Below are positions 1 through 64,000 of a DNA stretch of 64,000 bases, in pieces. The DNA is taken from assembly GCA_965183885.1 (NCBI GenBank), contig OZ238992.1, positions 2,049,548 through 2,113,547 on the forward strand, written 5' to 3'. The translations under genes were made by a program, and so were the position numbers. The notes beneath the pieces were generated by a model. It had not been told where the DNA came from, searched no databases, and saw only the letters and a program-made list of their open reading frames with translations. Each line of letters starts with the position of its first letter. Position 1 is the stretch's first letter. This DNA comes from Flavobacteriales bacterium. GTDB taxonomy: Bacteria; Bacteroidota; Bacteroidia; Flavobacteriales; BACL11.

Positions 1-2
1 CA

Positions 3-1328
3 GATGCTACAGCTGTAGATTTTGCAACTTATTATACTGGTGACCATGTAGATGGTGGTACCAGTAGGTTTGACCCTTCTGGAACTGTTTATCAGGCCGT
101 ATGTTCTGGTGGAGGTTTTGCAACTACTGCAAATGCATATAGCCCTACACAATCAGTAGGATGGGATATTGCAGTTTTTAAAATCGATTTTGAATTAATT
201 AATTTCGCAAGTATTTCTGCTAGCCCCTCTGACACAGGTTGTGCTCCTTTTTCTATTAACTTTACAAATAATAGCTCTGCAAATAACTATTTCTGGGATT
301 TTGATGATAATGGACAAACTTCAAACTTAAGTACTCCTACTTATACTTTTAATACTCCTGGAAATTATACAGTTAAATTCATAGCTACTGATACTTCTAG
401 TTGTAGTATGGTTGATACTGTACTTTTAGATATTGTTGTTTTACCAGCAGTTTCAACATCAATTTCTGATACCGTTGTTTGTGATACTTATACTTGGAAT
501 GGAACAACTTATACTACTAGTGGAATATATAATGAATCCTTTGCAACTAGTTTAGCTTGTGACTCAATAGCTAGCCTAGATTTGACTGTTAATTATAGTA
601 ATTCAGGAACTGATATAGTTAGCAATTGCAAAAGCTATACATGGCCCTCAAATAATATTACTTATATAGCATCAGGTAACTATACAACAATGCTAAGTAA
701 TATTCATGGTTGTGATAGTATTGCAAACTTAGACTTAACAATTATAAATCCAGTTTTTGTATCAGAGCAGGTAATTATTTGTGATGAATATCAGTGGTAC
801 GTAAATTCAGATACTTATACAACAAGTGGTATTTATACTGATACTTTAAAAGATATTAATGATTGTGATACAATTGTTAGCCTTTACTTAACTATACTAC
901 CTCCTCCTCACTACTATGATAGTGCTAGTTCATGTTATAAATATACTTGGGAGTTAAATGGAGAATCATATTCTTCCTCTGGAGACTTTACAGACACCGT
1001 GACCCACACTAATGGATGTGATAGTATCGTTCATCTAGTATTAGATATTAAGGATATTACCTTTTTTTTACCTAATGCTTTTACTCCAAATAAAGATAAT
1101 CATAATGAAATTTTTAAATTAATTACCGATGAGGATATTAAAGACTTTGAGTTACAAGTTTTTAATAGATGGGGAAAAGAGATTTTCTATACCAATAATT
1201 ACAATAAAGGTTGGGACGGAACAGATCAAGGTGAATTTATACAATTAGGAGTCTATATGTGGAAAGTACGTTATTCCTGCAAAGGAAAAATACAAGAGCG
1301 TATAGGAACCGTAACACTTATACATTAA
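3..1328 (+). CDS. 5'-truncated PKD-domain, Cys-repeat protein with T9SS type B (gliding motility-associated, CHU_C-like) C-terminal domain
   Basis: The frame is open from position 3 (DATAVDFATYYTGDHVDGGTSRFD...GCAPFSINFTNNS...YFWDFDD...TPTYTFNTPGNYTV = PKD), so the ORF-track start at 408 is internal. The C-terminus FFLPNAFTPNKDNHNE...FNRWG...WDG...GTVTLIH is a type B CTD. Confidence 0.85.
   Translation, partial: DATAVDFATYYTGDHVDGGTSRFDPSGTVYQAVCSGGGFATTANAYSPTQSVGWDIAVFKIDFELINFASISASPSDTGCAPFSINFTNNSSANNYFWDFDDNGQTSNLSTPTYTFNTPGNYTVKFIATDTSSCSMVDTVLLDIVVLPAVSTSISDTVVCDTYTWNGTTYTTSGIYNESFATSLACDSIASLDLTVNYSNSGTDIVSNCKSYTWPSNNITYIASGNYTTMLSNIHGCDSIANLDLTIINPVFVSEQVIICDEYQWYVNSDTYTTSGIYTDTLKDINDCDTIVSLYLTILPPPHYYDSASSCYKYTWELNGESYSSSGDFTDTVTHTNGCDSIVHLVLDIKDITFFLPNAFTPNKDNHNEIFKLITDEDIKDFELQVFNRWGKEIFYTNNYNKGWDGTDQGEFIQLGVYMWKVRYSCKGKIQERIGTVTLIH
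450..1052 (+). repeat. Four tandem ~50-aa intragenic repeats, consensus C-x-x-Y-x-W...Y..SG.Y......(G)CD(S/T)I..L.L.I
   Basis: CDTYTW..CDSIASLDLTV; CKSYTW..GCDSIANLDLTI; CDEYQW..DCDTIVSLYLTI; CYKYTW..GCDSIVHLVLDI. Confidence 0.85.
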
Positions 1329-1346
1329 TAGAATATTTATTTAAAC

Positions 1347-1570
1347 ATGAAAAAACTACTTATTTTATTTAATTCCCTTTCTTAGTTTTGGATAAATTAG
1401 AAGTTACTATCTACAACTATACAGGATATGATTTAGATTCTTTGCAACTTGAAGACGTTTATTATAGGTAAATTAATGCAATTATTCCTGGGCATACAAA
1501 TAAGCTACCTCTAATTAGATATGGAATGAAGAATTTTAGAAAAATAAAAAATACTTTTTCATTAAATGGA
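1347..1570 (+). pseudogene. Probable decayed small exported-protein gene
   Basis: ATG at 1347 reads MKKLLILF; a shifted frame gives LIPFLSFG (signal-peptide-like) and another gives LDKLEVTIYNYTGYDLDSLQLEDVYY; there are multiple stops and frameshifts. The 3' end is approximate. Confidence 0.35.
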
Positions 1571-1588
1571 ATAAGCATAACTAAGGGT

Positions 1589-3208
1589 CTACCTCAAAAT
1601 AACAAAAGAAGTTCTTCTATTTATAGCTCTACTATTTTTATCTTCATTAGTTACTAAAGACTGACTCTCCCCATACCCTTTGTAAGTAAGGGTATTAGGA
1701 ACCTTATTTTGCAAATAATCAAATACAGCTTTAGCTCTTTGTTCTGATAATATCTGATTGTCTATTTCATTACCAATATCATCAGTATGTCCTTGTATTT
1801 CAAGCTGTAAATTAGGGTTCTTTTTAAGGTATGTAATTAGTTTATCTAACTCAATAAATGAAATTGCTTCTAGTTTGGAAGAGTTACTAGCAAAACTTAC
1901 ATTTTTTAAGATTACCTCCTCTCCTGCTTTTTGAGTAATAATATCTATTTCTAATGCTGCTAAAGGCTCTGCTTGTAAATTTTCAGGCAATTCAAACTGA
2001 AAAATATCCTCCTTACCAAAACCACTTACATTAGAAGCATAGTATGCTGTTTTTCCATTACTAGCTACAATTAATGAATTTTCAGTATTGTGTGTGTTTA
2101 TTGGATAACCCATATTTTCAGCAACAGCCCACTCTTGTTCACTGGTAATTCTTCTGCTTACAAATAAATCATAATCTCCCATTCCAACATGTCCGTTTGA
2201 TGAAAAATAAAATGTCAAATTATCAGGATGAATAAAAGGAGACATCTCATCATATTTAGTATTAATATTAGTCCCTAAATTTTCAGCAGGCAAAAAACCT
2301 TTTTTTGTAATTTCCGAACGCCAAATATCTTTCCCTCCATAACCTCCTGGTCTATTGCTAATAAAATAAAGATACCTACCATCAGGAGAAAAACAACCTT
2401 GAGACTCCCAGTACTTAGTATTAATATTTTTCCCTGCATTAAAGCTCTTATTATTCACATATAAATACAAGTCACACCTCCCCTTTCCATCATTACGATT
2501 ACATGCTGTATATACTATTACTTCTTTATCTGCTGAGAAAGAAAAAGCTCCTTCATTATAAGGGGTATTAATTCCGTTTTTAAAAGGAATAGCTAATTCC
2601 CAATTACCCATTTCATCTTTAGTTGCACTATAAAAATCTTCTTGGGCTACTTTATCTTTTTTAGCAACTCTTCTGGTAATTACTAGAGTATTTCCATCAA
2701 CTGACAATGCTGGAAGGTACTCCTCCATTGCTGTATTAATAGTAGCACCTAAATTCTCAGGATTAAAAGCTTGAGGAACTTTAATAGCCTCTAGTGCAAA
2801 ACTACAATTCTGAATAAAAAGAGGCGTTTTAGCGCCAAGTACTGAAGAGTTTAATGTATTTGCTTTCTCAAAATAATATAATGCATTTTTATAGTAAGCA
2901 TTAGTGTAGTATAGTTTTGCTACTTGTTCAAGTCCAAGTACATCTTTAGGATCATTTTCATCATAAACCTCTAATAACTCTTCAGCAGCAGCCTCAATTG
3001 CTCCTTCATCAGTATAGATTGAAGCCATTAATAAATGAGGCTGTCTCCAATCAGGATAATTTATAATCAGTTTTTCTGTAATTTTTTTTGCTTTTTCAAC
3101 TTTACCGTCATTAAAATAAGCAACAGCCTTATCATATTTTTTATAATCCTTTTGCTGTGCAAATACTAGTGCAGGAAATAATATTAATATGAAAAGTAAG
3201 TTTTTCAA
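1589..3208 (-). CDS. OmpA-family peptidoglycan-binding protein with TPR and PD40 beta-propeller domains (PorE-like architecture, middle domain missing)
   Basis: Signal peptide; TPR helices; PD40 repeats (ESQGCFSPDGRYLYFISNRPGGYGGKDIW, EMSPFIHPDN..YFSSNGH.GMGDYDL); OmpA C-terminus IQGHTDDIG..NQILSEQRAKAV...GYGE...NRR. Confidence 0.85.
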   Translation of the reverse strand: MKNLLFILILFPALVFAQQKDYKKYDKAVAYFNDGKVEKAKKITEKLIINYPDWRQPHLLMASIYTDEGAIEAAAEELLEVYDENDPKDVLGLEQVAKLYYTNAYYKNALYYFEKANTLNSSVLGAKTPLFIQNCSFALEAIKVPQAFNPENLGATINTAMEEYLPALSVDGNTLVITRRVAKKDKVAQEDFYSATKDEMGNWELAIPFKNGINTPYNEGAFSFSADKEVIVYTACNRNDGKGRCDLYLYVNNKSFNAGKNINTKYWESQGCFSPDGRYLYFISNRPGGYGGKDIWRSEITKKGFLPAENLGTNINTKYDEMSPFIHPDNLTFYFSSNGHVGMGDYDLFVSRRITSEQEWAVAENMGYPINTHNTENSLIVASNGKTAYYASNVSGFGKEDIFQFELPENLQAEPLAALEIDIITQKAGEEVILKNVSFASNSSKLEAISFIELDKLITYLKKNPNLQLEIQGHTDDIGNEIDNQILSEQRAKAVFDYLQNKVPNTLTYKGYGESQSLVTNEDKNSRAINRRTSFVILR

Positions 3209-3209
3209 T

Positions 3210-3842
3210 TTAAGGAATATTCATGTATTTATGACTTTGTAAAGAGATTGTCCAAGCTTTTTCTTCTTTAATAAAGTCAATAATCATAGGAATTACTTTT
3301 TCTCTTTTACTCCATTCTGACTGCAAATACAATTTACAATCATCACTTAATCCTTTTCTTTGCTCCATAGCCCAAGTAAAATCATGCTTATTATTCACAA
3401 TTACTTTTAACTCGTTAGCAATAGGTTTTATTGCATCTAATGGAGCTTGCATCTTTTTAGGAGATAAACATACCCAATCAAAATTACCGCTATAAGGGTA
3501 AGCTCCTGAAGTTTCTAAATGCACCTTAAGTCCTTTGTTTTTAAGAGCTAAAGTTAATCTATCTAAATTCCACATCAAAGGCTCTCCACCCGTTATCACA
3601 ACAGTTTCTACAGGGTACTCTTCAATCCCTTTTAAGATAGCTGCAATACTCGTAGGGGGATGTAAATCAGCATTCCAACTTTCCTTTACATCACACCAAT
3701 GGCAGCCTACATCACAACCACCTATTCGTAAAAAATAAGCAGCTGTACCTGAGTAATATCCTTCACCTTGCACAGTATAGAAAGCTTCCATTAAAGGCAG
3801 CATTTCGCCACTATCCACTGCTAATTTTGTTTGTTTATCCAT
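3210..3842 (-). CDS. queE: 7-carboxy-7-deazaguanine synthase (radical SAM, queuosine pathway)
   Basis: EAFYTVQGEG, GCDVGCHWCD (CxxxCxxC), VVITGGEP, HLETSG, LQSHKY. Confidence 0.93.
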   Translation of the reverse strand: MDKQTKLAVDSGEMLPLMEAFYTVQGEGYYSGTAAYFLRIGGCDVGCHWCDVKESWNADLHPPTSIAAILKGIEEYPVETVVITGGEPLMWNLDRLTLALKNKGLKVHLETSGAYPYSGNFDWVCLSPKKMQAPLDAIKPIANELKVIVNNKHDFTWAMEQRKGLSDDCKLYLQSEWSKREKVIPMIIDFIKEEKAWTISLQSHKYMNIP

Positions 3843-3929
3843 ATTGGCAAAAATAAGATAGTTTTTGGTTTTTACTTTGTACTTAGAAGCAATTTATTTC
3901 TTTAAGTTTGCAACACTAAAACATAAAAA

Positions 3930-5624
3930 ATGAGCAAACAGATAATTGAATGTGTACCTAACATCTCAGAAGGGAGAGATGCTGAGAAGATAAAAATAAT
4001 TTCTCAAATAGTTGAAGAGATTGATGGCGTAAAGCTCCTAAATGTAGATCCAGGAAAAGCAACCAACCGTACGGTAATTACTTTTGTTGGAGAACCACAA
4101 CCTGTAATTGATGCTGCTTTTTTACTAATAAAGAAAGCACAAGAACTTATTGATATGAGTAAGCACTCAGGAGAACACCCAAGAATGGGAGCTACTGATG
4201 TTTGTCCACTAGTACCAATTGCAAATATTAGTATGGAAGAAACTGCTGATTGGGCACATAAACTAGGAGAAAGAGTAGGTGCTGAACTAGGGATTCCTGT
4301 TTATCATTATGAAGCAGCAGCAAAAGAAGAAAAGCGTAAAAACTTAGCCAATTGCCGACAAGGAGAATATGAAGGCTTGGCAAAGAAATTAGTAGATGCT
4401 GATTGGAAACCAGATTTTGGTCCTGCTGAATTTAACCAATCAGTAGAAAAATCAGGTGCAACTGCTATCTCAGCTCGTGATTTTTTAGTAGCCTATAACA
4501 TCAACTTAAATACTACATCAACCAGAAGAGCAAATGCTGTAGCCTTTGATATTCGTGAAGCAGGAAGAATAAAAAGAGAAGGTGGAACACTCTCTGGAAA
4601 AATAATAAAAGATGAAAATGGAAACCCTTTAAAAACTCCAGGGCTTTTTAAAGCTGTAAAAGGAATTGGATGGTTTATTGAAGAATATGGTGTAGCACAA
4701 ATTTCTTACAACCTTACAAATATCAACATCTCCCCTTTACATGAAGTATTTGATAAAACTTGTGAACGCTCTATAGCAAGAGGAATGCGTGTTACAGGAT
4801 CGGAGCTTGTAGGTTTAGTTCCTAAAAAAGTATTGATTGATGCAGGGAAACATTTCCTTAAAAAACAAGAACGATCAACAGGAATACACGAAAGTGAAAT
4901 TATAAAGATTGCAATTAAAACTTTAGGATTGGATGAACTAGCTCCTTTTGATCCTCAAGAAAGAATAATTGAGTATATGCTAGAAGCTGATGCTAAAAAA
5001 CCTCTAGTAAATATGACGCTTACTGATTTTGCAAACGAAACAGCAAGTGAAAGCCCTGCCCCTGGTGGTGGTTCTATCTCGGCTTATTGTGGTGCTATGG
5101 GTGTTGCTTTAGGAACTATGGTTGCCAATCTTTCAGCTCACAAAAGAGGTTGGGATGATAGATGGCAAGAATTCTCTAATTGGGCAGAAAAAGGAATTGC
5201 TTACCAAAATACTTTATTGGATTTAGTAGATGAAGATACTAATGCCTTTAATAAAATTATGGATGCTTTCCGACTACCCAAAGATAGTGAAGCAGACAAA
5301 GCAAAAAGACAAGAAGCAATACAAGAAGCAACAAAATATGCTATCCTCACTCCTTTTAAGGTAATGGAAACAGCTTATAACTCTATGGAGGTAATGAAGG
5401 CTATGGCTGAGTTTGGAAACCCTAACTCGGTAACTGATGCTGGAGTAGGTGCATTATGTGCGCGTACTGCTGTAATTGGTGCTTTCCTTAATGTAAAAAT
5501 TAACTGTGGCGATTGTGATGATAAAGCTTTTGTTGCAGATATCTTAAATAAAGGACAAAAATTAGTTGATGCTGCTTGTGCTTTGGAAGATGAAATTATG
5601 AAAATTACTAACTCTAAAATATAA
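3930..5624 (+). CDS. ftcD: Glutamate formimidoyltransferase / formiminotetrahydrofolate cyclodeaminase fusion
   Basis: [37 protein letters not shown]; C-terminal cyclodeaminase [20 protein letters not shown]. Confidence 0.93.
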
Positions 5625-5626
5625 CT

Positions 5627-5968
5627 ATGTCAGAAGAAATGAAAGCTTGTCCAGTTTGTGAATCTCCTTATGGATATGCAACAGGAGATGATTCTTATAC
5701 TTGTCCTGAGTGTGCTAATGAATGGAGTCCTAAAGAATTAGAATTGGAAGGAGGACTAAAGGTATTGGATAGTAATGGAACTCGCTTGCAAACTGGTGAT
5801 AGTGTTATAGTTATCAAAAACCTACCTGTTAAAGGAGCTCCTAAGCCTGTAAAATCAGGAACTAAAGTAAAAAATATCCGCTTAACAGAAGGTGATCATA
5901 ACATCAACTGCAAAATTGATGGTTTTGGAAATATGCAGCTAAAATCAGAATTTGTACGAAAAGCTTAA
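5627..5968 (+). CDS. phnA: PhnA/YjdM zinc-ribbon family protein
   Basis: CPVCES...[10 protein letters not shown] zinc ribbon plus [20 protein letters not shown]...GTKVKNIRL...[10 protein letters not shown]. Confidence 0.85.
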
Positions 5969-6054
5969 TTAATAGAGAAATCACTTTTTGATACAAGTCA
6001 AAAAGTAATCACTACTAAGCTTTTAAATTTGCAATACCTAACAAAAATTAAAAA

Positions 6055-6306
6055 ATGGAATTGCAAAAAGTAACTTGGAAAGATTGGGCTAAATTTATTT
6101 CAGTAATGATAGTCTTTATTATTGGAATGATAATTATGCTTATTTATAAGATAGAGAATTATTGGATCTGGACAGGCTATATTATTTTATGGACCTGGTT
6201 AGAAATGAAAATAGCTAAAAATATTCATCTTAAATGGTGGGTTTGGGTATTAATACTTTTAGGTTTATCCTTATTGGACCTATTAATTATTAGTTTGATT
6301 AACTAA
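6055..6306 (+). CDS. Small hypothetical membrane protein
   Basis: 83 aa with three hydrophobic Trp-rich segments; TAAATTTG promoter-like element upstream. Confidence 0.6.
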   Translation: MELQKVTWKDWAKFISVMIVFIIGMIIMLIYKIENYWIWTGYIILWTWLEMKIAKNIHLKWWVWVLILLGLSLLDLLIISLIN

Positions 6307-6476
6307 AAACTTAAGAGAATTAGATAGCTACTCCTCCTTTTCTAAAAACTCATTTTTCATTTCTTTTTATTCTAAATATAAAATCTATATTTGTCATAGT
6401 ATTAACGCTAAGATTAGCTTAAACAACAATACAGAGCTACTTGTTGCAAGTAACTACCCTTTAACAAATATAAACT

Positions 6477-6845
6477 ATGAATGATACAAGCCATCATGAC
6501 GAGCGTATTTCAAAAATGATATTCGCTTCAATATATCCTCTTTATCTCAATAGAATTAAGAAAAAAGGAAGAACAGAAGAAGAATTAAATAAAGTTATTG
6601 AATGGTTAACTGGATTTAATGAAGAAAAACTAACAGAGCTTATAAAAGAAGAGGTAACTTTTGAGTCATTCTTTAAAAATTCGGCATTAAACCCAAATGC
6701 TCAATTAATTAAAGGTGTAATCTGTGGCTATAGAATTGAAAAAATTCAAAATCCATTAACACAACAGGTAAGGTATTTGGACAAGCTAGTAGATGAATTA
6801 GCAAAAGGTCGTAAAATGGAAAAGATCTTAAGAACAGTTAAATAA
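6477..6845 (+). CDS. DUF2200 family protein
   Basis: MIFASIYPLY..KGRTEEEL..VIEWLTG...ITGV-like IKGVICGYRIEKI...RYLDKLVDELAKG. Confidence 0.85.
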   Translation: MNDTSHHDERISKMIFASIYPLYLNRIKKKGRTEEELNKVIEWLTGFNEEKLTELIKEEVTFESFFKNSALNPNAQLIKGVICGYRIEKIQNPLTQQVRYLDKLVDELAKGRKMEKILRTVK

Positions 6846-6904
6846 TAGCTCTTAAAATACTAAAAGATTAAATTGAGAGAAAAGAATATTAATCAATAAT
6901 AAAA

Positions 6905-7831
6905 ATGGAAGAGCGAAAAGAGAAAGTGCCAGAAAAAAGTAAGATTAAAAAAAACCTTCACCCTAGAAATAAAAATAGGAAACAATATGATTTAAAGGAA
7001 CTTTTAAAAGTAGTTCCTGAATTAAAGAAACATATAAAACCCAATAAATATGGAGAGGATACTATTCAATTTTCTAACCCTGAAGCAGTAAAACTACTGA
7101 ACAAAGCAATACTAAGTAGTTATTATGAAATAAAAAACTGGGACTTTCCTGACACCAATCTATGCCCTCCTATCCCTGGTAGAGCTGACTACATACATTA
7201 TATTGCTGATTTATTAGGTAATAAGAAAAACATAACTTGCCTTGATATTGGTGTTGGTGCCAACTGTATCTACCCTATCCTAGGGATTAGCGAGTACAAT
7301 TGGAGCTTTATTGCTACTGATGTAAATACTGATGCTATTTCCTCTGCAAAAAAAATTATAGAATCAAACCCTAGCCTTAAAGGAAAAATAGAGTTTCGAT
7401 TACAAAAAGATGAAAATAACATCTTTAAAAACATTATCAAACCTACAGATAAGATTGATGTAAGTATTTGTAATCCCCCTTTCCATGCATCAAAAAAAGA
7501 TGCCCTTAAAGGAAGTATGCGTAAAGTAAGAAACCTTACAGGAAAACGATCAGAGAAGATAAAACTCAACTTTTCAGGAATGGCTAATGAACTTGTTTAT
7601 GAAGGTGGAGAAAAACAGTTTATACAAAACATGATAATTGAAAGTGTTAACTATGCTAAAAACTGTCTATGGTTCACTTCTCTAGTTTCTAATGAAAGAA
7701 ACCTAAATAGATTCTATAGCTCATTAGAAAAATATGGAGCAACTGATGTAAAAACAATCCACATGGGTACAGGGAATAAAATCAGCAGAATAGTAGCTTG
7801 GACTTTTCAAAATAAGCAAGAACACAAATAG
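6905..7831 (+). CDS. rlmF: 23S rRNA m6A1618 methyltransferase
   Basis: LHPRNK, LCPPIPGRADYIHY, LDIGVGANCIYPILG, CNPPFH, EGGE, GNKISRIVAWTF. Confidence 0.95.
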   Translation: MEERKEKVPEKSKIKKNLHPRNKNRKQYDLKELLKVVPELKKHIKPNKYGEDTIQFSNPEAVKLLNKAILSSYYEIKNWDFPDTNLCPPIPGRADYIHYIADLLGNKKNITCLDIGVGANCIYPILGISEYNWSFIATDVNTDAISSAKKIIESNPSLKGKIEFRLQKDENNIFKNIIKPTDKIDVSICNPPFHASKKDALKGSMRKVRNLTGKRSEKIKLNFSGMANELVYEGGEKQFIQNMIIESVNYAKNCLWFTSLVSNERNLNRFYSSLEKYGATDVKTIHMGTGNKISRIVAWTFQNKQEHK

Positions 7832-7873
7832 TAGTAACAGCTAATAAAACTATATTTACGCAAAAATTAAAAA

Positions 7874-8239
7874 ATGAATACTAAAAAAAACAAAATAATC
7901 TACTGGATATCAACTGGACTATTAACCATTTTAATGTTAGTCTCAGCAAGTATGTATATTTTCAATAATGAAATGGCAAGCGAAAGCTTTATAAAATTAG
8001 GGTTTCCTACCTATATTATTTACCCATTAGCAATTGCAAAAATTTTAGGGGTAATTGCTATTCTAACAAAAAAATCACAGACCTTAAAAGAATGGGCATA
8101 TGCTGGATTCTTCTTTAACTTTATACTTGGTGCATCTGCTCACTTATATATAAATGATGGAGAATTTATCCCAGTAGTAGTAGCAATTCTATTTTTAATG
8201 ACGTCTTATAAATTTGATAAAAAGGTTTTCAATAACTAA
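7874..8239 (+). CDS. DoxX family membrane protein
   Basis: IIYWISTGLL...LGFPTY...AKILG...LKEWAYAGFFF...AH. Confidence 0.85.
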   Translation: MNTKKNKIIYWISTGLLTILMLVSASMYIFNNEMASESFIKLGFPTYIIYPLAIAKILGVIAILTKKSQTLKEWAYAGFFFNFILGASAHLYINDGEFIPVVVAILFLMTSYKFDKKVFNN

Positions 8240-8258
8240 TAGTTTCCTTAAAATAATA

Positions 8259-9017
8259 ATGAAAATTAAAGAATATATAGAGCGAATAAAATACAAAGGA
8301 GAATTAGCCGCTGACCTTAATATTCTTAAGAAATTACAAGAAGTTCATCTTTTAACTATTCCTTTTGAAAACCTAGATATTCATTATGGGAAGCCTATTG
8401 ATTTAGACGTCGATGAATTTTATAAAAAAATAGTTCAGAATAATAGAGGTGGTTTTTGTTATGAGTTAAATGGCTTATTTTATGCTTTATTAAAAGCTAT
8501 TGGATATAATGTAAAAATGATTTCTGCACGAGTTTATAATAGTACTAAAAAAGAATTTGGACTAGAGTATGATCATTTAGCAATAGTAGCTGAATTAAAT
8601 AAAGTAGAATATCTAGTTGATGTAGGCTTTGGAGAATTTGCTTTTAACCCTCTAAAAATTGAACTTAATACCATTCAATCAGATTCTAGAGGTAATTTTA
8701 TAATTGAAGAATATAATAATAAATATTATATAGTTTCAAAAATTAAAGATGAAGTAAAGACTCCTGAATATATCTTTAAAAATGAAGCTAGAGAATTAAG
8801 TGACTTCAAAGAGATGTCTTTGCACAACCAAACAAGCCCTAACTCCCATTTTACAAAAAAGAAGCTTATTAGCAAACCAACTAATAATGGAAGAATTACA
8901 ATTACAGGAAATACTTTAAAAATAACTGAAGCAGGAAAGACTATTACAGAGAAGGCCTTCAAAGAAAATGAATTTAACGATTATCTGAAGAAATGGTTTA
9001 ACATGCATATAAACTAA
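8259..9017 (+). CDS. Arylamine N-acetyltransferase family protein
   Basis: IPFENLDI, RGGFCYELNGLF (catalytic Cys), DHLAI (His), YLVDVGFG (Asp); ATG at 8259 preferred over 8214. Confidence 0.9.
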   Translation: MKIKEYIERIKYKGELAADLNILKKLQEVHLLTIPFENLDIHYGKPIDLDVDEFYKKIVQNNRGGFCYELNGLFYALLKAIGYNVKMISARVYNSTKKEFGLEYDHLAIVAELNKVEYLVDVGFGEFAFNPLKIELNTIQSDSRGNFIIEEYNNKYYIVSKIKDEVKTPEYIFKNEARELSDFKEMSLHNQTSPNSHFTKKKLISKPTNNGRITITGNTLKITEAGKTITEKAFKENEFNDYLKKWFNMHIN

Positions 9018-9029
9018 ATAATAAAAATT

Positions 9030-9491
9030 ATGCAAAATCAATTTAATACCTTTTTTACTACTACCCTATCTAACGCTTTAAAAGACTTAAACGAGGCTAA
9101 TAAACCCCAATGGGGAAGTATGACGGCTAAACAAATGCTTATTCATTTAACACAAGGTAGTAAAATGATGCATTTAGAAGGAATTAAATTAGTAGTAAAA
9201 GAAAAACATATAGAAAAAGCTATTGCATTTTTATATTCTGAAAAACCTATAAATAAAGGAATAGAAATACCAAAAGACATAGGCTATGATTTTAATGATG
9301 GAATTACAAAAGATATTGAAGTTTTAAAAACAGAACTAATTAATGCCACAAACATTATGTATGCTTTCTTTATTAATAACCCTGATTTTAAGGCTATACA
9401 CCCTTATTTTGGGAACTTAAGTGCTGAGCAATGGCTTTTATTCCAAAAGAAACATTTTACACATCATTTAAGCCAATTTAGATTATTATAA
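9030..9491 (+). CDS. DUF1569 / DinB-like protein
   Basis: PQWGSMTAKQMLIHL...HPYFGNLSAEQW...KHFTHHLSQF. Confidence 0.8.
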   Translation: MQNQFNTFFTTTLSNALKDLNEANKPQWGSMTAKQMLIHLTQGSKMMHLEGIKLVVKEKHIEKAIAFLYSEKPINKGIEIPKDIGYDFNDGITKDIEVLKTELINATNIMYAFFINNPDFKAIHPYFGNLSAEQWLLFQKKHFTHHLSQFRLL

Positions 9492-9522
9492 ATAAATATC
9501 TTCAAATTAAATTCTTAACCAT

Positions 9523-9554
9523 AAAAAAGCCTCATTAAATAATGAGGCTTTTTT
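9523..9554. terminator. Bidirectional intrinsic terminator
   Basis: AAAAAAGCCTCATT-AAAT-AATGAGGCTTTTTT. Confidence 0.85.
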
Positions 9555-9988
9555 ATAGTGTAGAGTTTCTTTAATTATTAAAAAATTTCCTTGCTTAGTC
9601 TAAATTAGGGGATTAAATATTAAAAAAAACTATTATTTTTTATAATTCAACCAAATTTTAATCTTTAAAATCGAGGCTAATATATAAAATTATTTAGCAT
9701 AAACACAAGTAAATCAAGCTCTTTTAATCTTATTTAAATATTAACTTATTAAAAAAACACCTGAAACAAGACATATTTTCCTTTGTTTAAACATATAAAA
9801 TTATAAATTTAGAATATTTCTATTTACTAGTAGTAAATTTTACTATTCTTAATGTATTAAAAAGATAATTATTTGTCTAAACATATAAATTTATTTTAAG
9901 GTGATTTTTAAAGGGTTATCGTGTTAAAAAGATAATAAAAAAGTTAATATCTTTATTTAAAGGTTTTCATATTTTAAAAATATAAAAC

Positions 9989-10019
9989 AAAAAAACCCAA
10001 ACATTGCTGTTTGGGTTTT
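9989..10019 (-). terminator. Intrinsic terminator downstream of tRNA-Ser
   Basis: AAAACCCAAACA-TTGC-TGTTTGGGTTTT hairpin followed by a T-tract on the minus strand. Confidence 0.85.
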
Positions 10020-10020
10020 G

Positions 10021-10105
10021 CGGAGAGAGAGGGATTCGAACCCCCGGTACATTGCTGTACAATGGTTTTCAAGACCACCGCATTCGACCACTCTGCCATC
10101 TCTCC
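10021..10105 (-). tRNA. tRNA-Ser (anticodon TGA), 85 nt, CCA not encoded
   Basis: Minus strand GGAGAGATGGCAGAGTGGTCGAATGCGGTGGTCTTGAAAACCATTGTACAGCAATGTACCGGGGGTTCGAATCCCTCTCTCTCCG: acceptor stem, long variable arm, GTTCGAATC T-loop. Confidence 0.97.
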
Positions 10106-10322
10106 GATTGCGGACTGCAAAAATAGAAATATTTTCAAATTACAAACACTTTTATAATCTTTTTTAAAGGAATAAATTATCCTAATAAATAAGTTTTTCT
10201 TACAGACTTAATTTACAATATTTTAGGTGAAAAAATAAATAACTATACTCCTGTAAAATTATCTCTTTTAATTCTACAAACAGATACTATTGATAACTAA
10301 TAGAAATTATATATTTGCCAAA

Positions 10323-11180
10323 ATGATTACTAAGCTACTCTATTATACCATACTCCTGCCGATTTCTTATCTGCCCTACTCTATTTTATACTATATCTCT
10401 GATTTTCTATTTATAGTTATTTATCAATTATTAGGCTACCGTAAAGCAGTTGTTTTCTCAAATTTAAGTAACTCTTTCCCTGATAAGACAACAGCAGAGC
10501 TAAAAGAAATAATGGCTGATTTTTACCGCCATTTATGCGATTTAATTGTAGAGAGCGTTAAAGGGTTTACTATAAGCAAAAAACAACTTAAAAAAAGACT
10601 AGTAGTATTAAATCCTGAGTTTACTAATAAATATGCTAAGGAAGGAAAAGATGTTATTTTTGTAGGAGGACATTATAACAATTGGGAAATTTATGCTCAA
10701 GGTTTTGCAATGTATTCTACTCATAAATGCATAGGAATTTACAAGCCTTTATCTAATGTCTTTTTTAATACTAAGATGTCAAAATCCAGATCAAAATTTG
10801 GAACACATCTAGTGCCTATGCGTCAAACAAAAAAGATATTTTCAGAACAAGGAAAACCTAAGGCACTTGTTTTTGGTTCGGACCAAAACCCTGCAAATCC
10901 TAAAAGAGCATATTGGATGCAGTTTTTAAACCAAGATACTGGAGTGTTATTTGGAGTTGAGAAATATGCTAAAGAATACGATTGGCCAGTGATATACATT
11001 AGTATTAATAAAGTAAAAAGAGGGCATTATACTGTTGAATATTCTCTAATTACCGATAATCCTACCACTGAGCCTTATGGTAAAATTACAGAAGATTATA
11101 CCAAGGTATTAGAACAGCAAATTATTAATGAGCCTAAATATTGGCTTTGGTCACACAAACGATGGAAGCACAAAAGATAA
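10323..11180 (+). CDS. Lipid A biosynthesis (LpxL/HtrB-type) lysophospholipid acyltransferase
   Basis: GGHYNNWE (HxxxE), IYKPLSN, SDQNP, FLNQDT...GVEKYA, YWLWSHKRWK; ATG at 10323 directly follows a TATATTTG element. Confidence 0.85.
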   Translation: MITKLLYYTILLPISYLPYSILYYISDFLFIVIYQLLGYRKAVVFSNLSNSFPDKTTAELKEIMADFYRHLCDLIVESVKGFTISKKQLKKRLVVLNPEFTNKYAKEGKDVIFVGGHYNNWEIYAQGFAMYSTHKCIGIYKPLSNVFFNTKMSKSRSKFGTHLVPMRQTKKIFSEQGKPKALVFGSDQNPANPKRAYWMQFLNQDTGVLFGVEKYAKEYDWPVIYISINKVKRGHYTVEYSLITDNPTTEPYGKITEDYTKVLEQQIINEPKYWLWSHKRWKHKR

Positions 11181-12178
11181 AAATAGCTGTTGTTGTTTTG
11201 AATTGGAATGGAAAAGCATGGTTAGCACAATTCTTACCTACTTTAACAAAACACTCTGATGAGGCTACTGTATTTGTTGCAGATAACGCTTCTACTGATG
11301 ATTCCGTAGCTTTTGTACAAAGTCATTTTCCTAGTGTTAAAGTTATTGTAAATAAAACTAATGGTGGTTATGCCAAAGGTTATAATGAGGCTTTAAAGCA
11401 AATAAATGCTGAGTACTTTGTGCTGATTAACTCAGATATTGAAGTAAGTAAAAATTGGCTCTCTCCTATTATTAGTTTGATGGATGCTGATGCTAAAATT
11501 GCTGCTTGTCAACCTAAGATACTAGATTATAACAATAAAAATGCTTTTGAATATGCTGGAGCTAGTGGTGGTTTTATTGACAATCTAGGTTATCCTTTTT
11601 GCCGAGGAAGAATATTTGATGATTTAGAACAAGATAAAGGACAGTATAATGATGTTACAGAAATATTCTGGGCTACAGGTGCTTGTCTTTTTGTACGTGC
11701 TGCTCATTTCCTAGAGGTTGGTGGCTTGGATGAAGACTTTTTTGCCCACCAAGAGGAAATTGACCTCTGTTGGCGTTTAAAGAATAAAGGTTATAAAGTA
11801 ATGGTACAGCCAGAATCAGTAGTCTATCATGTTGGTGGTGGTACTCTTAATGCCTCCTCTCCTTTTAAAACACACTTAAACTTTAGGAACAACCTGTTTA
11901 TGTTGTTTAAGAATTTACCTGCTACTACTCTATTACTAACAATACCTATGCGCTTGGTTTTAGATGGTGTAGCTGCGCTTACACTACTAAGTAAGCCTAA
12001 AGGAGTACAGCATTTAATTGCTGTAGCAAAAGCACACTTTGCTTTTTATTTTGAAATACCAAAACTAATTAGCAAACGCCAAAAGATTAAACAACAACAT
12101 AATTTGCTTGGAAAAGTAAATTATTCTATTCTGTTAAAGAATAAAATTAAAGGGATAAAGAGATTTTCTGAGTTGTAG
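11162..12178 (+). CDS. Glycosyltransferase family 2
   Basis: VVVLNWNG, ADNASTDDS, NGGYAKGYN, LINSDIEV, WATGACLFVR, HQEEIDLCWRL, YHVGGGTL. Confidence 0.92.
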   Translation: MEAQKIKIAVVVLNWNGKAWLAQFLPTLTKHSDEATVFVADNASTDDSVAFVQSHFPSVKVIVNKTNGGYAKGYNEALKQINAEYFVLINSDIEVSKNWLSPIISLMDADAKIAACQPKILDYNNKNAFEYAGASGGFIDNLGYPFCRGRIFDDLEQDKGQYNDVTEIFWATGACLFVRAAHFLEVGGLDEDFFAHQEEIDLCWRLKNKGYKVMVQPESVVYHVGGGTLNASSPFKTHLNFRNNLFMLFKNLPATTLLLTIPMRLVLDGVAALTLLSKPKGVQHLIAVAKAHFAFYFEIPKLISKRQKIKQQHNLLGKVNYSILLKNKIKGIKRFSEL

Positions 12179-12184
12179 AAAAGA

Positions 12185-12216
12185 TGTCATCCTGAACGAA
12201 TGTGAATGGATCTACA
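12185..12216 (+). repeat. REP-like imperfect palindrome (left inverted repeat)
   Basis: TGTCATCCTGAACGAATGTGAATGGATCTACA; stem ATCC/GGAT. Confidence 0.75.
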
Positions 12217-12536
12217 AATTCTTTATTTCCAATTCCTCAATAGTATCATTTAAAAATTTCCAATCTTTATTAAAAGATGAGATTAAGTCTATTTTTCTTT
12301 CTCTTTTCCAACCTTTAATTTGTTTTTCTCTTGCTATTGCTTGGTTAATATTTTCAAATCTCTCAAAGAATAAAAGATAGTAGCAAGAATATCTTCCAGC
12401 AAAATGTTTTTGTTCACCAAGAGCATCTTCTCTATGCTGATGTAATCTAACAACTAAGTCATTCGTAACTCCAGTATATAAAACAGATTTGCTTTTATTG
12501 GTTAATGATATAAATAAAGTAATTATGGTCTTTCAT
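12212..12536 (-). pseudogene. GIY-YIG nuclease family gene with a +1 frameshift near 12506
   Basis: Removing one base gives MKDHNYFIYILTNKSKSVLYTGVTNDLVVRLHQHRE...FAGRY..YYLLFFERFENINQAIAREKQIKGWKRERKIDLI..FNKDW...KNL* (107 aa); absent from the ORF track. Confidence 0.88.
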
Positions 12537-12544
12537 ATTTTATC

Positions 12545-12574
12545 TGTAGATTCTTCATCTCATTCAGAATGACA
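12545..12574 (-). repeat. REP-like imperfect palindrome (right inverted repeat)
   Basis: Reverse complement TGTCATTCTGAATGAGATGAAGAATCTACA; stem ATTCT/AGAAT. Confidence 0.75.
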
Positions 12575-12580
12575 ATAAAA

Positions 12581-12880
12581 CTATTTAATTAAGTCTGTTA
12601 CTAGCGTTGTATTAAGCAGTATATAAGCTAAAATAAAAACAACAAAAAAAGTAATTGAAAGTAACCTTATTGACTTTATTTGTTTCTTTTTATTATCAAA
12701 AAACAATTTTTCTCTAATTTTTAATAATTGCTCTGGAGTTGCTTTTTTAATATCTGTTTTCTCTGAGTCAAAAGTATTTTTATAGGTTTTTCTTATCTCA
12801 GATAATGATTTTTTACCTCGAAGTAAACTCCTGTTCACTTTCAAACTCCTAATCATATCTGCTGCATGTCCTGACCCCAT
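12581..12880 (-). CDS. Hypothetical protein with C-terminal transmembrane helix
   Basis: 99 aa, basic N-terminus (MGSGHAADMIRSLKVNRSLL), one hydrophobic segment; begins 2 nt after the aroQ stop. Confidence 0.7.
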   Translation of the reverse strand: MGSGHAADMIRSLKVNRSLLRGKKSLSEIRKTYKNTFDSEKTDIKKATPEQLLKIREKLFFDNKKKQIKSIRLLSITFFVVFILAYILLNTTLVTDLIK

Positions 12881-12881
12881 T

Positions 12882-13298
12882 TTATTGTTTTAAAGTACTT
12901 AAAGCTGCCTTATAAGAATGAAGCCCAAATCCACAAACCACGGCTTTACAATTAGGAGATAATAATGATTTTTGTCTAAATTCTTCTCTAGTGTAAATGT
13001 TAGAGATATGTACTTCTATAACTGGTGTTTCAATAGCAGCTACAGCATCTGTTAAGGCTACTGAGGTATGTGTGTAGCCTCCAGCATTTAATAGTATGTA
13101 GTTGTAAGAGAAACCTACTTCATGCAATTTATTAATGAGCTCCCCTTCTACATTGCTCTGAAAGTATTCAATATTAAGATTTGAGAATTCAGCTTGTAAA
13201 TCCTTCAAATAATCATCAAAAGAAATATTGCCATAGATAGCCTCTTCTCTTTTCCCTAATAAGTTTAAATTTGGACCGTTAATAATCATTACCTTCAT
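12882..13298 (-). CDS. aroQ: Type II 3-dehydroquinate dehydratase
   Basis: IINGPNLNLLGKRE..IYG, FQSNVEGEL, NAGGYTHTSVAL.DA, EVHISN..REEFR; ATG at 13298. Confidence 0.95.
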   Translation of the reverse strand: MKVMIINGPNLNLLGKREEAIYGNISFDDYLKDLQAEFSNLNIEYFQSNVEGELINKLHEVGFSYNYILLNAGGYTHTSVALTDAVAAIETPVIEVHISNIYTREEFRQKSLLSPNCKAVVCGFGLHSYKAALSTLKQ

Positions 13299-13316
13299 AA
13301 GAGCAAATCTACATAA

Positions 13317-14210
13317 ATGAGTTGGGAAACATCTATAAAAGGCTTTAAATCTTACTTGCAAATTGAACGATCGCTTTCTGATAACTCAGTACAAGCTTAC
13401 ATTCGTGATGTAAAGAAGTTTGCTAATTATGCTATTCCCTTAAATCTTTCCGAACTAGAAATTACTAGAGATGATGTTAGTAATTTCCTTACAGCAATAA
13501 AGGATAATGATATTTCGGCACGCTCACAGGCTCGTATTATTTCAGGCTTAAAAGCTTTTTATAAATACTTAATAATTGAAGATTATTTAAAACATGATCC
13601 TACTGAGCTTATTGAAAGCCCTAAAGTAGGATTAAAATTACCTGACACATTATCTTTAGTTGAAATAGACCAATTAATAGCTGCTGTCGATTTAAGCAAC
13701 AAGCAAGGAGAGCGTAACAGAGCTATCTTAGAAACACTATACAGTTGTGGGCTTAGGGTAAGTGAACTCATTAACTTACAGCTCTCTAATGTGCATTTTA
13801 AAGAGGGTTACTTAAAGGTAATTGGTAAAGGAGATAAAGAACGCCTTGCTCCTATTGGTGGTAGAGCAATTAAATATTTAACCATTTATATTAATGAGGT
13901 TCGTAACCATCAAGATATAAAAAAAGGACATGAAGATTTTGTATTCTTAAATAATAGAGGAGCACAATTAACTAGAGTAATGATATTTATAATCATTCAG
14001 AAATTAGCTGAAGAAATTGGTTTAAAAAAGAAAATTAGTCCTCATACTTTTAGACATAGTTTTGCTACCCATTTAATTGAGGGAGGTGCCGATTTGCGTG
14101 CTGTGCAGGAAATGCTGGGGCACGAAAGTATTACCACTACAGAAATCTATACGCACTTAGATAAAGAGTATTTAAGGAGCAATATCATTCAATTTCACCC
14201 TAGATCATAA
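13317..14210 (+). CDS. xerD: Chromosomal tyrosine recombinase XerD
   Basis: RNRAILETLYSCGLRVSEL, GKGDKERLAP, SPHTFRHSFATHLIEGGADLRAVQEMLGHESITTTEIYTH. Confidence 0.85.
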   Translation: MSWETSIKGFKSYLQIERSLSDNSVQAYIRDVKKFANYAIPLNLSELEITRDDVSNFLTAIKDNDISARSQARIISGLKAFYKYLIIEDYLKHDPTELIESPKVGLKLPDTLSLVEIDQLIAAVDLSNKQGERNRAILETLYSCGLRVSELINLQLSNVHFKEGYLKVIGKGDKERLAPIGGRAIKYLTIYINEVRNHQDIKKGHEDFVFLNNRGAQLTRVMIFIIIQKLAEEIGLKKKISPHTFRHSFATHLIEGGADLRAVQEMLGHESITTTEIYTHLDKEYLRSNIIQFHPRS

Positions 14211-14213
14211 TTT

Positions 14214-15383
14214 ATGATGAGTATAAAACATAATATATTTAAAATGCACCTTCTTAAGGGGGTAATGTGGTTTATGGTGGCTATGCCTATCATTGTCTTG
14301 TTTTTTCAAGAGAATGGGCTTAGTTTAACTGAGGTAATGCTTTTACAAGCACTCTACTCCTTATCAGTTGCAGTCTTTGAAATTCCATCGGGTTATATTG
14401 CTGATTTGTTTGGCAGAAGACAAACTATAGTACTCAGTACTATTTTCTCTTTTATGGGCTATTTGGTATTTTCATTTTATGGTGGTTTTTATGCTTTAGC
14501 TTTTGCTCAAGTTTTAGTAGGTATAGGTGGTAGTTTAATGTCGGGTGCAGACAGTGCCTTGTTATACGATACTTTACTAGAGACTGGAGATAAAAGTACC
14601 TATACTAAAATTGAGGGTAAAAACTATGCTATTGGTAATTTTTCTGAGGCAACTGCTGGTATATTGGGTGGGTTCTTAGCAGTAAGTTCTATTTACTTAC
14701 CTATTTATGTGCAGACCGCTATTTTATTCTTTAGTATTCCTATTGCCTTTAGTTTGGTAGAGCCTAGTGTACATCAGGAGAATAAGATGGAACGCTCTTT
14801 TAAAGCAGTTTTTGGAGTAGTAAAGTTTGCTATGGTAGAGCATAAGAAACTAAGATGGCTTATTATTTATTCCTCTGCAATGGGAGTAGCTACACTTTCT
14901 ATGGCTTGGTTTGCACAGCCCTTTTTTAAGAGCATAGATATCCCTTTAGCTTATTTTGGTTTGCTATGGGCAGGACTTAATTTCTCAGCAGGCTTAACTT
15001 CCTTTAATTCTCATAGAATTGATAAAAAAGAAAATAATCATAAGACACTAATATACTTGTCGTTAGCAATGTTTACCTCATTTTTATTTTTAGGGTTTAA
15101 TAATTCTATTTTTGGTTTAATATTTATTGTTTTTATCTACCTTCTAAGAGGGTTTTTAACGCCATTACTTCGTAATTATATTAACATTAATACTACTTCA
15201 GATAGGCGTGCTACTGTGCTTTCTATACGAAGTTTTATCATTAGAATATCCTTTGCAATTACAGCTCCAGTATTAGGTTATATAGCCGATAATTATTCTT
15301 TAGCGAACTCATTTTACTTACTAGCAGTTGTTGTTGGTTTATTTTCAGTCTTAGCCTCTTATAAACTTTACAAATTAGATTAA
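14214..15383 (+). CDS. MFS transporter
   Basis: FEIPSGYIADLFGRR motif A, SGADSALLYDTL, RATVLSIRS; 12 hydrophobic segments. Confidence 0.9.
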   Translation: MMSIKHNIFKMHLLKGVMWFMVAMPIIVLFFQENGLSLTEVMLLQALYSLSVAVFEIPSGYIADLFGRRQTIVLSTIFSFMGYLVFSFYGGFYALAFAQVLVGIGGSLMSGADSALLYDTLLETGDKSTYTKIEGKNYAIGNFSEATAGILGGFLAVSSIYLPIYVQTAILFFSIPIAFSLVEPSVHQENKMERSFKAVFGVVKFAMVEHKKLRWLIIYSSAMGVATLSMAWFAQPFFKSIDIPLAYFGLLWAGLNFSAGLTSFNSHRIDKKENNHKTLIYLSLAMFTSFLFLGFNNSIFGLIFIVFIYLLRGFLTPLLRNYININTTSDRRATVLSIRSFIIRISFAITAPVLGYIADNYSLANSFYLLAVVVGLFSVLASYKLYKLD

Positions 15384-15400
15384 AATCATATTTTTGCACA

Positions 15401-15709
15401 ATGAACAGACTTAAAGAAAAATGGGGAATCACTTCTAATTTCCAGATTATAATCATCTTACTTGTATTCTCAATTACGGGTTCTATTGCAGTAATTATTG
15501 CAAAACCAGTATTGGATTTAATTGGGTTAGATAAAGAAGCTCTATCTCCTTGGGTATTCTGGCCTATCCGTATTTTTATCATTTTCCCAATTTATCAGGT
15601 ATTAATTGTAATTATTGGAGCATTATTTGGTCAATTCAAATTTTTCTGGGCTTTTGAAAAGAAAATGCTCTCTCGCCTGGGATTTAAACGCTTTAAGGAT
15701 AAAGAATAG
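15401..15709 (+). CDS. DUF6787-like Bacteroidota membrane protein
   Basis: LKEKWGITSNFQ...VFSITGS...PIYQVL..IIG.LFGQFKFFWAFEKKML.R. Confidence 0.7.
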   Translation: MNRLKEKWGITSNFQIIIILLVFSITGSIAVIIAKPVLDLIGLDKEALSPWVFWPIRIFIIFPIYQVLIVIIGALFGQFKFFWAFEKKMLSRLGFKRFKDKE

Positions 15710-15753
15710 AATCCTTTTCTTATTTTTGGCAACCTTTTAACTAAATTACTCAG

Positions 15754-16521
15754 ATGAAATTAATTATATCTTTAGCAACTCGCCTTATTCCTAGGCATTA
15801 TTTACAACATGTAAGCCATTTCTTTTTACAGATTTTTTCTTTGTTTATGAGAGGAAATAAATTTGAAGATCCTATAAATGGTAAAACATATCGTAAGTTA
15901 TTACCTTATGGAAGAATGAGTTCTAGAGAAAACGCTATTGCTCCTGACAGTATGAGTTTAGAGCGTCACAGGTTAATGTGGTTATTTATGAAAAAGAAAA
16001 CTAATTTCTTTACTGATGACTTAAAGTTCTTACATGTAGCTCCTGAGTATTGTTTCATTAACATCTTTAAAAAGATGAAAAACCTAGATTATACTACTGG
16101 AGATTTAATTTCACCTTGGGCTGATGTTAAGATGGATGTACATGATATTCCTTTTGATGAAAATTCTTTTGATGTAGTAATTTGTAATCATGTATTGGAG
16201 CATGTTGAAGACGACCATAAGGTAATGACTGAATTCTATAGAGTTATGAAACCTGGAGGTTGGGGGATTTTTCAAGTTCCTATCGATACTAATAACCCAA
16301 ATACAGAGGAAGATAAAAGTATAATTGACCCTAAGGAAAGAGAACGCTTATACTGGCAAGATGATCATGTTCGCTTATATGGACTTGATTATGGTAAGAA
16401 ACTTGCAGCAGCAGGCTTTAAAGTAACTGAGAGCGACTTTATAAACGAGCTTTCCCCCGAATTGGTTGAGCGTTATGCTTTACCTAAAGGAGAAATTATT
16501 TATTTCTGCCAAAAACAATAA
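15754..16521 (+). CDS. Class I SAM-dependent methyltransferase
   Basis: SLERHRLMWL, LHVAPE, DVVICNHVLEHVEDD, RVMKPGG, QDDHVRLYG. Confidence 0.85.
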   Translation: MKLIISLATRLIPRHYLQHVSHFFLQIFSLFMRGNKFEDPINGKTYRKLLPYGRMSSRENAIAPDSMSLERHRLMWLFMKKKTNFFTDDLKFLHVAPEYCFINIFKKMKNLDYTTGDLISPWADVKMDVHDIPFDENSFDVVICNHVLEHVEDDHKVMTEFYRVMKPGGWGIFQVPIDTNNPNTEEDKSIIDPKERERLYWQDDHVRLYGLDYGKKLAAAGFKVTESDFINELSPELVERYALPKGEIIYFCQKQ

Positions 16522-16527
16522 GGTAAT

Positions 16528-17040
16528 ATGTCCGAACTTAAATCCTTATTAGAGCTTCGTACAATGAACTATAAAGAGGATTTACTTGCTTTTATCAATA
16601 AAGATGAAGTAAATTACAATCAGGCACTTGAACTATGCTTGATTAATAACCAACCCTATTCCTGGCGTATGGCTTGGATATTCTGCCATGCTACCAAAAA
16701 AAATGACGCGCGTTTAAAAGGAAGATTATTAGAAATAATAAAAGCTATTCCTAATAAAAAAGACGGACAACAAAGAGAGCTTTTAAAGGTTGTAATGAAA
16801 ATGGAGCCTTTAGCTGAAGAACTTGAAGGCCATTTCTTTGATGTATGCATGCAATTATGGGAAGATATAAACAAGCAACCTGCTGTACGCTATTATGCTG
16901 GTTGTTGTATTATTAATACTGCACACAAATACCCAGATATAAAAAATGAGTTAGATTATTTATTTGGAGATTATTATACCAAAACCCTCTCTCCTGGTAT
17001 TAAGCGCTCGTTTGACAAACGTTTAAAGAAATTAGGGTAA
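16528..17040 (+). CDS. Conserved hypothetical helical-repeat protein
   Basis: SWRMAWIFCH, FFDVCMQLW, PAVRYYA, SPGIK; looks like a Bacteroidota ARM-like family; function unknown. Confidence 0.6.
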   Translation: MSELKSLLELRTMNYKEDLLAFINKDEVNYNQALELCLINNQPYSWRMAWIFCHATKKNDARLKGRLLEIIKAIPNKKDGQQRELLKVVMKMEPLAEELEGHFFDVCMQLWEDINKQPAVRYYAGCCIINTAHKYPDIKNELDYLFGDYYTKTLSPGIKRSFDKRLKKLG

Positions 17041-17065
17041 ATATTTTTTTCATAAGTTTACAGCT

Positions 17066-18457
17066 ATGAAAAAATACTCTTTACTACTTGCATTCTTATT
17101 ACTTACAATTGTAAGTTTTGGGCAAACCCCACTAATTTCTGCTACTTCTAAAGCAATAACTATTAAGGACGGTAATAGATTAAGAACAGGATATTGGAGG
17201 CTTGTTCCTAGTGCTAATCCTGATATTTACAAAACAAGTGTTGAAACTACCAAAATAGTTACTTTCTATACTGATATTGATTCTATCTCTTTTACAGTTG
17301 AACCTGAAAGAAAATATGATTTTATTATTTTACTAAATGATAAGGATAGCTGCCATACCCAAATTAGTACTGTAGATGAAAAACTAAAAATTGATTATGC
17401 ACCTTATAGAGTGGACACCTCAAATATAAAGATAAGAGAAATATTAAATACTTACCAAGATTATTATTGGGTTAAACAAGATCGTAGAAATCCAACTAAC
17501 TGGAATAAATATGAGGTTGATAAAAGTATGATTTATGATGATAGTTATCAGCATTTAATCATGAATGTGATAGAAGGAAATGAAAGTCGTTATAAATTAT
17601 TTATTATGTCAATTGATTCAATTTATAATTCTGAAAAATATCAGGTTAAAGCTTTTCTTTCTCAAAAGAATGGACCAGAAAGTAAAGGGTTTTCAATTTC
17701 ATTAATACATAAAATAACAGCTTACTTCGAAAATAATAAAGTGGTTTTTGAGAATAATAGCGTTGAAATGGCAAAAGATTGGGAAAAGGCCAATTATGGT
17801 ATTATAAATTACACATACCATCCTTCTTATAAATTTGATGTTGAATTAGCAAAAAAAGCAAATAATTTTATTGACTCTATTTGTTCATTGCTCAAAGTAA
17901 ATACACCAACTAAACCTATAGAATATACTTTAGTAAGAGATTTCAATGAGTTTACAAATTTACTAGGGTTTGAATATTATTCATATCAATTTACATCTGG
18001 GGTTGCAAATACTGACCAATCTAGTATAAAAAGTATGAAAGGACCTTTTCATGCCCACGAACTCGTTCATTTAGCAACTAAATTTAGTTGTGATTTTATT
18101 TTATTTGAAGGAATAGCTACTTTTTTAGGAACCAAACTAGTAGATAAAGAATTTTATAAGTTTGGATTAAATAGGTTTAGAGAATATATCAAATCTTCTG
18201 ATAAAGAAATAAGGTATTATTTTGAGAACCCAATTTCAAATAATTACAAATATGATTTAGGATCATATATATTTGAATTTATAGAATCTAAATATGGAAT
18301 AGATAAGGTAATTTATCTTTTAAACTTAGATACTAAAAAAGAATACACTCTACTAGAAGGAATAGCAAAAACTACTGGTTTGTCTGAGGAAGAATTTCTT
18401 AAAGAATTTGAGCCTTTTATTCTTAATTTTGATATTGAGAATATAAAGCCTAATTAA
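17066..18457 (+). CDS. Exported putative zinc metallopeptidase (HExxH...E)
   Basis: Signal peptide; HAHELVH at aa 329-335 followed by EGIATF. Confidence 0.6.
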   Translation: MKKYSLLLAFLLLTIVSFGQTPLISATSKAITIKDGNRLRTGYWRLVPSANPDIYKTSVETTKIVTFYTDIDSISFTVEPERKYDFIILLNDKDSCHTQISTVDEKLKIDYAPYRVDTSNIKIREILNTYQDYYWVKQDRRNPTNWNKYEVDKSMIYDDSYQHLIMNVIEGNESRYKLFIMSIDSIYNSEKYQVKAFLSQKNGPESKGFSISLIHKITAYFENNKVVFENNSVEMAKDWEKANYGIINYTYHPSYKFDVELAKKANNFIDSICSLLKVNTPTKPIEYTLVRDFNEFTNLLGFEYYSYQFTSGVANTDQSSIKSMKGPFHAHELVHLATKFSCDFILFEGIATFLGTKLVDKEFYKFGLNRFREYIKSSDKEIRYYFENPISNNYKYDLGSYIFEFIESKYGIDKVIYLLNLDTKKEYTLLEGIAKTTGLSEEEFLKEFEPFILNFDIENIKPN

Positions 18458-19068
18458 TAAGAAATATAAATTACCTTTTTAGTTTCAAAGAATTCTTCAT
18501 CAAAAAAAGTTGCTATATCATACTTTGTATGAGATATTCCTCTTAGCTCTTCTGTTAAATCTCCTCCTTTTAAATAAAGAATACCGTTCTTTAAGCTATT
18601 ATTATGTTTTTTACTAAACTTACCCTTAACCCACTTTTTAAAGTCTGTCATATTAGTAACAGCACGACTTACTACAAAATCAAAAGTTTCATTAATGTTT
18701 TCAGCTCTTTGATGCATTGTACGTATATTCTTAAGTCCTAGAGCACTGCTTACCTCATTTACTACCTTTATTTTTTTACCAATACTATCTACCAGTAAAA
18801 AATCAACTTCAGGAAATAATATCGCCAATGGAATACCAGGAAAACCTCCCCCAGTACCAATATCTAATATCTTTGTTCCTTTTTCAAATTGAATAGTTTT
18901 AGCAATAGCTAAAGAGTGCAATACATGATTAGTATATAGTGCATCCATATTTTTACGAGAGATAACATTTATCTGTGCATTCCAATGCTCGTAAAGTTCT
19001 TGTAGTTGAGTAAATTGTTTTTCCTGTTCTGAAGTTAAATTAGGAAAGTATTTTTGTATCAGTTGCAT
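18454..19068 (-). CDS. rsmG: 16S rRNA m7G527 methyltransferase
   Basis: WNAQINVISRK, HVLHSL, LDIGTGGGFPGIPLAI, DSIGKK, FDFVVSRAV, LYLKG. Confidence 0.95.
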   Translation of the reverse strand: MQLIQKYFPNLTSEQEKQFTQLQELYEHWNAQINVISRKNMDALYTNHVLHSLAIAKTIQFEKGTKILDIGTGGGFPGIPLAILFPEVDFLLVDSIGKKIKVVNEVSSALGLKNIRTMHQRAENINETFDFVVSRAVTNMTDFKKWVKGKFSKKHNNSLKNGILYLKGGDLTEELRGISHTKYDIATFFDEEFFETKKVIYISY

Positions 19069-19670
19069 TAATAGCTATCTTTTAGTTCTGACATAATTGT
19101 AAATAATTGCTCTCTACTCCTATGTAGTTGTGCTTTTACAGTTCCAAGAGGAATACCTAGAGCTTCTGAAATTTCAGTATAACTCATTTCCTTATAGTAA
19201 CGTAATTTTATTAAATCTCTATATTTTGGTTTTAATTGATTAACAATGCTCCTTAATATTTTAATTCTTTGCTTCTTAATCATTAATTTTTCAGGATTTG
19301 GACTGTCTAGCTTTAAATCAAAATTATTGCGACTACCATCACTATTTACCATCATATTTTCAATAGAAACAGTAGGCAGTTTATGTTTACGGAAATAATC
19401 AATACAATTATTACGTGCAATAGTAAATAACCATGTACTAAAAGCATAATCGGATGAGTATAAGTGTAACTTCATAAAAGCTTTTGATAAAGTTTCAATA
19501 GTTAAATCTTGTGCTAATTCTTTATCATTTACCTTTTCATAAATCATAAAATATAAAGGGTCCAGATATAATTTTGCCAATTGGCTATATGCTAAGGGAT
19601 CTCCGTTAGTTAAGGCTTTATTAATAAGTTTAAGATCCCTATTTGCTTTATCAGTCAGTTTATGACTCAT
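19068..19670 (-). CDS. ECF RNA polymerase sigma-70 factor
   Basis: AQDLTIETLSKAF, FSTWLFTIARNNCIDYFRK, MSYTEISEALGIPLGTVKAQLHRSRE. Confidence 0.92.
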   Translation of the reverse strand: MSHKLTDKANRDLKLINKALTNGDPLAYSQLAKLYLDPLYFMIYEKVNDKELAQDLTIETLSKAFMKLHLYSSDYAFSTWLFTIARNNCIDYFRKHKLPTVSIENMMVNSDGSRNNFDLKLDSPNPEKLMIKKQRIKILRSIVNQLKPKYRDLIKLRYYKEMSYTEISEALGIPLGTVKAQLHRSREQLFTIMSELKDSY

Positions 19671-20770
19671 CTATTCCATTGTTTTGGTTTCTGTAAAAAA
19701 TTCAATAGTACAAAAATTCCTTGAATTACCAATAACAGTATCTCATACAATGGGTGTATCCAATATAAATCAAGTACACTTAATCCTTTCATTACTTTAT
19801 AGTTTACCACATAAGAAGAAATGATTTTTATTACTAACAACAATAAAACCAATGGTATTTGTATATTAAGTAGTAATAACGAAAAAAGTGCTACCCAAAA
19901 TAATAGTTGGGCATAAGGGTATAATGTTAAAAGAACTTTAAACTTAAACTTATAGTGTGATGCTGTGCTAATATGCCTCCTTTTTTGATAGATCCAATCC
20001 TTCCACTTTTTATTTACTTCCGAAATAGTATGAGCTTTATTATTTACCTCAATAGCAACATTATTACTTGTTGCTACTTCCTGTATAAATAAGTCATCAT
20101 CCCCTGACGGTATATGTAGGTGATTAGCAAAACCTTTATTCTTAAAGAAAATTGATTTTTTATAAGCTAAGTTTCTTCCTACTCCCATGTAAGTTTGCTT
20201 TGCTAATGCATAAGAAAGGTATTGTTGAGCAACATTAAAAGTATCAAATCGGATAATTTTATTTAATAAACCTCTTTCTTTTTCATAAGCACCATAACCT
20301 AGTACTATATCCTTATCACTAAAATTGCTTACCATTTGTTTTAGCCAACGCTTAGAGCTTGGGTAGCAATCAGCATCACTTAACAACACATGTTCATACT
20401 TAGCAGTTTTAATCCCTAGTGTTAAAGCAAACTTTTTACCTGGCCTATGATTGATATGCTCATCAATAGTAACTACAACTAAGTTAGGATGATTAACATC
20501 AAATTCTTTTAATAATTTAGCAGTACCATCAGTAGATTGATCATTAACTACTATAACTTCAAACTCAGAATATTCTTGACTCAGTACTTTTGGTAAATTA
20601 TCTCTTAAGTTCTTTACTTCATTCTTTGCACAGATAATAATAGAAACTGCATCATTAAAATGAGAATCTTCATTTTTAAAAAACATAAGTTTTTTAAAAA
20701 AATAAATCTGGTATACTAATAGAATAAAAAGACTGATAATCAGTATTCCAACAAGGACATACTCCAACAT
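19667..20770 (-). CDS. Membrane glycosyltransferase family 2
   Basis: SIIICAKNE, VVNDQSTD, GKKFAL, LLSDADC, SGDDDLF, QKRRH. Confidence 0.9.
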   Translation of the reverse strand: MLEYVLVGILIISLFILLVYQIYFFKKLMFFKNEDSHFNDAVSIIICAKNEVKNLRDNLPKVLSQEYSEFEVIVVNDQSTDGTAKLLKEFDVNHPNLVVVTIDEHINHRPGKKFALTLGIKTAKYEHVLLSDADCYPSSKRWLKQMVSNFSDKDIVLGYGAYEKERGLLNKIIRFDTFNVAQQYLSYALAKQTYMGVGRNLAYKKSIFFKNKGFANHLHIPSGDDDLFIQEVATSNNVAIEVNNKAHTISEVNKKWKDWIYQKRRHISTASHYKFKFKVLLTLYPYAQLLFWVALFSLLLLNIQIPLVLLLLVIKIISSYVVNYKVMKGLSVLDLYWIHPLYEILLLVIQGIFVLLNFLQKPKQWNR

Positions 20771-20774
20771 ATAA

Positions 20775-21725
20775 TTATGCTTCTTCTAAGTAATTTAAGA
20801 TGTTCTTCTCTACTCTATTAATTACATCTGAGACATCTTCTTTTACAAATGTATCACCAGTAATATATTCAAATAACTCTATATACCTTTCTGATACTGA
20901 TGTACAGTATTCTTCTGACATTTCAGGAATTTCTTGACCATCCTTACCTTGGAATCCATTCTCAATTAACCACTGACGAACAAATTCTTTAGAAAGTTGT
21001 TTTTGTTGTACTCCATTAGCAATTTTATCTTCATAACCTTCAATATAAAAATAACGAGATGAATCTGGTGTATGAATTTCATCAATAAGCGTGATAACAC
21101 CATCTTTATCTTTTCCAAACTCATATTTTGTATCTACAAGAATAAGTCCTTTTTCTGCTGCCATTTCAGTTCCTCTTTGAAACAAAGCTCTAGTATATTC
21201 TTCTAACATAATATAATCAGCTTCAGCTACTAATCCTTGAGCTAAGATTTCTTCTCTACTAATATCTTCATCATGCCCAACTTCAGCTTTAGTTGTTGGA
21301 GTAATTAATGGGGTTTCAAACTTTTGATTTTCTACCATTCCATCAGGCATTGGAACACCACATAACATTCTTTTTCCTGCTTTATATTCTCTCCAAGCAT
21401 GTCCTGTTAAGTAACCTCTAATTACCATTTCTACCATAAATGGCTCACACATCTTTCCAATAGTTACACTAGGGTCTGGTGTTGCTTCCATCCAATTAGG
21501 TACTATATCAGCTGTAGCTGTTAAAAATTTTGCTGCAATTTGACTTAAGACTTGTCCTTTGTAAGGTATTCCTTCAGGTAATACATGGTCAAAAGCTGAG
21601 ATTCTATCAGAAGCCACCATTACTAGTGTTTCATTATTTACAGTATATACATCTCTTACTTTTCCTTTATAGAATTTTGTTTGCCCTGGTAAGTTGAAGT
21701 TTGTTCCTTTAATTGTGTTAATCAT
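20775..21725 (-). CDS. purC: Phosphoribosylaminoimidazolesuccinocarboxamide synthase
   Basis: [61 protein letters not shown]. Confidence 0.95.
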
Positions 21726-22659
21726 GTTTTTCTGTTTTATATGCTTTAATTATTTCTTTTACTAATTTGTGTCTTATTACATCCTTTTCATCTAGCTGGA
21801 TAAAGCTAATTCCTTTAACTCCACCAAGTAATCTTTTAGCGTGTAGTAAACCTGATTGTTGGTGTTTTGGTAAGTCAACCTGAGTTTCATCACCTGTAAT
21901 TATAAATTTGGCTGACATTCCCATTCTTGTCAGAAACATTTTCATTTGTTGTTCTGTAGTATTTTGCCCTTCATCTAAAATTACAAAGGCTTTATCTAAT
22001 GTTCTACCTCTCATAAATGCTAAAGGAGCAATTTGTATTGTTCCGTTTTCTAAATAATCATTTAACTTTTCTATAGGTATCATATCAAATAATGCATCAT
22101 ATATAGGCTGCATGTAAGGATCTAGTTTTTCTTTAAGGTCTCCTGGTAAAAAACCAAGATTCTCTCCTGCTTCTACTGCTGGTCGTGTAAGTATAAGTCT
22201 TTTTACTTCTCTATCTTTTAATGCCTTTACAGCTATAGCAACAGCAGTATAAGTTTTTCCTGTACCTGCAGGCCCTACAGCAAATAGCATGTCATTTTTA
22301 TTAATCTCTGCAACCATCTTGCGCTGATTTGCAGTACGAGCTTTTATTACCTTTCCATTTTGTCCATAAAGAATAATATCGTCTTTCGTTTTTAAAATCT
22401 CTTTTTCATCTCCTTCTACTAAACGTTCTATCTGGCTAATAGTTAAAGCTCCATACTGGTTAAGATGCTTGATAAATGCTGCTAGCTTCATCTCAAAAAA
22501 CTTAATTTGATTGCTACTTCCTATTAATTTTAAGTTTTCACCTCTAGCAACAATTTTAATTTCTGGGAATAACGTTCTTATTTTATCGAGCTTAGTATTA
22601 TTTGCACCAAAAAGCTTTATTAGCTCAATATTACTAAGTGTTATTAATTTTTCGCTCAT
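21718..22659 (-). CDS. phoH: PhoH family ATPase
   Basis: [55 protein letters not shown]. Confidence 0.9.
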
Positions 22660-22747
22660 TAATTATTTCCGTTTATAGATTTCTCTTATTTTTGAGGCTG
22701 CAAAATAACAATATTTTAACTGTTTCATCAATAGCTTTTAGCAATAA

Positions 22748-23533
22748 ATGGCAATAATTACTCTTACTTCTGATTTAGGCACCAAAGATGCCTACCTTCC
22801 ATCTATAAAAGGAAGTATTTATAGTCAGTTAGAAAACGTTACTATTGTTGATATTAGCAATAATATTGAGGCTTTTAATATATCACAAGCAGCTTATGTT
22901 CTTCGAAACTGCTTTAAAGATTTCCCAATAGGAACAATACATATAATAAGTATTGATGATGAAATATCTATTAAAAATGAACACTTAGTAGTTAAAGCAC
23001 ATGGCCATTTTTTTATAGGTGCAGATAATGGTTTCTTCTCACTATTACTTAATGAAGTAAAAGCTGAAAAAATTATACGACTTAATATATCACAAGAGTC
23101 AAACTGTATGACTTTTGCCACAAAAAATATATTTGTTCCTGCTGCCTGCCATTTAGCAAGGGGTGGTACTATGGAGATTATTGGTATTCCTGTTCCTGAC
23201 TACGAAATAAAACGAACAGAACTAAAAGCTGTTAAAGAAAAGGATACTATAAAGGGTGTTGTTGTTTATGTTGATCATTATGGAAACGCAATAACAAATA
23301 TTAATAAACAGGAATTTGAGCAAATAAGAAGAGGAAGGGATTTTACCATACTTTTTGGAAGAGAAGATGAACAAATAATAAAAATATCAGAAAAGTATAA
23401 AGATGTTTTTGAGGGTGATAAACTAGCAATATTTGGAGAAAATATGCAGCTACAAATTGCATTAAACCAAGGTAAAGCAAACACTTTACTAGGTTTAGGA
23501 CTGCACTCAATAATTAGAATTGAATTTAAATGA
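22748..23533 (+). CDS. DUF62 / SAM hydroxide adenosyltransferase-halogenase superfamily protein
   Basis: IITLTSDLG, VDIS, GADNG, VYVDHYGNAITNI, LQIALNQG. Confidence 0.85.
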   Translation: MAIITLTSDLGTKDAYLPSIKGSIYSQLENVTIVDISNNIEAFNISQAAYVLRNCFKDFPIGTIHIISIDDEISIKNEHLVVKAHGHFFIGADNGFFSLLLNEVKAEKIIRLNISQESNCMTFATKNIFVPAACHLARGGTMEIIGIPVPDYEIKRTELKAVKEKDTIKGVVVYVDHYGNAITNINKQEFEQIRRGRDFTILFGREDEQIIKISEKYKDVFEGDKLAIFGENMQLQIALNQGKANTLLGLGLHSIIRIEFK

Positions 23534-24261
23534 TAGCATTATTAAATAAAGAAATTAATAGTTTTTTTAGCACTTTAACAGGTTATTTAATTATAAGCCT
23601 ATTTTTAATTGTTAATGGAGTGTTATTATGGTCCGAAATAAGCACAATGAATATATTAGATTATGGATATGCTAATATGGATGTATTTTTTACAACTTCT
23701 CCCCTCCTATTTTTACTTTTTATACCAGCAGTAAGCATGCGTGTTTTTGCTGAAGAGTATAATACTGGAACTATTGAGGTGCTTTTAACAAAGCCTATTA
23801 CTCTTTTTAATATTGTGCTTGGTAAATATTTAGCTGTTTTATCTTTAGTTGTTATAGCTGTTTTCCCTACTTTAATTTATGTAGGGAGTATTTATTTTTT
23901 AGGAGAAACTACAGGAAACCTTGATGGAGCAGCAATACTTGGATCTTATATAGGTTTATTGCTTTTAAGTAGTCTTTTTGCTGCTATTAGTGTCTATGCT
24001 TCATCAATTACATCAAACCAGATTATAGCCTTTGTTTTGGCAATAATACTAAACTCCCTTTTTTATTTTGGTTTTGAACTAATTAGTGAATTTTCTTTTT
24101 TACAAAAGATTGATTTAGTAATTCAAAAAATAGGAATTTCTTACCACTACTCAACCATGAGTAAAGGTTTAATACAGTTCTCTGATATTATATACTTCTT
24201 ATCTGTTAGCTTCTTATTTTTAAAATTTACAGAACTAGTAATTAAAAAAAGAAGAGCATAA
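23530..24261 (+). CDS. gldF: Gliding motility ABC transporter permease
   Basis: KEINSFFS, IPAVSMRVFAEE..TGTIEVLLTKP, LGSYIGL, HYSTMSKG. Confidence 0.9.
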   Translation: MIALLNKEINSFFSTLTGYLIISLFLIVNGVLLWSEISTMNILDYGYANMDVFFTTSPLLFLLFIPAVSMRVFAEEYNTGTIEVLLTKPITLFNIVLGKYLAVLSLVVIAVFPTLIYVGSIYFLGETTGNLDGAAILGSYIGLLLLSSLFAAISVYASSITSNQIIAFVLAIILNSLFYFGFELISEFSFLQKIDLVIQKIGISYHYSTMSKGLIQFSDIIYFLSVSFLFLKFTELVIKKRRA

Positions 24262-25988
24262 TGAAAGATAATAACTACATCATTATTCTAACATCACTAC
24301 TACTAGTTTTTTTACTTAATAGTTTAGCAAACAGTATAGATTTTAGGTTTGATATGACTGCTGAAAATAGACATTCCTTAGCTGAGGAAACTAAAACTAT
24401 TATTCATGATTTAGATGACAATCTATTTATAAAGGTATATCTGGATGGAGATTTCCCTGCTGATTTTAAATACTTACAAAATGCTGTGCATAATTTACTA
24501 AGCCAGCTTAAAGAAATCTCTCCTAAAAATATTGATTTTGAGTTTATTAATCCTAACCAATCAAATAGTGATGCTGACAGAATGGCTTTATTTAAACAAT
24601 TAGTAAATCAGGACCTTACTCCTACTGATTTGGAAATTAGAACTGCAGGAAATAATAGCAATCAAATTATATTTCCTGGTGCACTTATTTACTACAAGGA
24701 TAAAAAAGAAGCTGTTAATTTTTTAACTAATACATTAGGGAATACTACAAGTAAAAACATTAATACTTCTGTTGAGAACCTTGAATATGATTTTGTATCT
24801 GCTATAAAACACCTCAAGCAAAATAAAGTTGAGAAAATAGCATTCCTAACTGGTAATGGTGAATTAACCGAAAATGAGGTTTATGACGTTACAGAATCTG
24901 TAGCCAAAGATAATTTTAAGCTTTCTTATAACTATAGTATTGATAGGTTTAATATCAAAAAATTTGCAATTGATAGCACCACTATGCAACCTAACCTATC
25001 AAGACAACTAGCATTACTAAAATCATATAAAGTTGTTGTTATAGCCAAGCCAACTATTGCTTTCAATAATATTGACAAACTTCTTATTGATCAATATATT
25101 ATGAATGGAGGAAGAGTACTATGGCTAGTAGATGGTGTAATTGCCGATATGGATAGCTTAAGACAAGAAAAAAGTAGCTTTATAGCTTTAAAAAACCAGC
25201 TTAATATTGACGACCAATTACTTAAATATGGAGTAAGAATAAATGCAAATTTAATTGAAGATTTAAGAGCATCTCAAATCCCAATTATTACAGGGTATAG
25301 CAATAATATTCCACAACAAGAATTTTATGATTGGCCCTATTTCCCTTTATTAACCTCTGATAGCAAACACCCTATATCTAAAGGAATAGATGCTGTAAAG
25401 TGTAATTTTGTAAGCTCCATTGATACTATTAAGAATACTATTAAGAAAACTATTTTATTACACAGTTCTAAAAAAAGCAGATTAAACTTAGCTCCTGCTA
25501 AAGTTAGTTTAGGAATGTTAGAAAATCCTCCTGCAACTGAAACATACAATAAGAAAAATGAGCCTATTGCTGTATTGTTAGAGGGTAATTTTGAATCTGT
25601 ATTTAAAAATAGAATACAAATCAAACAAAGCCTTATAAAACTAAAGAACGAAAGTACACCAACAAAAATGATAGTTGTTGCTGATGGTGATATAATTGCT
25701 AATAGTATTAGCAGTTCATCTAAGTTATATCCTTTAGGCTATGACCCATTTATTAAATATACATACTCTGGTAATAAGCACTTTATTATTAATGCTATTC
25801 ATTATTTATGTGATGATATTGGTTTAACAAAATTAAAATCAAAAGAGCTAACAATAAGATTATTAGATAAATCAAAGATTAAAAGATACAAACTCTTAAT
25901 ACAATTAATAAATATAGTATTTCCCTTAATATTACTACTAGTATTTGCTTTATTCTTTACCACAATTAAAAAAAGAAAATATGCCTAA
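24261..25988 (+). CDS. gldG: Gliding motility ABC transporter substrate-binding protein
   Basis: RFDMTAENRHSL, VYLDGDFP, NLEYDF, DQYIMNGGRVLW, GVRIN..LIED, WPYFP, GYD...Y.GNK.FI.NAIHYL. Confidence 0.92.
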   Translation: MKDNNYIIILTSLLLVFLLNSLANSIDFRFDMTAENRHSLAEETKTIIHDLDDNLFIKVYLDGDFPADFKYLQNAVHNLLSQLKEISPKNIDFEFINPNQSNSDADRMALFKQLVNQDLTPTDLEIRTAGNNSNQIIFPGALIYYKDKKEAVNFLTNTLGNTTSKNINTSVENLEYDFVSAIKHLKQNKVEKIAFLTGNGELTENEVYDVTESVAKDNFKLSYNYSIDRFNIKKFAIDSTTMQPNLSRQLALLKSYKVVVIAKPTIAFNNIDKLLIDQYIMNGGRVLWLVDGVIADMDSLRQEKSSFIALKNQLNIDDQLLKYGVRINANLIEDLRASQIPIITGYSNNIPQQEFYDWPYFPLLTSDSKHPISKGIDAVKCNFVSSIDTIKNTIKKTILLHSSKKSRLNLAPAKVSLGMLENPPATETYNKKNEPIAVLLEGNFESVFKNRIQIKQSLIKLKNESTPTKMIVVADGDIIANSISSSSKLYPLGYDPFIKYTYSGNKHFIINAIHYLCDDIGLTKLKSKELTIRLLDKSKIKRYKLLIQLINIVFPLILLLVFALFFTTIKKRKYA

Positions 25989-26937
25989 AAAACAACTCTT
26001 CTATATAGCAGCAATTTTACTTATTACTGCTATAATTTGGTTTTTAACCTCAAATAAAAAATCAACCATAAGTACTGATAATACATTTGATGTTTCTGAT
26101 ACATCATCAGTAACCAAAGTATTTATTGCTGACAGGAATGGCACAACACTAACCTTAGTAAGAACAGATGGCAATTGGACTGTAAACGATAAGTATAATG
26201 TTAGAAAAGACGCTATAAACACCTTACTATATACAATAAAAAGCATCAGAGTAGAACGCCCAGTACCAACTAAAATATTTGATAAAGTCATACGAAACTT
26301 AGCAACATCTGGAGTTAAAGTTGAGGTATATACTAATAAAGAAACACCGTTCAAAACCTATACTGTAGGAGGCTCTGCTAATAACCACTTGGGGAGCTAC
26401 ATGTTACAAGAAGGAGCTGAAGCACCATTTGTAGTACATATTCCTTCAGTAAATGGTTTTTTAGGACCAAGATATGGCATACAAGGAAGCAAGTTAGACA
26501 TATATAGTTGGAGAGACAATACTGTTTTTAGTCTTTCTTCTAATGAAATTAGAAATATATCTGTAAAGCATCTTAACGATATTGAAAAATCTTTTAGTTG
26601 GAGTGCTAACCCTAGAGAGTTAGCAAACTATAAAGGAGAGTTAGTTTCAGAGAACCCTGAACGCTTACTACAACTAGTTAATAGCTTTAAAAAACTAAAC
26701 TGTGAGATATATAAAGAAGAAAAACACAAGATTGAGTTTGCAACTCCTCTACATGAATTAGTTGTTAATTCTGACACTCTTAGGACCTATTCTATAGGAG
26801 AGTCTGTAAGTAAAGAAAAGAAAAAAGAGTTTAATGTAAAAAGAATGTATGCTACTTTGAATAATGGAGAACTAATGTTAATACAAGATTATGTTTTCAA
26901 CAAAGTGTTAATTACTATTGATGAATTGGTGAATTAA
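25981..26937 (+). CDS. DUF4340 domain protein
   Basis: N-terminal anchor; typical position after gldG; WRDNTVF motif; ATG at 25981. Confidence 0.7.
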   Translation: MPKKQLFYIAAILLITAIIWFLTSNKKSTISTDNTFDVSDTSSVTKVFIADRNGTTLTLVRTDGNWTVNDKYNVRKDAINTLLYTIKSIRVERPVPTKIFDKVIRNLATSGVKVEVYTNKETPFKTYTVGGSANNHLGSYMLQEGAEAPFVVHIPSVNGFLGPRYGIQGSKLDIYSWRDNTVFSLSSNEIRNISVKHLNDIEKSFSWSANPRELANYKGELVSENPERLLQLVNSFKKLNCEIYKEEKHKIEFATPLHELVVNSDTLRTYSIGESVSKEKKKEFNVKRMYATLNNGELMLIQDYVFNKVLITIDELVN

Positions 26938-27010
26938 AGAATCCTTTTAACTCAACATAAAATTTATATTTGACACTTATAATTAAACTTTTAAAAACAA
27001 GAAAAGCCCA

Positions 27011-28129
27011 ATGAAATTTATTGTAAATAGTACTGCATTATTAAAAGAATTACAAAAGTTAAATGGTGTTATTAGCACTAGTAATACCTTACCAATTCTT
27101 GATAATTTTTTATTTGACATTAGTAATAATGAGATGTCAATAGTAGCTTCTGATTTAGAAACAACAATGCGCTCATCAATTACTGTAGAAGCAGATGTTG
27201 ATGGGAAGATTACTATTCCGGCTCGTATATTAATTGATACTTTAAAAACATTTTCAAACCAGCCTCTTACCTTTATTGTTGATACTAATACCTTTGGTAT
27301 TGAAATGAGTTCAGAACTAGGAAACTATAGGCTTGCAGGACAAAATGCAGATGAATTTCCAAAAACACCAAAACTACAAGCATCAGCTACAACTACTATT
27401 AAAGGGGAAGTATTAGCAAATGCTATTAATAAAACTTTATTTGCTAGTGGAAATGATGAATTAAGACCTGTTATGTCAGGTGTTTTCTGTGAACTTTCTT
27501 CTGACCAAACTACTTTTGTATCAACTGATGCTCACAAACTGGTAAAGCATAGCCGTACTGATGTAAAATCGGATAAATCAGCATCTTTTATCCTGCCTAA
27601 AAAACCATTAACTATTCTTAAAAACAATATTAATGATGATGCTGAGGTAAGCTTAGAATATAATGATACAAATGCTTTATTCTCATTTAATAACATTACT
27701 ATTATTTGCCGCCTTATTGACGGTAAATACCCTAACTATGAGGCCGTAATTCCAAAAGAAAACCCTAATAAGCTAACTATTGCAACAGCAACGTTATTAA
27801 GCTCAATAAAAAGGGTTTCTATCTTTGCAAATAAAACTACTCATCAGATTAGATTTAAAGTTGCAGGTAGCGAATTACAAATTACTTCTGAAGATTTAGA
27901 CTTTGCAAATAAGGCTGAAGAACGCTTATCTTGTCAATACGAAGGAGATGATATGGAAATTGGGTTTAATTCAAGATTTGTAATTGATATGTTAAATAAT
28001 ATAGGAGCTGAGCAAATCTCTATTGAAATGAGTGCTCCTAATAGAGCTGGAATTATTTTACCCCTTGATGGACAAGAAGAAGGTGAAAATACTTTAATGT
28101 TGGTAATGCCAGTAATGTTAAACTCTTAA
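27011..28129 (+). CDS. dnaN: DNA polymerase III beta clamp
   Basis: MKFIV.S..LLK.L, LPILDNFLF, ASDLET, DELRPVMSG, STDAHKL, RLIDGKYPNY, IGFNSRF, LVMPVM. Confidence 0.97.
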   Translation: MKFIVNSTALLKELQKLNGVISTSNTLPILDNFLFDISNNEMSIVASDLETTMRSSITVEADVDGKITIPARILIDTLKTFSNQPLTFIVDTNTFGIEMSSELGNYRLAGQNADEFPKTPKLQASATTTIKGEVLANAINKTLFASGNDELRPVMSGVFCELSSDQTTFVSTDAHKLVKHSRTDVKSDKSASFILPKKPLTILKNNINDDAEVSLEYNDTNALFSFNNITIICRLIDGKYPNYEAVIPKENPNKLTIATATLLSSIKRVSIFANKTTHQIRFKVAGSELQITSEDLDFANKAEERLSCQYEGDDMEIGFNSRFVIDMLNNIGAEQISIEMSAPNRAGIILPLDGQEEGENTLMLVMPVMLNS

Positions 28130-28139
28130 TTAAACTATA

Positions 28140-28334
28140 ATGAAAAAAATACTTTTAACTCTATTTGTTTCAGGCTTACTATTTAGCTCGTGCCAAAAAT
28201 GTGTTGAATGTACAAATTGCCCTAATGATGTAGCATTAATTGATACAGAAATTTGTGAGGATAATTTTGCCTCAAAAGACGACTATAACACTGCTATTGA
28301 ACAAGTTGAGTCACTAGGCTGCAACTGCAAATAA
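28140..28334 (+). CDS. Small Cys-rich lipoprotein
   Basis: Lipobox LFSS-C, then CQKCVECTNC...EIC...GCNCK. Confidence 0.7.
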   Translation: MKKILLTLFVSGLLFSSCQKCVECTNCPNDVALIDTEICEDNFASKDDYNTAIEQVESLGCNCK

Positions 28335-28340
28335 TATACT

Positions 28341-29045
28341 ATGAAAAAAAAATCACTAATTTTATTACTAGCTATTTTTACAACTGCTGCTAGTGCACAA
28401 AGTTTAATTCCAACTAAATTTGGAATTAAAGCAGGACTGAATATTGCTAACATTACTTCTACCACTATTAAAGGTTTTGAAAAACCTTCTTCTGACTCAA
28501 AGATGGGTCTTGCAGGTGGTTTTGTATTAGAAATTGCCTTATCAGACAAATGGTTTATAAAGCCTGAGTTATTATTTTCTCAAAAAGGAGCTACATTTTA
28601 CTATGATCATACACATGATTACGAAATAAATCAAAGAGATGAATATACAACATCAAATGAGCTAACACTTTCTTATATTGATTTAAATATTAACTTAAGT
28701 TATAAAGCAACAGATAAAATTGCACTTAACTTCGGACCTTCTGTTTCCTATTTAGTTGCTTATGACTATGCATTTACACAAAGTCCAACTCAAAGCTTAC
28801 TTCATAGCAACATTTTACTTCCTGGAACAATTGAAGCAGAAACAATAGATGTTGGAATAAATTCTGGAATATCTTACTATCTAACTGAGAACTTTGTATT
28901 TGATGCAAAGGTATATACTGGTTTTTCTGGTGTTGTACAGGTAAGGTTGCCTCATGAGGCAATCCCTATTAATTCTTATACACCCCCTACTGTATATATT
29001 CTAAAGAATAATGCATTTGCTTTCTCATTTACTTACTTGTTTTAA
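28341..29045 (+). CDS. Outer-membrane beta-barrel (PorT/porin family) protein
   Basis: Signal peptide, FGIKAGLNIA, IKPELLFSQKG, C-terminal FSFTYLF. Confidence 0.85.
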   Translation: MKKKSLILLLAIFTTAASAQSLIPTKFGIKAGLNIANITSTTIKGFEKPSSDSKMGLAGGFVLEIALSDKWFIKPELLFSQKGATFYYDHTHDYEINQRDEYTTSNELTLSYIDLNINLSYKATDKIALNFGPSVSYLVAYDYAFTQSPTQSLLHSNILLPGTIEAETIDVGINSGISYYLTENFVFDAKVYTGFSGVVQVRLPHEAIPINSYTPPTVYILKNNAFAFSFTYLF

Positions 29046-29052
29046 TTAAAAG

Positions 29053-30012
29053 CTAATGTTGATGCCCTCTTGCTGCATCAATAGTAATCTTTGAGTCTAT
29101 TTTTTCTTCTTTATCAGAGGCATTAACCTTTTGCATATCATTAAGTGTTGGTTGCCCTGCATCTATCCATGCTGAATACCATAAACTCCCTAAAGTAATT
29201 ATTGATTGACGCATTCTTCTTTCAACCATACCATTAAGTTTTTTATGGTAAGTACTTGAGAAATCTAAAGATCTTACTTTAAGCGTTCTTGCTCCTTTTT
29301 TCTCGTAAGAATATTGTTTGTCTTTTTCAAATGATGATACTATTTCTTTTTCCAGTAACAATACTGAATCTAAAGAATTATGACTACTTTCAATTGCTTC
29401 CCAAGCTACATCTAAAACAGAATATTTATATGCTGCTGTACCTATCAAATAATCATATTCTACAGCAAATAATTCAGGCAATCTGCTTTCCCAAAAGGAA
29501 TGTATCCCATGCTGATTTGTTAACTGTCCGTTATAATTAAGTGTAGTGTGTAAAGGAACATGAGCATCAGCAATATAATGCCCTAAATCAGCCGAATTCT
29601 TTAAAACTAGATACGTATTCTTATTTTTAAATGCTAATACTAAATTATTATATACTGTTTGTATATGCCAGGGCAATACTCCATAAGCTTCTATTGTATC
29701 TTTTGTATACTTAAGAGTTGCATCACTCCACTTCTTAGGCATTACTTCAAATGGGTTATTCCCATAATAATCAATATCAATATAATGCCTTGAAGCTTCT
29801 TCCTTAAGAATATACCTTCTTTTATCTGCATCTATTGCATGTTCTGTTAAATAATTAATATTCTTTTTATAGAATCCAATTATATCTTCAGGCAAGGTAA
29901 AAACAGCATAATGATTTATCTTTTTATGAGCATAAAATCCCCAAGGGGTTGATGCATAATTAAAACAGGTAACAAATAATAAAAAACCTATTATTTGCAA
30001 TCTATTTTTCAT
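29053..30012 (-). CDS. S1/P1 nuclease / zinc-dependent phospholipase C family
   Basis: WGFYAHKKIN, DADKRR, HYIDID, DLGHYIADAHVPLHT..NY.GQ...GIHSFWE; ATG at 30012 lies 1 nt after the comB stop. Confidence 0.85.
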   Translation of the reverse strand: MKNRLQIIGFLLFVTCFNYASTPWGFYAHKKINHYAVFTLPEDIIGFYKKNINYLTEHAIDADKRRYILKEEASRHYIDIDYYGNNPFEVMPKKWSDATLKYTKDTIEAYGVLPWHIQTVYNNLVLAFKNKNTYLVLKNSADLGHYIADAHVPLHTTLNYNGQLTNQHGIHSFWESRLPELFAVEYDYLIGTAAYKYSVLDVAWEAIESSHNSLDSVLLLEKEIVSSFEKDKQYSYEKKGARTLKVRSLDFSSTYHKKLNGMVERRMRQSIITLGSLWYSAWIDAGQPTLNDMQKVNASDKEEKIDSKITIDAARGHQH

Positions 30013-30013
30013 G

Positions 30014-30730
30014 TTATGCACGTACTAAAGTATCTCCTTTAAGTATAGGTATGATATCCGACTTAATTGTAGGTTTTAAACAAAAACGAGTATCTTCTTC
30101 CATATTTAAGGACTTTAATCTTTTCCTGTGTGATGAAGTGCTAAGATAATCAAACAAATTATCTTTAGCATTATTTACAAGTTCAATAGAAGCAAATAAG
30201 GAATCACAACTACTTTCATAATTATTTGTTTCTAACATTAACTTAGATAAACTACCTGCAAAAATTGGGTCTTCAAGGTTAAAGTTCCCTTTCCAACCCG
30301 AACAAAGAATAATAATATCATTATTTTCTTTAGCTAGATAATTAGCAACAGCATTAATATTTAAGTAGGATGCTGTTATTACTTTATGCTCTTTTGCAAT
30401 TTCAATTGCTTTAGTTCCATTAGTTGTAGTTAGCACTAGAGTTTTTCCAGCCACATCAGCATTAATATAATGATATGGTGAGTTTCCAAAATCAAACCCT
30501 TCAATAGGCATAGCATTTCTTTCAGCAGCAACAATATAGCCTTCTTTCCCCTTATACTCTAGAGCTTGTTCCAAAGTTTGCACAGGAATAATAGCTTTAA
30601 CCCCTTGATCAAATGCTGTTGAGATAACAGATGTTGCTCTTAATAAATCTACTACAACTACAGTTGACTTTCCATCAGCAAATAAATGAAATTGATCAGG
30701 AGTAAAACAAACAGATATATTTCTTTTCAT
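30014..30730 (-). CDS. comB: 2-phosphosulfolactate phosphatase family
   Basis: VVVDLLRATSVI, AAERN, FDFGNSP, LTTTNGTKA, LEDPIFAG. Confidence 0.88.
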   Translation of the reverse strand: MKRNISVCFTPDQFHLFADGKSTVVVVDLLRATSVISTAFDQGVKAIIPVQTLEQALEYKGKEGYIVAAERNAMPIEGFDFGNSPYHYINADVAGKTLVLTTTNGTKAIEIAKEHKVITASYLNINAVANYLAKENNDIIILCSGWKGNFNLEDPIFAGSLSKLMLETNNYESSCDSLFASIELVNNAKDNLFDYLSTSSHRKRLKSLNMEEDTRFCLKPTIKSDIIPILKGDTLVRA

Positions 30731-30732
30731 AT

Positions 30733-31806
30733 TTATTTTAAAAAAGGTAAAGCAACAACTTTAGCTTTAAGTTGTTTTTTCCTTACTTGTATTAACACTT
30801 CACTTCCTACCTTTGATGAGTCTTTAGGAACATAGGCCATTGCAATAGCTTTTTCAAGTGTTGGTGACATTGTTCCTGAAGTAACAACACCAACCTCAGT
30901 ACCATCAGCACTAACAATAGGATAATCTTTTCTTGCTATTCCTTTATCAATAAGTTCTAAGCCAACAAGTTTTTTACTAGGTCCTTCTTCTTTCTGTAAT
31001 TTTAAAGCATCAGCGTTAACAAAGTCTTTTGAAAACTTTGTAATCCACCCTAAACCTGCTTCTATAGGAGAAGTTGTATCATTAATATCATTACCATATA
31101 GACAAAATCCTTTTTCTAAACGTAATGTATCTCTTGCTGCTAATCCAATTGGTTTTAATTCAATTGAAGTAGTAAAAAGAGCATCCCAAAGTTGTTTTGC
31201 ATCTTCATTCTTTACATAAAGCTCAAAGCCTATCTCTCCAGTATATCCTGTTCTGGACAATACAACATCTGCTACTCCAGCAATGGTCCCTATCTTAAAA
31301 TTATAATACTTAATATCAAATAAATTTACTGCTGTTAATTCTTGTAATAAATCAATAGCCTTAGGCCCTTGTACTGCAAATAAAGAATAATTATCTGATT
31401 GATTATTAATGGTACACCCAAAAGAGTTATGTTGTTTAATCCAAGCTAAATCCTTTTCCATATTAGAAGCATTAACTACTAATAAGTAATTGTTTTCGTC
31501 TAACATATAAAGTAAAAAATCATCAACAATGCCTCCATCATTATTAGGCAAACAAGTATATTGTACTTTTCCTGGAGTTAATTTAGATACATCATTAGAA
31601 GTAATATATTGTAAAAAGTCTAAGGCTTTATCACCACTTACAAAAACCTCTCCCATATGAGAAACATCAAATACCCCTACAGCTTCTCTAACAGTTTTAT
31701 GTTCTATTTTCACACCTTCATATTGCACAGGCATATAATACCCTGCAAACTCAACCATTTTACCTCCTATATTTTCGTGTAAATCAGATAATACTAACTT
31801 CTTCAT
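30733..31806 (-). CDS. gcvT: Glycine cleavage system aminomethyltransferase T
   Basis: FAGYYMPVQY, FDVSHMGE, SRTGYTGEIGFE, GLAARDTLRLEKG, GTMSPTL. Confidence 0.96.
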   Translation of the reverse strand: MKKLVLSDLHENIGGKMVEFAGYYMPVQYEGVKIEHKTVREAVGVFDVSHMGEVFVSGDKALDFLQYITSNDVSKLTPGKVQYTCLPNNDGGIVDDFLLYMLDENNYLLVVNASNMEKDLAWIKQHNSFGCTINNQSDNYSLFAVQGPKAIDLLQELTAVNLFDIKYYNFKIGTIAGVADVVLSRTGYTGEIGFELYVKNEDAKQLWDALFTTSIELKPIGLAARDTLRLEKGFCLYGNDINDTTSPIEAGLGWITKFSKDFVNADALKLQKEEGPSKKLVGLELIDKGIARKDYPIVSADGTEVGVVTSGTMSPTLEKAIAMAYVPKDSSKVGSEVLIQVRKKQLKAKVVALPFLK

Positions 31807-31909
31807 GCTATATTTATTTTTTGCAAAGGTATTAAATACTCATTCTTTATTGACAATTTACAATTGATATTCGCATATATTTTCTTTATTTGCATAAAAT
31901 GAAAATAAT

Positions 31910-34108
31910 TTGAAAAAACTAGAAAGAAAATTAACATTATCAGCTATAATTGCAATAAGTATTGCGGGAATGTTAGGAGGGATTTTTGTATTACCAGGTA
32001 TTGCTGCTGCAAAAACAGGTTCTTCTATTTGGTTGGCATTTTTATTAGCTGCAATTTGCATACTTCCTGCAGTTTTATCTAAAGCTGAATTAGCAACAGC
32101 AATGCCAGCCTCTGGTGGTGCATATGTATATATTGAAAGAGCTTTAGGACCTTTAATGGGGACTATATCAGGTTTAGGGTTATGGATTTCATTATTATTA
32201 AAAAGCTCATTTGCTTTAGTAGGTATAGGAGCTTATTTACTTGTATTGATTAACATCCCTATTGTGTATGTAAAATACATATCATTAACTTTTTTAGTAT
32301 TGATAATGCTACTCAATATTTTTGGGGTTAAAAAAGTTGGAAAAGTTCAATTGGTAATTGTTAGTTTAAGCTTATTAAGCCTTGTTATTCTTTTATTTTT
32401 AGGTATTCCAGCTGTAGACACTCAGCTTTTATCTCCTTTTATGATTAAAGGAAATATGGGCTTAATAACTACAACTGCTTTTGTATTTGTTGCTTACGCT
32501 GGGGTTACTAAAATTGCTGCTATTGCTGGTGAAGTAAAAAATCCAAGCAAGAATATTCCTTTGGCAATGCTATTTTCACTACTCCTTATTACTGGTATTT
32601 ACATTGCTATCTCTTATGCTTTAGTAGGAAATGTTCCTCTTAGTGAATTAGGTATAGATATAAAACCTATTTATACTCTAGCAGCTGCTTTAGGAGGTAA
32701 AAGTTTTGCATATGGTATAGCAATTATAGGTGTTGTAACACTTATCTCATTAGCGAACTCAGGAATTCTTGCATCTTCAAGATTTCCATTTGCAATGGCT
32801 ATTGACAAATTATTACCTACTAACCTTGCAAGGGTACATCAAAAACACCTTACTCCTATTAATACTATTTTAATTACATGCCTTTTAATGGCACTAGTTA
32901 TATTGTTTTTAGATGTTGAAAAGATTGCTAAACTTGCTAGTGCTTTTAAAGTTAGTATGTTTATTATGGTAAACCTATGTGTAATAGTCTTAAGAGAAAC
33001 AGCAGTACAATGGTACCAGCCTTCTTACAAATCTCCACTATACCCTTATGTTCAACTTTTTGGAATTTTAAGTGGATTAGTTCTGTTATTTTATTTAGGG
33101 TTAATGCCTATCCTTTCTATTTTATTTATAGTACTTATTGGTTGTATTGTTTACTTTTCATACGGTATTAACGCCTCACGTACTGGAGTATTAAAAAGAT
33201 ATGGACATATGCCTGCTTTATACTTATTGTTCAGAAAAAAAAGAAACTATTTACGCTTAAAAGAACTAGAAGATAAAGAAAGAAAAGAGTTAGTAGATAT
33301 TAATATTGATAAAGATACTGGGGTAATAGTTCCTTTATTAGGAAATGAAATTTCCCCTTCCACCTTAATTGAATTAGGAGCTTCTTTAAACTCAAAGGAG
33401 AAAATACAGACTATAAATATTACTGAAGTTCCTGATCAAACCTCTTTAGATGCTTTTAAAGAAAAGAAACCTAAAACAAAATCTTTAGAACGAACAGTTA
33501 ATAAGTTAAGTAAACGTATAAACCTAACAATTAATTTTGAAGCTATTGCTACACATAAGTTATCTGATACTATGCAGGCTTTAAGTGAAATTACAAATAT
33601 TGATTGGTTAGTACTAGGTTGGAATGGAAGGGCTTATAATGGTATATTTTTTAACAACCCTATTGGTTGGATAGTAAGCCATATCAACTCTAATTTTGCT
33701 CTTTTTAAATGTAATGGTTTAATGCATTTCAATACTGTTTTATTAGCGATACGACCTAGCAGTAGAGATGCTGTTAAACTTATTGAAACAACTAATAAAT
33801 TATGTAAGTATTATAATGCTCAGTTTACTCTATTGCATGTAGTAAGTGAAAACACTTCTAAAGAAGAATTACAAGCTATAAAGAAAAATGCTGAAAAGCA
33901 ACTGAAAGATACTAATGGAAATCTTCAAATTATTCAATCGAACCACCCTATTGATACTGTTTCTAACTTGACAGCTGAGCATGACTTACTAGTATTAGGA
34001 ACTCCTAAGAAAGACTCTTGGAAAACAATTTTATTTGGTACAGGGAAAGATAAGTTTGCTGTTAGCTCAGCATGTTCAGTACTAAGGCTTACAATTAAAA
34101 ATGATTAA
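31910..34108 (+). CDS. APC-family amino acid permease fused to C-terminal USP-like domains
   Basis: GGIFVLPG, AELATAMP.SGG.Y, FVAYAG.TKIA..AGEVKNP, SSRFPFAM, YKSPLYP; soluble C-terminus ending ACSVLRL; TTG start. Confidence 0.85.
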   Translation: MKKLERKLTLSAIIAISIAGMLGGIFVLPGIAAAKTGSSIWLAFLLAAICILPAVLSKAELATAMPASGGAYVYIERALGPLMGTISGLGLWISLLLKSSFALVGIGAYLLVLINIPIVYVKYISLTFLVLIMLLNIFGVKKVGKVQLVIVSLSLLSLVILLFLGIPAVDTQLLSPFMIKGNMGLITTTAFVFVAYAGVTKIAAIAGEVKNPSKNIPLAMLFSLLLITGIYIAISYALVGNVPLSELGIDIKPIYTLAAALGGKSFAYGIAIIGVVTLISLANSGILASSRFPFAMAIDKLLPTNLARVHQKHLTPINTILITCLLMALVILFLDVEKIAKLASAFKVSMFIMVNLCVIVLRETAVQWYQPSYKSPLYPYVQLFGILSGLVLLFYLGLMPILSILFIVLIGCIVYFSYGINASRTGVLKRYGHMPALYLLFRKKRNYLRLKELEDKERKELVDINIDKDTGVIVPLLGNEISPSTLIELGASLNSKEKIQTINITEVPDQTSLDAFKEKKPKTKSLERTVNKLSKRINLTINFEAIATHKLSDTMQALSEITNIDWLVLGWNGRAYNGIFFNNPIGWIVSHINSNFALFKCNGLMHFNTVLLAIRPSSRDAVKLIETTNKLCKYYNAQFTLLHVVSENTSKEELQAIKKNAEKQLKDTNGNLQIIQSNHPIDTVSNLTAEHDLLVLGTPKKDSWKTILFGTGKDKFAVSSACSVLRLTIKND

Positions 34109-34797
34109 TTCTTAATAAGAATCTTTTTAGGTGTAATTTTATGAATGATTAGGATATGTACAAGCATAATTAGCTCTAAGAAAATTATATAAATAGGCCA
34201 TTCACCAATTAAGAATGGGTTATCAACTATAGGTCTTGCTTTTAAATACATATAGTTAGAGTTAATGATAAAATTAAAAGGTAAAACTAATACCACAGCA
34301 ATTTGTACTCTTAGAAACGTTTTTTTCCATGCATCTATTCTAGTTCTAAAACCCATAATATAGGTAAGGTATAGTGGTACAAAAATTAAGCCAGCATGTA
34401 CAAAATAATAATCAAATAAATACCAATTGCTTAATCCCATAGTTAACTCTGGTGTAAGCATAGAGTGTAACCCTGATGGTATTGCTAAATAGAGGGTCCA
34501 CTCATACATCCACTGCTTTTTAGTCCATAATACTATTATGCTAATTATAAAAGAAATTCTACAAAGATGAAGCGGTAAATTATCTTGTATGTTCCAACTT
34601 CCAGATATTATAGCAGTAGCAGTAGTAACTAAAAACACTATAATAAAAGAAATGCTAAGGATTTTTGAGAATTTATTTCTTACTACTGCTGAAGTATTCT
34701 TAAGAACTAATAGTAGTAAGATTATTGATATAACTGACCCAATTATACCCATCCACCATATTCTTGATAAAGGCTCTATTATAACATGTGCATCCAT
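34105..34797 (-). CDS. YwaF / TIGR02206-type membrane protein
   Basis: NLPLHLCRI, TPEL, YFVHAG, NSNYMYL..RP..NPF.IGEWP.Y. Confidence 0.8.
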   Translation of the reverse strand: MDAHVIIEPLSRIWWMGIIGSVISIILLLLVLKNTSAVVRNKFSKILSISFIIVFLVTTATAIISGSWNIQDNLPLHLCRISFIISIIVLWTKKQWMYEWTLYLAIPSGLHSMLTPELTMGLSNWYLFDYYFVHAGLIFVPLYLTYIMGFRTRIDAWKKTFLRVQIAVVLVLPFNFIINSNYMYLKARPIVDNPFLIGEWPIYIIFLELIMLVHILIIHKITPKKILIKN

Positions 34798-35052
34798 AAA
34801 ATTATTTTTTTGCTAATATAGTATAATTAACTAAAGGTAAATTTTAGATAATTTGCATATCCGTTCTACAATACTTTTTTAGAAAAAAATTACAATAAGG
34901 TTTTAATTATAAAGACTATCAAAACACAATTATTAAACTTTAGAGTTATATTATATTTGAAATTTGAGAAAAAATAGTTTGAAAAAAACGTTTTTAAAAT
35001 ACTAGTTTCATACTTATATCGTTGTATGTTTGCATAAATTAAATTTTTATAA

Positions 35053-37398
35053 ATGAAAAAGCACCTTCTAACTCTAGTAATAGCACTAATAAGTATTACT
35101 AGTTTTTCACAAAATAAATATACCATAAGTGGTTATGTTCAGGACTCAGAATCAGGTGAAAACCTTATAGGAGTATCTATTTACGAAAAAGAAAACTTTA
35201 AAGGTACAAGTACCAATAATTATGGTTTTTATTCTTTAACACTTGAAGAGGGAGACTATACTTTTGTTTATTCTTTTATTGGTATGGATGAGCAAGAATT
35301 TAAGATATCCTTAAACAAAAATATTAAACAAAATATTTCTTTAGGAACTAAAAGCATATTTACTCAAGAGGTAGAAGTAAGTGCTGAACGTAAAAGAAAT
35401 ATTGAAACTACAAATGTAAGTCAAGTTAGGCTTGATGTACAAAAAGTAAAACAAATGCCTGCACTTATGGGTGAGGTTGATATTTTAAAAACAATCCAAT
35501 TACTTCCTGGGGTACAATCTGGTGGAGAAGGAAATTCAGGTTTTTATGTAAGAGGTGGTGGTCCTGACCAAAACCTTATTTTATTAGATGGAGCAACAGT
35601 TTACAATGCCTCTCACCTATTTGGTTTCTTCTCTGTATTTAATGCTGATGCGATTAAAGATATTAATTTAATAAAAGGTGGAATGCCTGCACAGTATGGA
35701 GGTAGATTAGCTTCTGTGCTAGATATTAGTATGAAGGAAGGAAATAATCAAAAATTTGGTGGTGAAGGTGGTATTGGGATTATTTCCTCTCGTCTTACTT
35801 TAGAAGGGCCTATTGTTAAAAACAAATCTTCTTTTATTATCTCTGGTAGACGTACTTATGCTGATTTATTAGCAAAGCCTTTTTTATCTGAAAGTGCAAA
35901 AAATAACGGTTACTACTTTTATGATTTAACAGCTAAAGCAAACTATACCTTATCAGATAAGGATAGATTCTATTTAAGTGGTTATTTTGGAAATGATATT
36001 GTAAGTTTTGCTGCGCCTTCAGGTAATTTCAATATTGATATTCCTTGGGGTAATACTACTGCTGCCGCTAGATGGAATCATTTATTTACAGATAAATTAT
36101 TCTTAAATACTTCTTTAATTTATAGCGACTATTCATTTGAAATGGGAGCAAATATGCAAGATTTTGAGTTTAAACTATCTTCTCAGGTTGAGGATTGGAA
36201 CACAAAATTAGACTTCACTTATTTACCTAATCAACGACATAATATTAAATTTGGAGCACAATATATTTACCATGCTTTTATGCCTGCAAGTGTTAGTGGA
36301 GGCTCAGGAGGTATAGACTTCGCCCCTGACAAAATTTTTAGACAATACTCTAATGAGGCATCTTTATATTTTGCTGATGACTTTGAGTTAAGTGATGATA
36401 TTAAAATTAACTATGGAGGGCGTTATACTGCCTTTACTCATGCTGGAGATATTACTTTCAGAGCAATGTTAGCTAATGAGTTTGAACAAAATAAAGACAA
36501 TCAATACCGTAATTTTGAACCTAGAATTTCTACGCGTTATCGTTTAGACTATACTTCTTCTGTTAAGGCTTCATTTAGTAAAAACTACCAATATATACAC
36601 TTAGCTTCTATAGGGGGAATGTCTATGCCAACTGATTTATGGTTACCTTCATCTACAAAATTAAAACCAACTGAAGGGGTACAATATACTTTAGGTTATT
36701 TTAAAAACTTAAAGAATAATATGTTTGAAACCTCAATTGAAGCATATTATAAGGATATGAAAAATTTAATTGAATACAAAGAAGGTTCTGTTCCTGAAGA
36801 CAATGCAAATGGAAGGCAAGATGATGCCTTAACTCTTGGAGATGGAAATTCTTACGGAATTGAATTATTCTTTAAAAAATCATTAGGAAAAACAACAGGT
36901 TGGATTGGGTATACACATTCATATACTAATCGTGTTTTCCCAGAAATAAATAATGGAAAAGAATTTGCTGCAAAATACGATAGAAGACATGATTTGTCAG
37001 TAGTAATTAATCATGATATTTCAAAACATTGGACAGCTTCTTTAGTGTTTGTTTATGCAACAGGTTCTGCTCTTACTATTCCTACTGAACGTTTTATTAT
37101 TAATGGAAATATTTACACAGAGTATTCAGGTAAAAATGAATATAGAATGGACCCTTACCATAGAGCTGATATTTCTTTTAATTACACTAAAAATCCTGAT
37201 AAAAAATACCATTCAACTTGGAATTTCTCAGTGTACAATGTTTACAATCGTAAGAATCCTTACTTTATATATCTTGATATAGAAGATACTTCGGCTGATG
37301 GTAGTGGTGGCTTAACTACTGGTGGTTTACAATCAAAAGCATATCAAACTTCTTTATTCCCAATCTTACCTTCTGTAAGTTGGAACTTTAAATTTTAA
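35053..37398 (+). CDS. TonB-dependent receptor
   Basis: N-terminal CarboxypepD_reg-like domain, plug GEVDILKTIQLLPGVQ...VRGGGPDQNLILLDG, C-terminal LPSVSWNFKF. Confidence 0.93.
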   Translation: MKKHLLTLVIALISITSFSQNKYTISGYVQDSESGENLIGVSIYEKENFKGTSTNNYGFYSLTLEEGDYTFVYSFIGMDEQEFKISLNKNIKQNISLGTKSIFTQEVEVSAERKRNIETTNVSQVRLDVQKVKQMPALMGEVDILKTIQLLPGVQSGGEGNSGFYVRGGGPDQNLILLDGATVYNASHLFGFFSVFNADAIKDINLIKGGMPAQYGGRLASVLDISMKEGNNQKFGGEGGIGIISSRLTLEGPIVKNKSSFIISGRRTYADLLAKPFLSESAKNNGYYFYDLTAKANYTLSDKDRFYLSGYFGNDIVSFAAPSGNFNIDIPWGNTTAAARWNHLFTDKLFLNTSLIYSDYSFEMGANMQDFEFKLSSQVEDWNTKLDFTYLPNQRHNIKFGAQYIYHAFMPASVSGGSGGIDFAPDKIFRQYSNEASLYFADDFELSDDIKINYGGRYTAFTHAGDITFRAMLANEFEQNKDNQYRNFEPRISTRYRLDYTSSVKASFSKNYQYIHLASIGGMSMPTDLWLPSSTKLKPTEGVQYTLGYFKNLKNNMFETSIEAYYKDMKNLIEYKEGSVPEDNANGRQDDALTLGDGNSYGIELFFKKSLGKTTGWIGYTHSYTNRVFPEINNGKEFAAKYDRRHDLSVVINHDISKHWTASLVFVYATGSALTIPTERFIINGNIYTEYSGKNEYRMDPYHRADISFNYTKNPDKKYHSTWNFSVYNVYNRKNPYFIYLDIEDTSADGSGGLTTGGLQSKAYQTSLFPILPSVSWNFKF

Positions 37399-37402
37399 TC
37401 CT

Positions 37403-38419
37403 ATGAAAAATAATATAATTTACTTCTTAGTTACTAGTTTATTCTTAATCTCTTGTGAAGAAGAAATTACGCTAGAATTACCCGATACTAAAGCAAAAGT
37501 TATTGTTGAAGGCTACATACAACCTAACTACCCTATTGTAGTTCAACTTACTTCATCTAAAGGCTATTTTGATCCTATTACAGAAAATGAACTACTAGAT
37601 GTTTTCTTATCTGATGTAACAGACATTAAAGTAATAAGAAAGAGTGATAAAACAGAGAGGTTACTAACCTTTGTACAATTAGATTCCCTAGGTCAGGTTG
37701 GTGTGTATTCTGATCTTGAATCTTTTAGTGCTGACTTTGCTCAATTTGGAGAGCGTTACACCTTAGAAATAGTATATAATGGTGATACCATTAGATCAAC
37801 TACTAATATCCCTTTTATTGAAACTGAAGAAGAACCAATTGTAGATAGTCTTTGGTTTGTTGAAGATGAAGAATTTCCTGGTTATGGTGATTTTTATATG
37901 TCCTATAATGATAATGACACTATGGGGAATAATATTATGATTGAATCAAAAAGAATACTTTCTCCTCTAGGAGCAGAAGACCCTAATTTTGTAAAAGCAT
38001 TATGGGCTCCTGTTCGTAACGATTTTGAAGGGTTTAATGGAGTTAAGCATTTTGAAACCCTTTTTGAAAGAGGAGAAGGTTCTGCAATATTTGCAGACCA
38101 AGATAGAGGAAACAAAGACGCTGAAACTGGAAACTTTAATATGAGTCAAATTGATTCCTTAGGAAAGGAAATTCCTGCTGATGAAGTTATTATAAGGTTG
38201 AGCCAAATAGATGAGAAATCTTTCAAATTTTGGAGAAGTACTGACCTACAAGAACAAATGAGTGGGAACCCTTTTGGTGAACCTATGAACCTAGAATCTA
38301 ATATAACTAATGGTTTGGGAATATGGGAAGGAAAAGGAGCTGTTTATTTTAAGGTAGTTGCGAAAAAAGATACTATTTTTACCGAGCGTTATACGCCAAA
38401 CATATTTGAAGCATTTTAA
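37403..38419 (+). CDS. DUF4249 family lipoprotein
   Basis: Lipobox LISC-EEEI, VIVEGYI, SNITNGLGIW; follows a TonB receptor. Confidence 0.85.
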   Translation: MKNNIIYFLVTSLFLISCEEEITLELPDTKAKVIVEGYIQPNYPIVVQLTSSKGYFDPITENELLDVFLSDVTDIKVIRKSDKTERLLTFVQLDSLGQVGVYSDLESFSADFAQFGERYTLEIVYNGDTIRSTTNIPFIETEEEPIVDSLWFVEDEEFPGYGDFYMSYNDNDTMGNNIMIESKRILSPLGAEDPNFVKALWAPVRNDFEGFNGVKHFETLFERGEGSAIFADQDRGNKDAETGNFNMSQIDSLGKEIPADEVIIRLSQIDEKSFKFWRSTDLQEQMSGNPFGEPMNLESNITNGLGIWEGKGAVYFKVVAKKDTIFTERYTPNIFEAF

Positions 38420-38434
38420 TATAAAAGAAGAACA

Positions 38435-39382
38435 ATGACACAAGAAGTAGAAAAAATTGAAGTACTTATTATTGGATCAGGACCTGCTGGATATACAGCT
38501 GCAATTTATGCTGCAAGAGCAGATATGAATCCTGTAGTTATACAAGGTTTACAACCAGGAGGACAATTAACTACTACTACTGAAGTAGATAATTTCCCAG
38601 GATACAAAGATGGTATTACTGGACCTGAAATGATGGAAGACTTAAAAGCGCAAGCAGAGCGATTTGGCACCGACACAAGATGGGGAATGGTAACTAAAGT
38701 AGATTTCTCAGAAAGACCATTTAAAGTAGAAATTGACGAAACATCTAATGTTTTAGCTGAAACAGTAATTATTGCTACAGGAGCTTCAGCAAAATGGTTA
38801 GGAATGGAAGATGAAAAAAGACTAAATGGTTATGGTGTTTCAGCTTGTGCTACTTGTGATGGATTCTTTTACAAAGGACAAGATGTAATTGTAGTTGGAG
38901 CTGGGGATACAGCAGCTGAAGAAGCTACTTACCTAGCAAAGATGTGTAATAAGGTTACTATGGTTGTGCGTAGAGATGAAATGAGAGCTTCAAAAGCTAT
39001 GCAGAAAAGAGTATTTAATACACCAAACCTTGAAGTATTGTTTAACCATGAAACTAAAAGTATTAATGGTGAGGCGGGTAAAAAAGGTGTTGAATCTGTA
39101 ACCGTATTTAATAACAAAACTAATGAAGAAACAACTATAGCAGCAACAGGTTTCTTTGTAGCTATTGGACATAAACCAAATACTGATTTATTTAAAGGGC
39201 AATTAGCTATGGATGAGGCTGGATATTTAGAAGTAATCCCTGGAACTTCAAAAACTAAAATTGATGGTGTATATGCAGCTGGAGATGTCGCAGACCATGT
39301 TTACAGGCAAGCTGTTACTTCTGCTGGTACAGGATGTATGGCAGCTTTAGATGCTGAACGCTTCTTAGCAGATCAAGAATAA
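38435..39382 (+). CDS. trxB: Thioredoxin reductase
   Basis: IIGSGPAGYTAAIY, GGQLTTTTEVDNFPG, CATCDG, VGAGDTAAEEA, AAGDV.D..YRQA. Confidence 0.97.
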   Translation: MTQEVEKIEVLIIGSGPAGYTAAIYAARADMNPVVIQGLQPGGQLTTTTEVDNFPGYKDGITGPEMMEDLKAQAERFGTDTRWGMVTKVDFSERPFKVEIDETSNVLAETVIIATGASAKWLGMEDEKRLNGYGVSACATCDGFFYKGQDVIVVGAGDTAAEEATYLAKMCNKVTMVVRRDEMRASKAMQKRVFNTPNLEVLFNHETKSINGEAGKKGVESVTVFNNKTNEETTIAATGFFVAIGHKPNTDLFKGQLAMDEAGYLEVIPGTSKTKIDGVYAAGDVADHVYRQAVTSAGTGCMAALDAERFLADQE

Positions 39383-39405
39383 AAAAACTAACAATATTTT
39401 ATTTT

Positions 39406-39437
39406 AAAAGACCACTGCTATCAGTGGTCTTTTTTAT
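39406..39437 (+). terminator. Intrinsic terminator after trxB
   Basis: AAAAGACCACTG-CTAT-CAGTGGTCTTTTTTA. Confidence 0.85.
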
Positions 39438-39465
39438 TAGTTTAATTTTTGTACCTTCGTAAAGC

Positions 39466-41370
39466 ATGAAAGCTATTGATGTATTAATAAAATATTGGGG
39501 ACACACTAACTTCCGGTTAAAGCAAGAAGAAATTATCAATCAAGTAATTGATAAAAAAGATACTCTTGCTCTTTTACCTACTGGTGGTGGAAAATCAATC
39601 TGTTTTCAAGTTCCTGCCCTAATGCAAGAAGGTATTTGCTTAGTGGTATCCCCTCTTATTGCTTTAATGGATGATCAAGTTCGTTTCCTAAAATCAAAAG
39701 GAATTAAGTCTGTTGCTATTACCTCTAATATGCATTATAGCGAAATTGACACAGCGCTTACCAATTGTATCTATGGAGGGGTTAAATTCTTATACCTTTC
39801 TCCTGAGCGCTTACAAAATGAATTGGTACAACAACGTATTAATGAGATGAACATTAACCTCATTACTGTTGATGAAGCACATTGCATATCAGAATGGGGA
39901 CATAATTTTAGGCCTGCCTACAGGCATATTTCGGAATTAAGAACCCTACTTCCAGATATACCAATATTAGCCCTTACAGCAACTGCTACTACTACTGTTA
40001 TTAATGACATTCAGGATAATTTAGAATTTAAAGAACATAACCTTATTCAATCTTCATTTGTAAGAGAAAACATATCTTATGTTGTTGATAAAGTAGAAGA
40101 TAAAAAAGCAAGATTACTAAAGCTAGTTGAAAAAATTAAAAGTTCAGTAATTGTTTATGTTGGTAGCCGACAAGCAGCTAAAGAAATTACAAGTTTCTTA
40201 ATTCAGAATCATTATTCAGCAAATTATTACCACGGAGGGTTACCAACTAAGACTAGAACTTTAAGGCAAGAAAGCTGGACTAAGAATCAAACCCGAATAA
40301 TGGTAGCAACTAATGCTTTTGGGATGGGAATAGATAAAGCTGATGTAAAACTAGTTGTACATATGGAGTTACCCTCTACTATTGAGGCTTACTTTCAGGA
40401 AGCAGGTAGAGCAGGAAGAGATGGAAAACAAGCCTATGCTTTTTTACTTGCAAATAATAAGGATGTAAAAAAACAGAAAGACCTATTAGAATTAAGATAC
40501 CCTTCCGTTGAAGCAATTAAAGAATGTTATCAAAACATAGCTAATTATTTACAAATTGCCGCTCATACAATTATTGAAGAACCTATAACCTTTGATATAG
40601 TAGCTTTTAGTGAACGCTATAAATTTAGTACTTTAAAAACCTACAATATATTAAAGTATTTGGAAAAAGAAGAACTATTAAAGCTTACAGAGGCTATGCA
40701 TACTCCTTCAAAGTTAATAATGAATGTAAATAATAATGAATTATATAAATTTCAGATAGCAAATAAATATTATGATAACTTTATTAAGTTATTATTACGA
40801 TCCTATAGCAATCTGTTTAACAACTACACCACTATAAATGAAGAGCAAATTGCTATAAGGTTTAAAACTAATATTAGCGAAGTAAAAAGACTACTAAATA
40901 GATTGGTTCAGCTTGAGATAATAAAATACATTCCAAAAAATAACAACCCTCAAATTACTTTTATAAAAGAAAGACAGGATGCTGATTACCTAGATCTTAA
41001 TATAAAAAAATGGAACGATAGAAAAGCTTATGAAGAACATAAACTAGATAAAATAACTAATTATGTTAATGAAACTGCAATATGCAGAAGTAAGCTATTA
41101 TTAAATTATTTTGGAGAAACTAATAGTGACAATTGCAATAAATGTGATTATTGCGTAAAAGAAAAAAGAAGAAAAATTAAAGAAGCTGAGTTTCAAAAAA
41201 TAAGTTCTAGAATTGAATCTGTTTTAATAAATACTGAACTTGAACTAGAGGAAATTTGCACTTTACTACCTACTATTCCACATCAACAACTTATAGATGT
41301 ACTACAGTACCTTTTTGATAATGATAAAGTTGGTAAGTTTGGGAATAAATATCAATGGAAAAGTATTTAG
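39466..41370 (+). CDS. recQ: RecQ family ATP-dependent DNA helicase
   Basis: LPTGGGKS, VDEAHCISEWGHNFRP, LALTATA, ATNAFGMGIDK, QEAGRAGRDG, CRSKLLLNYFGE...CNKCDYC. Confidence 0.92.
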   Translation: MKAIDVLIKYWGHTNFRLKQEEIINQVIDKKDTLALLPTGGGKSICFQVPALMQEGICLVVSPLIALMDDQVRFLKSKGIKSVAITSNMHYSEIDTALTNCIYGGVKFLYLSPERLQNELVQQRINEMNINLITVDEAHCISEWGHNFRPAYRHISELRTLLPDIPILALTATATTTVINDIQDNLEFKEHNLIQSSFVRENISYVVDKVEDKKARLLKLVEKIKSSVIVYVGSRQAAKEITSFLIQNHYSANYYHGGLPTKTRTLRQESWTKNQTRIMVATNAFGMGIDKADVKLVVHMELPSTIEAYFQEAGRAGRDGKQAYAFLLANNKDVKKQKDLLELRYPSVEAIKECYQNIANYLQIAAHTIIEEPITFDIVAFSERYKFSTLKTYNILKYLEKEELLKLTEAMHTPSKLIMNVNNNELYKFQIANKYYDNFIKLLLRSYSNLFNNYTTINEEQIAIRFKTNISEVKRLLNRLVQLEIIKYIPKNNNPQITFIKERQDADYLDLNIKKWNDRKAYEEHKLDKITNYVNETAICRSKLLLNYFGETNSDNCNKCDYCVKEKRRKIKEAEFQKISSRIESVLINTELELEEICTLLPTIPHQQLIDVLQYLFDNDKVGKFGNKYQWKSI

Positions 41371-41396
41371 TAATTCCTAAACTGTAATTTTGTAGT

Positions 41397-42377
41397 ATGA
41401 AAATAGTATTTTTTGGAACTCCTTTTTTTGCAGCTACCAACCTTAAAGCCTTAATTGACAACGGACATGAAATTGTAGCAATAGTTACAGCCCCTGACAG
41501 CAGAAAAGGAAGAGGTAAAAAACTAAAACCTACAGCAGTAAAAGAAATTGGTATTGAATATAACATTCCTGTTTTACAACCTACAAACTTAAAAGATGAA
41601 GGCTTTCGTCAAGCATTAGAAGCTTTAAATGCTGATATTTTTGTTGTTGTAGCTTTTAGAATGTTACCAAAATCTGTTTGGAATTTACCACCTAAAGGAA
41701 CTATTAATCTTCACACCTCTCTTCTGCCAAACTATAGAGGAGCAGCTCCTATTAACTGGGTGCTTATTAACGGTGAAACTCATACAGGTATTACCACCTT
41801 TTTTATTGATAAACAAATTGATTCAGGAGCTATTATTCAGCAAGAAAAAGTAATGCTTAATACCTCAACTACAGCGGCAGAGTTACATAATATACTTATG
41901 AATAATGGAAGTACATTATTGATTAATACTCTAAAAAACATAGAAAAAGAAAATGTAGCTTCTCAAGAGCAGATGCATACTTCAGCAATGAAAGATGCTC
42001 CAAAAATTACTAAAGAGCTTTGTAAAATTAATTGGAATAATTCTGTTGATGAAATACACAATCTTATTAGAGGTCTCTCCCCTTTTATTAATAAAATGCC
42101 TCCATTAAAAGATGTTGCAATTTGCCCATCAGCTTGGTTTGTATTAAAAGATGAAAAAGGTTCAGAAAAAAGAATAAAAGTACAATACAGTAAAGTAGTT
42201 AGTGCTTCAAAAGAAGAGCATTTAAGTATTAACACTGATAATAAAAGCTTCTTTGAAATTACTATAAAAGATAAAGCAATTTCAATATTAAACTTACAAG
42301 CTGAAGGAAAAAATCCTATGACTATTCAGCAGTTTTTACAAGGAAATAAAATTAATGAAAGCTTTAGTATACTATGA
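41397..42377 (+). CDS. fmt: Methionyl-tRNA formyltransferase
   Basis: KIVFFGTP.FA, VVVAFRMLP, INLHTSLLPNYRGAAPINW, IDSG, IRGLSP. Confidence 0.95.
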   Translation: MKIVFFGTPFFAATNLKALIDNGHEIVAIVTAPDSRKGRGKKLKPTAVKEIGIEYNIPVLQPTNLKDEGFRQALEALNADIFVVVAFRMLPKSVWNLPPKGTINLHTSLLPNYRGAAPINWVLINGETHTGITTFFIDKQIDSGAIIQQEKVMLNTSTTAAELHNILMNNGSTLLINTLKNIEKENVASQEQMHTSAMKDAPKITKELCKINWNNSVDEIHNLIRGLSPFINKMPPLKDVAICPSAWFVLKDEKGSEKRIKVQYSKVVSASKEEHLSINTDNKSFFEITIKDKAISILNLQAEGKNPMTIQQFLQGNKINESFSIL

Positions 42378-43060
42378 GTAAGCTAACTCATGATTTAGTA
42401 AATTACCTAAAGAACTTTGTAACTGATGAAAGACGTGATCTTTTTGAAGAAAAGATTCAACAAAGAACAAAACACATAACAGTAGTTTTAGAAAATGTAT
42501 TTCAGGCAAGAAATATTTCAGCATCTATTCGTTCGGCTGATTGTTTTGGAATACAAGATGTACATGTAATAGAAAATGATAACCTATTTGAAGATAATAC
42601 TGAGGTATCAATGGGAGCAACTAAATGGATTAACCTTAAACATTATAACCAAAAAGCACACAATACAGTAGATGCTATAAAAGATTTAAAAGCAAAAGGT
42701 TATCAAATAGTAGCTACTACACCTCATAATACTGATGTTGACTTATACGAATTAGATGTTACAAATAATAAGGTAGCTTTAATTTTTGGAGCAGAAGTAC
42801 TAGGTTGTAGTGAACAAGCTCTTGAACTTGCTGATAAAAGAATGAAAATCCCTATGTATGGTTTTACTGAAAGCTTTAATATTTCTGTTTCAGTATCTTT
42901 GTGTTTACAGCACCTTACTTATAAATTAAGAGCTGCTGCTTTTGATTACAGGATGACCGAAAACGAAAGAAATGAGGTATTATTAAAATGGTTAAGAAAG
43001 AGTATAAAATCATCTGCTCAAATTGAGGAACAATTCTTAGAAAAATATGATAAAAAATAA
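42374..43060 (+). CDS. TrmH/SpoU family RNA methyltransferase
   Basis: VVLENV..ARN.SA..RSADCFG, FGAEVLG, IPMYGFTESFNISVS. Confidence 0.9.
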   Translation: MSKLTHDLVNYLKNFVTDERRDLFEEKIQQRTKHITVVLENVFQARNISASIRSADCFGIQDVHVIENDNLFEDNTEVSMGATKWINLKHYNQKAHNTVDAIKDLKAKGYQIVATTPHNTDVDLYELDVTNNKVALIFGAEVLGCSEQALELADKRMKIPMYGFTESFNISVSVSLCLQHLTYKLRAAAFDYRMTENERNEVLLKWLRKSIKSSAQIEEQFLEKYDKK

Positions 43061-43090
43061 TTCTTATATTTGACAAAAAATATTTGAATT

Positions 43091-43321
43091 ATGGGAAGAG
43101 GAGATAGAAAATCAAGAAAAGGAAAAATCTTTAAAGGATCATATGGAAATACAAGACCTAAAAAGGTAGCTACTGAAGTTTATGTTGCTAAACCAAAAAA
43201 AGTAGAAGAGAAAAAAGAAAAAGTAGTTAAAAAAGCAACTGTTAAGAAAACTGCTGCCAAAAAGAAGTCTGCTGCTAAAAAAGCAACTACTAAGAAGAAA
43301 ACTACAACAAAAAAAGCTTAA
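43091..43321 (+). CDS. 30S ribosomal protein THX (bS31) with long Lys/Ala/Thr-rich tail
   Basis: MGRGDRKSRKGKIFKGSYGNTRPKK is the THX core. Confidence 0.85.
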   Translation: MGRGDRKSRKGKIFKGSYGNTRPKKVATEVYVAKPKKVEEKKEKVVKKATVKKTAAKKKSAAKKATTKKKTTTKKA

Positions 43322-43340
43322 AGTTTAGTTATATTTTAGG

Positions 43341-43979
43341 TTAAGGAGCTAACCTTTTAGCTTCCCAGGTTCCGTCTTGGTTAATTTCATAAACTAACCT
43401 ATCGTGCAATCTTGAAGGTCTTCCTTGCCAAAATTCTACAGTTTTAGGACTTATGCAATAGCCTCCCCAATGTAATGGCCTTTCAACTTCTTCACCTTTA
43501 AACTTACTTTCAATTTTATTTAAGGTATCCATAAAATTGTAATACATATTTATTGCCTTACTCTGATCTGATACCCAAGCTCCCATCTGACTCTCTCTTG
43601 GTCTACTTTTAAAATAAGCATCAGAGTCTGCAGCTGATATCCTTTCAGCAGTACCTACAATTCTTACTTGTCGCTCTAACTCAGGCCAATAAAAATTAAG
43701 TGCAACATTATTATTATGCTCAATATCGGCAGCCTTATTACTTGAATAATTAGTAAAAAATGTAAACCCATTTTCATTAACTGCCTTTAGCAACACTACT
43801 CTTGATGCTGGAATACTTTCTAATGAAACAGTAGATAAGACACAAGCATTTGCTTCATCTTTATTCACTGCTAAAGCATCTGAAAACCACTTTAAAAAAT
43901 AATCAATCGGATTATCAGATATATTACTAAAGTCAATTTTTGACTTCTTATAATTTAATCTTATATTTTTAATATTCAT
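43341..43979 (-). CDS. pdxH: Pyridoxamine 5'-phosphate oxidase
   Basis: SRVVLLK, FFTNY.S.K, FYWPELERQVR, YFKSRPRESQ.GAW.S, WGGY, EFWQGRPSRLHDR. Confidence 0.95.
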   Translation of the reverse strand: MNIKNIRLNYKKSKIDFSNISDNPIDYFLKWFSDALAVNKDEANACVLSTVSLESIPASRVVLLKAVNENGFTFFTNYSSNKAADIEHNNNVALNFYWPELERQVRIVGTAERISAADSDAYFKSRPRESQMGAWVSDQSKAINMYYNFMDTLNKIESKFKGEEVERPLHWGGYCISPKTVEFWQGRPSRLHDRLVYEINQDGTWEAKRLAP

Positions 43980-44037
43980 AGGTACTCTTTATTTACAATC
44001 CTTATATTTACAAAAGTTTAACAAAGATATTTTATTT

Positions 44038-44589
44038 ATGTTGAAAGCAAAAAAAGGAAGAGTATTAATTTCTGACCCTTCATTAAAAGACCCCGTATTT
44101 TTTAAGAGTGTAGTGCTGCTTACTCATCATAACAATGATGAAACTATAGGTTTAGTATTAAATAACCCAACAAAAATAAAACTAAACGATATCTTGGAAA
44201 ACGTTTCCTCAAGTGATTTTCTAATCTATTTAGGAGGGCCTGTAGAAAAAAACACAATACAGTTTTTACATACACTAGGAGACACTATACCTGAATCAAA
44301 ACAAATACTAGAAGGGCTATATTGGGGAGGAAATTTTGATGTTGTACTTGAACTTATTAACAGTAATAAAATTAGTAATAATCAGATTCGATTTTTTGCT
44401 GGTTATTCAGGGTGGGGTATTGAGCAACTAAACAATGAAATAAGAGAAGATTCATGGCTTGTACAAAGAAGTACAAAAGAAGTTTGCATGCAATATTCTA
44501 ATGCTAAACTTTGGAGTGATATTATAAAAAAACAATCAGGAAAATATGCTATATGGGCCAACTTACCTAAAGACCCAAGCTTAAATTAA
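44038..44589 (+). CDS. YqgE/AlgH family protein
   Basis: FFKSVVLL, GLVLN, YLGGPV, RFFAGYSGWG.EQL..E. Confidence 0.9.
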   Translation: MLKAKKGRVLISDPSLKDPVFFKSVVLLTHHNNDETIGLVLNNPTKIKLNDILENVSSSDFLIYLGGPVEKNTIQFLHTLGDTIPESKQILEGLYWGGNFDVVLELINSNKISNNQIRFFAGYSGWGIEQLNNEIREDSWLVQRSTKEVCMQYSNAKLWSDIIKKQSGKYAIWANLPKDPSLN

Positions 44590-45391
44590 TCAGCTCTTGC
44601 TGTAAAGCTTCTCCTCTATCAAAAGTAAATCCTTTAAAAGTATTCTCATCTTTTATTGACTCTATTGATGTTATACCACTAATAGCATTAGTAACAAATA
44701 CTTCATCAGCCAGCATAAGGTCATTAATATTTAGAGTCCTCTCCTTAATATTCTTATCTAAACTTAATAAGAGGTTACGCATTGTTCCTGCAACACAACC
44801 ATCACTAATTGGTGGAGTAATTACTACATCATCTTTAACAATAAACAAATTAGAGTTACTTGTTTCTATAACATCAAAGTTACTATTAAATAATATAGAG
44901 TTATCTATTTTCTTCTCTCTTGCATATATCGCTCCTAAAACTGAAACCAAAGCATTAGAAGATTTAATATTAGATAAGCTTCCTTTTGCCTTTAATTGCT
45001 CCCTGTAAGCACAAAGCTTTATTGGTGTATTATGTGTAAATCCAGTATCCAATTCTTCTATTGTAATTAATACATTTACAGCTGAACTATCAGGTAGATA
45101 CTTTCCTACTCCACCCCTGCTCAATTTTATTTTAGCATTAGCATTTTGTATCTTATTAAGTGTAATTAATTTATCTAAAATTATCCTTAAATCATCTTTA
45201 AAAGGAATTATCCTTAACACCTTAAAAGCTAAATCTATTCTTTTAAGGTGAGCACTTAAGTTAAAAACAGTAGCATTTATTATCCTAACAGATTCAAAAA
45301 AACCATCTCCATAGTTAAAAGCCCTATCTGTACCTTTAATACATAAATCCTCTTTATTTATAAATTGTGAATTATAATAAATTACTGACAC
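44567..45391 (-). CDS. Class IV aminotransferase (PabC/IlvE-like)
   Basis: RAFNYGDGFFES, HLKR, IKSSNAL, ETSNSNLF, TPP..GCVAG.MR, EVFVTNA. Confidence 0.88.
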   Translation of the reverse strand: MSVIYYNSQFINKEDLCIKGTDRAFNYGDGFFESVRIINATVFNLSAHLKRIDLAFKVLRIIPFKDDLRIILDKLITLNKIQNANAKIKLSRGGVGKYLPDSSAVNVLITIEELDTGFTHNTPIKLCAYREQLKAKGSLSNIKSSNALVSVLGAIYAREKKIDNSILFNSNFDVIETSNSNLFIVKDDVVITPPISDGCVAGTMRNLLLSLDKNIKERTLNINDLMLADEVFVTNAISGITSIESIKDENTFKGFTFDRGEALQQELINLSLGL

Positions 45392-45441
45392 TTAAAAATT
45401 GCTTATTATTTGTAAATTGCGAACCTACATAAAAATACTCT

Positions 45442-48279
45442 ATGAATAAAATTTTACTCTTAGCTTTTATACTCCTATATAATCTTAGTTTCGGACAAAC
45501 AAATATACAAGGTATTGTAAGTGATGGACTAACAAAAGAAACCTTAATTGGAGCTAATGTTATTGTTAAAGGAGAAAACACTGGTACTTCTACTAATTTT
45601 AATGGGCAATACTCATTAACGATTAATAAAGAACTTCCTATAACTTTAGAGCTTTCTTTTTTAGGATATAAAACCATTGAAGTTGTTATTAAAAATAATA
45701 GACCTAAACCTATTTTACTATTCCCTGACAGTAAAAGTTTAAAAGAAGTAAAAATAATTGATTCTAGAATCACAGAAAAACAAAAAGAAGCTGCTCTTAC
45801 TGTTGAAGCTCTAGATATAATTGCTATTAAAGAAACTCCATCAGCAAACTTTTATGATGGACTAGGTGCGCTAAAAGGTGTAGATATTACTGCTGCTAGT
45901 TTAGGGTTTAAAGTAATTAATACCAGAGGGTTTAATAGTACTTCTCCTGTAAGATCATTACAAATAATTGATGGAGTAGATAATCAATCCCCTGGACTAA
46001 ATTTTTCATTAGGAAATTTTCTAGGATCATCGGAACTTGATATTATGAAAGTTGAAATAATACAAGGTGCCAGTTCAGCTTATTACGGACCAAATGCTTT
46101 TAATGGAGTAATTAGTATGACCAGTAGAAATCCTTTTATGCAGCCTGGATTAGCTATACAATATAAATTTGGAGAAAGAGAACTTTTTGAAAATTCTATT
46201 CGCTTTGCAGAAGTAGTAAAAGATAAAGAAGGAAATAACCTTTTTGCTTATAAAATTAATGTCTCTTACATGAAAGCTCATGATTGGGAGGCTGATAATA
46301 TGGCTGCTGTTGATGGCACTACTCCAGCAAGTAACCCTGGAGGCTATGATGCTATAAATAGATATGGTGATGAAGATACAGATGGTAGTTTAAATGATGT
46401 TTCTAATAATTTTAATCTAAATTATTTTGATTTCCCTGGTTTAGGAAAGTTTCACCGTACCGGTTATATGGAAAAGGATATCGTAGATTACAATACTGAG
46501 AATCTAAAAGCTCAAACTTCACTTCATTATATGTTAAATGAAAAAACTGAGGTTATCTATGGTCTAAATTATAGCACAGGAACAACTGTTTATCAAGGTG
46601 ATAATAGAATTAGCCTAAAAAACATTGAGTTTGTACAACATAAATTTGAAGTAGTACAAAAAGATAAATTCTTTATTAGAGCCTACCGAACTAAGGAAGA
46701 TGCTGGAGATTCTTATGATGCTGTATTTACTGCACTAAAGCTACAAGAATATAATACTATTTCTAATCAAGACTGGTACACAGCATATAAAAACAATTGG
46801 AGAGATAATTTTTCGTGGGGAAATGTAAATTGGTCCAAACCTGACCTAGTATTTAACCCTATTACATTCCAGACAGAATATTACTTTAATGGTAACCCTA
46901 TTGATATATTGGATTGGATGAGTATGAGTGATTCTGTTATTAACTCAAATGCTGAGCAAATTATAGCAACACATAAAAATGTAAGAGATTTAACTGATTT
47001 TGAAACAAACAGGCTAGAACCAGGAACTGATGCATTTAATGATGCCCTAGAAGATATCACTTCAAAAGTATCATACTTAGAAGGTGGAACAGGATTCTAT
47101 GATAAATCATCACTAAACCATATTCATTCAGAGTATCAATTTAACCCAGAATTTGCAACGATTAAAATTGGAGCAAACTTCAGGCAATATACTCCTGATA
47201 CTAAAGGAAGTTTATTTATGGATACTGCAAGTAAAATTGTAAACAATGAAGCTGGTTTATATTCTGGTTTTGAAACAGATTTATTTGGAGAGGTATTAAA
47301 AATAAGTGCTACCCTTAGAGCAGATAAAAATGAAAATTTTGATTTAAACTTCTCCCCTGCTACTTCTTTAGTTTATAAACCAACTGAAAAGGATGTAATT
47401 AGACTATCTTTTTCTTCTGCTATTCGTAACCCAACATTATCTGACCAATACTTATTTTATAATGTTGGGAGAGCTATACTTATTGGAAACCTTAATGGGC
47501 ATGGTACTGATTATGGTGAGAATTTAGTTACTGTTGAATCATTAATAAATTATTATCTTCCTGCTCAACAATCAAAAGATAGTTTAATTTTTTTTAGTGT
47601 AGACCCTATACAACCTGAAAAAGCTAAATCATTTGAAATAGGATATAGAAGTACATTCTTCAACAAACTTTATCTTGATGCCAACTATTACTACTCAGAA
47701 TATACTGATTTTATTGGTTATAAAATAGGTGTCAAATATGACACCATTGGAAATGATAACCCTGATGCTTATGAAATATCATTGCAATCATTACAAGCTT
47801 ACCGTATGGCTGCAAATGCTAAAAACACGGTAACTACTCAAGGTGCATCTATTGGACTTAACTATTATATAAACCCTACATTTACCCTGAATGCTAATTA
47901 TTCTTGGAATAAATTAAATGAAGAAGGAACAGAAGACCCAATTATCCCTGCATACAATACTCCTGAACATAAATATAATTTAGGGCTTGTGGGAAGGGAT
48001 CTGAATTTTTCTAATACAAAACTATATTTAAGAGATTTTGGGTTTAGTATTAATTATAAATGGGTTGAAGGATTTAAATACGAAGGATCTCCTCAATTTA
48101 CTGGTAATGTGCCTACATACGATTTAATTGATGTTCAGGTTAGTAAAAAACTAACTGAATTAAATGCTACTATTAAATTAGGATCATCTAACATATTAAA
48201 TAATATGCACTATGAAGTTTATGGAGGTCCTTATATTGGTAGGATGACCTATTGCTCAATATTATTTGAACTAAATTAA
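45442..48279 (+). CDS. TonB-dependent receptor
   Basis: CarboxypepD_reg-like N-terminus, plug LKGVD...SLGFKVINTRGF...QIIDGVDN, C-terminal GGPYIGRMTYCSILFEL. Confidence 0.92.
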   Translation: MNKILLLAFILLYNLSFGQTNIQGIVSDGLTKETLIGANVIVKGENTGTSTNFNGQYSLTINKELPITLELSFLGYKTIEVVIKNNRPKPILLFPDSKSLKEVKIIDSRITEKQKEAALTVEALDIIAIKETPSANFYDGLGALKGVDITAASLGFKVINTRGFNSTSPVRSLQIIDGVDNQSPGLNFSLGNFLGSSELDIMKVEIIQGASSAYYGPNAFNGVISMTSRNPFMQPGLAIQYKFGERELFENSIRFAEVVKDKEGNNLFAYKINVSYMKAHDWEADNMAAVDGTTPASNPGGYDAINRYGDEDTDGSLNDVSNNFNLNYFDFPGLGKFHRTGYMEKDIVDYNTENLKAQTSLHYMLNEKTEVIYGLNYSTGTTVYQGDNRISLKNIEFVQHKFEVVQKDKFFIRAYRTKEDAGDSYDAVFTALKLQEYNTISNQDWYTAYKNNWRDNFSWGNVNWSKPDLVFNPITFQTEYYFNGNPIDILDWMSMSDSVINSNAEQIIATHKNVRDLTDFETNRLEPGTDAFNDALEDITSKVSYLEGGTGFYDKSSLNHIHSEYQFNPEFATIKIGANFRQYTPDTKGSLFMDTASKIVNNEAGLYSGFETDLFGEVLKISATLRADKNENFDLNFSPATSLVYKPTEKDVIRLSFSSAIRNPTLSDQYLFYNVGRAILIGNLNGHGTDYGENLVTVESLINYYLPAQQSKDSLIFFSVDPIQPEKAKSFEIGYRSTFFNKLYLDANYYYSEYTDFIGYKIGVKYDTIGNDNPDAYEISLQSLQAYRMAANAKNTVTTQGASIGLNYYINPTFTLNANYSWNKLNEEGTEDPIIPAYNTPEHKYNLGLVGRDLNFSNTKLYLRDFGFSINYKWVEGFKYEGSPQFTGNVPTYDLIDVQVSKKLTELNATIKLGSSNILNNMHYEVYGGPYIGRMTYCSILFELN

Positions 48280-48321
48280 ATTTTGTATTATTGTAACATA
48301 TTAATAATAAAAAAAATAGAT

Positions 48322-49911
48322 ATGAAAAAAACTTTACAAGCAACACTTTTTGTTTCCTTAGCATTATTGGGTTTTACATCAAGTGCACAAGATAGATATC
48401 TTGACGATGTATTTACAGATGTAACTGTTACTACAGAACAGTACGCAACAAATATTAGCATTTTACCAATGCTACAAAACTTGCCTCCTGCTCCAGCAAA
48501 CTTAAATTGTGATATATATGAACCAACAGGAGATAGTTTAACAAACCGTCCTGTAATTATTGTTACTCATACAGGTAGTTTTTTACCTCCAGTAATTAAT
48601 GGTCAAGCTACAGGATCAAGAACTGATTCTTCAATAGTTCAACAATGTATGAGATGGGCAAGAAAAGGTTATGTTGCCGTTGCTATGGATAACCGTTTAG
48701 GATGGAATCCTAGCTCAAGTGATCAAAATGTAAGAACATCTACTCTTTTACAAGCAGCATATAGAGGAATACAAGATGCAAAAGCTATGGTTAGATATAT
48801 GAGAATGACTGAAGCTACAGGAAACTCATACGGAATTGATCCTAATAAAATTGTTTTAGGAGGTCAAGGAACAGGTGCTTATATTTCTTTAGGATATGCT
48901 ACTCTTGACACTACATCAGAGTTATACCTTCCTAAATTCTTAGATTTTACAGACCCTACTGCTCCAACTCCATATGTTTACCCTCCAGTATTTGGTAATA
49001 TTGATGGAACAGATTCAACTTATGCTCCTATTTATGATACTTTAGGAAATATTGTAGGAAGTATGTTATTTAATATCCCAAATAACCCTTCATATAGTAA
49101 TGATATTAATTTAGCATTTAACTTAGGAGGTGCTCTTGCTGATATCTCTTGGCTTGAAGCTGGTGATGTACCAATGGTTTCTTTCCATTGTGAAAATGAT
49201 CCTTATGCTCCTTTAGATACTGGTGATGTAATTGTACCTACTACAGGAGATTTTGTTGTTGAAGTTATGGGTAGTAGAACAGTACAACATTATGCAAATT
49301 CTTTTGGTAATAATGATATTTTTGTTCAAGCAGGGTTTACTGATGCCTTTACAAATGCTGCTAATGTAAATAATGATGGATATGAAGGTTTCTATAAGTT
49401 TATTACTCCTGCTCCATCTACTACTCCAACACCAGTTGGTTTAGAAGAAGAACAAGGGTCTCCTTGGGACTGGTGGGATAATGCAACTTATGATCCTGCT
49501 TTTGCAGCTTATCATGGAGTTCCAGCTGGTACAGGTGCAGCATTATCATTATTAGGTAACCCTGATATGTCATCTCAAAAAGGAAACACTTACCTTGATA
49601 CTATTCAAGGGTATTTAAACCCTAGGATTTATATAGCTCTTGGTTTAGGAAGCACTTCAGCTATTAATGATGTTATTGAATCATCAACTGAGATATACCC
49701 TAACCCTGCAAGCAATAAAGTTAATGTGGTTAGTTATGCTGTAGGAATCAATACTATTGAAGTATATAACCTAAGAGGACAATTAGTATTACGTAAAGAA
49801 GTAAACGCTAATACTATTTCTTTAAATACTTCTAATTTAGAAACAGGATTATATATCATGAATATAAAATCAGATAATACTTCTATTAAAAGAAAGCTTA
49901 TTATTAGATAA
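48322..49911 (+). CDS. T9SS type A-secreted alpha/beta-hydrolase-fold protein (catalytic Ser apparently absent)
   Basis: DIYEPTGD...RPVII.THTGSF, GYVAVAMDNRL, QDAKAMVRY, GIDPNKIVLGGQGTGA; CTD IYPNPA...VYNLRGQLV...GLYIM; ATG at 48322. Confidence 0.85.
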   Translation: MKKTLQATLFVSLALLGFTSSAQDRYLDDVFTDVTVTTEQYATNISILPMLQNLPPAPANLNCDIYEPTGDSLTNRPVIIVTHTGSFLPPVINGQATGSRTDSSIVQQCMRWARKGYVAVAMDNRLGWNPSSSDQNVRTSTLLQAAYRGIQDAKAMVRYMRMTEATGNSYGIDPNKIVLGGQGTGAYISLGYATLDTTSELYLPKFLDFTDPTAPTPYVYPPVFGNIDGTDSTYAPIYDTLGNIVGSMLFNIPNNPSYSNDINLAFNLGGALADISWLEAGDVPMVSFHCENDPYAPLDTGDVIVPTTGDFVVEVMGSRTVQHYANSFGNNDIFVQAGFTDAFTNAANVNNDGYEGFYKFITPAPSTTPTPVGLEEEQGSPWDWWDNATYDPAFAAYHGVPAGTGAALSLLGNPDMSSQKGNTYLDTIQGYLNPRIYIALGLGSTSAINDVIESSTEIYPNPASNKVNVVSYAVGINTIEVYNLRGQLVLRKEVNANTISLNTSNLETGLYIMNIKSDNTSIKRKLIIR

Positions 49912-49930
49912 TAATTATTCTAAAAAAATT

Positions 49931-49964
49931 AAAAAAAGGAGAAGCAATTGCTTCTCCTTTTTTT
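49931..49964 (+). terminator. Intrinsic terminator (perfect palindrome)
   Basis: AAAAAAAGGAGAAGCAATTGCTTCTCCTTTTTTT. Confidence 0.9.
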
Positions 49965-50038
49965 ATAACTCTTCTATTTTAATACTATAGCTACTGCTTT
50001 AAAATAATAAGTGTTAACAATTCATTAAACTGTATTTT

Positions 50039-50052
50039 ATGACATATGTCAT
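50039..50052. promoter_or_regulatory. Palindromic operator ATGAC-ATAT-GTCAT upstream of doxX
   Basis: Perfect 14-bp palindrome 7 nt upstream of the TATATTTG -7 element (50060-50067). Confidence 0.6.
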
Positions 50053-50092
50053 ATTTTTATATATTTGCAGTATTAACCTAAAAAACTAAACT

Positions 50093-50476
50093 ATGGAAGC
50101 TACATTCGTATTAATATGTCAGATAATAATTGCTATAATATTTATTTTAGCTGGATTTTTAAAATTAACCAATAGTAGAGAAAGCTTATTAAAGAAAGTA
50201 AGTTGGGCTGAAGATTATAATATACAAACAATTAGATTTATTGGGGTATTAGAATTACTAGGAGGATTAGGAGTAATACTTCCTTTTGCATTTGGAGCTT
50301 ACTTATGGTTAGTTCCTATGGCTTGTATGGGATTAGCTATGGTTATGTCAGGAGCTATAGTTGTACATATTGGTAGAGAGGAATTTAACCATGTAATGGT
50401 AAACTTATTTATTTTATTTATGTCAGCAGGTGTTAGTTTTTACCGTTTATTAGAGTTAAACCTTGCCTGGTTATAA
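50093..50476 (+). CDS. DoxX family membrane protein
   Basis: FILAGFLKL, RFIGVLELLGGLG, ACMGLAMVM.GA..VHIGREE. Confidence 0.85.
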   Translation: MEATFVLICQIIIAIIFILAGFLKLTNSRESLLKKVSWAEDYNIQTIRFIGVLELLGGLGVILPFAFGAYLWLVPMACMGLAMVMSGAIVVHIGREEFNHVMVNLFILFMSAGVSFYRLLELNLAWL

Positions 50477-50501
50477 AAAAACTCATTAAATAGCTTAAAA
50501 T

Positions 50502-50531
50502 AAAAAAAACTGACATTTGTCGGTTTTTTTT
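50502..50531 (+). terminator. Probable terminator after doxX
   Basis: A8-CTGAC-ATTT-GTCGG-T8. Confidence 0.6.
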
Positions 50532-50537
50532 ATTTCT

Positions 50538-50551
50538 ATGATATATATCAC
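50538..50551. promoter_or_regulatory. FNR-type box, moeA promoter
   Basis: ATGAT-ATAT-ATCAC, 22 nt upstream of TACTTTTG (50574-50581). Confidence 0.75.
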
Positions 50552-50585
50552 TATTTTGCATATCTGATAAGAGTACTTTTGTCAT

Positions 50586-51773
50586 ATGATTAGTGTAGAA
50601 AAAGCAAAAGAAATAATATTTTTAGAAAGTAAAAAAACAAAGGCTATAAAACAAAAGGTTATAGCTTCCGTTGGTTCTATACTTGCAGAAGATATCATTG
50701 CAGAAATCAATATCCCTTCTTTTAATAATTCAGCCATGGATGGTTATGCATTTAAATATGCTGATTTTGAACGAGGAATTTTAAAATTTAAACTTCAGGA
50801 AGAAGTAAAAGCCGGAGACAATACTTCAGTTGTTGTACAAGAATCATGCTGCTCCCCTATTTATACTGGAGCTCCAATACCTGAAGGCGCTGACACCGTA
50901 GTAATGCTTGAGGAAACTACCCCAAAAGGAGATAGTATTGAAATTAATGCTGATTATAAAAATAAACTAGGAAAGCATATCAGAATTAAAGGAGAACAAA
51001 TACAAAAAGGGAACCTTGCATTAAAAAAAGGAACAATAATAAATCCTGCTACTGCATCCTACCTATCTGCTTTAGGAAACTCAGAAGTTAAAATCTTTCA
51101 AGCTCCAAAAGTTAAAATTATCACTACAGGAAATGAGATAATTAAACCAGGTACTCCTCTTAAATTTGGTCAGATTTATGAAAGTAATTCTACAGCGCTT
51201 ATATCGCTTCTAAAACAACAAAATGTTAAGGATATTAAACATGAAGTAGCTAAAGATACATTAGAAGAATTACAAGCTACTTTAGAAGATGTTAATGTTT
51301 ATGATATTGTAATTGTTACTGGAGGAATTTCAGTAGGAAAATATGATTTAGTTGCTGATGCTCTTGCTGCAATTGGAGTTGAAAAAAAATTATATAAAAT
51401 TGCTCAGAAACCAGGAAAACCACTTTATTTTGGAACTAAGGATAACACCCTGTTTTTTGCATTACCTGGAAACCCTGCTGCTGTAATTACCTCTTATTAT
51501 GAATATATCTATCCAACAATAAAAAAGATGATGGGCTTTTCTGATTTTGAATTACAGAAATTAAGTACTATTTTACTAAAAGATGTAAAGATAAAAACAA
51601 GCAGAGCCCACTTTTTAAAAGGAAAGATTAATGCTAATGGAGTTGATATTTTAGGAGGGCAAGATTCTCATATCTTAAATTCTTTTGCTGCTGCTAATTG
51701 CTTAGTATATCTTAAGGATAAAGAGTTATGGAAAACAGGGGATAATGTTGAAGTTCACTTATTACCGCGCTAA
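50586..51773 (+). CDS. moeA: Molybdopterin molybdotransferase
   Basis: PSFNNSAMDGYA, IYTGAPIPEGADTVVMLE, IITTGNEI, IYESN, TGGISVGKYD, KPGKP, LPGNP. Confidence 0.95.
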   Translation: MISVEKAKEIIFLESKKTKAIKQKVIASVGSILAEDIIAEINIPSFNNSAMDGYAFKYADFERGILKFKLQEEVKAGDNTSVVVQESCCSPIYTGAPIPEGADTVVMLEETTPKGDSIEINADYKNKLGKHIRIKGEQIQKGNLALKKGTIINPATASYLSALGNSEVKIFQAPKVKIITTGNEIIKPGTPLKFGQIYESNSTALISLLKQQNVKDIKHEVAKDTLEELQATLEDVNVYDIVIVTGGISVGKYDLVADALAAIGVEKKLYKIAQKPGKPLYFGTKDNTLFFALPGNPAAVITSYYEYIYPTIKKMMGFSDFELQKLSTILLKDVKIKTSRAHFLKGKINANGVDILGGQDSHILNSFAAANCLVYLKDKELWKTGDNVEVHLLPR

Positions 51774-52339
51774 TGGAAATAACTGCTATAATATTAGCTG
51801 GAGGCTTAAGTTCTAGGATGGGAACTGATAAAGGAGTAATTCAACTTGATGAAAAAAAAATGATTGAGAAAGTAATTACAAACCTCACTCCTTTTTGTGA
51901 TACAATACTTATAAGTGCTAATAATAATAACTACAATTACTTAGGTCATAAAATCATTAAAGATAAATATGGTAGAATTGGTCCTGTTGGCGGGATTTTA
52001 AGCTGCTTAGAAGAAAGTAAAACAACGGCTAACCTTGTAATGAGTTGTGATACTCCTAACATTAGTGCTACAGTAATAAAGCAACTATTAATCAAAACTG
52101 AAAATTATGATACGATACTTCCTTATCATCATAATAGGTTTGATCCCCTTACAGCTTATTATAACAAAAGCTGTATACCTATATTAAAGGAAATGATTAA
52201 CAATAAAGAATATAAATTACAACATATCATAAAAAACCTAAACTATAAGAAAGTTTATTTTAAAGATGAAGACGAGACATTAAAAGAATTTATTAATATT
52301 AACGATAAAAACGACCTAAAACGCTACTATGAAAATTAA
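51773..52339 (+). CDS. mobA: Molybdenum cofactor guanylyltransferase
   Basis: IILAGGLSSRMGTDK, GPVGGI, SCDTP, FININ. Confidence 0.9.
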   Translation: MEITAIILAGGLSSRMGTDKGVIQLDEKKMIEKVITNLTPFCDTILISANNNNYNYLGHKIIKDKYGRIGPVGGILSCLEESKTTANLVMSCDTPNISATVIKQLLIKTENYDTILPYHHNRFDPLTAYYNKSCIPILKEMINNKEYKLQHIIKNLNYKKVYFKDEDETLKEFININDKNDLKRYYEN

Positions 52340-52562
52340 AGTACTTTTTTTTGGGATCCTTGAAGATATTACTGCATGTAAAGAGATGGAATTAACTGAA
52401 ATTGCAACGAGTAATCAACTTAAAGAGATTCTAAATTCAAAATATCCTAAGCTAACTGAAAGCACATTTCAATTGGCTTTAAATCAATCAATAATAACAG
52501 AAAATACTTCCTTAAATAATGGTGATACAATTGCTTTATTACCGCCTTTTGCAGGAGGGTAA
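52329..52562 (+). CDS. moaD: Molybdopterin synthase sulfur carrier
   Basis: KVLFFG...ALNQ...GDTIALLPPFAGG (C-terminal GG). Confidence 0.93.
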   Translation: MKIKVLFFGILEDITACKEMELTEIATSNQLKEILNSKYPKLTESTFQLALNQSIITENTSLNNGDTIALLPPFAGG

Positions 52563-52573
52563 AAATAATAGAA

Positions 52574-52996
52574 ATGGGAAAAAATGTATTAACACAAGGA
52601 CCTATAAGTCCTGATAAAATTGCAAAGTCAATTGCTAACCACAGTCATAAAACTGGAATTGGAGCACATAATATATTTCTAGGACAGGTAAGAGCCGATA
52701 AACATGAAGGAAAATCTGTTACAGGAATAGAATACTCTGCCTATGAAGATATGGCTGAGCGTATTTTTAGTGAAATAAGAGAAGGAATTTTTGAGAAATA
52801 TGATATTACCTGTATGCATATTTATCATAGTATAGGAATGGTAAAAGCAGGTGAAATTTCATTATTTGTTTTTGTATCCTCAAAACACAGAGGTGTAAGT
52901 TATGATGCATCAAGAGCAGTTGTAGAAGCAATAAAAGAAAGGGCTCCTATCTGGAAAAAAGAACTTATTGAAGGAGAAAAACATAATTGGGTTTAA
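52574..52996 (+). CDS. moaE: Molybdopterin synthase catalytic subunit
   Basis: GAHNIFLGQVR, EYSAY, GEISLFV.VSSKHR, IKERAPIWKKE. Confidence 0.93.
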   Translation: MGKNVLTQGPISPDKIAKSIANHSHKTGIGAHNIFLGQVRADKHEGKSVTGIEYSAYEDMAERIFSEIREGIFEKYDITCMHIYHSIGMVKAGEISLFVFVSSKHRGVSYDASRAVVEAIKERAPIWKKELIEGEKHNWV

Positions 52997-53026
52997 AAAG
53001 AATTAGAAAAATTAAAAAAGAATAAA

Positions 53027-53935
53027 ATGAAAGATATAAGTTGGAAAGTTAAAACACTACGTACAGCAACTGCACAGGCAGTTGTAAAAATTGGACCTTT
53101 AGGGATGGCAGCAATTAAAAATAAAACTGTGCCTAAAGGAGATCCTTTTGAGATTTCAAAAATAGCAGGAATGTTAGCCGTTAAAAATACATCAGGAGTT
53201 ATTCCTCATTGTCATCCTATGCCAACAGAGAATTCTGATATTTATTTTGAAATTGAAGGAGATAAAGTTATCATTAAATTATCTGTAACCACAATATATA
53301 AAACAGGTTGTGAAATTGAAGCAATTTATGGAGCAACAACAACTGCAGTAACACTTTACGACTTGCTAAAACCTGTAGAAACAGAATTAGAAATATCAGA
53401 TGTTAAACTTCTTGAAAAAAGAGGTGGAAAATCAGACTTTATAAAAGATATCGCTCCTGATTTAATGGCAAGCGTAATTGTAATGTCTGATAGTATCTCT
53501 GCAGGAAAGAAAGAAGACAGATCAGGAAAAGCTATTGTAAGCAAACTAAATGAATGTGCTGTTAACAATATTAAATATCATATTATACCTGATGAAAAAC
53601 AAGAGTTACAGGATCTAGTTAAGGATAGTTTAGCCTTAGGTAGTAAGCTAATTATTACAACTGGAGGTACAGGATTATCATCAAGAGATATTACTCCAGA
53701 GAGCCTAAGACCTATGCTAGATGTAGAAATACCAGGAATAATGGAGGCTACAAGAGCGTATGGACAAGAGCGTACACCCTACTCAATGTTATCAAGAGGC
53801 GTTGCCGGGCTTATAAATGATTGTTTGATAATTGCATTACCAGGGTCAACTAGAGGAGCTACAGAAAGTATGGATGCTCTTTTCCCTTATATACTACACA
53901 TCTACAGAGTAATAAAAGGTAGAAGACACGACTAA
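53027..53935 (+). CDS. moaC: MoaC-MoaB(MogA) fusion
   Basis: MKDIS.K..TLRTA, KGD, IPHCHP, GCEIEA, LYDLLK, LLEKRGGKS; then SDS...DRSG, TTGGTG...RDITPE, LPGS. Confidence 0.92.
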   Translation: MKDISWKVKTLRTATAQAVVKIGPLGMAAIKNKTVPKGDPFEISKIAGMLAVKNTSGVIPHCHPMPTENSDIYFEIEGDKVIIKLSVTTIYKTGCEIEAIYGATTTAVTLYDLLKPVETELEISDVKLLEKRGGKSDFIKDIAPDLMASVIVMSDSISAGKKEDRSGKAIVSKLNECAVNNIKYHIIPDEKQELQDLVKDSLALGSKLIITTGGTGLSSRDITPESLRPMLDVEIPGIMEATRAYGQERTPYSMLSRGVAGLINDCLIIALPGSTRGATESMDALFPYILHIYRVIKGRRHD

Positions 53936-53937
53936 AG

Positions 53938-54684
53938 ATGGAATATATTCTTATCTGTATATTAATAATGGCATTTCTCTATGCTTCAGTTGGTCATGGA
54001 GGAGCAAGTGGTTATCATGCTATTATGGCACTTTTTGCAGTAGAGACTATATTAATGAAATCATCTGCACTTACCTTAAATATTTTTGTTGCAGGCATAT
54101 CCTTTTATCAATATCAAAAAGCTGGGTATTTTAGGTGGAAAGTATTTTTACCATTTGCAATAAGTTCTATTCCTCTTGCATACCTAGGGGGAACAATAGA
54201 AATTGCCTCTGGACTTTATAAAGGAATCTTAGGTTTATTTCTAGTATTTGCAGTACTTAAAATGCTAGGACTTATAGGAAAAGAACAGGAGAAATTAAGT
54301 CAACTACCATTTGGAATAGGATTATTATTTGGAGCTATATTAGGGTTTATTTCAGGACTAATAGGTATTGGGGGAGGAATCATTTTAAGCCCACTCTTAT
54401 TACTCTTTGGTTGGGCAAAGATGAAGGAAGCAGCAGCAATCTCAGCCTTATTTATCCTTGTAAACTCATCAAGTGCACTTTTAGGAATTATAAATTCAGG
54501 AAATTATACCCCTATAAATACTATATGGATATGGGTAATAATAGCTATAATTGGAGGGTTTGCTGGAAGCTATATTGGTAGTAAAAAAATGACAAATAAA
54601 GGTGTAAGATATTTACTTGCTTTAGTATTAGCCTTAGCTAGTGTTAAATTGCTTAACACCTTTTATTATTACCTAATAAACTAA
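53938..54684 (+). CDS. TauE/SafE (TSUP) family permease
   Basis: YASVGHGGASGY, GLIGIGGGIILSP, FILVNS..AL.G. Confidence 0.88.
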   Translation: MEYILICILIMAFLYASVGHGGASGYHAIMALFAVETILMKSSALTLNIFVAGISFYQYQKAGYFRWKVFLPFAISSIPLAYLGGTIEIASGLYKGILGLFLVFAVLKMLGLIGKEQEKLSQLPFGIGLLFGAILGFISGLIGIGGGIILSPLLLLFGWAKMKEAAAISALFILVNSSSALLGIINSGNYTPINTIWIWVIIAIIGGFAGSYIGSKKMTNKGVRYLLALVLALASVKLLNTFYYYLIN

Positions 54685-54687
54685 TAA

Positions 54688-54716
54688 AAAAGCCCTATAA
54701 ATATTATAGGGCTTTT
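54688..54716. terminator. Bidirectional terminator between tauE-like gene and ric
   Basis: AAAAGCCCTATAA-ATA-TTATAGGGCTTTT. Confidence 0.85.
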
Positions 54717-54722
54717 AACTGT

Positions 54723-55430
54723 TTAGTTTTTAGTAGCATTTTCCATTTCAATTGCTTTAGGAAATAGAATGTTATTTTCTAAATGAATATGAATATGTAA
54801 ATCATCTTGATATACCTTTAAATGGTGGTAAAGAGCTTTGTATGTATTACATGCAAAAGGTGGCGGTGTAAAATTATCACTTAACTTTTCTATCTCTTTA
54901 AAGATATCCCCAGCACTATCGTGCTCTAGCTCCATCATTCTAATTGGATTTTGTACTGAGCCAAAAGGAATAGTAATTTCTTCATTACTTCTATTTGCTA
55001 CAGCCAAATTTATAATGTGAGGAAACAATATCCCCTCCTCCTTCATTAAATGTTGTTGCAACTCAATTGCTACCTCATTAAATAGCTTTGCTATTTCAAT
55101 TGTTTCTGGTTGTGCATGACCATGAACTTTTGCTACTTTATTAGCAAACTCAATTATTATTGGCGTTGTTTCCTTAACATATTTATGATGAGTTGTTAAA
55201 ATATGATTGGCTAAAACATCTAATTCCATTTTATCAAAATTAGTATCAGCCATTGCAGCATCTAACACTTCTATTTCTTTAAATATTGTTAAAGCTTCTA
55301 CACCTTTTCCTTTACAAGCTTCTGCTACAGGCTTTCCTCCTCCGCAACAAAAATCAATACCATATTTTTTAAATATTGTTGCAGTTCTCATATCTGAGGC
55401 AACAATTTGTGCTACTGTTTTATCTTTCAT
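54723..55430 (-). CDS. ric: Iron-sulfur cluster repair di-iron protein (RIC/YtfE/ScdA)
   Basis: GIDFCCGG, HH.YV, KVAKVHG, HLMKEE.ILFP, MELEH, HIHLENNILFP. Confidence 0.95.
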   Translation of the reverse strand: MKDKTVAQIVASDMRTATIFKKYGIDFCCGGGKPVAEACKGKGVEALTIFKEIEVLDAAMADTNFDKMELDVLANHILTTHHKYVKETTPIIIEFANKVAKVHGHAQPETIEIAKLFNEVAIELQQHLMKEEGILFPHIINLAVANRSNEEITIPFGSVQNPIRMMELEHDSAGDIFKEIEKLSDNFTPPPFACNTYKALYHHLKVYQDDLHIHIHLENNILFPKAIEMENATKN

Positions 55431-55479
55431 TTTTATTTATTTTATACAACAAAGATAGTTGCAGAAAATAAATATTTTT

Positions 55480-55493
55480 ATGATTCATATCAT
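55480..55493. promoter_or_regulatory. FNR-type box, ric promoter
   Basis: ATGAT-TCAT-ATCAT, 22 nt upstream of minus-strand TATCTTTG (55457-55450). Confidence 0.8.
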
Positions 55494-55506
55494 GTATAGC
55501 AATAAA

Positions 55507-56193
55507 TTAACTATGCTTTACACAGTGTTTTTTAATCTCTCCTAAATTCAATATTTTGATTTGTTTCCCAATATTTTTAATGACCTTTTGCTCTTCTAAC
55601 TTCTTTAGCATTCTCACCACTGTTTCGTAGGTAGCTCCAACTAAACTAGCTAACTCTCTTCTGCTTAACGTATACTTTAACATGTTATCCTCATCAAGTC
55701 CAAAGGCATCAATATTAAACATTATTGCAGTAGAAATTCTTTCAATAACAGTCATATGCAACATTTGTTGCATTCTTTTTTCAGTATTTTTTAGTTCTTC
55801 AGCAAAGAAGATCATCATATTATACGATAGATTTGCATTTGCTTTTAATACCTTTATAAAGATATCCATTGGTATAAAAGTAAGGGTAACATCAGTAAGA
55901 CTTTTAACAGTAATTGGATAAAAATAATCATTACCAAACCCTCTATGCCCTAAAATATCTCCTTCTTTTGCAAGCCTTATTATTCGTTCTTGATTTTCAC
56001 GACTAAGGCTAATTTTAACCATTCCCGATTCAATAAAATAGATTCCTTCTACTCTATCTCCCTGAGTGATAATTTCTGAGCCTTTGCTAAACTTAAATTC
56101 TTTCTTGTAAACATCAATTACCTCTAGCCATTCATTAGAACAATGATTACTTAATAAACAATTTTTAATACTACAATTCTCACACTTTATCAT
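55507..56193 (-). CDS. Crp/Fnr family transcriptional regulator with N-terminal Cys cluster
   Basis: CENC-x4-C-x5-C, cNMP-like fold (YFIESG.VKI, GDILG), HTH LSRRELASLVGATYETVVRML. Confidence 0.9.
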   Translation of the reverse strand: MIKCENCSIKNCLLSNHCSNEWLEVIDVYKKEFKFSKGSEIITQGDRVEGIYFIESGMVKISLSRENQERIIRLAKEGDILGHRGFGNDYFYPITVKSLTDVTLTFIPMDIFIKVLKANANLSYNMMIFFAEELKNTEKRMQQMLHMTVIERISTAIMFNIDAFGLDEDNMLKYTLSRRELASLVGATYETVVRMLKKLEEQKVIKNIGKQIKILNLGEIKKHCVKHS

Positions 56194-56212
56194 CTAAATA
56201 CTTGTTGTTTTA

Positions 56213-57208
56213 TTAACCTCCAATTGCAAACATACACCTTCCCTTTCCAAGGTCTTGCTCTTGTTTAATATCTTCAAATTTAGGAAGCCCTCCTCTCTCT
56301 TCAAACTTTGTTTCAATATTCTGAAATATTAATTTTTCAATATCTTCTCCATTTCTAAAAGCAGTAAGTAGGTCTAGCTCACCATTAGAAAATAAACAAT
56401 TTTTTATTTTTCCATCAGCTGTAAGCCTTATTCTATTACATGTCCCACAAAATGAATCAGTAACCGAACTTATCACTGCAAAAGTACCTTTTCCATTTTT
56501 CAATTGGAAATTTTTTGCAGTATCATTTTTTGCATCCTTAATTCTACTGTATTCAAATTTCTCATCTACAATATTTAGGATTTCTTTATAGCTTACAATT
56601 TTAGAAAAATCCCAAGAGTTTCCATTAAAAGGCATGAACTCTATAAACCTAACATGAACTTTATCGTTTCTTGTCCACTCAATAAAATCAGCAATTTCAT
56701 GAATATTAACATCCTTTAAAACCACCATATTTACTTTGATTTTAAAACCATTATCAACAAATAGTTTAATATTATCAAGTACCTTATTAAGATAATTACG
56801 TTTAGTAATAGTATAGAATTTTTCAGCATCTAAAGTATCTAAACTAATATTTACTGACTCTAACCCAAGTTCTTGAAACAACTCCATATATTGGTCTAAT
56901 AAATATCCGTTTGATGTTATTGCTAGTTCAATTGGAAGGTTTGCTAATCGAGAAATAATCTCCCGTGCATCCTTTCTTATTAATGGCTCTCCACCTGTAA
57001 GTCTAATTTTTTTAACCCCCAACGAAACAAATGTCTTTGCTATATTCAAAAGTTCATCAGCCGACATTAATTTATCATTGGGATAAAAATTTATCTTCTC
57101 ATCAGGCATACAATAGAAACACCTAAAATTACACTTATCAGTCATAGAAATACGCAAGTAATCGTGTTTCCTTCCAAAAGTATCTTTTATGCTATTTTTA
57201 AGTTCCAT
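56213..57208 (-). CDS. moaA: GTP 3',8-cyclase
   Basis: DTFGR.HDYLRISMTDKCNFRCFYC, LTGGEP, RFIEFMP, FCGTCNRIRLTADG..KNCL, C-terminal IGG. Confidence 0.97.
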   Translation of the reverse strand: MELKNSIKDTFGRKHDYLRISMTDKCNFRCFYCMPDEKINFYPNDKLMSADELLNIAKTFVSLGVKKIRLTGGEPLIRKDAREIISRLANLPIELAITSNGYLLDQYMELFQELGLESVNISLDTLDAEKFYTITKRNYLNKVLDNIKLFVDNGFKIKVNMVVLKDVNIHEIADFIEWTRNDKVHVRFIEFMPFNGNSWDFSKIVSYKEILNIVDEKFEYSRIKDAKNDTAKNFQLKNGKGTFAVISSVTDSFCGTCNRIRLTADGKIKNCLFSNGELDLLTAFRNGEDIEKLIFQNIETKFEERGGLPKFEDIKQEQDLGKGRCMFAIGG

Positions 57209-57939
57209 TATTTTACTTTATCAATCAAAGCATTCATTTCATCAAACTCTTCAGTTTTAATCAATTTATAAGCCAGCTGGAAAAGCGTTTCATCTTCTCT
57301 ATAAATATGAAGTCTTAACATTTCAATTAACTCTAACCCATTTTGATATGCGATATCACTTACCATGTTTTTTGAATCCTGATCTGCTAAACGCGATGAA
57401 ATACCAATTAAATTAAAGGCTAAAGTGCCTAATTGAATAAATTGATAATGATCATCTTCAAAAATATCAACTGGTGTTTGTGAAAAAGTATCTGTACCAT
57501 GCTCCCCTGTTGCTCTAAATCTTTCTTCTAATAAAGGAAATAAAACCTTTTCTTCTTTCCTGTTATGCAATAACAACTCACTATCAAAAAAATGAAAAAA
57601 CTCAGAGAAGCTATCATTTATCTCTTTGTTAATTTTCCATTTATCTTCTTTATATTGATGTAAAGCTTTTTCAAATATATTTAGTTTCTTAATAGCAACC
57701 TTATGCTCTAACATTAACTTTTTTATTACATCAGGCATTTGCTCATAAGTTACTGCTTCAATCTTTTTTGAATAAGCTTCTGGTGGGTCCATTGGAGAAT
57801 CACCTTCATCAAGACTAGGGTCTTTAGTTACTTCTCTTTTTATCGGATCATCTTGCGCTATTTTTCTACGCATATCTTTATCTAAAGTACTGCTTACTCT
57901 TTTCTTTGAATTCTTATCTACAATTGTTATCTTTTTCAT
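57208..57939 (-). CDS. Hemerythrin-like domain protein
   Basis: EH...HNRKEEKVLFP...DDH...HIYREDETLF. Confidence 0.85.
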   Translation of the reverse strand: MKKITIVDKNSKKRVSSTLDKDMRRKIAQDDPIKREVTKDPSLDEGDSPMDPPEAYSKKIEAVTYEQMPDVIKKLMLEHKVAIKKLNIFEKALHQYKEDKWKINKEINDSFSEFFHFFDSELLLHNRKEEKVLFPLLEERFRATGEHGTDTFSQTPVDIFEDDHYQFIQLGTLAFNLIGISSRLADQDSKNMVSDIAYQNGLELIEMLRLHIYREDETLFQLAYKLIKTEEFDEMNALIDKVK

Positions 57940-57967
57940 GTTTCAAATTTACTTAATTTTAAGCATG

Positions 57968-57990
57968 AAAAGGACTCAAAAGAGTCCTTT
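57968..57990 (-). terminator. Hairpin after narK2
   Basis: AAAGGACTC-AAAA-GAGTCCTTT. Confidence 0.7.
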
Positions 57991-57992
57991 CT

Positions 57993-58006
57993 ATGCTATA
58001 TATCAT
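57993..58006. promoter_or_regulatory. FNR-type box (one mismatch), hemerythrin-moaA-fnr promoter
   Basis: ATGCT-ATAT-ATCAT, 41 nt upstream of minus-strand TAAATTTG (57951-57944). Confidence 0.5.
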
Positions 58007-58013
58007 ATTACTA

Positions 58014-59645
58014 TTATGGGTTCTTTATATCTGCTTTTGGTCCTAAGTAGTACCACCAGTTTAAGATTGCGCAAAATGCATAAAACACTGCAAATCCGTA
58101 CATTGCAACCTCAGGAGTACCTGATTTCATATTTTCACCAATAATTTTAGGAATTAAGAATGCTCCATATGCAGCAACTGCTGATGTCCAACCTAATACT
58201 GGTCCTGCTTGTTCTTTATTAAATACCATAGAAATAGTACGGAAAGTAGATCCGTTACCAATACCTGTAGCAGCAAATAGAATCACAATTAAAACAAAGA
58301 ATTCCATAAAGAAGTCTTGTGGTGTTGCAGAATGATAAGCTAAATTAGCATAGTACCCTACTCCTATAGAAGCTAAAACCATTACTACTGCAACAACTTG
58401 AGTAATAATTGCACCTCCTAGTTTATCTGCCATTTTTCCTCCAATTGGTCTGATTAATGCACCTACAAAAGCACCAACCCAAACATACATAAACGTTGCA
58501 GGTCCATCAGGATTTGCTAAACTATGATCCCAAACTCCGTCAGCACCTAAAATATGCTGTACACCAAATATAAATTTAATTGCTAAACCTACTGCTGCTG
58601 CAAACCCAATAAATGAACCAAAAGTCATGGTATAGATAATTGTCATTACCCAAGTATGCTTATTGTCAAAAATTGAGAATTGCCTTTTTAAATTATCTTT
58701 AATTTCTCCAGGAGAAAGTGCTTTCATTAATACAATCGTTAAAGCAATTACTATAGGCAATACTATCCATTTTACCCAAGTATAAGCTTTAAATGTTAGG
58801 ATAAAATATAAACCAACTGCAGCAGTTAATAAACCAATTGCTAGCAAGAATAAAATTCTTCCGAATGAAACTCCAGGACCTTTAATATTTGGAGATACTG
58901 CCTCAGTTCTAATATTATTCATTCTAGTCCAACCGAAATATGCTAAAGGAATTAACCATAACATCCATACCCATCCTGCATTTGCTAACCAAGTTTCTGA
59001 CCCTGCTGCAATTCTTTTAAAAATTGTTCCTGAAGTACTTGATAAAGTTAATGGATCGCCACTTAAAGCCCCTAAGAAAGGAACTGTCATTACTAGTGGA
59101 ATAAGAATTTGCATGGTAGTAACTCCAAAGTTACCTAAACCTGCATTCATACCTAAAGCATATCCTTGTTCTTTTTTAGGATAGAAAAATGAGATATTAC
59201 TCATCGATGAAGCAAAGTTACCCCCACCAAAACCTGATAAGAAAGCCATCACCATAAAAAACTCAAATGATGTTGTTGGATCTTGTAATCCTATTGCTGT
59301 ACCAAATGCTGGTATCATTAATAAAGCTGTGGTAAAGAAAATTGTATTTCTACCTCCTGCTAAACGAATAAAGAAAGATGAAGGAATACGCAAAGTTGCT
59401 CCTGTTAAACCTGCAATAGCTGGTAGCATAAATAATAATCCCATAGCCTCTACAGGGTCTTTACCAAAAGTAAATCCTAAATTTTTCATTTGTACGGTAA
59501 TAATACCCCACATTAACCAAACTGAGAACCCTACTAATAAACTTGGGATAGACACCCATAAGTTACGGTTCGCGATTTTTTTACCTGTTGATTCCCAAAA
59601 ACTTTGGTCTTCAACATCCCATTTTGTTAAGTCTTTATTTGACAT
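58014..59645 (-). CDS. narK: Nitrate/nitrite transporter, NarK2-type
   Basis: WDVED..FW...ANRNLW.S, GGRN, GFGGGNFASSMSNISFFYP, AGLGNFG, TFGSFIG, GIGNGSTFR. Confidence 0.92.
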   Translation of the reverse strand: MSNKDLTKWDVEDQSFWESTGKKIANRNLWVSIPSLLVGFSVWLMWGIITVQMKNLGFTFGKDPVEAMGLLFMLPAIAGLTGATLRIPSSFFIRLAGGRNTIFFTTALLMIPAFGTAIGLQDPTTSFEFFMVMAFLSGFGGGNFASSMSNISFFYPKKEQGYALGMNAGLGNFGVTTMQILIPLVMTVPFLGALSGDPLTLSSTSGTIFKRIAAGSETWLANAGWVWMLWLIPLAYFGWTRMNNIRTEAVSPNIKGPGVSFGRILFLLAIGLLTAAVGLYFILTFKAYTWVKWIVLPIVIALTIVLMKALSPGEIKDNLKRQFSIFDNKHTWVMTIIYTMTFGSFIGFAAAVGLAIKFIFGVQHILGADGVWDHSLANPDGPATFMYVWVGAFVGALIRPIGGKMADKLGGAIITQVVAVVMVLASIGVGYYANLAYHSATPQDFFMEFFVLIVILFAATGIGNGSTFRTISMVFNKEQAGPVLGWTSAVAAYGAFLIPKIIGENMKSGTPEVAMYGFAVFYAFCAILNWWYYLGPKADIKNP

Positions 59646-59671
59646 TTTTTTTATTTTAAATTACTATAAAA

Positions 59672-59694
59672 TGGGAGTAGATTCTCTACTCCCA
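59672..59694 (-). terminator. Strong intergenic hairpin between the two narK genes
   Basis: TGGGAGTAGA-TTC-TCTACTCCCA; short T-run on the minus strand. Confidence 0.6.
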
Positions 59695-59700
59695 ATATTT

Positions 59701-61206
59701 TTATTCTTCTCCGAATGATCCTTTAGGTTCCTTAAGTGCAACTGAGCAGTAGAAGAAACTAATTAAAGCACCAGCTGCTAGTATAAAAAAGAAGGTTTTA
59801 GAATCAACCATACTTAGTATAAACAAGTAAGTTACAGCACCTACATTACCATAAGCACCTGCCATTCCTGCAATACGACCTGTCATATCTTTTTTAATTG
59901 CAGGTATCATTGCAAATGTTGCTCCCTCTGCCCCTTGTACAAACATTGAAGCAAACATGGTTATCATTACCGAAACTACTAGCCACCAAGTACCTTCAAA
60001 CATTGGAACTAAAGTTTGTACTCCATCAACTACAGGACCATAATCACTAATGAATCCCATTAATCCAAACCCTAATGAAATACCAATCATATACATAAGC
60101 ATTGTTTTCTTTCTACTTCCCATCTTATCTGACAAATAACCTCCTAATGGACGAGCAACTAAATTAATTACAGCAAATGACCCTGCTACTAAACCTGCCA
60201 TCTGTGGAGAGATCTTAAAGGTACTTTCAAAGAAGAAAGGTAACATAGATACTACAGCAAGCTCTGCACCAAAATTGGCAAAGTAGGTAGAGTTTAAAGC
60301 TCCTACACTACTAAAAGCAAACTTCTCCTCTTCAGGAATACCTGCTTTTAATCTAGGCACATTAAATTGAATAATTTTATATGCTTTATAAATATAGAAT
60401 ACTGCAAGCACAGCCCACATCATATACATTACATCTAAACTAAACATGTTTTCACCATAAATCACTTGTTTTTGTAAGTTTCTGGCTAATAAACCAAGAG
60501 CACCATATAAAGGAACAGTCCATAATAAATATTGATATAAACCGCTATAAGATGAAACAGGCATAATTGAAGATTTACTTTTATCAACAATAATCTCTTT
60601 TCCTGTTGGGTAATCCTTTACCTTAAAGTAGTAAAAAACTCCATAAACAGCAGTAAGAATACTTGATATTGCCATAGCATAACGCCATCCAAATTCACCA
60701 CCAATTAATGTTAAACCAATATAAGGAATTAAACCTGCAGCTGCAGCTGACCCAAAGTTACCCCAACCTGCATAAAATCCTTCTGCTCTTCCAATAAGTT
60801 TTGCTGGAAACCAGTTATCTGTCATTTTAATACCAATTACAAAACCTGCTCCAATTGATGATAATAATAAACGAGAAATAACTAATTGCATAAAGGTATC
60901 ACCAAATGCAAACATAAGCCCTGGTATAACAGAGATTACCATAAGACCAGAAAATACAACCCTAGGCCCATACTTATCTACCATTGCACCAATAATAATC
61001 CTAGCCGGAATAGTTAAGGCAACATTACAAAGTAAAAGAGCTTTAAAATTTCCTCCAGTAAGGAAATCAAAGTTCTCAGTCATAGCTGTTTTTAATGGTG
61101 CCATGTTGAACCATACAAAGAAAGTTAAAAAGAATGCAATCCATGTATAATGCAATACTCTTACCCTTTCTTGTGAGAAATCGAATAACTTAAATTTATC
61201 TTCCAT
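59701..61206 (-). CDS. narK: Nitrate/nitrite transporter, NarK1-type
   Basis: LHYTW.AFF.TF.VWFNMAP, IPAR..IG..VDKYGPR, GAGFVIGI, AGWGNFG, FGAELAVVSMLP, GAEGATFAMIP. Confidence 0.92.
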   Translation of the reverse strand: MEDKFKLFDFSQERVRVLHYTWIAFFLTFFVWFNMAPLKTAMTENFDFLTGGNFKALLLCNVALTIPARIIIGAMVDKYGPRVVFSGLMVISVIPGLMFAFGDTFMQLVISRLLLSSIGAGFVIGIKMTDNWFPAKLIGRAEGFYAGWGNFGSAAAAGLIPYIGLTLIGGEFGWRYAMAISSILTAVYGVFYYFKVKDYPTGKEIIVDKSKSSIMPVSSYSGLYQYLLWTVPLYGALGLLARNLQKQVIYGENMFSLDVMYMMWAVLAVFYIYKAYKIIQFNVPRLKAGIPEEEKFAFSSVGALNSTYFANFGAELAVVSMLPFFFESTFKISPQMAGLVAGSFAVINLVARPLGGYLSDKMGSRKKTMLMYMIGISLGFGLMGFISDYGPVVDGVQTLVPMFEGTWWLVVSVMITMFASMFVQGAEGATFAMIPAIKKDMTGRIAGMAGAYGNVGAVTYLFILSMVDSKTFFFILAAGALISFFYCSVALKEPKGSFGEE

Positions 61207-61267
61207 GATTTTAAACTGTTTATGATTAATTATGAAGCAAAACTAAATCTTGTCGCTAGCAAAAATC

Positions 61268-61303
61268 ATAATATATATCATTTTAAAATATGATACTTAT
61301 CAT
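61268..61303. promoter_or_regulatory. Tandem FNR-type boxes, narK promoter
   Basis: ATAAT-ATAT-ATCAT (61268-61281), 22 nt upstream of minus-strand TAGTTTTG (61245-61238), and perfect ATGAT-ACTT-ATCAT (61290-61303). Confidence 0.75.
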
Positions 61304-61351
61304 AGTTTTGCTTTATTATAGAAGAAGATGTAAACACTATTTTAGCTTTTA

Positions 61352-61365
61352 TTGATAATTATCAA
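61352..61365. promoter_or_regulatory. Canonical FNR box
   Basis: TTGAT-AATT-ATCAA, identical to the proteobacterial FNR consensus. Confidence 0.6.
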
Positions 61366-61393
61366 AAAAAAGAGCAACTTTTCAGCTGCTCTT
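61364..61393 (-). terminator. Intrinsic terminator after narI
   Basis: Minus strand AAGAGCAGC-TGAAAA-GTTGCTCTT followed by a T-tract. Confidence 0.75.
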
Positions 61394-61419
61394 AGAGTAT
61401 TCCAAACTAACTAAATGTA

Positions 61420-62142
61420 TTAGTTGTTCTTTGATCGTTTTCCATAAACCATTTTAGTCGATTTTCTTATATCATGTCTGTTCCAGTTCCAAATTACTCT
61501 TTGGTAAGGTCTCCAAATGTATGCAAATGGATAAACTAAGAAGTGCATGTATCTTGTAAAAGGAATAAGTCCAATTATTGAAAATGCTGATACAATATGA
61601 ATCTTAACTGCCAATGGCATAGTTGCTACTACTGATATATCAGGTGAGAAAGTAAATATCGATACCATATATGGTGTTAATGATGATGCAAACCAAGTAG
61701 ACCCATATCTATGAAAGTAAGCAATCCATACCCCAGAAATAATTTGAGTTAATAAAGTAGCAAATACTACAACATCCATTTTTGAAGTTTGCAGCTTCAC
61801 TCTTTTGTTTCTAATTCTTCTTATTACCAACATAATAATTCCAAATAATGTTGCTAAACCAAAAGCAAAAGCAGTACTTTCTAATATTATTAATCGAACA
61901 GGATCTCCATTAAAAGCAAGTACTGATTTAGGAAATAAAAATGCAACTAAATGCCCAAAAAATAAGAACATCATTCCCCAGTGAAAAGGTTGAGATCCCC
62001 AAAATAATGATTTACCTTCTAAAAATTGTGTTGATAAAGATGATACAGTGAAACCTTTGTTCATGTATCTTAGGATAGTACCTATTAACATTATTGCTAA
62101 TGCTGCATACGGTAACCCTACAAATAAAAAATAATTACTCAT
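61420..62142 (-). CDS. narI: Respiratory nitrate reductase gamma subunit (cytochrome b)
   Basis: PYAAL, SSLSTQFLE, FHWG..FLFFGH, HIVSAF...PFTRYMH...P..Y..RPYQ. Confidence 0.95.
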   Translation of the reverse strand: MSNYFLFVGLPYAALAIMLIGTILRYMNKGFTVSSLSTQFLEGKSLFWGSQPFHWGMMFLFFGHLVAFLFPKSVLAFNGDPVRLIILESTAFAFGLATLFGIIMLVIRRIRNKRVKLQTSKMDVVVFATLLTQIISGVWIAYFHRYGSTWFASSLTPYMVSIFTFSPDISVVATMPLAVKIHIVSAFSIIGLIPFTRYMHFLVYPFAYIWRPYQRVIWNWNRHDIRKSTKMVYGKRSKNN

Positions 62143-62145
62143 GAC

Positions 62146-62781
62146 TTAAAATTGTTTTGTTGTTGTATTTTTTCTTTCAAATAACGACTGATCAACCCCA
62201 CAACCTTTATAGTTGGATAGGAATCCTGTATCGTCATCTCTTTTAATAATAAATGGTTTAAATGCTGTATTAGCAGTATCCTTTTTCATTACATCTTGTA
62301 ACATTTTTAATAACTCTAAATATGCATTCTGAATATTAAACTTATCAATCATCTCATCAAGTGCAGGAATACAAATAGTTGCAATTAACTCCTCAGCAAA
62401 CTTTTCCTTTTTGGTTTTTGAAAATAAAGTTAAGATATTAGGAAGATGATCAGAAAGCTCAACACCACAATCGTTACCTGCATTTCGCTGTTCTTCTTTC
62501 ATCTGCACTAAGAAATCACCTCTTTTATAATCTTCACCAAATAAAACATATCCAATATCTAAGAAACAAACTGCCTGGATATCAAATGTTTTAATATAAT
62601 ATTCCTGTTGCTGATATAATGTTAAGGACGAAAAATTTTGAATAAAACCTTTCACTACCTCAGTCTGCTCAGGATAGTCAGTTGATAATGCCCCAATAAC
62701 ATCTAAGGCATTATCCATCAACTCTTCAGTTGGATATCTGAACAGATTAGCTATTAATGTATAGTGGTTATAATTTTTCAT
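62146..62781 (-). CDS. narJ: Nitrate reductase chaperone (delta subunit)
   Basis: QEYYIKTFD...LDIGYVLFGEDYKRG..L..M, ELSDHLP.IL; ATG at 62781 lies 1 nt after the narH stop. Confidence 0.9.
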   Translation of the reverse strand: MKNYNHYTLIANLFRYPTEELMDNALDVIGALSTDYPEQTEVVKGFIQNFSSLTLYQQQEYYIKTFDIQAVCFLDIGYVLFGEDYKRGDFLVQMKEEQRNAGNDCGVELSDHLPNILTLFSKTKKEKFAEELIATICIPALDEMIDKFNIQNAYLELLKMLQDVMKKDTANTAFKPFIIKRDDDTGFLSNYKGCGVDQSLFERKNTTTKQF

Positions 62782-62782
62782 T

Positions 62783-64000
62783 TTATAATCCTCTAGCTGG
62801 AGTTTCTTTAAATCCAAAACCTGTATTTCCTTTCTGATCAGCAGTACTTTCTAACATTTCCATAGCTTCTTCTCTATGAGCTGCAGGAATTACAAATCTT
62901 TGATCAAATAACGGTAATGAAGTAAGTCTAAAGATATCATCTGCTTCCTCTCTACTCATACCCGTATCAGTAAGCGCTTGATTCAATTCTTTAACATCTA
63001 AATCTCCTACAGTTACATCTCTTCTATGTAATCTTACTGTCATTAGTTTTCTGAATACTTCTTTAATTTTCTCTCCATTTCCTGCACTAAATAATGAAGC
63101 TAAGTATTGGATTGGCATTCTTGAAGCATCAATTTTACCCCATAATGAATCTGTAGTAGAATTATATTTTCCGTTTTCAACTGTTGCCATAGCAGGCAAT
63201 AATGGTGGAACATAAAATAAATTTGGTATCGTTCTGAATTCTGGGTGCAATGGTAATGCAACACCCCATTCTTTTACAAACTTATATGTAGGTGATTTTT
63301 TTGCAGCTTCAATTGTAGAGTCAGCAATACCATTTTCTTTAGCAGCTTTAATTACAGCAGGATCATTAGGGTCTAAATAAATTTCCATTTGTCTATCTAC
63401 CAATTCACTCTCATCACATGAAGCTACAGCTTCAATTCTATCAGCATCATAAAGCATTACTCCCAGATATCTAATACGCCCTACACATGAGTGCATACAA
63501 GCTGGAGCTTGTCCTGATTCTAATCTTGGGTAACAAAGAATACATTTTTCTGATTTCCCTGTGTGCCAGTTATAGTACGATTTTTTATAAGGACATGCAG
63601 TTACACACATTCTCCATGCTCTACATTTTTCCTGATTAATAAGTACTACTCCATCCTCTCCTCTTTTATAAATTGCTCCTGAAGGACAAGATGCAACACA
63701 AGAAGGATTTAAACAGTGATTACAAATCCTTGGCAAGTATGCTAAAGTCATTTGTTCCAACTGGAACATTGCTTCTTGCTCCTGAGGACTTAAATTTTTA
63801 AAGTTAACATCCTGTCTTGCATAATCAGGAGTACCTCCTAAATCATCATCCCAGTTTGGTCCTGATTTAAGGTCAATATTCTCACCTGTAATTAATGATT
63901 TTGCACGAGCTGTTGGCTGGTCATCTCCTTCTGGAGCTTCAAATAAATGCTCATACTCATAAGTCCAAGGCTCATAATAGTCATCAATTACTGGCATATT
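62783..64000 (-). CDS. narH: Respiratory nitrate reductase beta subunit (5' part beyond the window)
   Basis: IDDYYEPW, GPNWDDDLGG, YLPRICNHCLNPSCVASCPSG, CRAWRMCVTACPYKK, CILCYPR, CVGRIRY; the frame stays open to the window edge. Confidence 0.97.
   Translation of the reverse strand, partial: NMPVIDDYYEPWTYEYEHLFEAPEGDDQPTARAKSLITGENIDLKSGPNWDDDLGGTPDYARQDVNFKNLSPQEQEAMFQLEQMTLAYLPRICNHCLNPSCVASCPSGAIYKRGEDGVVLINQEKCRAWRMCVTACPYKKSYYNWHTGKSEKCILCYPRLESGQAPACMHSCVGRIRYLGVMLYDADRIEAVASCDESELVDRQMEIYLDPNDPAVIKAAKENGIADSTIEAAKKSPTYKFVKEWGVALPLHPEFRTIPNLFYVPPLLPAMATVENGKYNSTTDSLWGKIDASRMPIQYLASLFSAGNGEKIKEVFRKLMTVRLHRRDVTVGDLDVKELNQALTDTGMSREEADDIFRLTSLPLFDQRFVIPAAHREEAMEMLESTADQKGNTGFGFKETPARGL

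Follow-up and report, generated by a model that had tools for sequence, protein, structure and literature searches.

A probable Ssn/SRM module with AT-rich hairpins at a variable junction of convergent genes in a Flavobacteriales bacterium

A GIY-YIG nuclease gene of about 100 codons that lies between two inverted hairpin repeats raises the question of what kind of unit the gene and its repeats form, and whether that unit moves. This arrangement occupies positions 12185-12574 of the 64,000-nucleotide stretch of Flavobacteriales DNA analysed here (the window), which belongs to a genome of 2.11 Mb and 32.6% G+C (G000, contig C1). Two relatives with intact orthologs, G015 of the same genus and G024 of another genus, served for comparison. 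The features are as follows.

11141-12178, plus strand: GT2 (family-2 glycosyltransferase) gene, the left neighbour, kept in 32 of 41 relatives
12185-12216, plus strand: 3′-side SRM-type hairpin, TGTCATCCTGAACGAATGTGAATGGATCTACA (sequence inspection; comparison with G015 and G024)
12212-12536, minus strand: putative ssn pseudogene, single-domain GIY-YIG, Ssn family (Pfam, alignments)
12504-12505, minus strand: +1 frameshift site (alignment A3 with the intact orthologs)
12545-12574, minus strand: 5′-side SRM-type hairpin, TGTCATTCTGAATGAGATGAAGAATCTACA (sequence inspection; comparison with G015 and G024)
12581-12880, minus strand: 99-aa ORF with a C-terminal hydrophobic segment, the right neighbour (tblastn match in G000 only)

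The left repeat starts 7 nt past the GT2 stop codon, with the 3′ end of GT2 abutting the cassette, and the right repeat lies between the ssn ATG, 8 nt past its end, and the stop codon of the 99-aa ORF, 6 nt ahead of its start. The left hairpin is made up of a TGTC tag (12185-12188), the stem ATCC(T)/(T)GGAT, a loop that begins GA and a conserved C after the stem at 12212, and the right hairpin of a TGTC tag (12574-12571), the stem ATTCT/AGAAT and the loop GAATGAGATGA. The repeats are inverted and both tags point outward from the ssn gene. Sequence inspection thus upheld the inverted TGTC-tagged hairpins that a first-pass annotation had placed at 12185-12216 and 12574-12545, and the junction of convergent genes at which it had set this copy is that of GT2 and aroQ. 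The 99-aa ORF gave only a sub-threshold match to DUF2207_C, and in the relatives examined by tblastn nothing corresponds to it between GT2 and aroQ; it is probably another accessory gene at a variable junction. Upstream of the acyltransferase-GT2 pair, a tRNA gene lies at 10021-10105 of the window on the minus strand (Rfam RF00005, 60.7 bits).

On the minus strand, the ATG at 12536-12534 opens MKDHNYFIYIINQ followed by a stop codon, and the TAG at 12214-12212 closes the next frame, which reads ...LTNKSKSVLYTGVTNDL...AREKQIKGW...KDWKFL...KNL and stop or, more fully, ...LTNKSKSVLYTGVTNDLVVRLHQHRE...AIAREKQIKGWKRERK...NKDWKFLNDTIEELEIKNL and stop, one frame over from the first. Read through, the two frames give a protein of 102-107 aa that matches the Pfam GIY-YIG domain (PF01541) at E=5e-15 over residues 5-81. 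The Pfam search found no domain besides GIY-YIG in this protein, and an NCBIfam search of it returned no family above the cut-off. The frames and the Pfam match bear out the 107-codon GIY-YIG gene that had been proposed at 12536-12212, and the extra base suspected near 12506 is real in the assembled sequence: alignment with the intact G015 and G024 orthologs shows one additional T in CAT(T)AACC at 12504/12505, where G000 has TT and the orthologs have a single T. The frameshift falls between the codons of both catalytic tyrosines (Y9 and Y20 in read-through numbering) and splits Y9 from the remainder of the protein. The stop codon within the left repeat, also pointed out earlier, is present in G000 (TAG, 12214-12212); the ortholog ORFs stop five codons earlier. 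The ssn ORF is under strong purifying selection, the G000 branch included (dN/dS 0.044-0.048, dS 0.46-0.73), and at a dN/dS of about 0.045 the frameshift must therefore either have arisen very recently or be a sequencing error. Metagenomes were scanned for the site in both its allelic forms, with no match. Judging from the sequence, the G000 gene is most likely inactive through the +1 frameshift between its catalytic tyrosines. It is the sole small GIY-YIG gene of G000, and the one other GIY-YIG match lies in a 603-aa open frame that is taken to be UvrC.

A pairing of such genes with such repeats has been described as the Ssn nuclease and its NTS/SRM repeats (Chenal et al., Nat Commun 2025, PMC11893778). 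In many phyla, the 94-aa single-domain GIY-YIG gene ssnA (CDD cd10448) is flanked by NTS, the Neisseria repeat (CGTCATTCCCGCGMAVGCGGGAATCYRG), and the SRMs related to it (PMC11893778). The Ssn enzymes that have been characterised, from Neisseria, N. elongata, N. wadsworthii and Wolbachia, bind CGTCAT-stem-loop-stem-ATC hairpins solely as ssDNA and cut a few nucleotides upstream, and SsnA is inactive on dsDNA, on RNA and on the reverse strand (PMC11893778). Cleavage by SsnA requires Y6, Y17 and E64; the C that follows the palindrome is the most critical nucleotide for binding, and the three nucleotides preceding the palindrome for cleavage (PMC11893778).

We found that the locus in G000 shares several features of this family. 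The read-through protein is a single-domain GIY-YIG protein of well under 150 aa, and it matched ten NTS-flanked homologs of the genus Neisseria by blastp at E=1e-25 to 9e-19 and 38-45% identity, beyond the E<1e-10 that the published work used as its threshold for SsnA homology (PMC11893778). These homologs were drawn from the genus of N. lactamica NS19 as fitting the description of SsnA, and three of the ten are 94 aa long and carry Y6, Y17 and E64, as described for SsnA. Ssn homologs occur in 12 of 41 Neisseria genomes in a genus-wide search, all of them embedded in NTS repeats. Y9, Y20, R30, H34 and E70 are invariant in alignment A2, in which Y9, Y20 and E70 align with the three catalytic residues. 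Both sides of the gene carry inverted hairpins in which an HGTCWY tag comes first and a C follows the palindrome, a layout also seen at locus L134 and at the Neisseria loci. The hairpins begin with (C/T)GTCAT and end with ATC as the published ones do, further copies are dispersed in intergenic DNA, and gene and repeats co-occur across genomes. We conclude that the locus is very probably an Ssn/SRM module, a gene of about 100 codons for a GIY-YIG protein set between inverted hairpins of the kind that its family recognises. The earlier proposal that a small GIY-YIG gene and (C/T)GTC hairpins form a functional pair is supported by this homology and by the co-occurrence described below, and the pairing itself was already in print (PMC11893778).

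The hairpins differ in detail from the published ones. NTS has a 9-bp GC-rich stem and a 3-nt loop, whereas the stems here are AT-rich and 4-5 bp long, and the loops measure 11-13 nt in the flanking pair and up to 24-25 nt elsewhere, mostly bracketed by GA...GA. The genome holds about 13 copies rather than hundreds, the gene is frameshifted, unlike ssnA, and in this host the module has no known link to natural transformation. The published SRM search sequence, HGTCWYN(0-2)YYVSBRHN(0-5)WNVSBRGN(0-2)RNCYNB (PMC11893778), does not match either flanking hairpin; the left is three substitutions away and the right is unmatched within three. The motif demands G/C at stem positions, and these stems are AT-rich. 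This string is a search heuristic and not a biochemical definition, and we class the locus as an Ssn/SRM module whose hairpin is an AT-rich variant. Since AT-rich flavobacterial hairpins fall outside the published motif, surveys based on it may miss such copies in Bacteroidota.

A scan of public genomes for the exact NTS 28-mer matched more than 120 contigs in many phyla. When the NTS-adjacent sequence was searched for homologs of the read-through protein, tblastn of the first 80 loci found none. Two homologs came from a profile search that took in all 120 loci, one at E=1e-21 in the MAG of a gammaproteobacterium and one at E=2e-17 in that of a member of the Anaerolineales, and in each the gene and hairpins are laid out as here. 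The contigs that carry the exact 28-nt consensus (L052-L171) are labelled Proteobacteria, Chloroflexi, Planctomycetes, Nitrospirae, Gemmatimonadetes and others, and such conservation across phyla appears striking for a non-coding hairpin. Other small GIY-YIG proteins are set apart from the read-through protein by similarity. UPF0213 structures in the PDB, which are distant, matched it at only E=0.008; UPF0213 presumably corresponds to cd10456. A 91-aa GIY-YIG protein of N. lactamica NS19 (L172:1489-1764) was considered as an Ssn candidate and set aside, as it has no NTS nearby and no blastp match to the read-through protein; it belongs to a different small GIY-YIG subfamily.

Conservation and pairing of the repeats were examined in G000 and its relatives. 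The left hairpin is 100% identical to its G015 copy and 97% identical to its G024 copy, and the right hairpin is about 97% identical to both. A search of the whole genome for more copies, as the first-pass annotation had advised, found about 13 by eye, about 11 of them beyond the flanking pair. The strict pattern TGTCATNNNGAN{6,18}GANNNATCT, in which only the tag, the GA...GA edges of the loop and the ATCT tail are set, matched eight times in the 2.1 Mb of G000, and its reversed control did not match. In ssn-positive genomes, all three stem positions that the pattern leaves free are Watson-Crick paired in 77 of 85 copies, with 12 different triplets, and none of the eight stray matches in ssn-negative genomes is complementary at these positions. 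The covariation of the stems, first remarked from the flanking pair, thus extends well beyond it. Folded as free single strands, both flanking hairpins had energies of -1.2 to -1.7 kcal/mol, no better than those of shuffled sequence (z about 0.4-0.7), the left stem having only four perfect pairs, and support for pairing therefore comes from covariation and not from energy. A search of the whole window against Rfam at the gathering threshold returned the tRNA only, and at E<=10 the interval 12100-12700 gave only chance-level matches. A hammerhead-like ribozyme core in CTGAAYGA...GAA was rejected by inspection, the spacing being unlike CUGANGA and stem I having no room.

All of the roughly 13 copies in G000 are intergenic, although a crude ORF proxy puts the coding share of the genome at about 94%. 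Three gene-less inverted pairs with outward tags are present, at 95073-95144, 196194-196258 and 1764902-1764989; the spacers measure 2-34 bp between full repeats in the latter two and 8 bp between scanned cores in the first. The pair at 196194-196258 is made of the same two hairpin classes as those flanking a G015 paralog (L010). Gene-less pairs of this kind could be cassettes with an internal deletion or acceptor sites that stand empty.

Eleven of the 13 copies lie 3-60 nt past a stop codon in the sense orientation, and a position downstream of genes is typical of REPs (Di Nocera et al., BMC Genomics 2013, PMC3733652). This placement would suit elements that act at the RNA level, as 3′-end stabilisers or terminators of the neighbouring genes, with the GIY-YIG gene between two of them by chance. 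We consider such a reading hardly credible, as the stems have no trailing T-run, the fold is weak, there is no Rfam match and SsnA binds ssDNA and not RNA (PMC11893778). The distribution of the hairpins also speaks against it: their presence tracks that of ssn across genomes, and they flank ssn homologs class-wide.

This distribution is as follows. An ssn homolog is present in 9 of 41 relatives, and at least two hairpins were found in six of these nine compared to none of the 32 ssn-negative relatives (Fisher p=1.9e-5). The six hairpin-bearing genomes are G000 with 8 hairpins, G011 with 2, G015 with 16, G024 with 35, G026 with 2 and G030 with 22, all ssn-positive, and the 32 ssn-negative genomes have zero or one pattern match each, non-complementary in every case. 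Every ssn homolog of the relatives that was inspected is flanked by tagged hairpins. An enrichment of hairpins near small GIY-YIG genes, which the first-pass annotation had proposed to test, was observed in a class-level sample, where a tagged hairpin with a perfect stem lies no more than 200 bp from the gene at 23 of 29 ssn loci (12 on both sides, 11 on one) against a background expectation of 0.056 per flank. The family is common in the phylum, with one to eight homologs in about half of 201 sampled genomes, and patchy within the genus, where 3 of 16 genomes carry it.

We compared the module with three further kinds of element. The CGTC-tagged REP superfamily was reported to lack a dedicated transposase, just as the first-pass annotation had stated, and the species that carry it include the flavobacterium G. 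forsetii (PMC3733652). These REPs are, like the hairpins here, short tagged stem-loops that lie mostly downstream of genes and often form inverted dimers; they differ in that the tag here is TGTC and that no partner gene was found for them (PMC3733652). That CGTC REPs are SRMs is stated neither in that study nor by Chenal et al., who cite neither Di Nocera nor RAYTs (PMC11893778). Our data support a link between this "transposase-less" superfamily and Ssn-related motifs.

REPtrons resemble the module in that inverted copies of a hairpin, which by analogy would be recognised as ssDNA, stand on either side of a single-copy gene, in the genome-wide dispersal of the repeats and in a possible domesticated or selfish role. 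They are built on a RAYT transposase, an HUH/Y1 enzyme of the IS200/IS605-like kind with a covalent intermediate, and on a GTAG tag, whereas the only domain found here is a hydrolytic GIY-YIG domain and the tag is TGTC. By definition, then, the unit is no REPtron; its description as REPtron-like holds for the partnership of nuclease and hairpin and for the insertion-sequence-like layout, and it fails for the enzyme and the tag. GIY-YIG homing endonucleases such as I-TevI, Seg/Mob and I-BmoI share the catalytic domain and a suspected selfish lifestyle, but they are about 250 aa long, have separate DNA-binding domains, cut dsDNA and reside in introns or phage genomes. The protein here has one domain and a chromosomal intergenic context, and it scores 17 bits against TIGR01453, for which the cut-off is 56.

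The first-pass annotation had gone further and read the locus as a minimal nuclease-driven mobile element bounded exactly by its hairpins. As an autonomous mini-transposon, the GIY-YIG enzyme would nick its own terminal hairpins and so excise, insert and multiply the cassette together with gene-less hairpins. The layout, with a gene between inverted, outward-tagged repeats, is that of an insertion sequence, a resemblance already remarked for NTS-ssnA-NTS, where mobility was left as a hypothesis (PMC11893778). Presence and absence at two sites speak for movement of some kind. GT2 and the convergent aroQ meet directly, with no hairpins between them, in G005, G013, G019 and G023, and other relatives have different intervening genes. 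These empty junctions, which had been suggested as something to look for beside GT2, argue that the cassette was inserted at a convergent junction that varies among genomes, and from such comparisons we regard the module as accessory DNA inserted between GT2 and aroQ. A paralog cassette of about 490 bp in G015 (L014, one of three others there) is likewise absent at the syntenic position 206065-206082 of G000, which also lies between convergent genes. The restriction of hairpins to ssn-bearing genomes, the patchy occurrence of the gene within the genus and the three gene-less inverted pairs are also in keeping with a mini-transposon. The best hint here that hairpins disperse is an identical 28-nt hairpin at non-syntenic loci in G000 and G015.

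Several observations weigh against exact, hairpin-bounded transposition. There is no target-site duplication at the G000 site, a point on which we agree with the first-pass annotation, and none at 206065-206082 compared with L014, whose insertion reaches 46 and 19 bp beyond its hairpins. Neither site thus offers the combination that would mark an insertion sequence, a target-site duplication with defined ends common to several copies, and the gene is single-copy in G000. The four paralogs of G015 are 52-93% identical to the G000 protein, and are therefore old rather than recent copies made by transposition; each has its own hairpin class, which suggests that enzyme and hairpin pairs co-evolve. 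The orthologous cassette of G015 occupies the same site as that of G000, and the dS of about 0.46 between the two ssn genes fits vertical descent. We know of no strand-transfer step among GIY-YIG enzymes, which are hydrolytic nucleases, so a mini-transposon would need a host joining activity.

The G024 copy, at a different locus, adds to these objections in that it carries about 130 bp of the GT2 3′ end and lies within a duplication of another gene's end. At this locus (L048), a 1.6-kb patch is bracketed by a 110-bp direct duplication (4387-4496 and 6069-6178, 90% identical) that consists of the 3′ end of another gene. Inside the patch are a 261-aa ORF, hairpins, ssn and the GT2 3′ fragment. 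The locus looks like a recombination patchwork rather than a clean hairpin-bounded jump. The GT2 fragment is 78.5% identical to the GT2 gene of G024 itself and 81-82% identical to the genes of genus g1, and by these values it could derive from either. Recent transfer was considered for this 86%-identical copy and rejected, as its dS is 0.6 and its dN/dS 0.05 and constraint explains the identity. Taking the evidence from all three genomes together, the claim of a mobile element with exact hairpin boundaries was not borne out, and we think an autonomous mini-transposon unlikely.

Copying between hairpin loci would be another way to place the gene. Under such homing or recombination, ssDNA breaks beside hairpins are repaired from another hairpin locus, and the gene, with or without donor flanks, is copied between pre-existing pairs. 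The gene-less pairs resemble empty acceptor sites, and the one at 196194-196258 shares both hairpin classes of L010, but internal deletion would equally yield gene-less pairs. No syntenic filled-versus-empty hairpin pair was found, and the G015 hairpin that is identical to the one at G000 196194 is non-syntenic. The donor flank in the G024 copy could be co-conversion, and the ssn ORF with its hairpins is 90-100% identical across lineages in which the flanks are 77-83% identical, an excess that purifying selection explains (dN/dS 0.045, dS 0.46-0.73). SsnA, moreover, does not cut dsDNA in vitro (PMC11893778). We judge homing to be quite improbable, more so than the mini-transposon.

The locus as an Ssn/SRM module can be given a predicted mode of action by homology with the Neisseria, N. 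elongata, N. wadsworthii and Wolbachia enzymes. An intact Ssn protein would bind the TGTCAT-stem-loop-stem-ATC hairpin only in single-stranded DNA, would then read the stem sequence and the C after the stem, and would finally cut that strand a few nucleotides to the 5′ side of the tag. By analogy with Neisseria transformation, the module could restrict hairpin-bearing ssDNA that enters the cell or becomes exposed, or it could propagate itself. We tentatively put forward, as a proposal no stronger than the mini-transposon, that the approximately 390-bp Ssn/SRM modules of Flavobacteriales and their gene-less hairpins spread to the 3′ ends of genes through cleavage of ssDNA followed by host joining or recombination. 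If these modules were mobile, the orphan CGTC/TGTC-tagged REP superfamily would gain its missing mobilising enzyme, and a hydrolytic GIY-YIG nuclease would join the enzymes known to drive prokaryotic DNA transposition.

As the pairing of a GIY-YIG gene with (C/T)GTC hairpins was published in 2025 (PMC11893778), this instance is in itself no discovery. What is new is modest: the AT-rich variant of the hairpin, an explicit connection of CGTC REPs with SRMs, and several small genomes in which mobility could be tested. These genomes of marine Flavobacteriales, which hold only 2-35 hairpins, show clean filled and empty sites and carry several diverged paralogs that each have their own hairpin class, make a tractable system for asking whether Ssn modules move.

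Two minor observations concern the DNA around the hairpins. At the G015 locus (L049; G015:C2:630000-642000), the interval from the ssn cassette to aroQ (6678-10845) is taken up by unrelated DNA of about 4.2 kb that includes further hairpins, where G000 has the 99-aa ORF only. A dispersed intergenic module of TAGTTGTTAGTTG-like units also occurs at 94142-94168, 1377409-1377472, 1767171-1767204 and 1765007-1765033 of G000 contig C1, at L014:1416-1451 and at about 1000-1045 of L186. The module may form a repeat family of its own or belong to a longer composite element, and in at least three cases it stands directly 5′ of the TGTC tag of a hairpin with an A-run between them.

Follow-up and report, generated by a model that had tools for sequence, protein, structure and literature searches.

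A putative FNR-type operator held 22 nt from the -7 element at candidate low-oxygen promoters of a Flavobacteriales bacterium

Introduction

At the class II promoters of Escherichia coli FNR, among them narG, narK and dmsA, the binding site TTGAT-N4-ATCAA is centred at -41.5, and arithmetic from these established positions places 22 nt between the FNR box and the -10 hexamer. FNR cascades built from several paralogues have been described in Pseudomonas aeruginosa (Anr/Dnr), Paracoccus denitrificans (FnrP/NNR/NarR) and Dinoroseobacter shibae (FnrL with three Dnr proteins) (PMC5398030, PMC4771820). In the Bacteroidota the described regulators are HcpR and MalR (BT4338), which belong to the same Crp/Fnr family and the same phylum as the proteins considered here; the HcpR2 group, which includes Bacteroides, has the motif GTAAC-N4-GTTAC, the P. 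gingivalis motif being different and deviant (PMC1274295), and flavobacterial Crp/Fnr proteins are assigned to MalR in the literature that we found (PMC8510549). The regulons of HcpR and MalR differ from the one proposed below in comprising hcp only or carbohydrate genes, with no fixed class II spacing reported, and our literature search found no description of such an FNR-type box system in Bacteroidota.

Results

Boxes are locked to the -7 element across the genome

A preliminary description of the window, by which we mean the whole 64,000-nt stretch of DNA analysed, noted FNR-type boxes at a distance of 22 nt from the -7 element at moeA, ric and narK. Base-by-base inspection confirmed the coordinates of all three boxes and -7 elements and a gap of exactly 22 in each (Table 1), as well as two extra boxes, one perfect at gap 44 (61290-61303) and one with a single mismatch at gap 41 (57993-58006). 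The observation is correct but understated, as the motif occurs genome-wide at ~16 promoters and is not confined to the island.

From 38 sites we derived the consensus ATGAT-aTAt-ATCAT, a 14-bp palindrome with the core TGA-N6-TCA. Perfect boxes number 16 in the genome, and 11 of these are intergenic versus 0.93 expected from composition; with up to one mismatch, 28 intergenic boxes were found genome-wide. In a genome scan for box, gap and TAnnTTTG, as the preliminary description had proposed, the element lay at gap 22 for 10 of these 28 boxes against a background of 0.096 per gap (Poisson P ~2e-17), and at gaps of 21-23 for 14 of the 28. Gap 44, which corresponds to a second dimer position 22 bp farther upstream, was found for 4 of the 28 (P ~3e-6), so that the gap histogram has one sharp peak at 22 plus a harmonic at 44. 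No genic box of this genome showed gap 22, and a reversed-pattern control in the same genome gave 0 matches versus 12 for the real pattern. These statistics uphold the proposal of a Crp/Fnr-type ATGAT-N4-ATCAT variant that is phase-locked to the -7 element. When two mismatches in total are allowed, the signal no longer stands out from background, which leaves the size of the regulon uncertain.

The transcription start site map of Flavobacterium psychrophilum places TAnnTTTG at -12 to -5 (PMC9723704); because of this alignment, a gap of 22 would centre the box at -41.5 and a second box at -63.5, which fits the -41.5 and about -63.5 first suggested. A matching box anticipated upstream of narG was found at genome position 3244, outside the window, where the cyt c-narGHJI promoter carries ATGACATTTGTCAT at gap 22.

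Table 1. Boxes, -7 elements and genes of the island (window coordinates; box centres are predicted)
Feature	Position	Strand	Remarks
DoxX box ATGACATATGTCAT	50039-50052	+	gap 7 to TATATTTG (50060-50067)
DoxX-family gene	50093-50476	+	DoxX_2 Pfam match
moeA box ATGATATATATCAC	50538-50551	+	gap 22; centre -41.5; checked base by base
moeA -7 element TACTTTTG	50574-50581	+	predicted to drive the moeA-mobA-moaD-moaE-moaCB-tauE operon (50586-54684)
ric, iron-sulfur repair di-iron protein	54723-55430	-	TIGR03652, 239.8 bits
ric -7 element TATCTTTG	55457-55450	-	gap 22 from ric box
ric box ATGATTCATATCAT, perfect ATGATATGAATCAT on - strand	55480-55493	-	gap 22; centre -41.5
Island Crp/Fnr regulator	55507-56193	-	last gene of the hemerythrin-moaA-fnr operon (57939-55507)
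-7 element TAAATTTG near the hemerythrin-moaA-fnr operon	57951-57944	-	41 nt downstream of the 57993-58006 box
Degenerate box ATGCTATATATCAT, - strand ATGATATATAGCAT	57993-58006	-	one mismatch; gap 41; centre -60.5
narK2, nitrate/nitrite transporter	58014-59645	-	TIGR00886 match
narK1, nitrate/nitrite transporter	59701-61206	-	TIGR00886 match
narK1 -7 element TAGTTTTG	61245-61238	-	gap 22 from proximal box
Proximal narK1 box ATGATATATATTAT (- strand)	61268-61281	-	one half-site degenerate; gap 22; centre -41.5
Distal narK1 box, perfect ATGATACTTATCAT / ATGATAAGTATCAT	61290-61303	-	gap 44; centre -63.5
Canonical box TTGATAATTATCAA	61352-61365		overlaps T-tail of narI terminator (hairpin 61370-61393)
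narI, narJ, narH	61420-64000	-	3' part of the cyt c-narGHJI operon, which runs beyond the window

Promoters of the island and candidate regulon

The ATG of moeA (50586) is the fifth nucleotide past the final G of its -7 element, which implies a leaderless mRNA. At narK1 the distal box lies exactly 22 bp upstream of the proximal one, and this two-box promoter would drive both narK1 and narK2 (58014-61206, - strand); the arrangement recurs at two further promoters of the genome, porin-like and SQR-like, and at an EamA-family gene the gap-44 box alone was found. The degenerate box at 57993-58006 abuts the narK2 terminator hairpin (57969-57990), on whose shoulder it lies.

Boxes overlooked earlier are the DoxX box (50039-50052), the box at 61352-61365, ~106 nt upstream of the narK -7 element, and the cyt c-narG box outside the window. 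The boxes do not all lie where an activator would bind: the gap of only 7 puts the centre of the DoxX box near -26.5, and this box may occupy a repressor-like position or serve a different promoter. The G016 orthologue of the DoxX gene has a box at gap 22.

Beyond the island targets moeA (Moco genes), ric and narK, a perfect box precedes ccoS-ccoNO (cbb3 oxidase), followed after 22 nt by TTTATTTG. Further candidate targets are nqrA (Na+-NQR), cytochromes c, an ActA-like multihaem protein, cyt c-narGHJI and pckA, and boxes also precede two Crp/Fnr paralogues (genome 1005318 and 1042948). This candidate set is typical of FNR/FixK low-oxygen regulons in including a high-affinity oxidase and anaerobic respiration; cbb3 is induced by oxygen limitation in F. 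psychrophilum (PMC9723704).

Conservation in Flavobacteriales

Exact composite matches (box, 22 nt, -7 element) occur in 134 of 401 genomes of the order, with ~6 for the reversed control, and another genus, represented by 41 genomes, showed gap 22 in 66 of 112 cases and gap 23 in 15 of 112. Four genomes have the same moeA promoter, with the box, the 22-nt gap and the ATCAC half-site kept in G016, G011 and G012, and between genomes the length of the spacer is kept while its sequence diverges. The narK promoter of G133 has a pair of boxes at a 22-bp distance, followed after another 22 nt by TAATATTG. A palindrome locked 22 bases 5' of the -7 element at low-oxygen genes across the order is therefore very probably the site of an FNR-type activator.

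Motif abundance follows a chromosomal FNR orthologue

The genome encodes five Crp/Fnr paralogues, two of which have a recognition helix with both Glu and Arg, so that assignment of a protein to the box rests on correlation. Motif abundance follows the chromosomal FNR orthologue (genome 1006036-1006755, outside the window), not the island regulator: within its own family the orthologue is found in G000, G011, G012, G016 and G022 only, which hold 12, 9, 7, 11 and 3 composite sites, respectively, and the remaining 63 family genomes average 0.9. Same-genus genomes without the orthologue keep one-mismatch boxes at the promoter of a homogentisate-dioxygenase-like gene, which may be decaying sites or those of another regulator. 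Elsewhere (G162, G365) the fnr gene adjoins ccoI and ccoS-ccoNOQP, where a perfect box stands at gap 22.

Cys13 and Cys16 of the chromosomal orthologue align with the CxxC of FNR and Cys115 with Cys122, a third N-terminal cysteine (Cys25) being displaced by three residues relative to FNR; its helix T-E-T-T-I-R keeps the Glu and Arg of FNR E--SR, with Ile for Ser. Orthologues share the CxxC, the central Cys and the helix A-T-E-[ST]-x-I-R, which aligns with V-E-T-I-S-R of FNR, just as the cysteines align with Cys20, 23 and 122 of solved FNR; many outside this family have three obvious cysteines only. The island regulator has Cys4, 7, 12 and 18, Thr in place of the FNR central Cys and a GHRG motif in the effector pocket, and thus does not have the full ligand set of FNR (Cys20, 23, 29, 122). 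Its best family scores fall far below cut-offs, its N-terminus is Cys-rich and its gene adjoins the nar genes; across its Bacteroidota-wide subfamily the GHRG motif is invariant, the helix is T-Y-E-T..R and the cysteines vary.

Discussion

Like E. coli FNR sites, the flavobacterial box is a 14-bp palindrome with the core TGAT-N4-ATCA that ends 22 nt before T-12 A-11 of the downstream promoter element and precedes low-oxygen respiratory genes including narK and narG, and the candidate regulator shares with FNR the N-terminal CxxC, a central Cys (~Cys122) and the helix Glu and Arg. In contrast to E. coli, the outer base of the box is A rather than T, which fits the Ile or Val that replaces FNR Ser212; the promoter is of the -33/-7 type found in Bacteroidota, and the sigma-A that reads it is 287 aa long and lacks region 1.1. 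The spacing also looks tighter here (22, rarely 21 or 23), the second site lies 22 bp away at -63.5 rather than at -61.5 or ~-90, and the third N-terminal Cys, as judged from sequence alone, is displaced or absent in many flavobacterial orthologues.

With the Anr/Dnr, FnrP/NNR/NarR and FnrL/Dnr cascades the genome shares a global FNR, presumed here to sense oxygen, plus paralogues encoded beside nar or denitrification genes, FNR boxes before secondary regulators (here genome 1005318 and 1042948) and, as predicted here, recognition of near-identical boxes by the paralogues. The island paralogue differs from Dnr, NNR and NarR in its four N-terminal cysteines and belongs to the Bacteroidota-wide GHRG / T-Y-E-T..R subfamily. 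FixK/FnrN of alpha-proteobacteria (ccoNOQP = fixNOQP) offers a further parallel in the cbb3 operon with a perfect box in class II position and, in G162 and G365, in a regulator gene that adjoins the cco/ccoI cluster; the flavobacterial regulator differs from FixK in having Cys ligands, as FNR does, and we identified no two-component input of the FixLJ kind.

We consider it probable that the boxes are operators of a flavobacterial FNR-type regulator, chiefly the chromosomal orthologue, which would activate sigma-A promoters when bound at the one position permitted. The preliminary description had instead assigned them to the island's own Crp/Fnr protein, activating moeA, ric and narK and autoregulating through the hemerythrin-moaA-fnr operon. 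In favour of that view, the gene of this protein sits in the island beside the perfect ric box, and its helix T-Y-E-T-V-V-R, which retains the Glu and Arg used by CRP and FNR to read TGA, is compatible with an FNR-like box. Orthologues occur in syntenic box-bearing nar islands of G016 (69% identity) and G133 (41%), and G282 and G226 encode relatives next to a different molybdoenzyme cluster that also has boxes. The ric promoter of G000 has its own box, with the regulator gene standing between ric and moaA. Across the order, orthologues nevertheless occur in only 5 of the 401 genomes, against 134 with the box-plus-22 architecture, the sister genome G012 has no regulator gene in its copy of the island yet keeps the moeA box and its spacing, the same operon position in G148 is held by an FNR-type protein, and the island protein has no FNR central Cys. 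Autoregulation fares poorly, given that the box at about -60.5 is degenerate, sits on a terminator shoulder, and is partly kept in G016 and absent in G012. The assignment to the island protein therefore appears unlikely.

Another paralogue with cysteines (genome 1042948-1043667), which resembles the Porphyromonas gingivalis regulator in PDB 2gau, might bind the boxes and activate both itself and the regulon, as a perfect box at gap 22 precedes its gene, the arrangement recurs in G016, G011 and G012, and the cysteines of the protein comprise an N-terminal CxxC and a central residue. This we judge very improbable: its helix T-T-A-N-A-I-R has no Glu of the kind that contacts the TGA G:C pair in FNR/CRP, the single strong FNR homologue of family f4, beside the cco operon, has a Glu-containing helix, and FNR activating a secondary regulator would explain the box before its gene equally well. 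A reading of the boxes as repressor sites or products of chance, with the lock merely reflecting AT-rich promoter architecture, could draw on the GC content of 32.6%, on the repression-like gap 7 at the DoxX box and at the fnr-proximal box of G162, and on the loss of signal at two mismatches; it is hard to credit at all in view of the single sharp peak at 22 with its harmonic at 44, the near-zero reversed-pattern controls and the conserved length of otherwise diverging spacers. A position clear of the -33/-7 regions is, moreover, the activator position in well-studied Crp/Fnr systems.

Under control by the chromosomal FNR orthologue, we infer start sites, binding, activation, the signal sensed and the paralogue acting at each promoter as follows. 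At low oxygen the orthologue would hold an Fe-S cluster and dimerise, and the dimer would bind the ATGAT-N4-ATCAT box and recruit RNA polymerase, the 14-bp box ending 22 nt before T-12 A-11 of TAnnTTTG and so giving a class II geometry with the centre at -41.5; a second dimer may dock exactly 22 bp farther upstream, at -63.5. A possible contact is the basic patch IKEKAVRRLK kept in sigma-A region 4.2, which we take to align with the E. coli sigma-70 stretch touched by class II activators. Targets would include the cbb3 oxidase, Na+-NQR, cytochromes c, cyt c-narGHJI, narK, the Moco genes and ric, together with the two secondary Crp/Fnr regulators. These boxes are probably also recognised by the island regulator, in a second-tier role confined to the island, much as Dnr or NarR works beside Anr or FnrP; the chances of this regulator being a co-activator are roughly even, and it is unlikely to be the sole activator. 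The FNR-type class II lock between box and -7 element would thus be a known architecture with a variant box, and, as far as the literature that we found goes, it is new for the phylum.

Fixed spacing between FNR-type boxes and the -7 element

Re-reading of four regions of the window together with an ORF listing reproduced every box and -7 element coordinate of the preliminary description, and the 22-nt gap between the ATGAT-N4-ATCAT box and the TAnnTTTG element proved exact at moeA, ric and narK alike. The plus strand of the nar island carries moeA-mobA-moaD-moaE-moaCB-tauE, and the minus strand ric, the hemerythrin-moaA-crp/fnr operon, narK2 and narK1, and narI, narJ and narH. The single 2.11-Mb contig (C1) begins inside narG (~residue 790 of ~1200, minus strand; C1:1-2368) and ends in the narH N-terminus (window 62783-64000), so that narG spans both contig ends; ~1.3 kb of narG/narH is missing, or was withheld, at the junction, and the genome is therefore not closed there.

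Boxes, -7 elements and promoters with a box at gap 21-23 (window coordinates unless marked genome)
Feature	Position	Strand	Description
moeA box	50538-50551	+	ATGATATATATCAC; 22 nt, then TACTTTTG at 50574-50581
moeA ATG	50586	+	fifth base past the G of the -7 element
ric box	55480-55493	-	perfect ATGAT-N4-ATCAT; 22 nt from TATCTTTG at 55457-55450
narK box	61268-61281	-	degenerate half-site ATTAT; 22 nt from TAGTTTTG at 61245-61238
distal narK box	61290-61303		perfect; exactly 22 bp upstream of the narK box
hemerythrin-gene box	57993-58006		one mismatch; 41 nt from TAAATTTG at 57951-57944
DoxX box	50039-50052		-7 element 7 nt away (region 50039-50067)
cytochrome c gene, then narG	genome 3244		box ATGACATTTGTCAT
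nqrA and three cytochrome c-type proteins			box at gap 21-23
ActA/QrcA-like multihaem protein; SQR/NDH-like flavoprotein			box at gap 21-23
distant homogentisate-dioxygenase-like protein; pckA			box at gap 21-23
porin-like protein gene			box at gap 21-23
two further Crp/Fnr paralogues			box at gap 21-23
ccoS-ccoNO			perfect box; 22 nt, TTTATTTG

A canonical E. coli-type sequence, TTGATAATTATCAA, at 61352-61365 overlaps the narI terminator at its T-tail and lies ~106 nt ahead of the -7 element of narK. Between narK1 and narK2, a 10-bp GC-rich hairpin with the form of a terminator in either orientation (59672-59694) may serve as an attenuator within the narK operon. An Rfam search of window 48000-64000 returned no riboswitch, which removes a Moco riboswitch as a competing explanation for control of moeA and moaA. 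A sigma-70 consensus scan was uninformative here, as shuffles gave more matches than the real sequence.

We scanned the whole genome using a crude gene map (92% coding) and found 16 perfect boxes, 11 of them intergenic against 0.93 predicted from composition. The distance from boxes with at most one mismatch to the next TAnnTTTG showed one sharp peak: among 28 such intergenic boxes the gap was 22 in 10, 21-23 in 14 and 44 in 4, which against a spacing background of 0.096 per gap gives P ~2e-17 at gap 22 and ~3e-6 at gap 44, and the same scan gave no gap-22 case for boxes within genes. On these figures moeA, ric and narK are cases of a genome-wide rule. The extra narK box, placed at -63.5 in the preliminary description, is likewise one instance of a second site that recurs upstream of the proximal box at a distance of exactly 22 bp, with tandem boxes (gaps 22 and 44) at narK, the porin-like gene and an SQR-like gene; an EamA-family gene has the gap-44 box alone. 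A looser scan allowing two mismatches in total yielded 50 matches at gaps 21-23, compared with 29-43 for control gaps, and this noise makes it unfit for extending the regulon.

Promoter geometry and predicted start sites

In the transcription start site map of Flavobacterium psychrophilum, TAnnTTTG occupies -12 to -5 (PMC9723704), and with this position the box would span -48 to -35 and be centred at -41.5. Across 38 sites from five genomes the downstream flank of the box consists of an A and then consecutive T residues, near -34 to -30, and the asymmetry of this A-TTTT flank marks it as promoter-related. We considered the flank as a possible -33 element; it lies 3 nt nearer the -7 element than the 19-bp spacing that is optimal in Flavobacterium. 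Independently of any mapped start, the 22-nt gap to T-12 A-11 equals the distance in E. coli between an FNR site at -41.5 and the -10 hexamer, as follows by arithmetic from the established positions.

At both moeA and the hemerythrin-like gene the ATG stands exactly 5 nt past the G of TAnnTTTG (window 50581-50588; 57939-57944). This arrangement recurs for both genes in the compared genomes G016 and G012 as in our own, and for moeA in G011 (loci L015, L019, L020); judged by this position, both transcripts are leaderless and conserved as such, whereas leaderless messages amount to only ~5% of the mRNAs of F. psychrophilum.

The genome encodes two paralogous 287-aa sigma-A-like proteins (C1:1840735-1841598 and 1823877-1824740), near-identical in region 4.2. 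Both carry there a basic patch, IKEKAVRRLK, that aligns with the sigma-70 stretch touched by class II activators.

Conservation across Flavobacteriales

The moeA promoter of the syntenic island in G016 has an identical box, gap and leaderless ATG, and those of G011 and G012 likewise, the deviant ATCAC half-site included. In G133, which belongs to a different family and whose island regulator is 41% identical, the narI-narK spacer reads ATGATATAAATTAT, 8 nt, TTGATATGAATCAT, 22 nt, TAATATTG. At least one exact WTGAT-N4-ATCAW + 22 + TAnnTTTG site was present in 134 of 401 Flavobacteriales genomes, compared with ~6 of 401 for a reversed-pattern control, and at orthologous sites the spacer is constant in length and variable in sequence. 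When the gap was left free between 10 and 40 in 41 genomes of one other genus, 112 matches resulted, with gaps of 22 (66 matches), 23 (15), 20 (7) and 21 (5), every remaining value accounting for at most 3. The initial observation of boxes at a 22-nt gap is confirmed and generalised.

Candidate regulon

Genes whose promoters have a box 21-23 nt before the -7 element were listed as candidate targets (table). A box upstream of narG, which the preliminary description had proposed to look for, is present ahead of the preceding cytochrome c gene. The ccoNO product scores 1288 bits; in F. psychrophilum the cbb3 oxidase is strongly induced by oxygen limitation, in a study that does not mention Fnr (PMC9723704). 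In Flavobacterium johnsoniae, too, the box is present at the cco promoter. By its content the box-bearing gene set is a candidate low-oxygen regulon of the FNR/FixK type and not an island-specific circuit.

The porin-like protein (383 aa, C1:1387171-1388322), with a box at gap 22 and another at gap 44 in its promoter, had no family match in NCBIfam, the single library searched. Its gene adjoins the nar island in G011, G016 and G133 (L015 2024-4412; L019 5511-6671; L016 2483-3661), and on this ground the protein is a candidate for a nitrate/nitrite channel of the outer membrane. A U32-family protein (TrhP/UbiU-like; L016 2400-2500 and, in our own genome, C1:1030368-1031618) adjoins the island in G133 and G012, and in G133 a perfect box (gap 23) precedes the gene, whose ATG is leaderless.

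A box at gap 7, seen here at DoxX, also faces the fnr gene of G162 (L036 4079-4092). Because this position would block the promoter, such boxes may mediate repression or autorepression by the same factor.

Identity of the regulator

Of the five Crp/Fnr paralogues in the genome, two have a recognition helix that contains both Glu and Arg: the island regulator (55507-56193), with Y-E-T-V-V-R aligned to R-E-T-V-G-R of CRP, and a chromosomal FNR orthologue (genome 1006036-1006755), with T-E-T-T-I-R aligned to V-E-T-I-S-R of FNR. The latter places Cys13 and Cys16 on the CxxC of FNR and Cys115 on Cys122, and FNR-type orthologues across the order have the CxxC, the central Cys and A-T-E-[ST]-x-I-R in common. 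The preliminary description had assigned the boxes to the island's own regulator, and this assignment finds only partial support. The most telling evidence is the island of G012, where ric directly follows moaA without a regulator gene and the moeA box and gap are intact; in G148, an FNR-type protein occupies the hemerythrin-moaA-regulator operon. Orthologues of the island regulator are rare (5 of 401 genomes) and the FNR type is common (185 of 401). Within our family the FNR type occurs only in our own genome, G011, G012, G016 and G022, which have 12, 9, 7, 11 and 3 composite sites, respectively, compared with a mean of 0.9 in the other 63 genomes. This co-occurrence, together with the G012 and G148 islands, argues for the FNR orthologue as the primary regulator at these boxes, and activation in a class II-like mode by a protein of the FNR type is likely. 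In G162 and G365, fnr is divergent from a ccoI-like gene; past the latter come a perfect box (gap 22) and then ccoS-ccoNOQP-ccoG. Boxes with one mismatch persist at the homogentisate-dioxygenase-like promoter in same-genus genomes without FNR, with changes at three different core positions, a pattern that fits decay after loss, although the scan showed sites with up to one mismatch only.

The island regulator is best viewed as a paralogue that probably uses the sites of the FNR orthologue as well, comparable to the Anr/Dnr, FnrP/NNR/NarR and FnrL/Dnr systems (PMC4771820, PMC5398030). Island and non-island boxes showed no convincing sequence difference that would separate the two candidate regulators. 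The autoregulation proposed through the box at -60.5 finds no support: this box, directly beside the narK2 terminator hairpin (57969-57990), is degenerate; G016 retains only half of it and G012 lacks it. Read-through from narK would provide an alternative feedback route.

The island-type subfamily is Bacteroidota-wide, with an invariant GHRG, a nearly invariant T-Y-E-T..R helix and variable Cys residues; the island regulator itself lacks the central Cys, and the subfamily perhaps holds no Fe-S cluster. In the alignment G-H-R-G stands at the place of the cAMP-contacting G-E-L-G of CRP, hinting at a ligand other than cAMP. G282 and G226 encode a relative of the island regulator (35-38% identity; broken by a stop codon in G226) upstream of a 351-aa gene (L017 5092-10498; L018 5110-10562). 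Next come genes for a molybdopterin oxidoreductase, a 4Fe-4S protein and a Rieske protein, then moaA, and the cluster is preceded by ATGAT boxes.

Significance

Marine and freshwater flavobacteria are major contributors to nitrate reduction and N2O turnover, and the literature searched holds no description of how these pathways are switched on. Likewise, the full texts searched report no FNR boxes, FNR regulon or ATGAT box for flavobacteria; a comparison of N-oxide regulators has only HcpR in Bacteroides and Porphyromonas, with other motifs (PMC1274295), and work on metagenomes classed the Crp/Fnr proteins of flavobacteria as MalR (PMC8510549). We offer, as a tentative and rather improbable linked pair, that a rigid FNR/sigma-A promoter grammar co-evolved in Bacteroidota and that the island-type subfamily is a separate, new sensor class. 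Under such a grammar an activator would work from virtually a single position (gap 22, give or take ~1 nt), and a further dimer could, but need not, bind exactly 22 bp upstream of it; the sensor class (GHRG pocket, T-Y-E-T..R, variable Cys) would act through the operator of FNR and bring in nitrate, nitrite or NO as an additional signal. The geometry supplies a concrete, testable model of a classical activator contacting the divergent Bacteroidota RNA polymerase, and a candidate design for oxygen-responsive promoters in Bacteroidota genetics. The strict box position allows low-oxygen regulons to be predicted from sequence in many genomes and, if the grammar is true, low-oxygen/N-oxide regulons and their transcription start sites would be readable from sequence across the order, and perhaps across the phylum.
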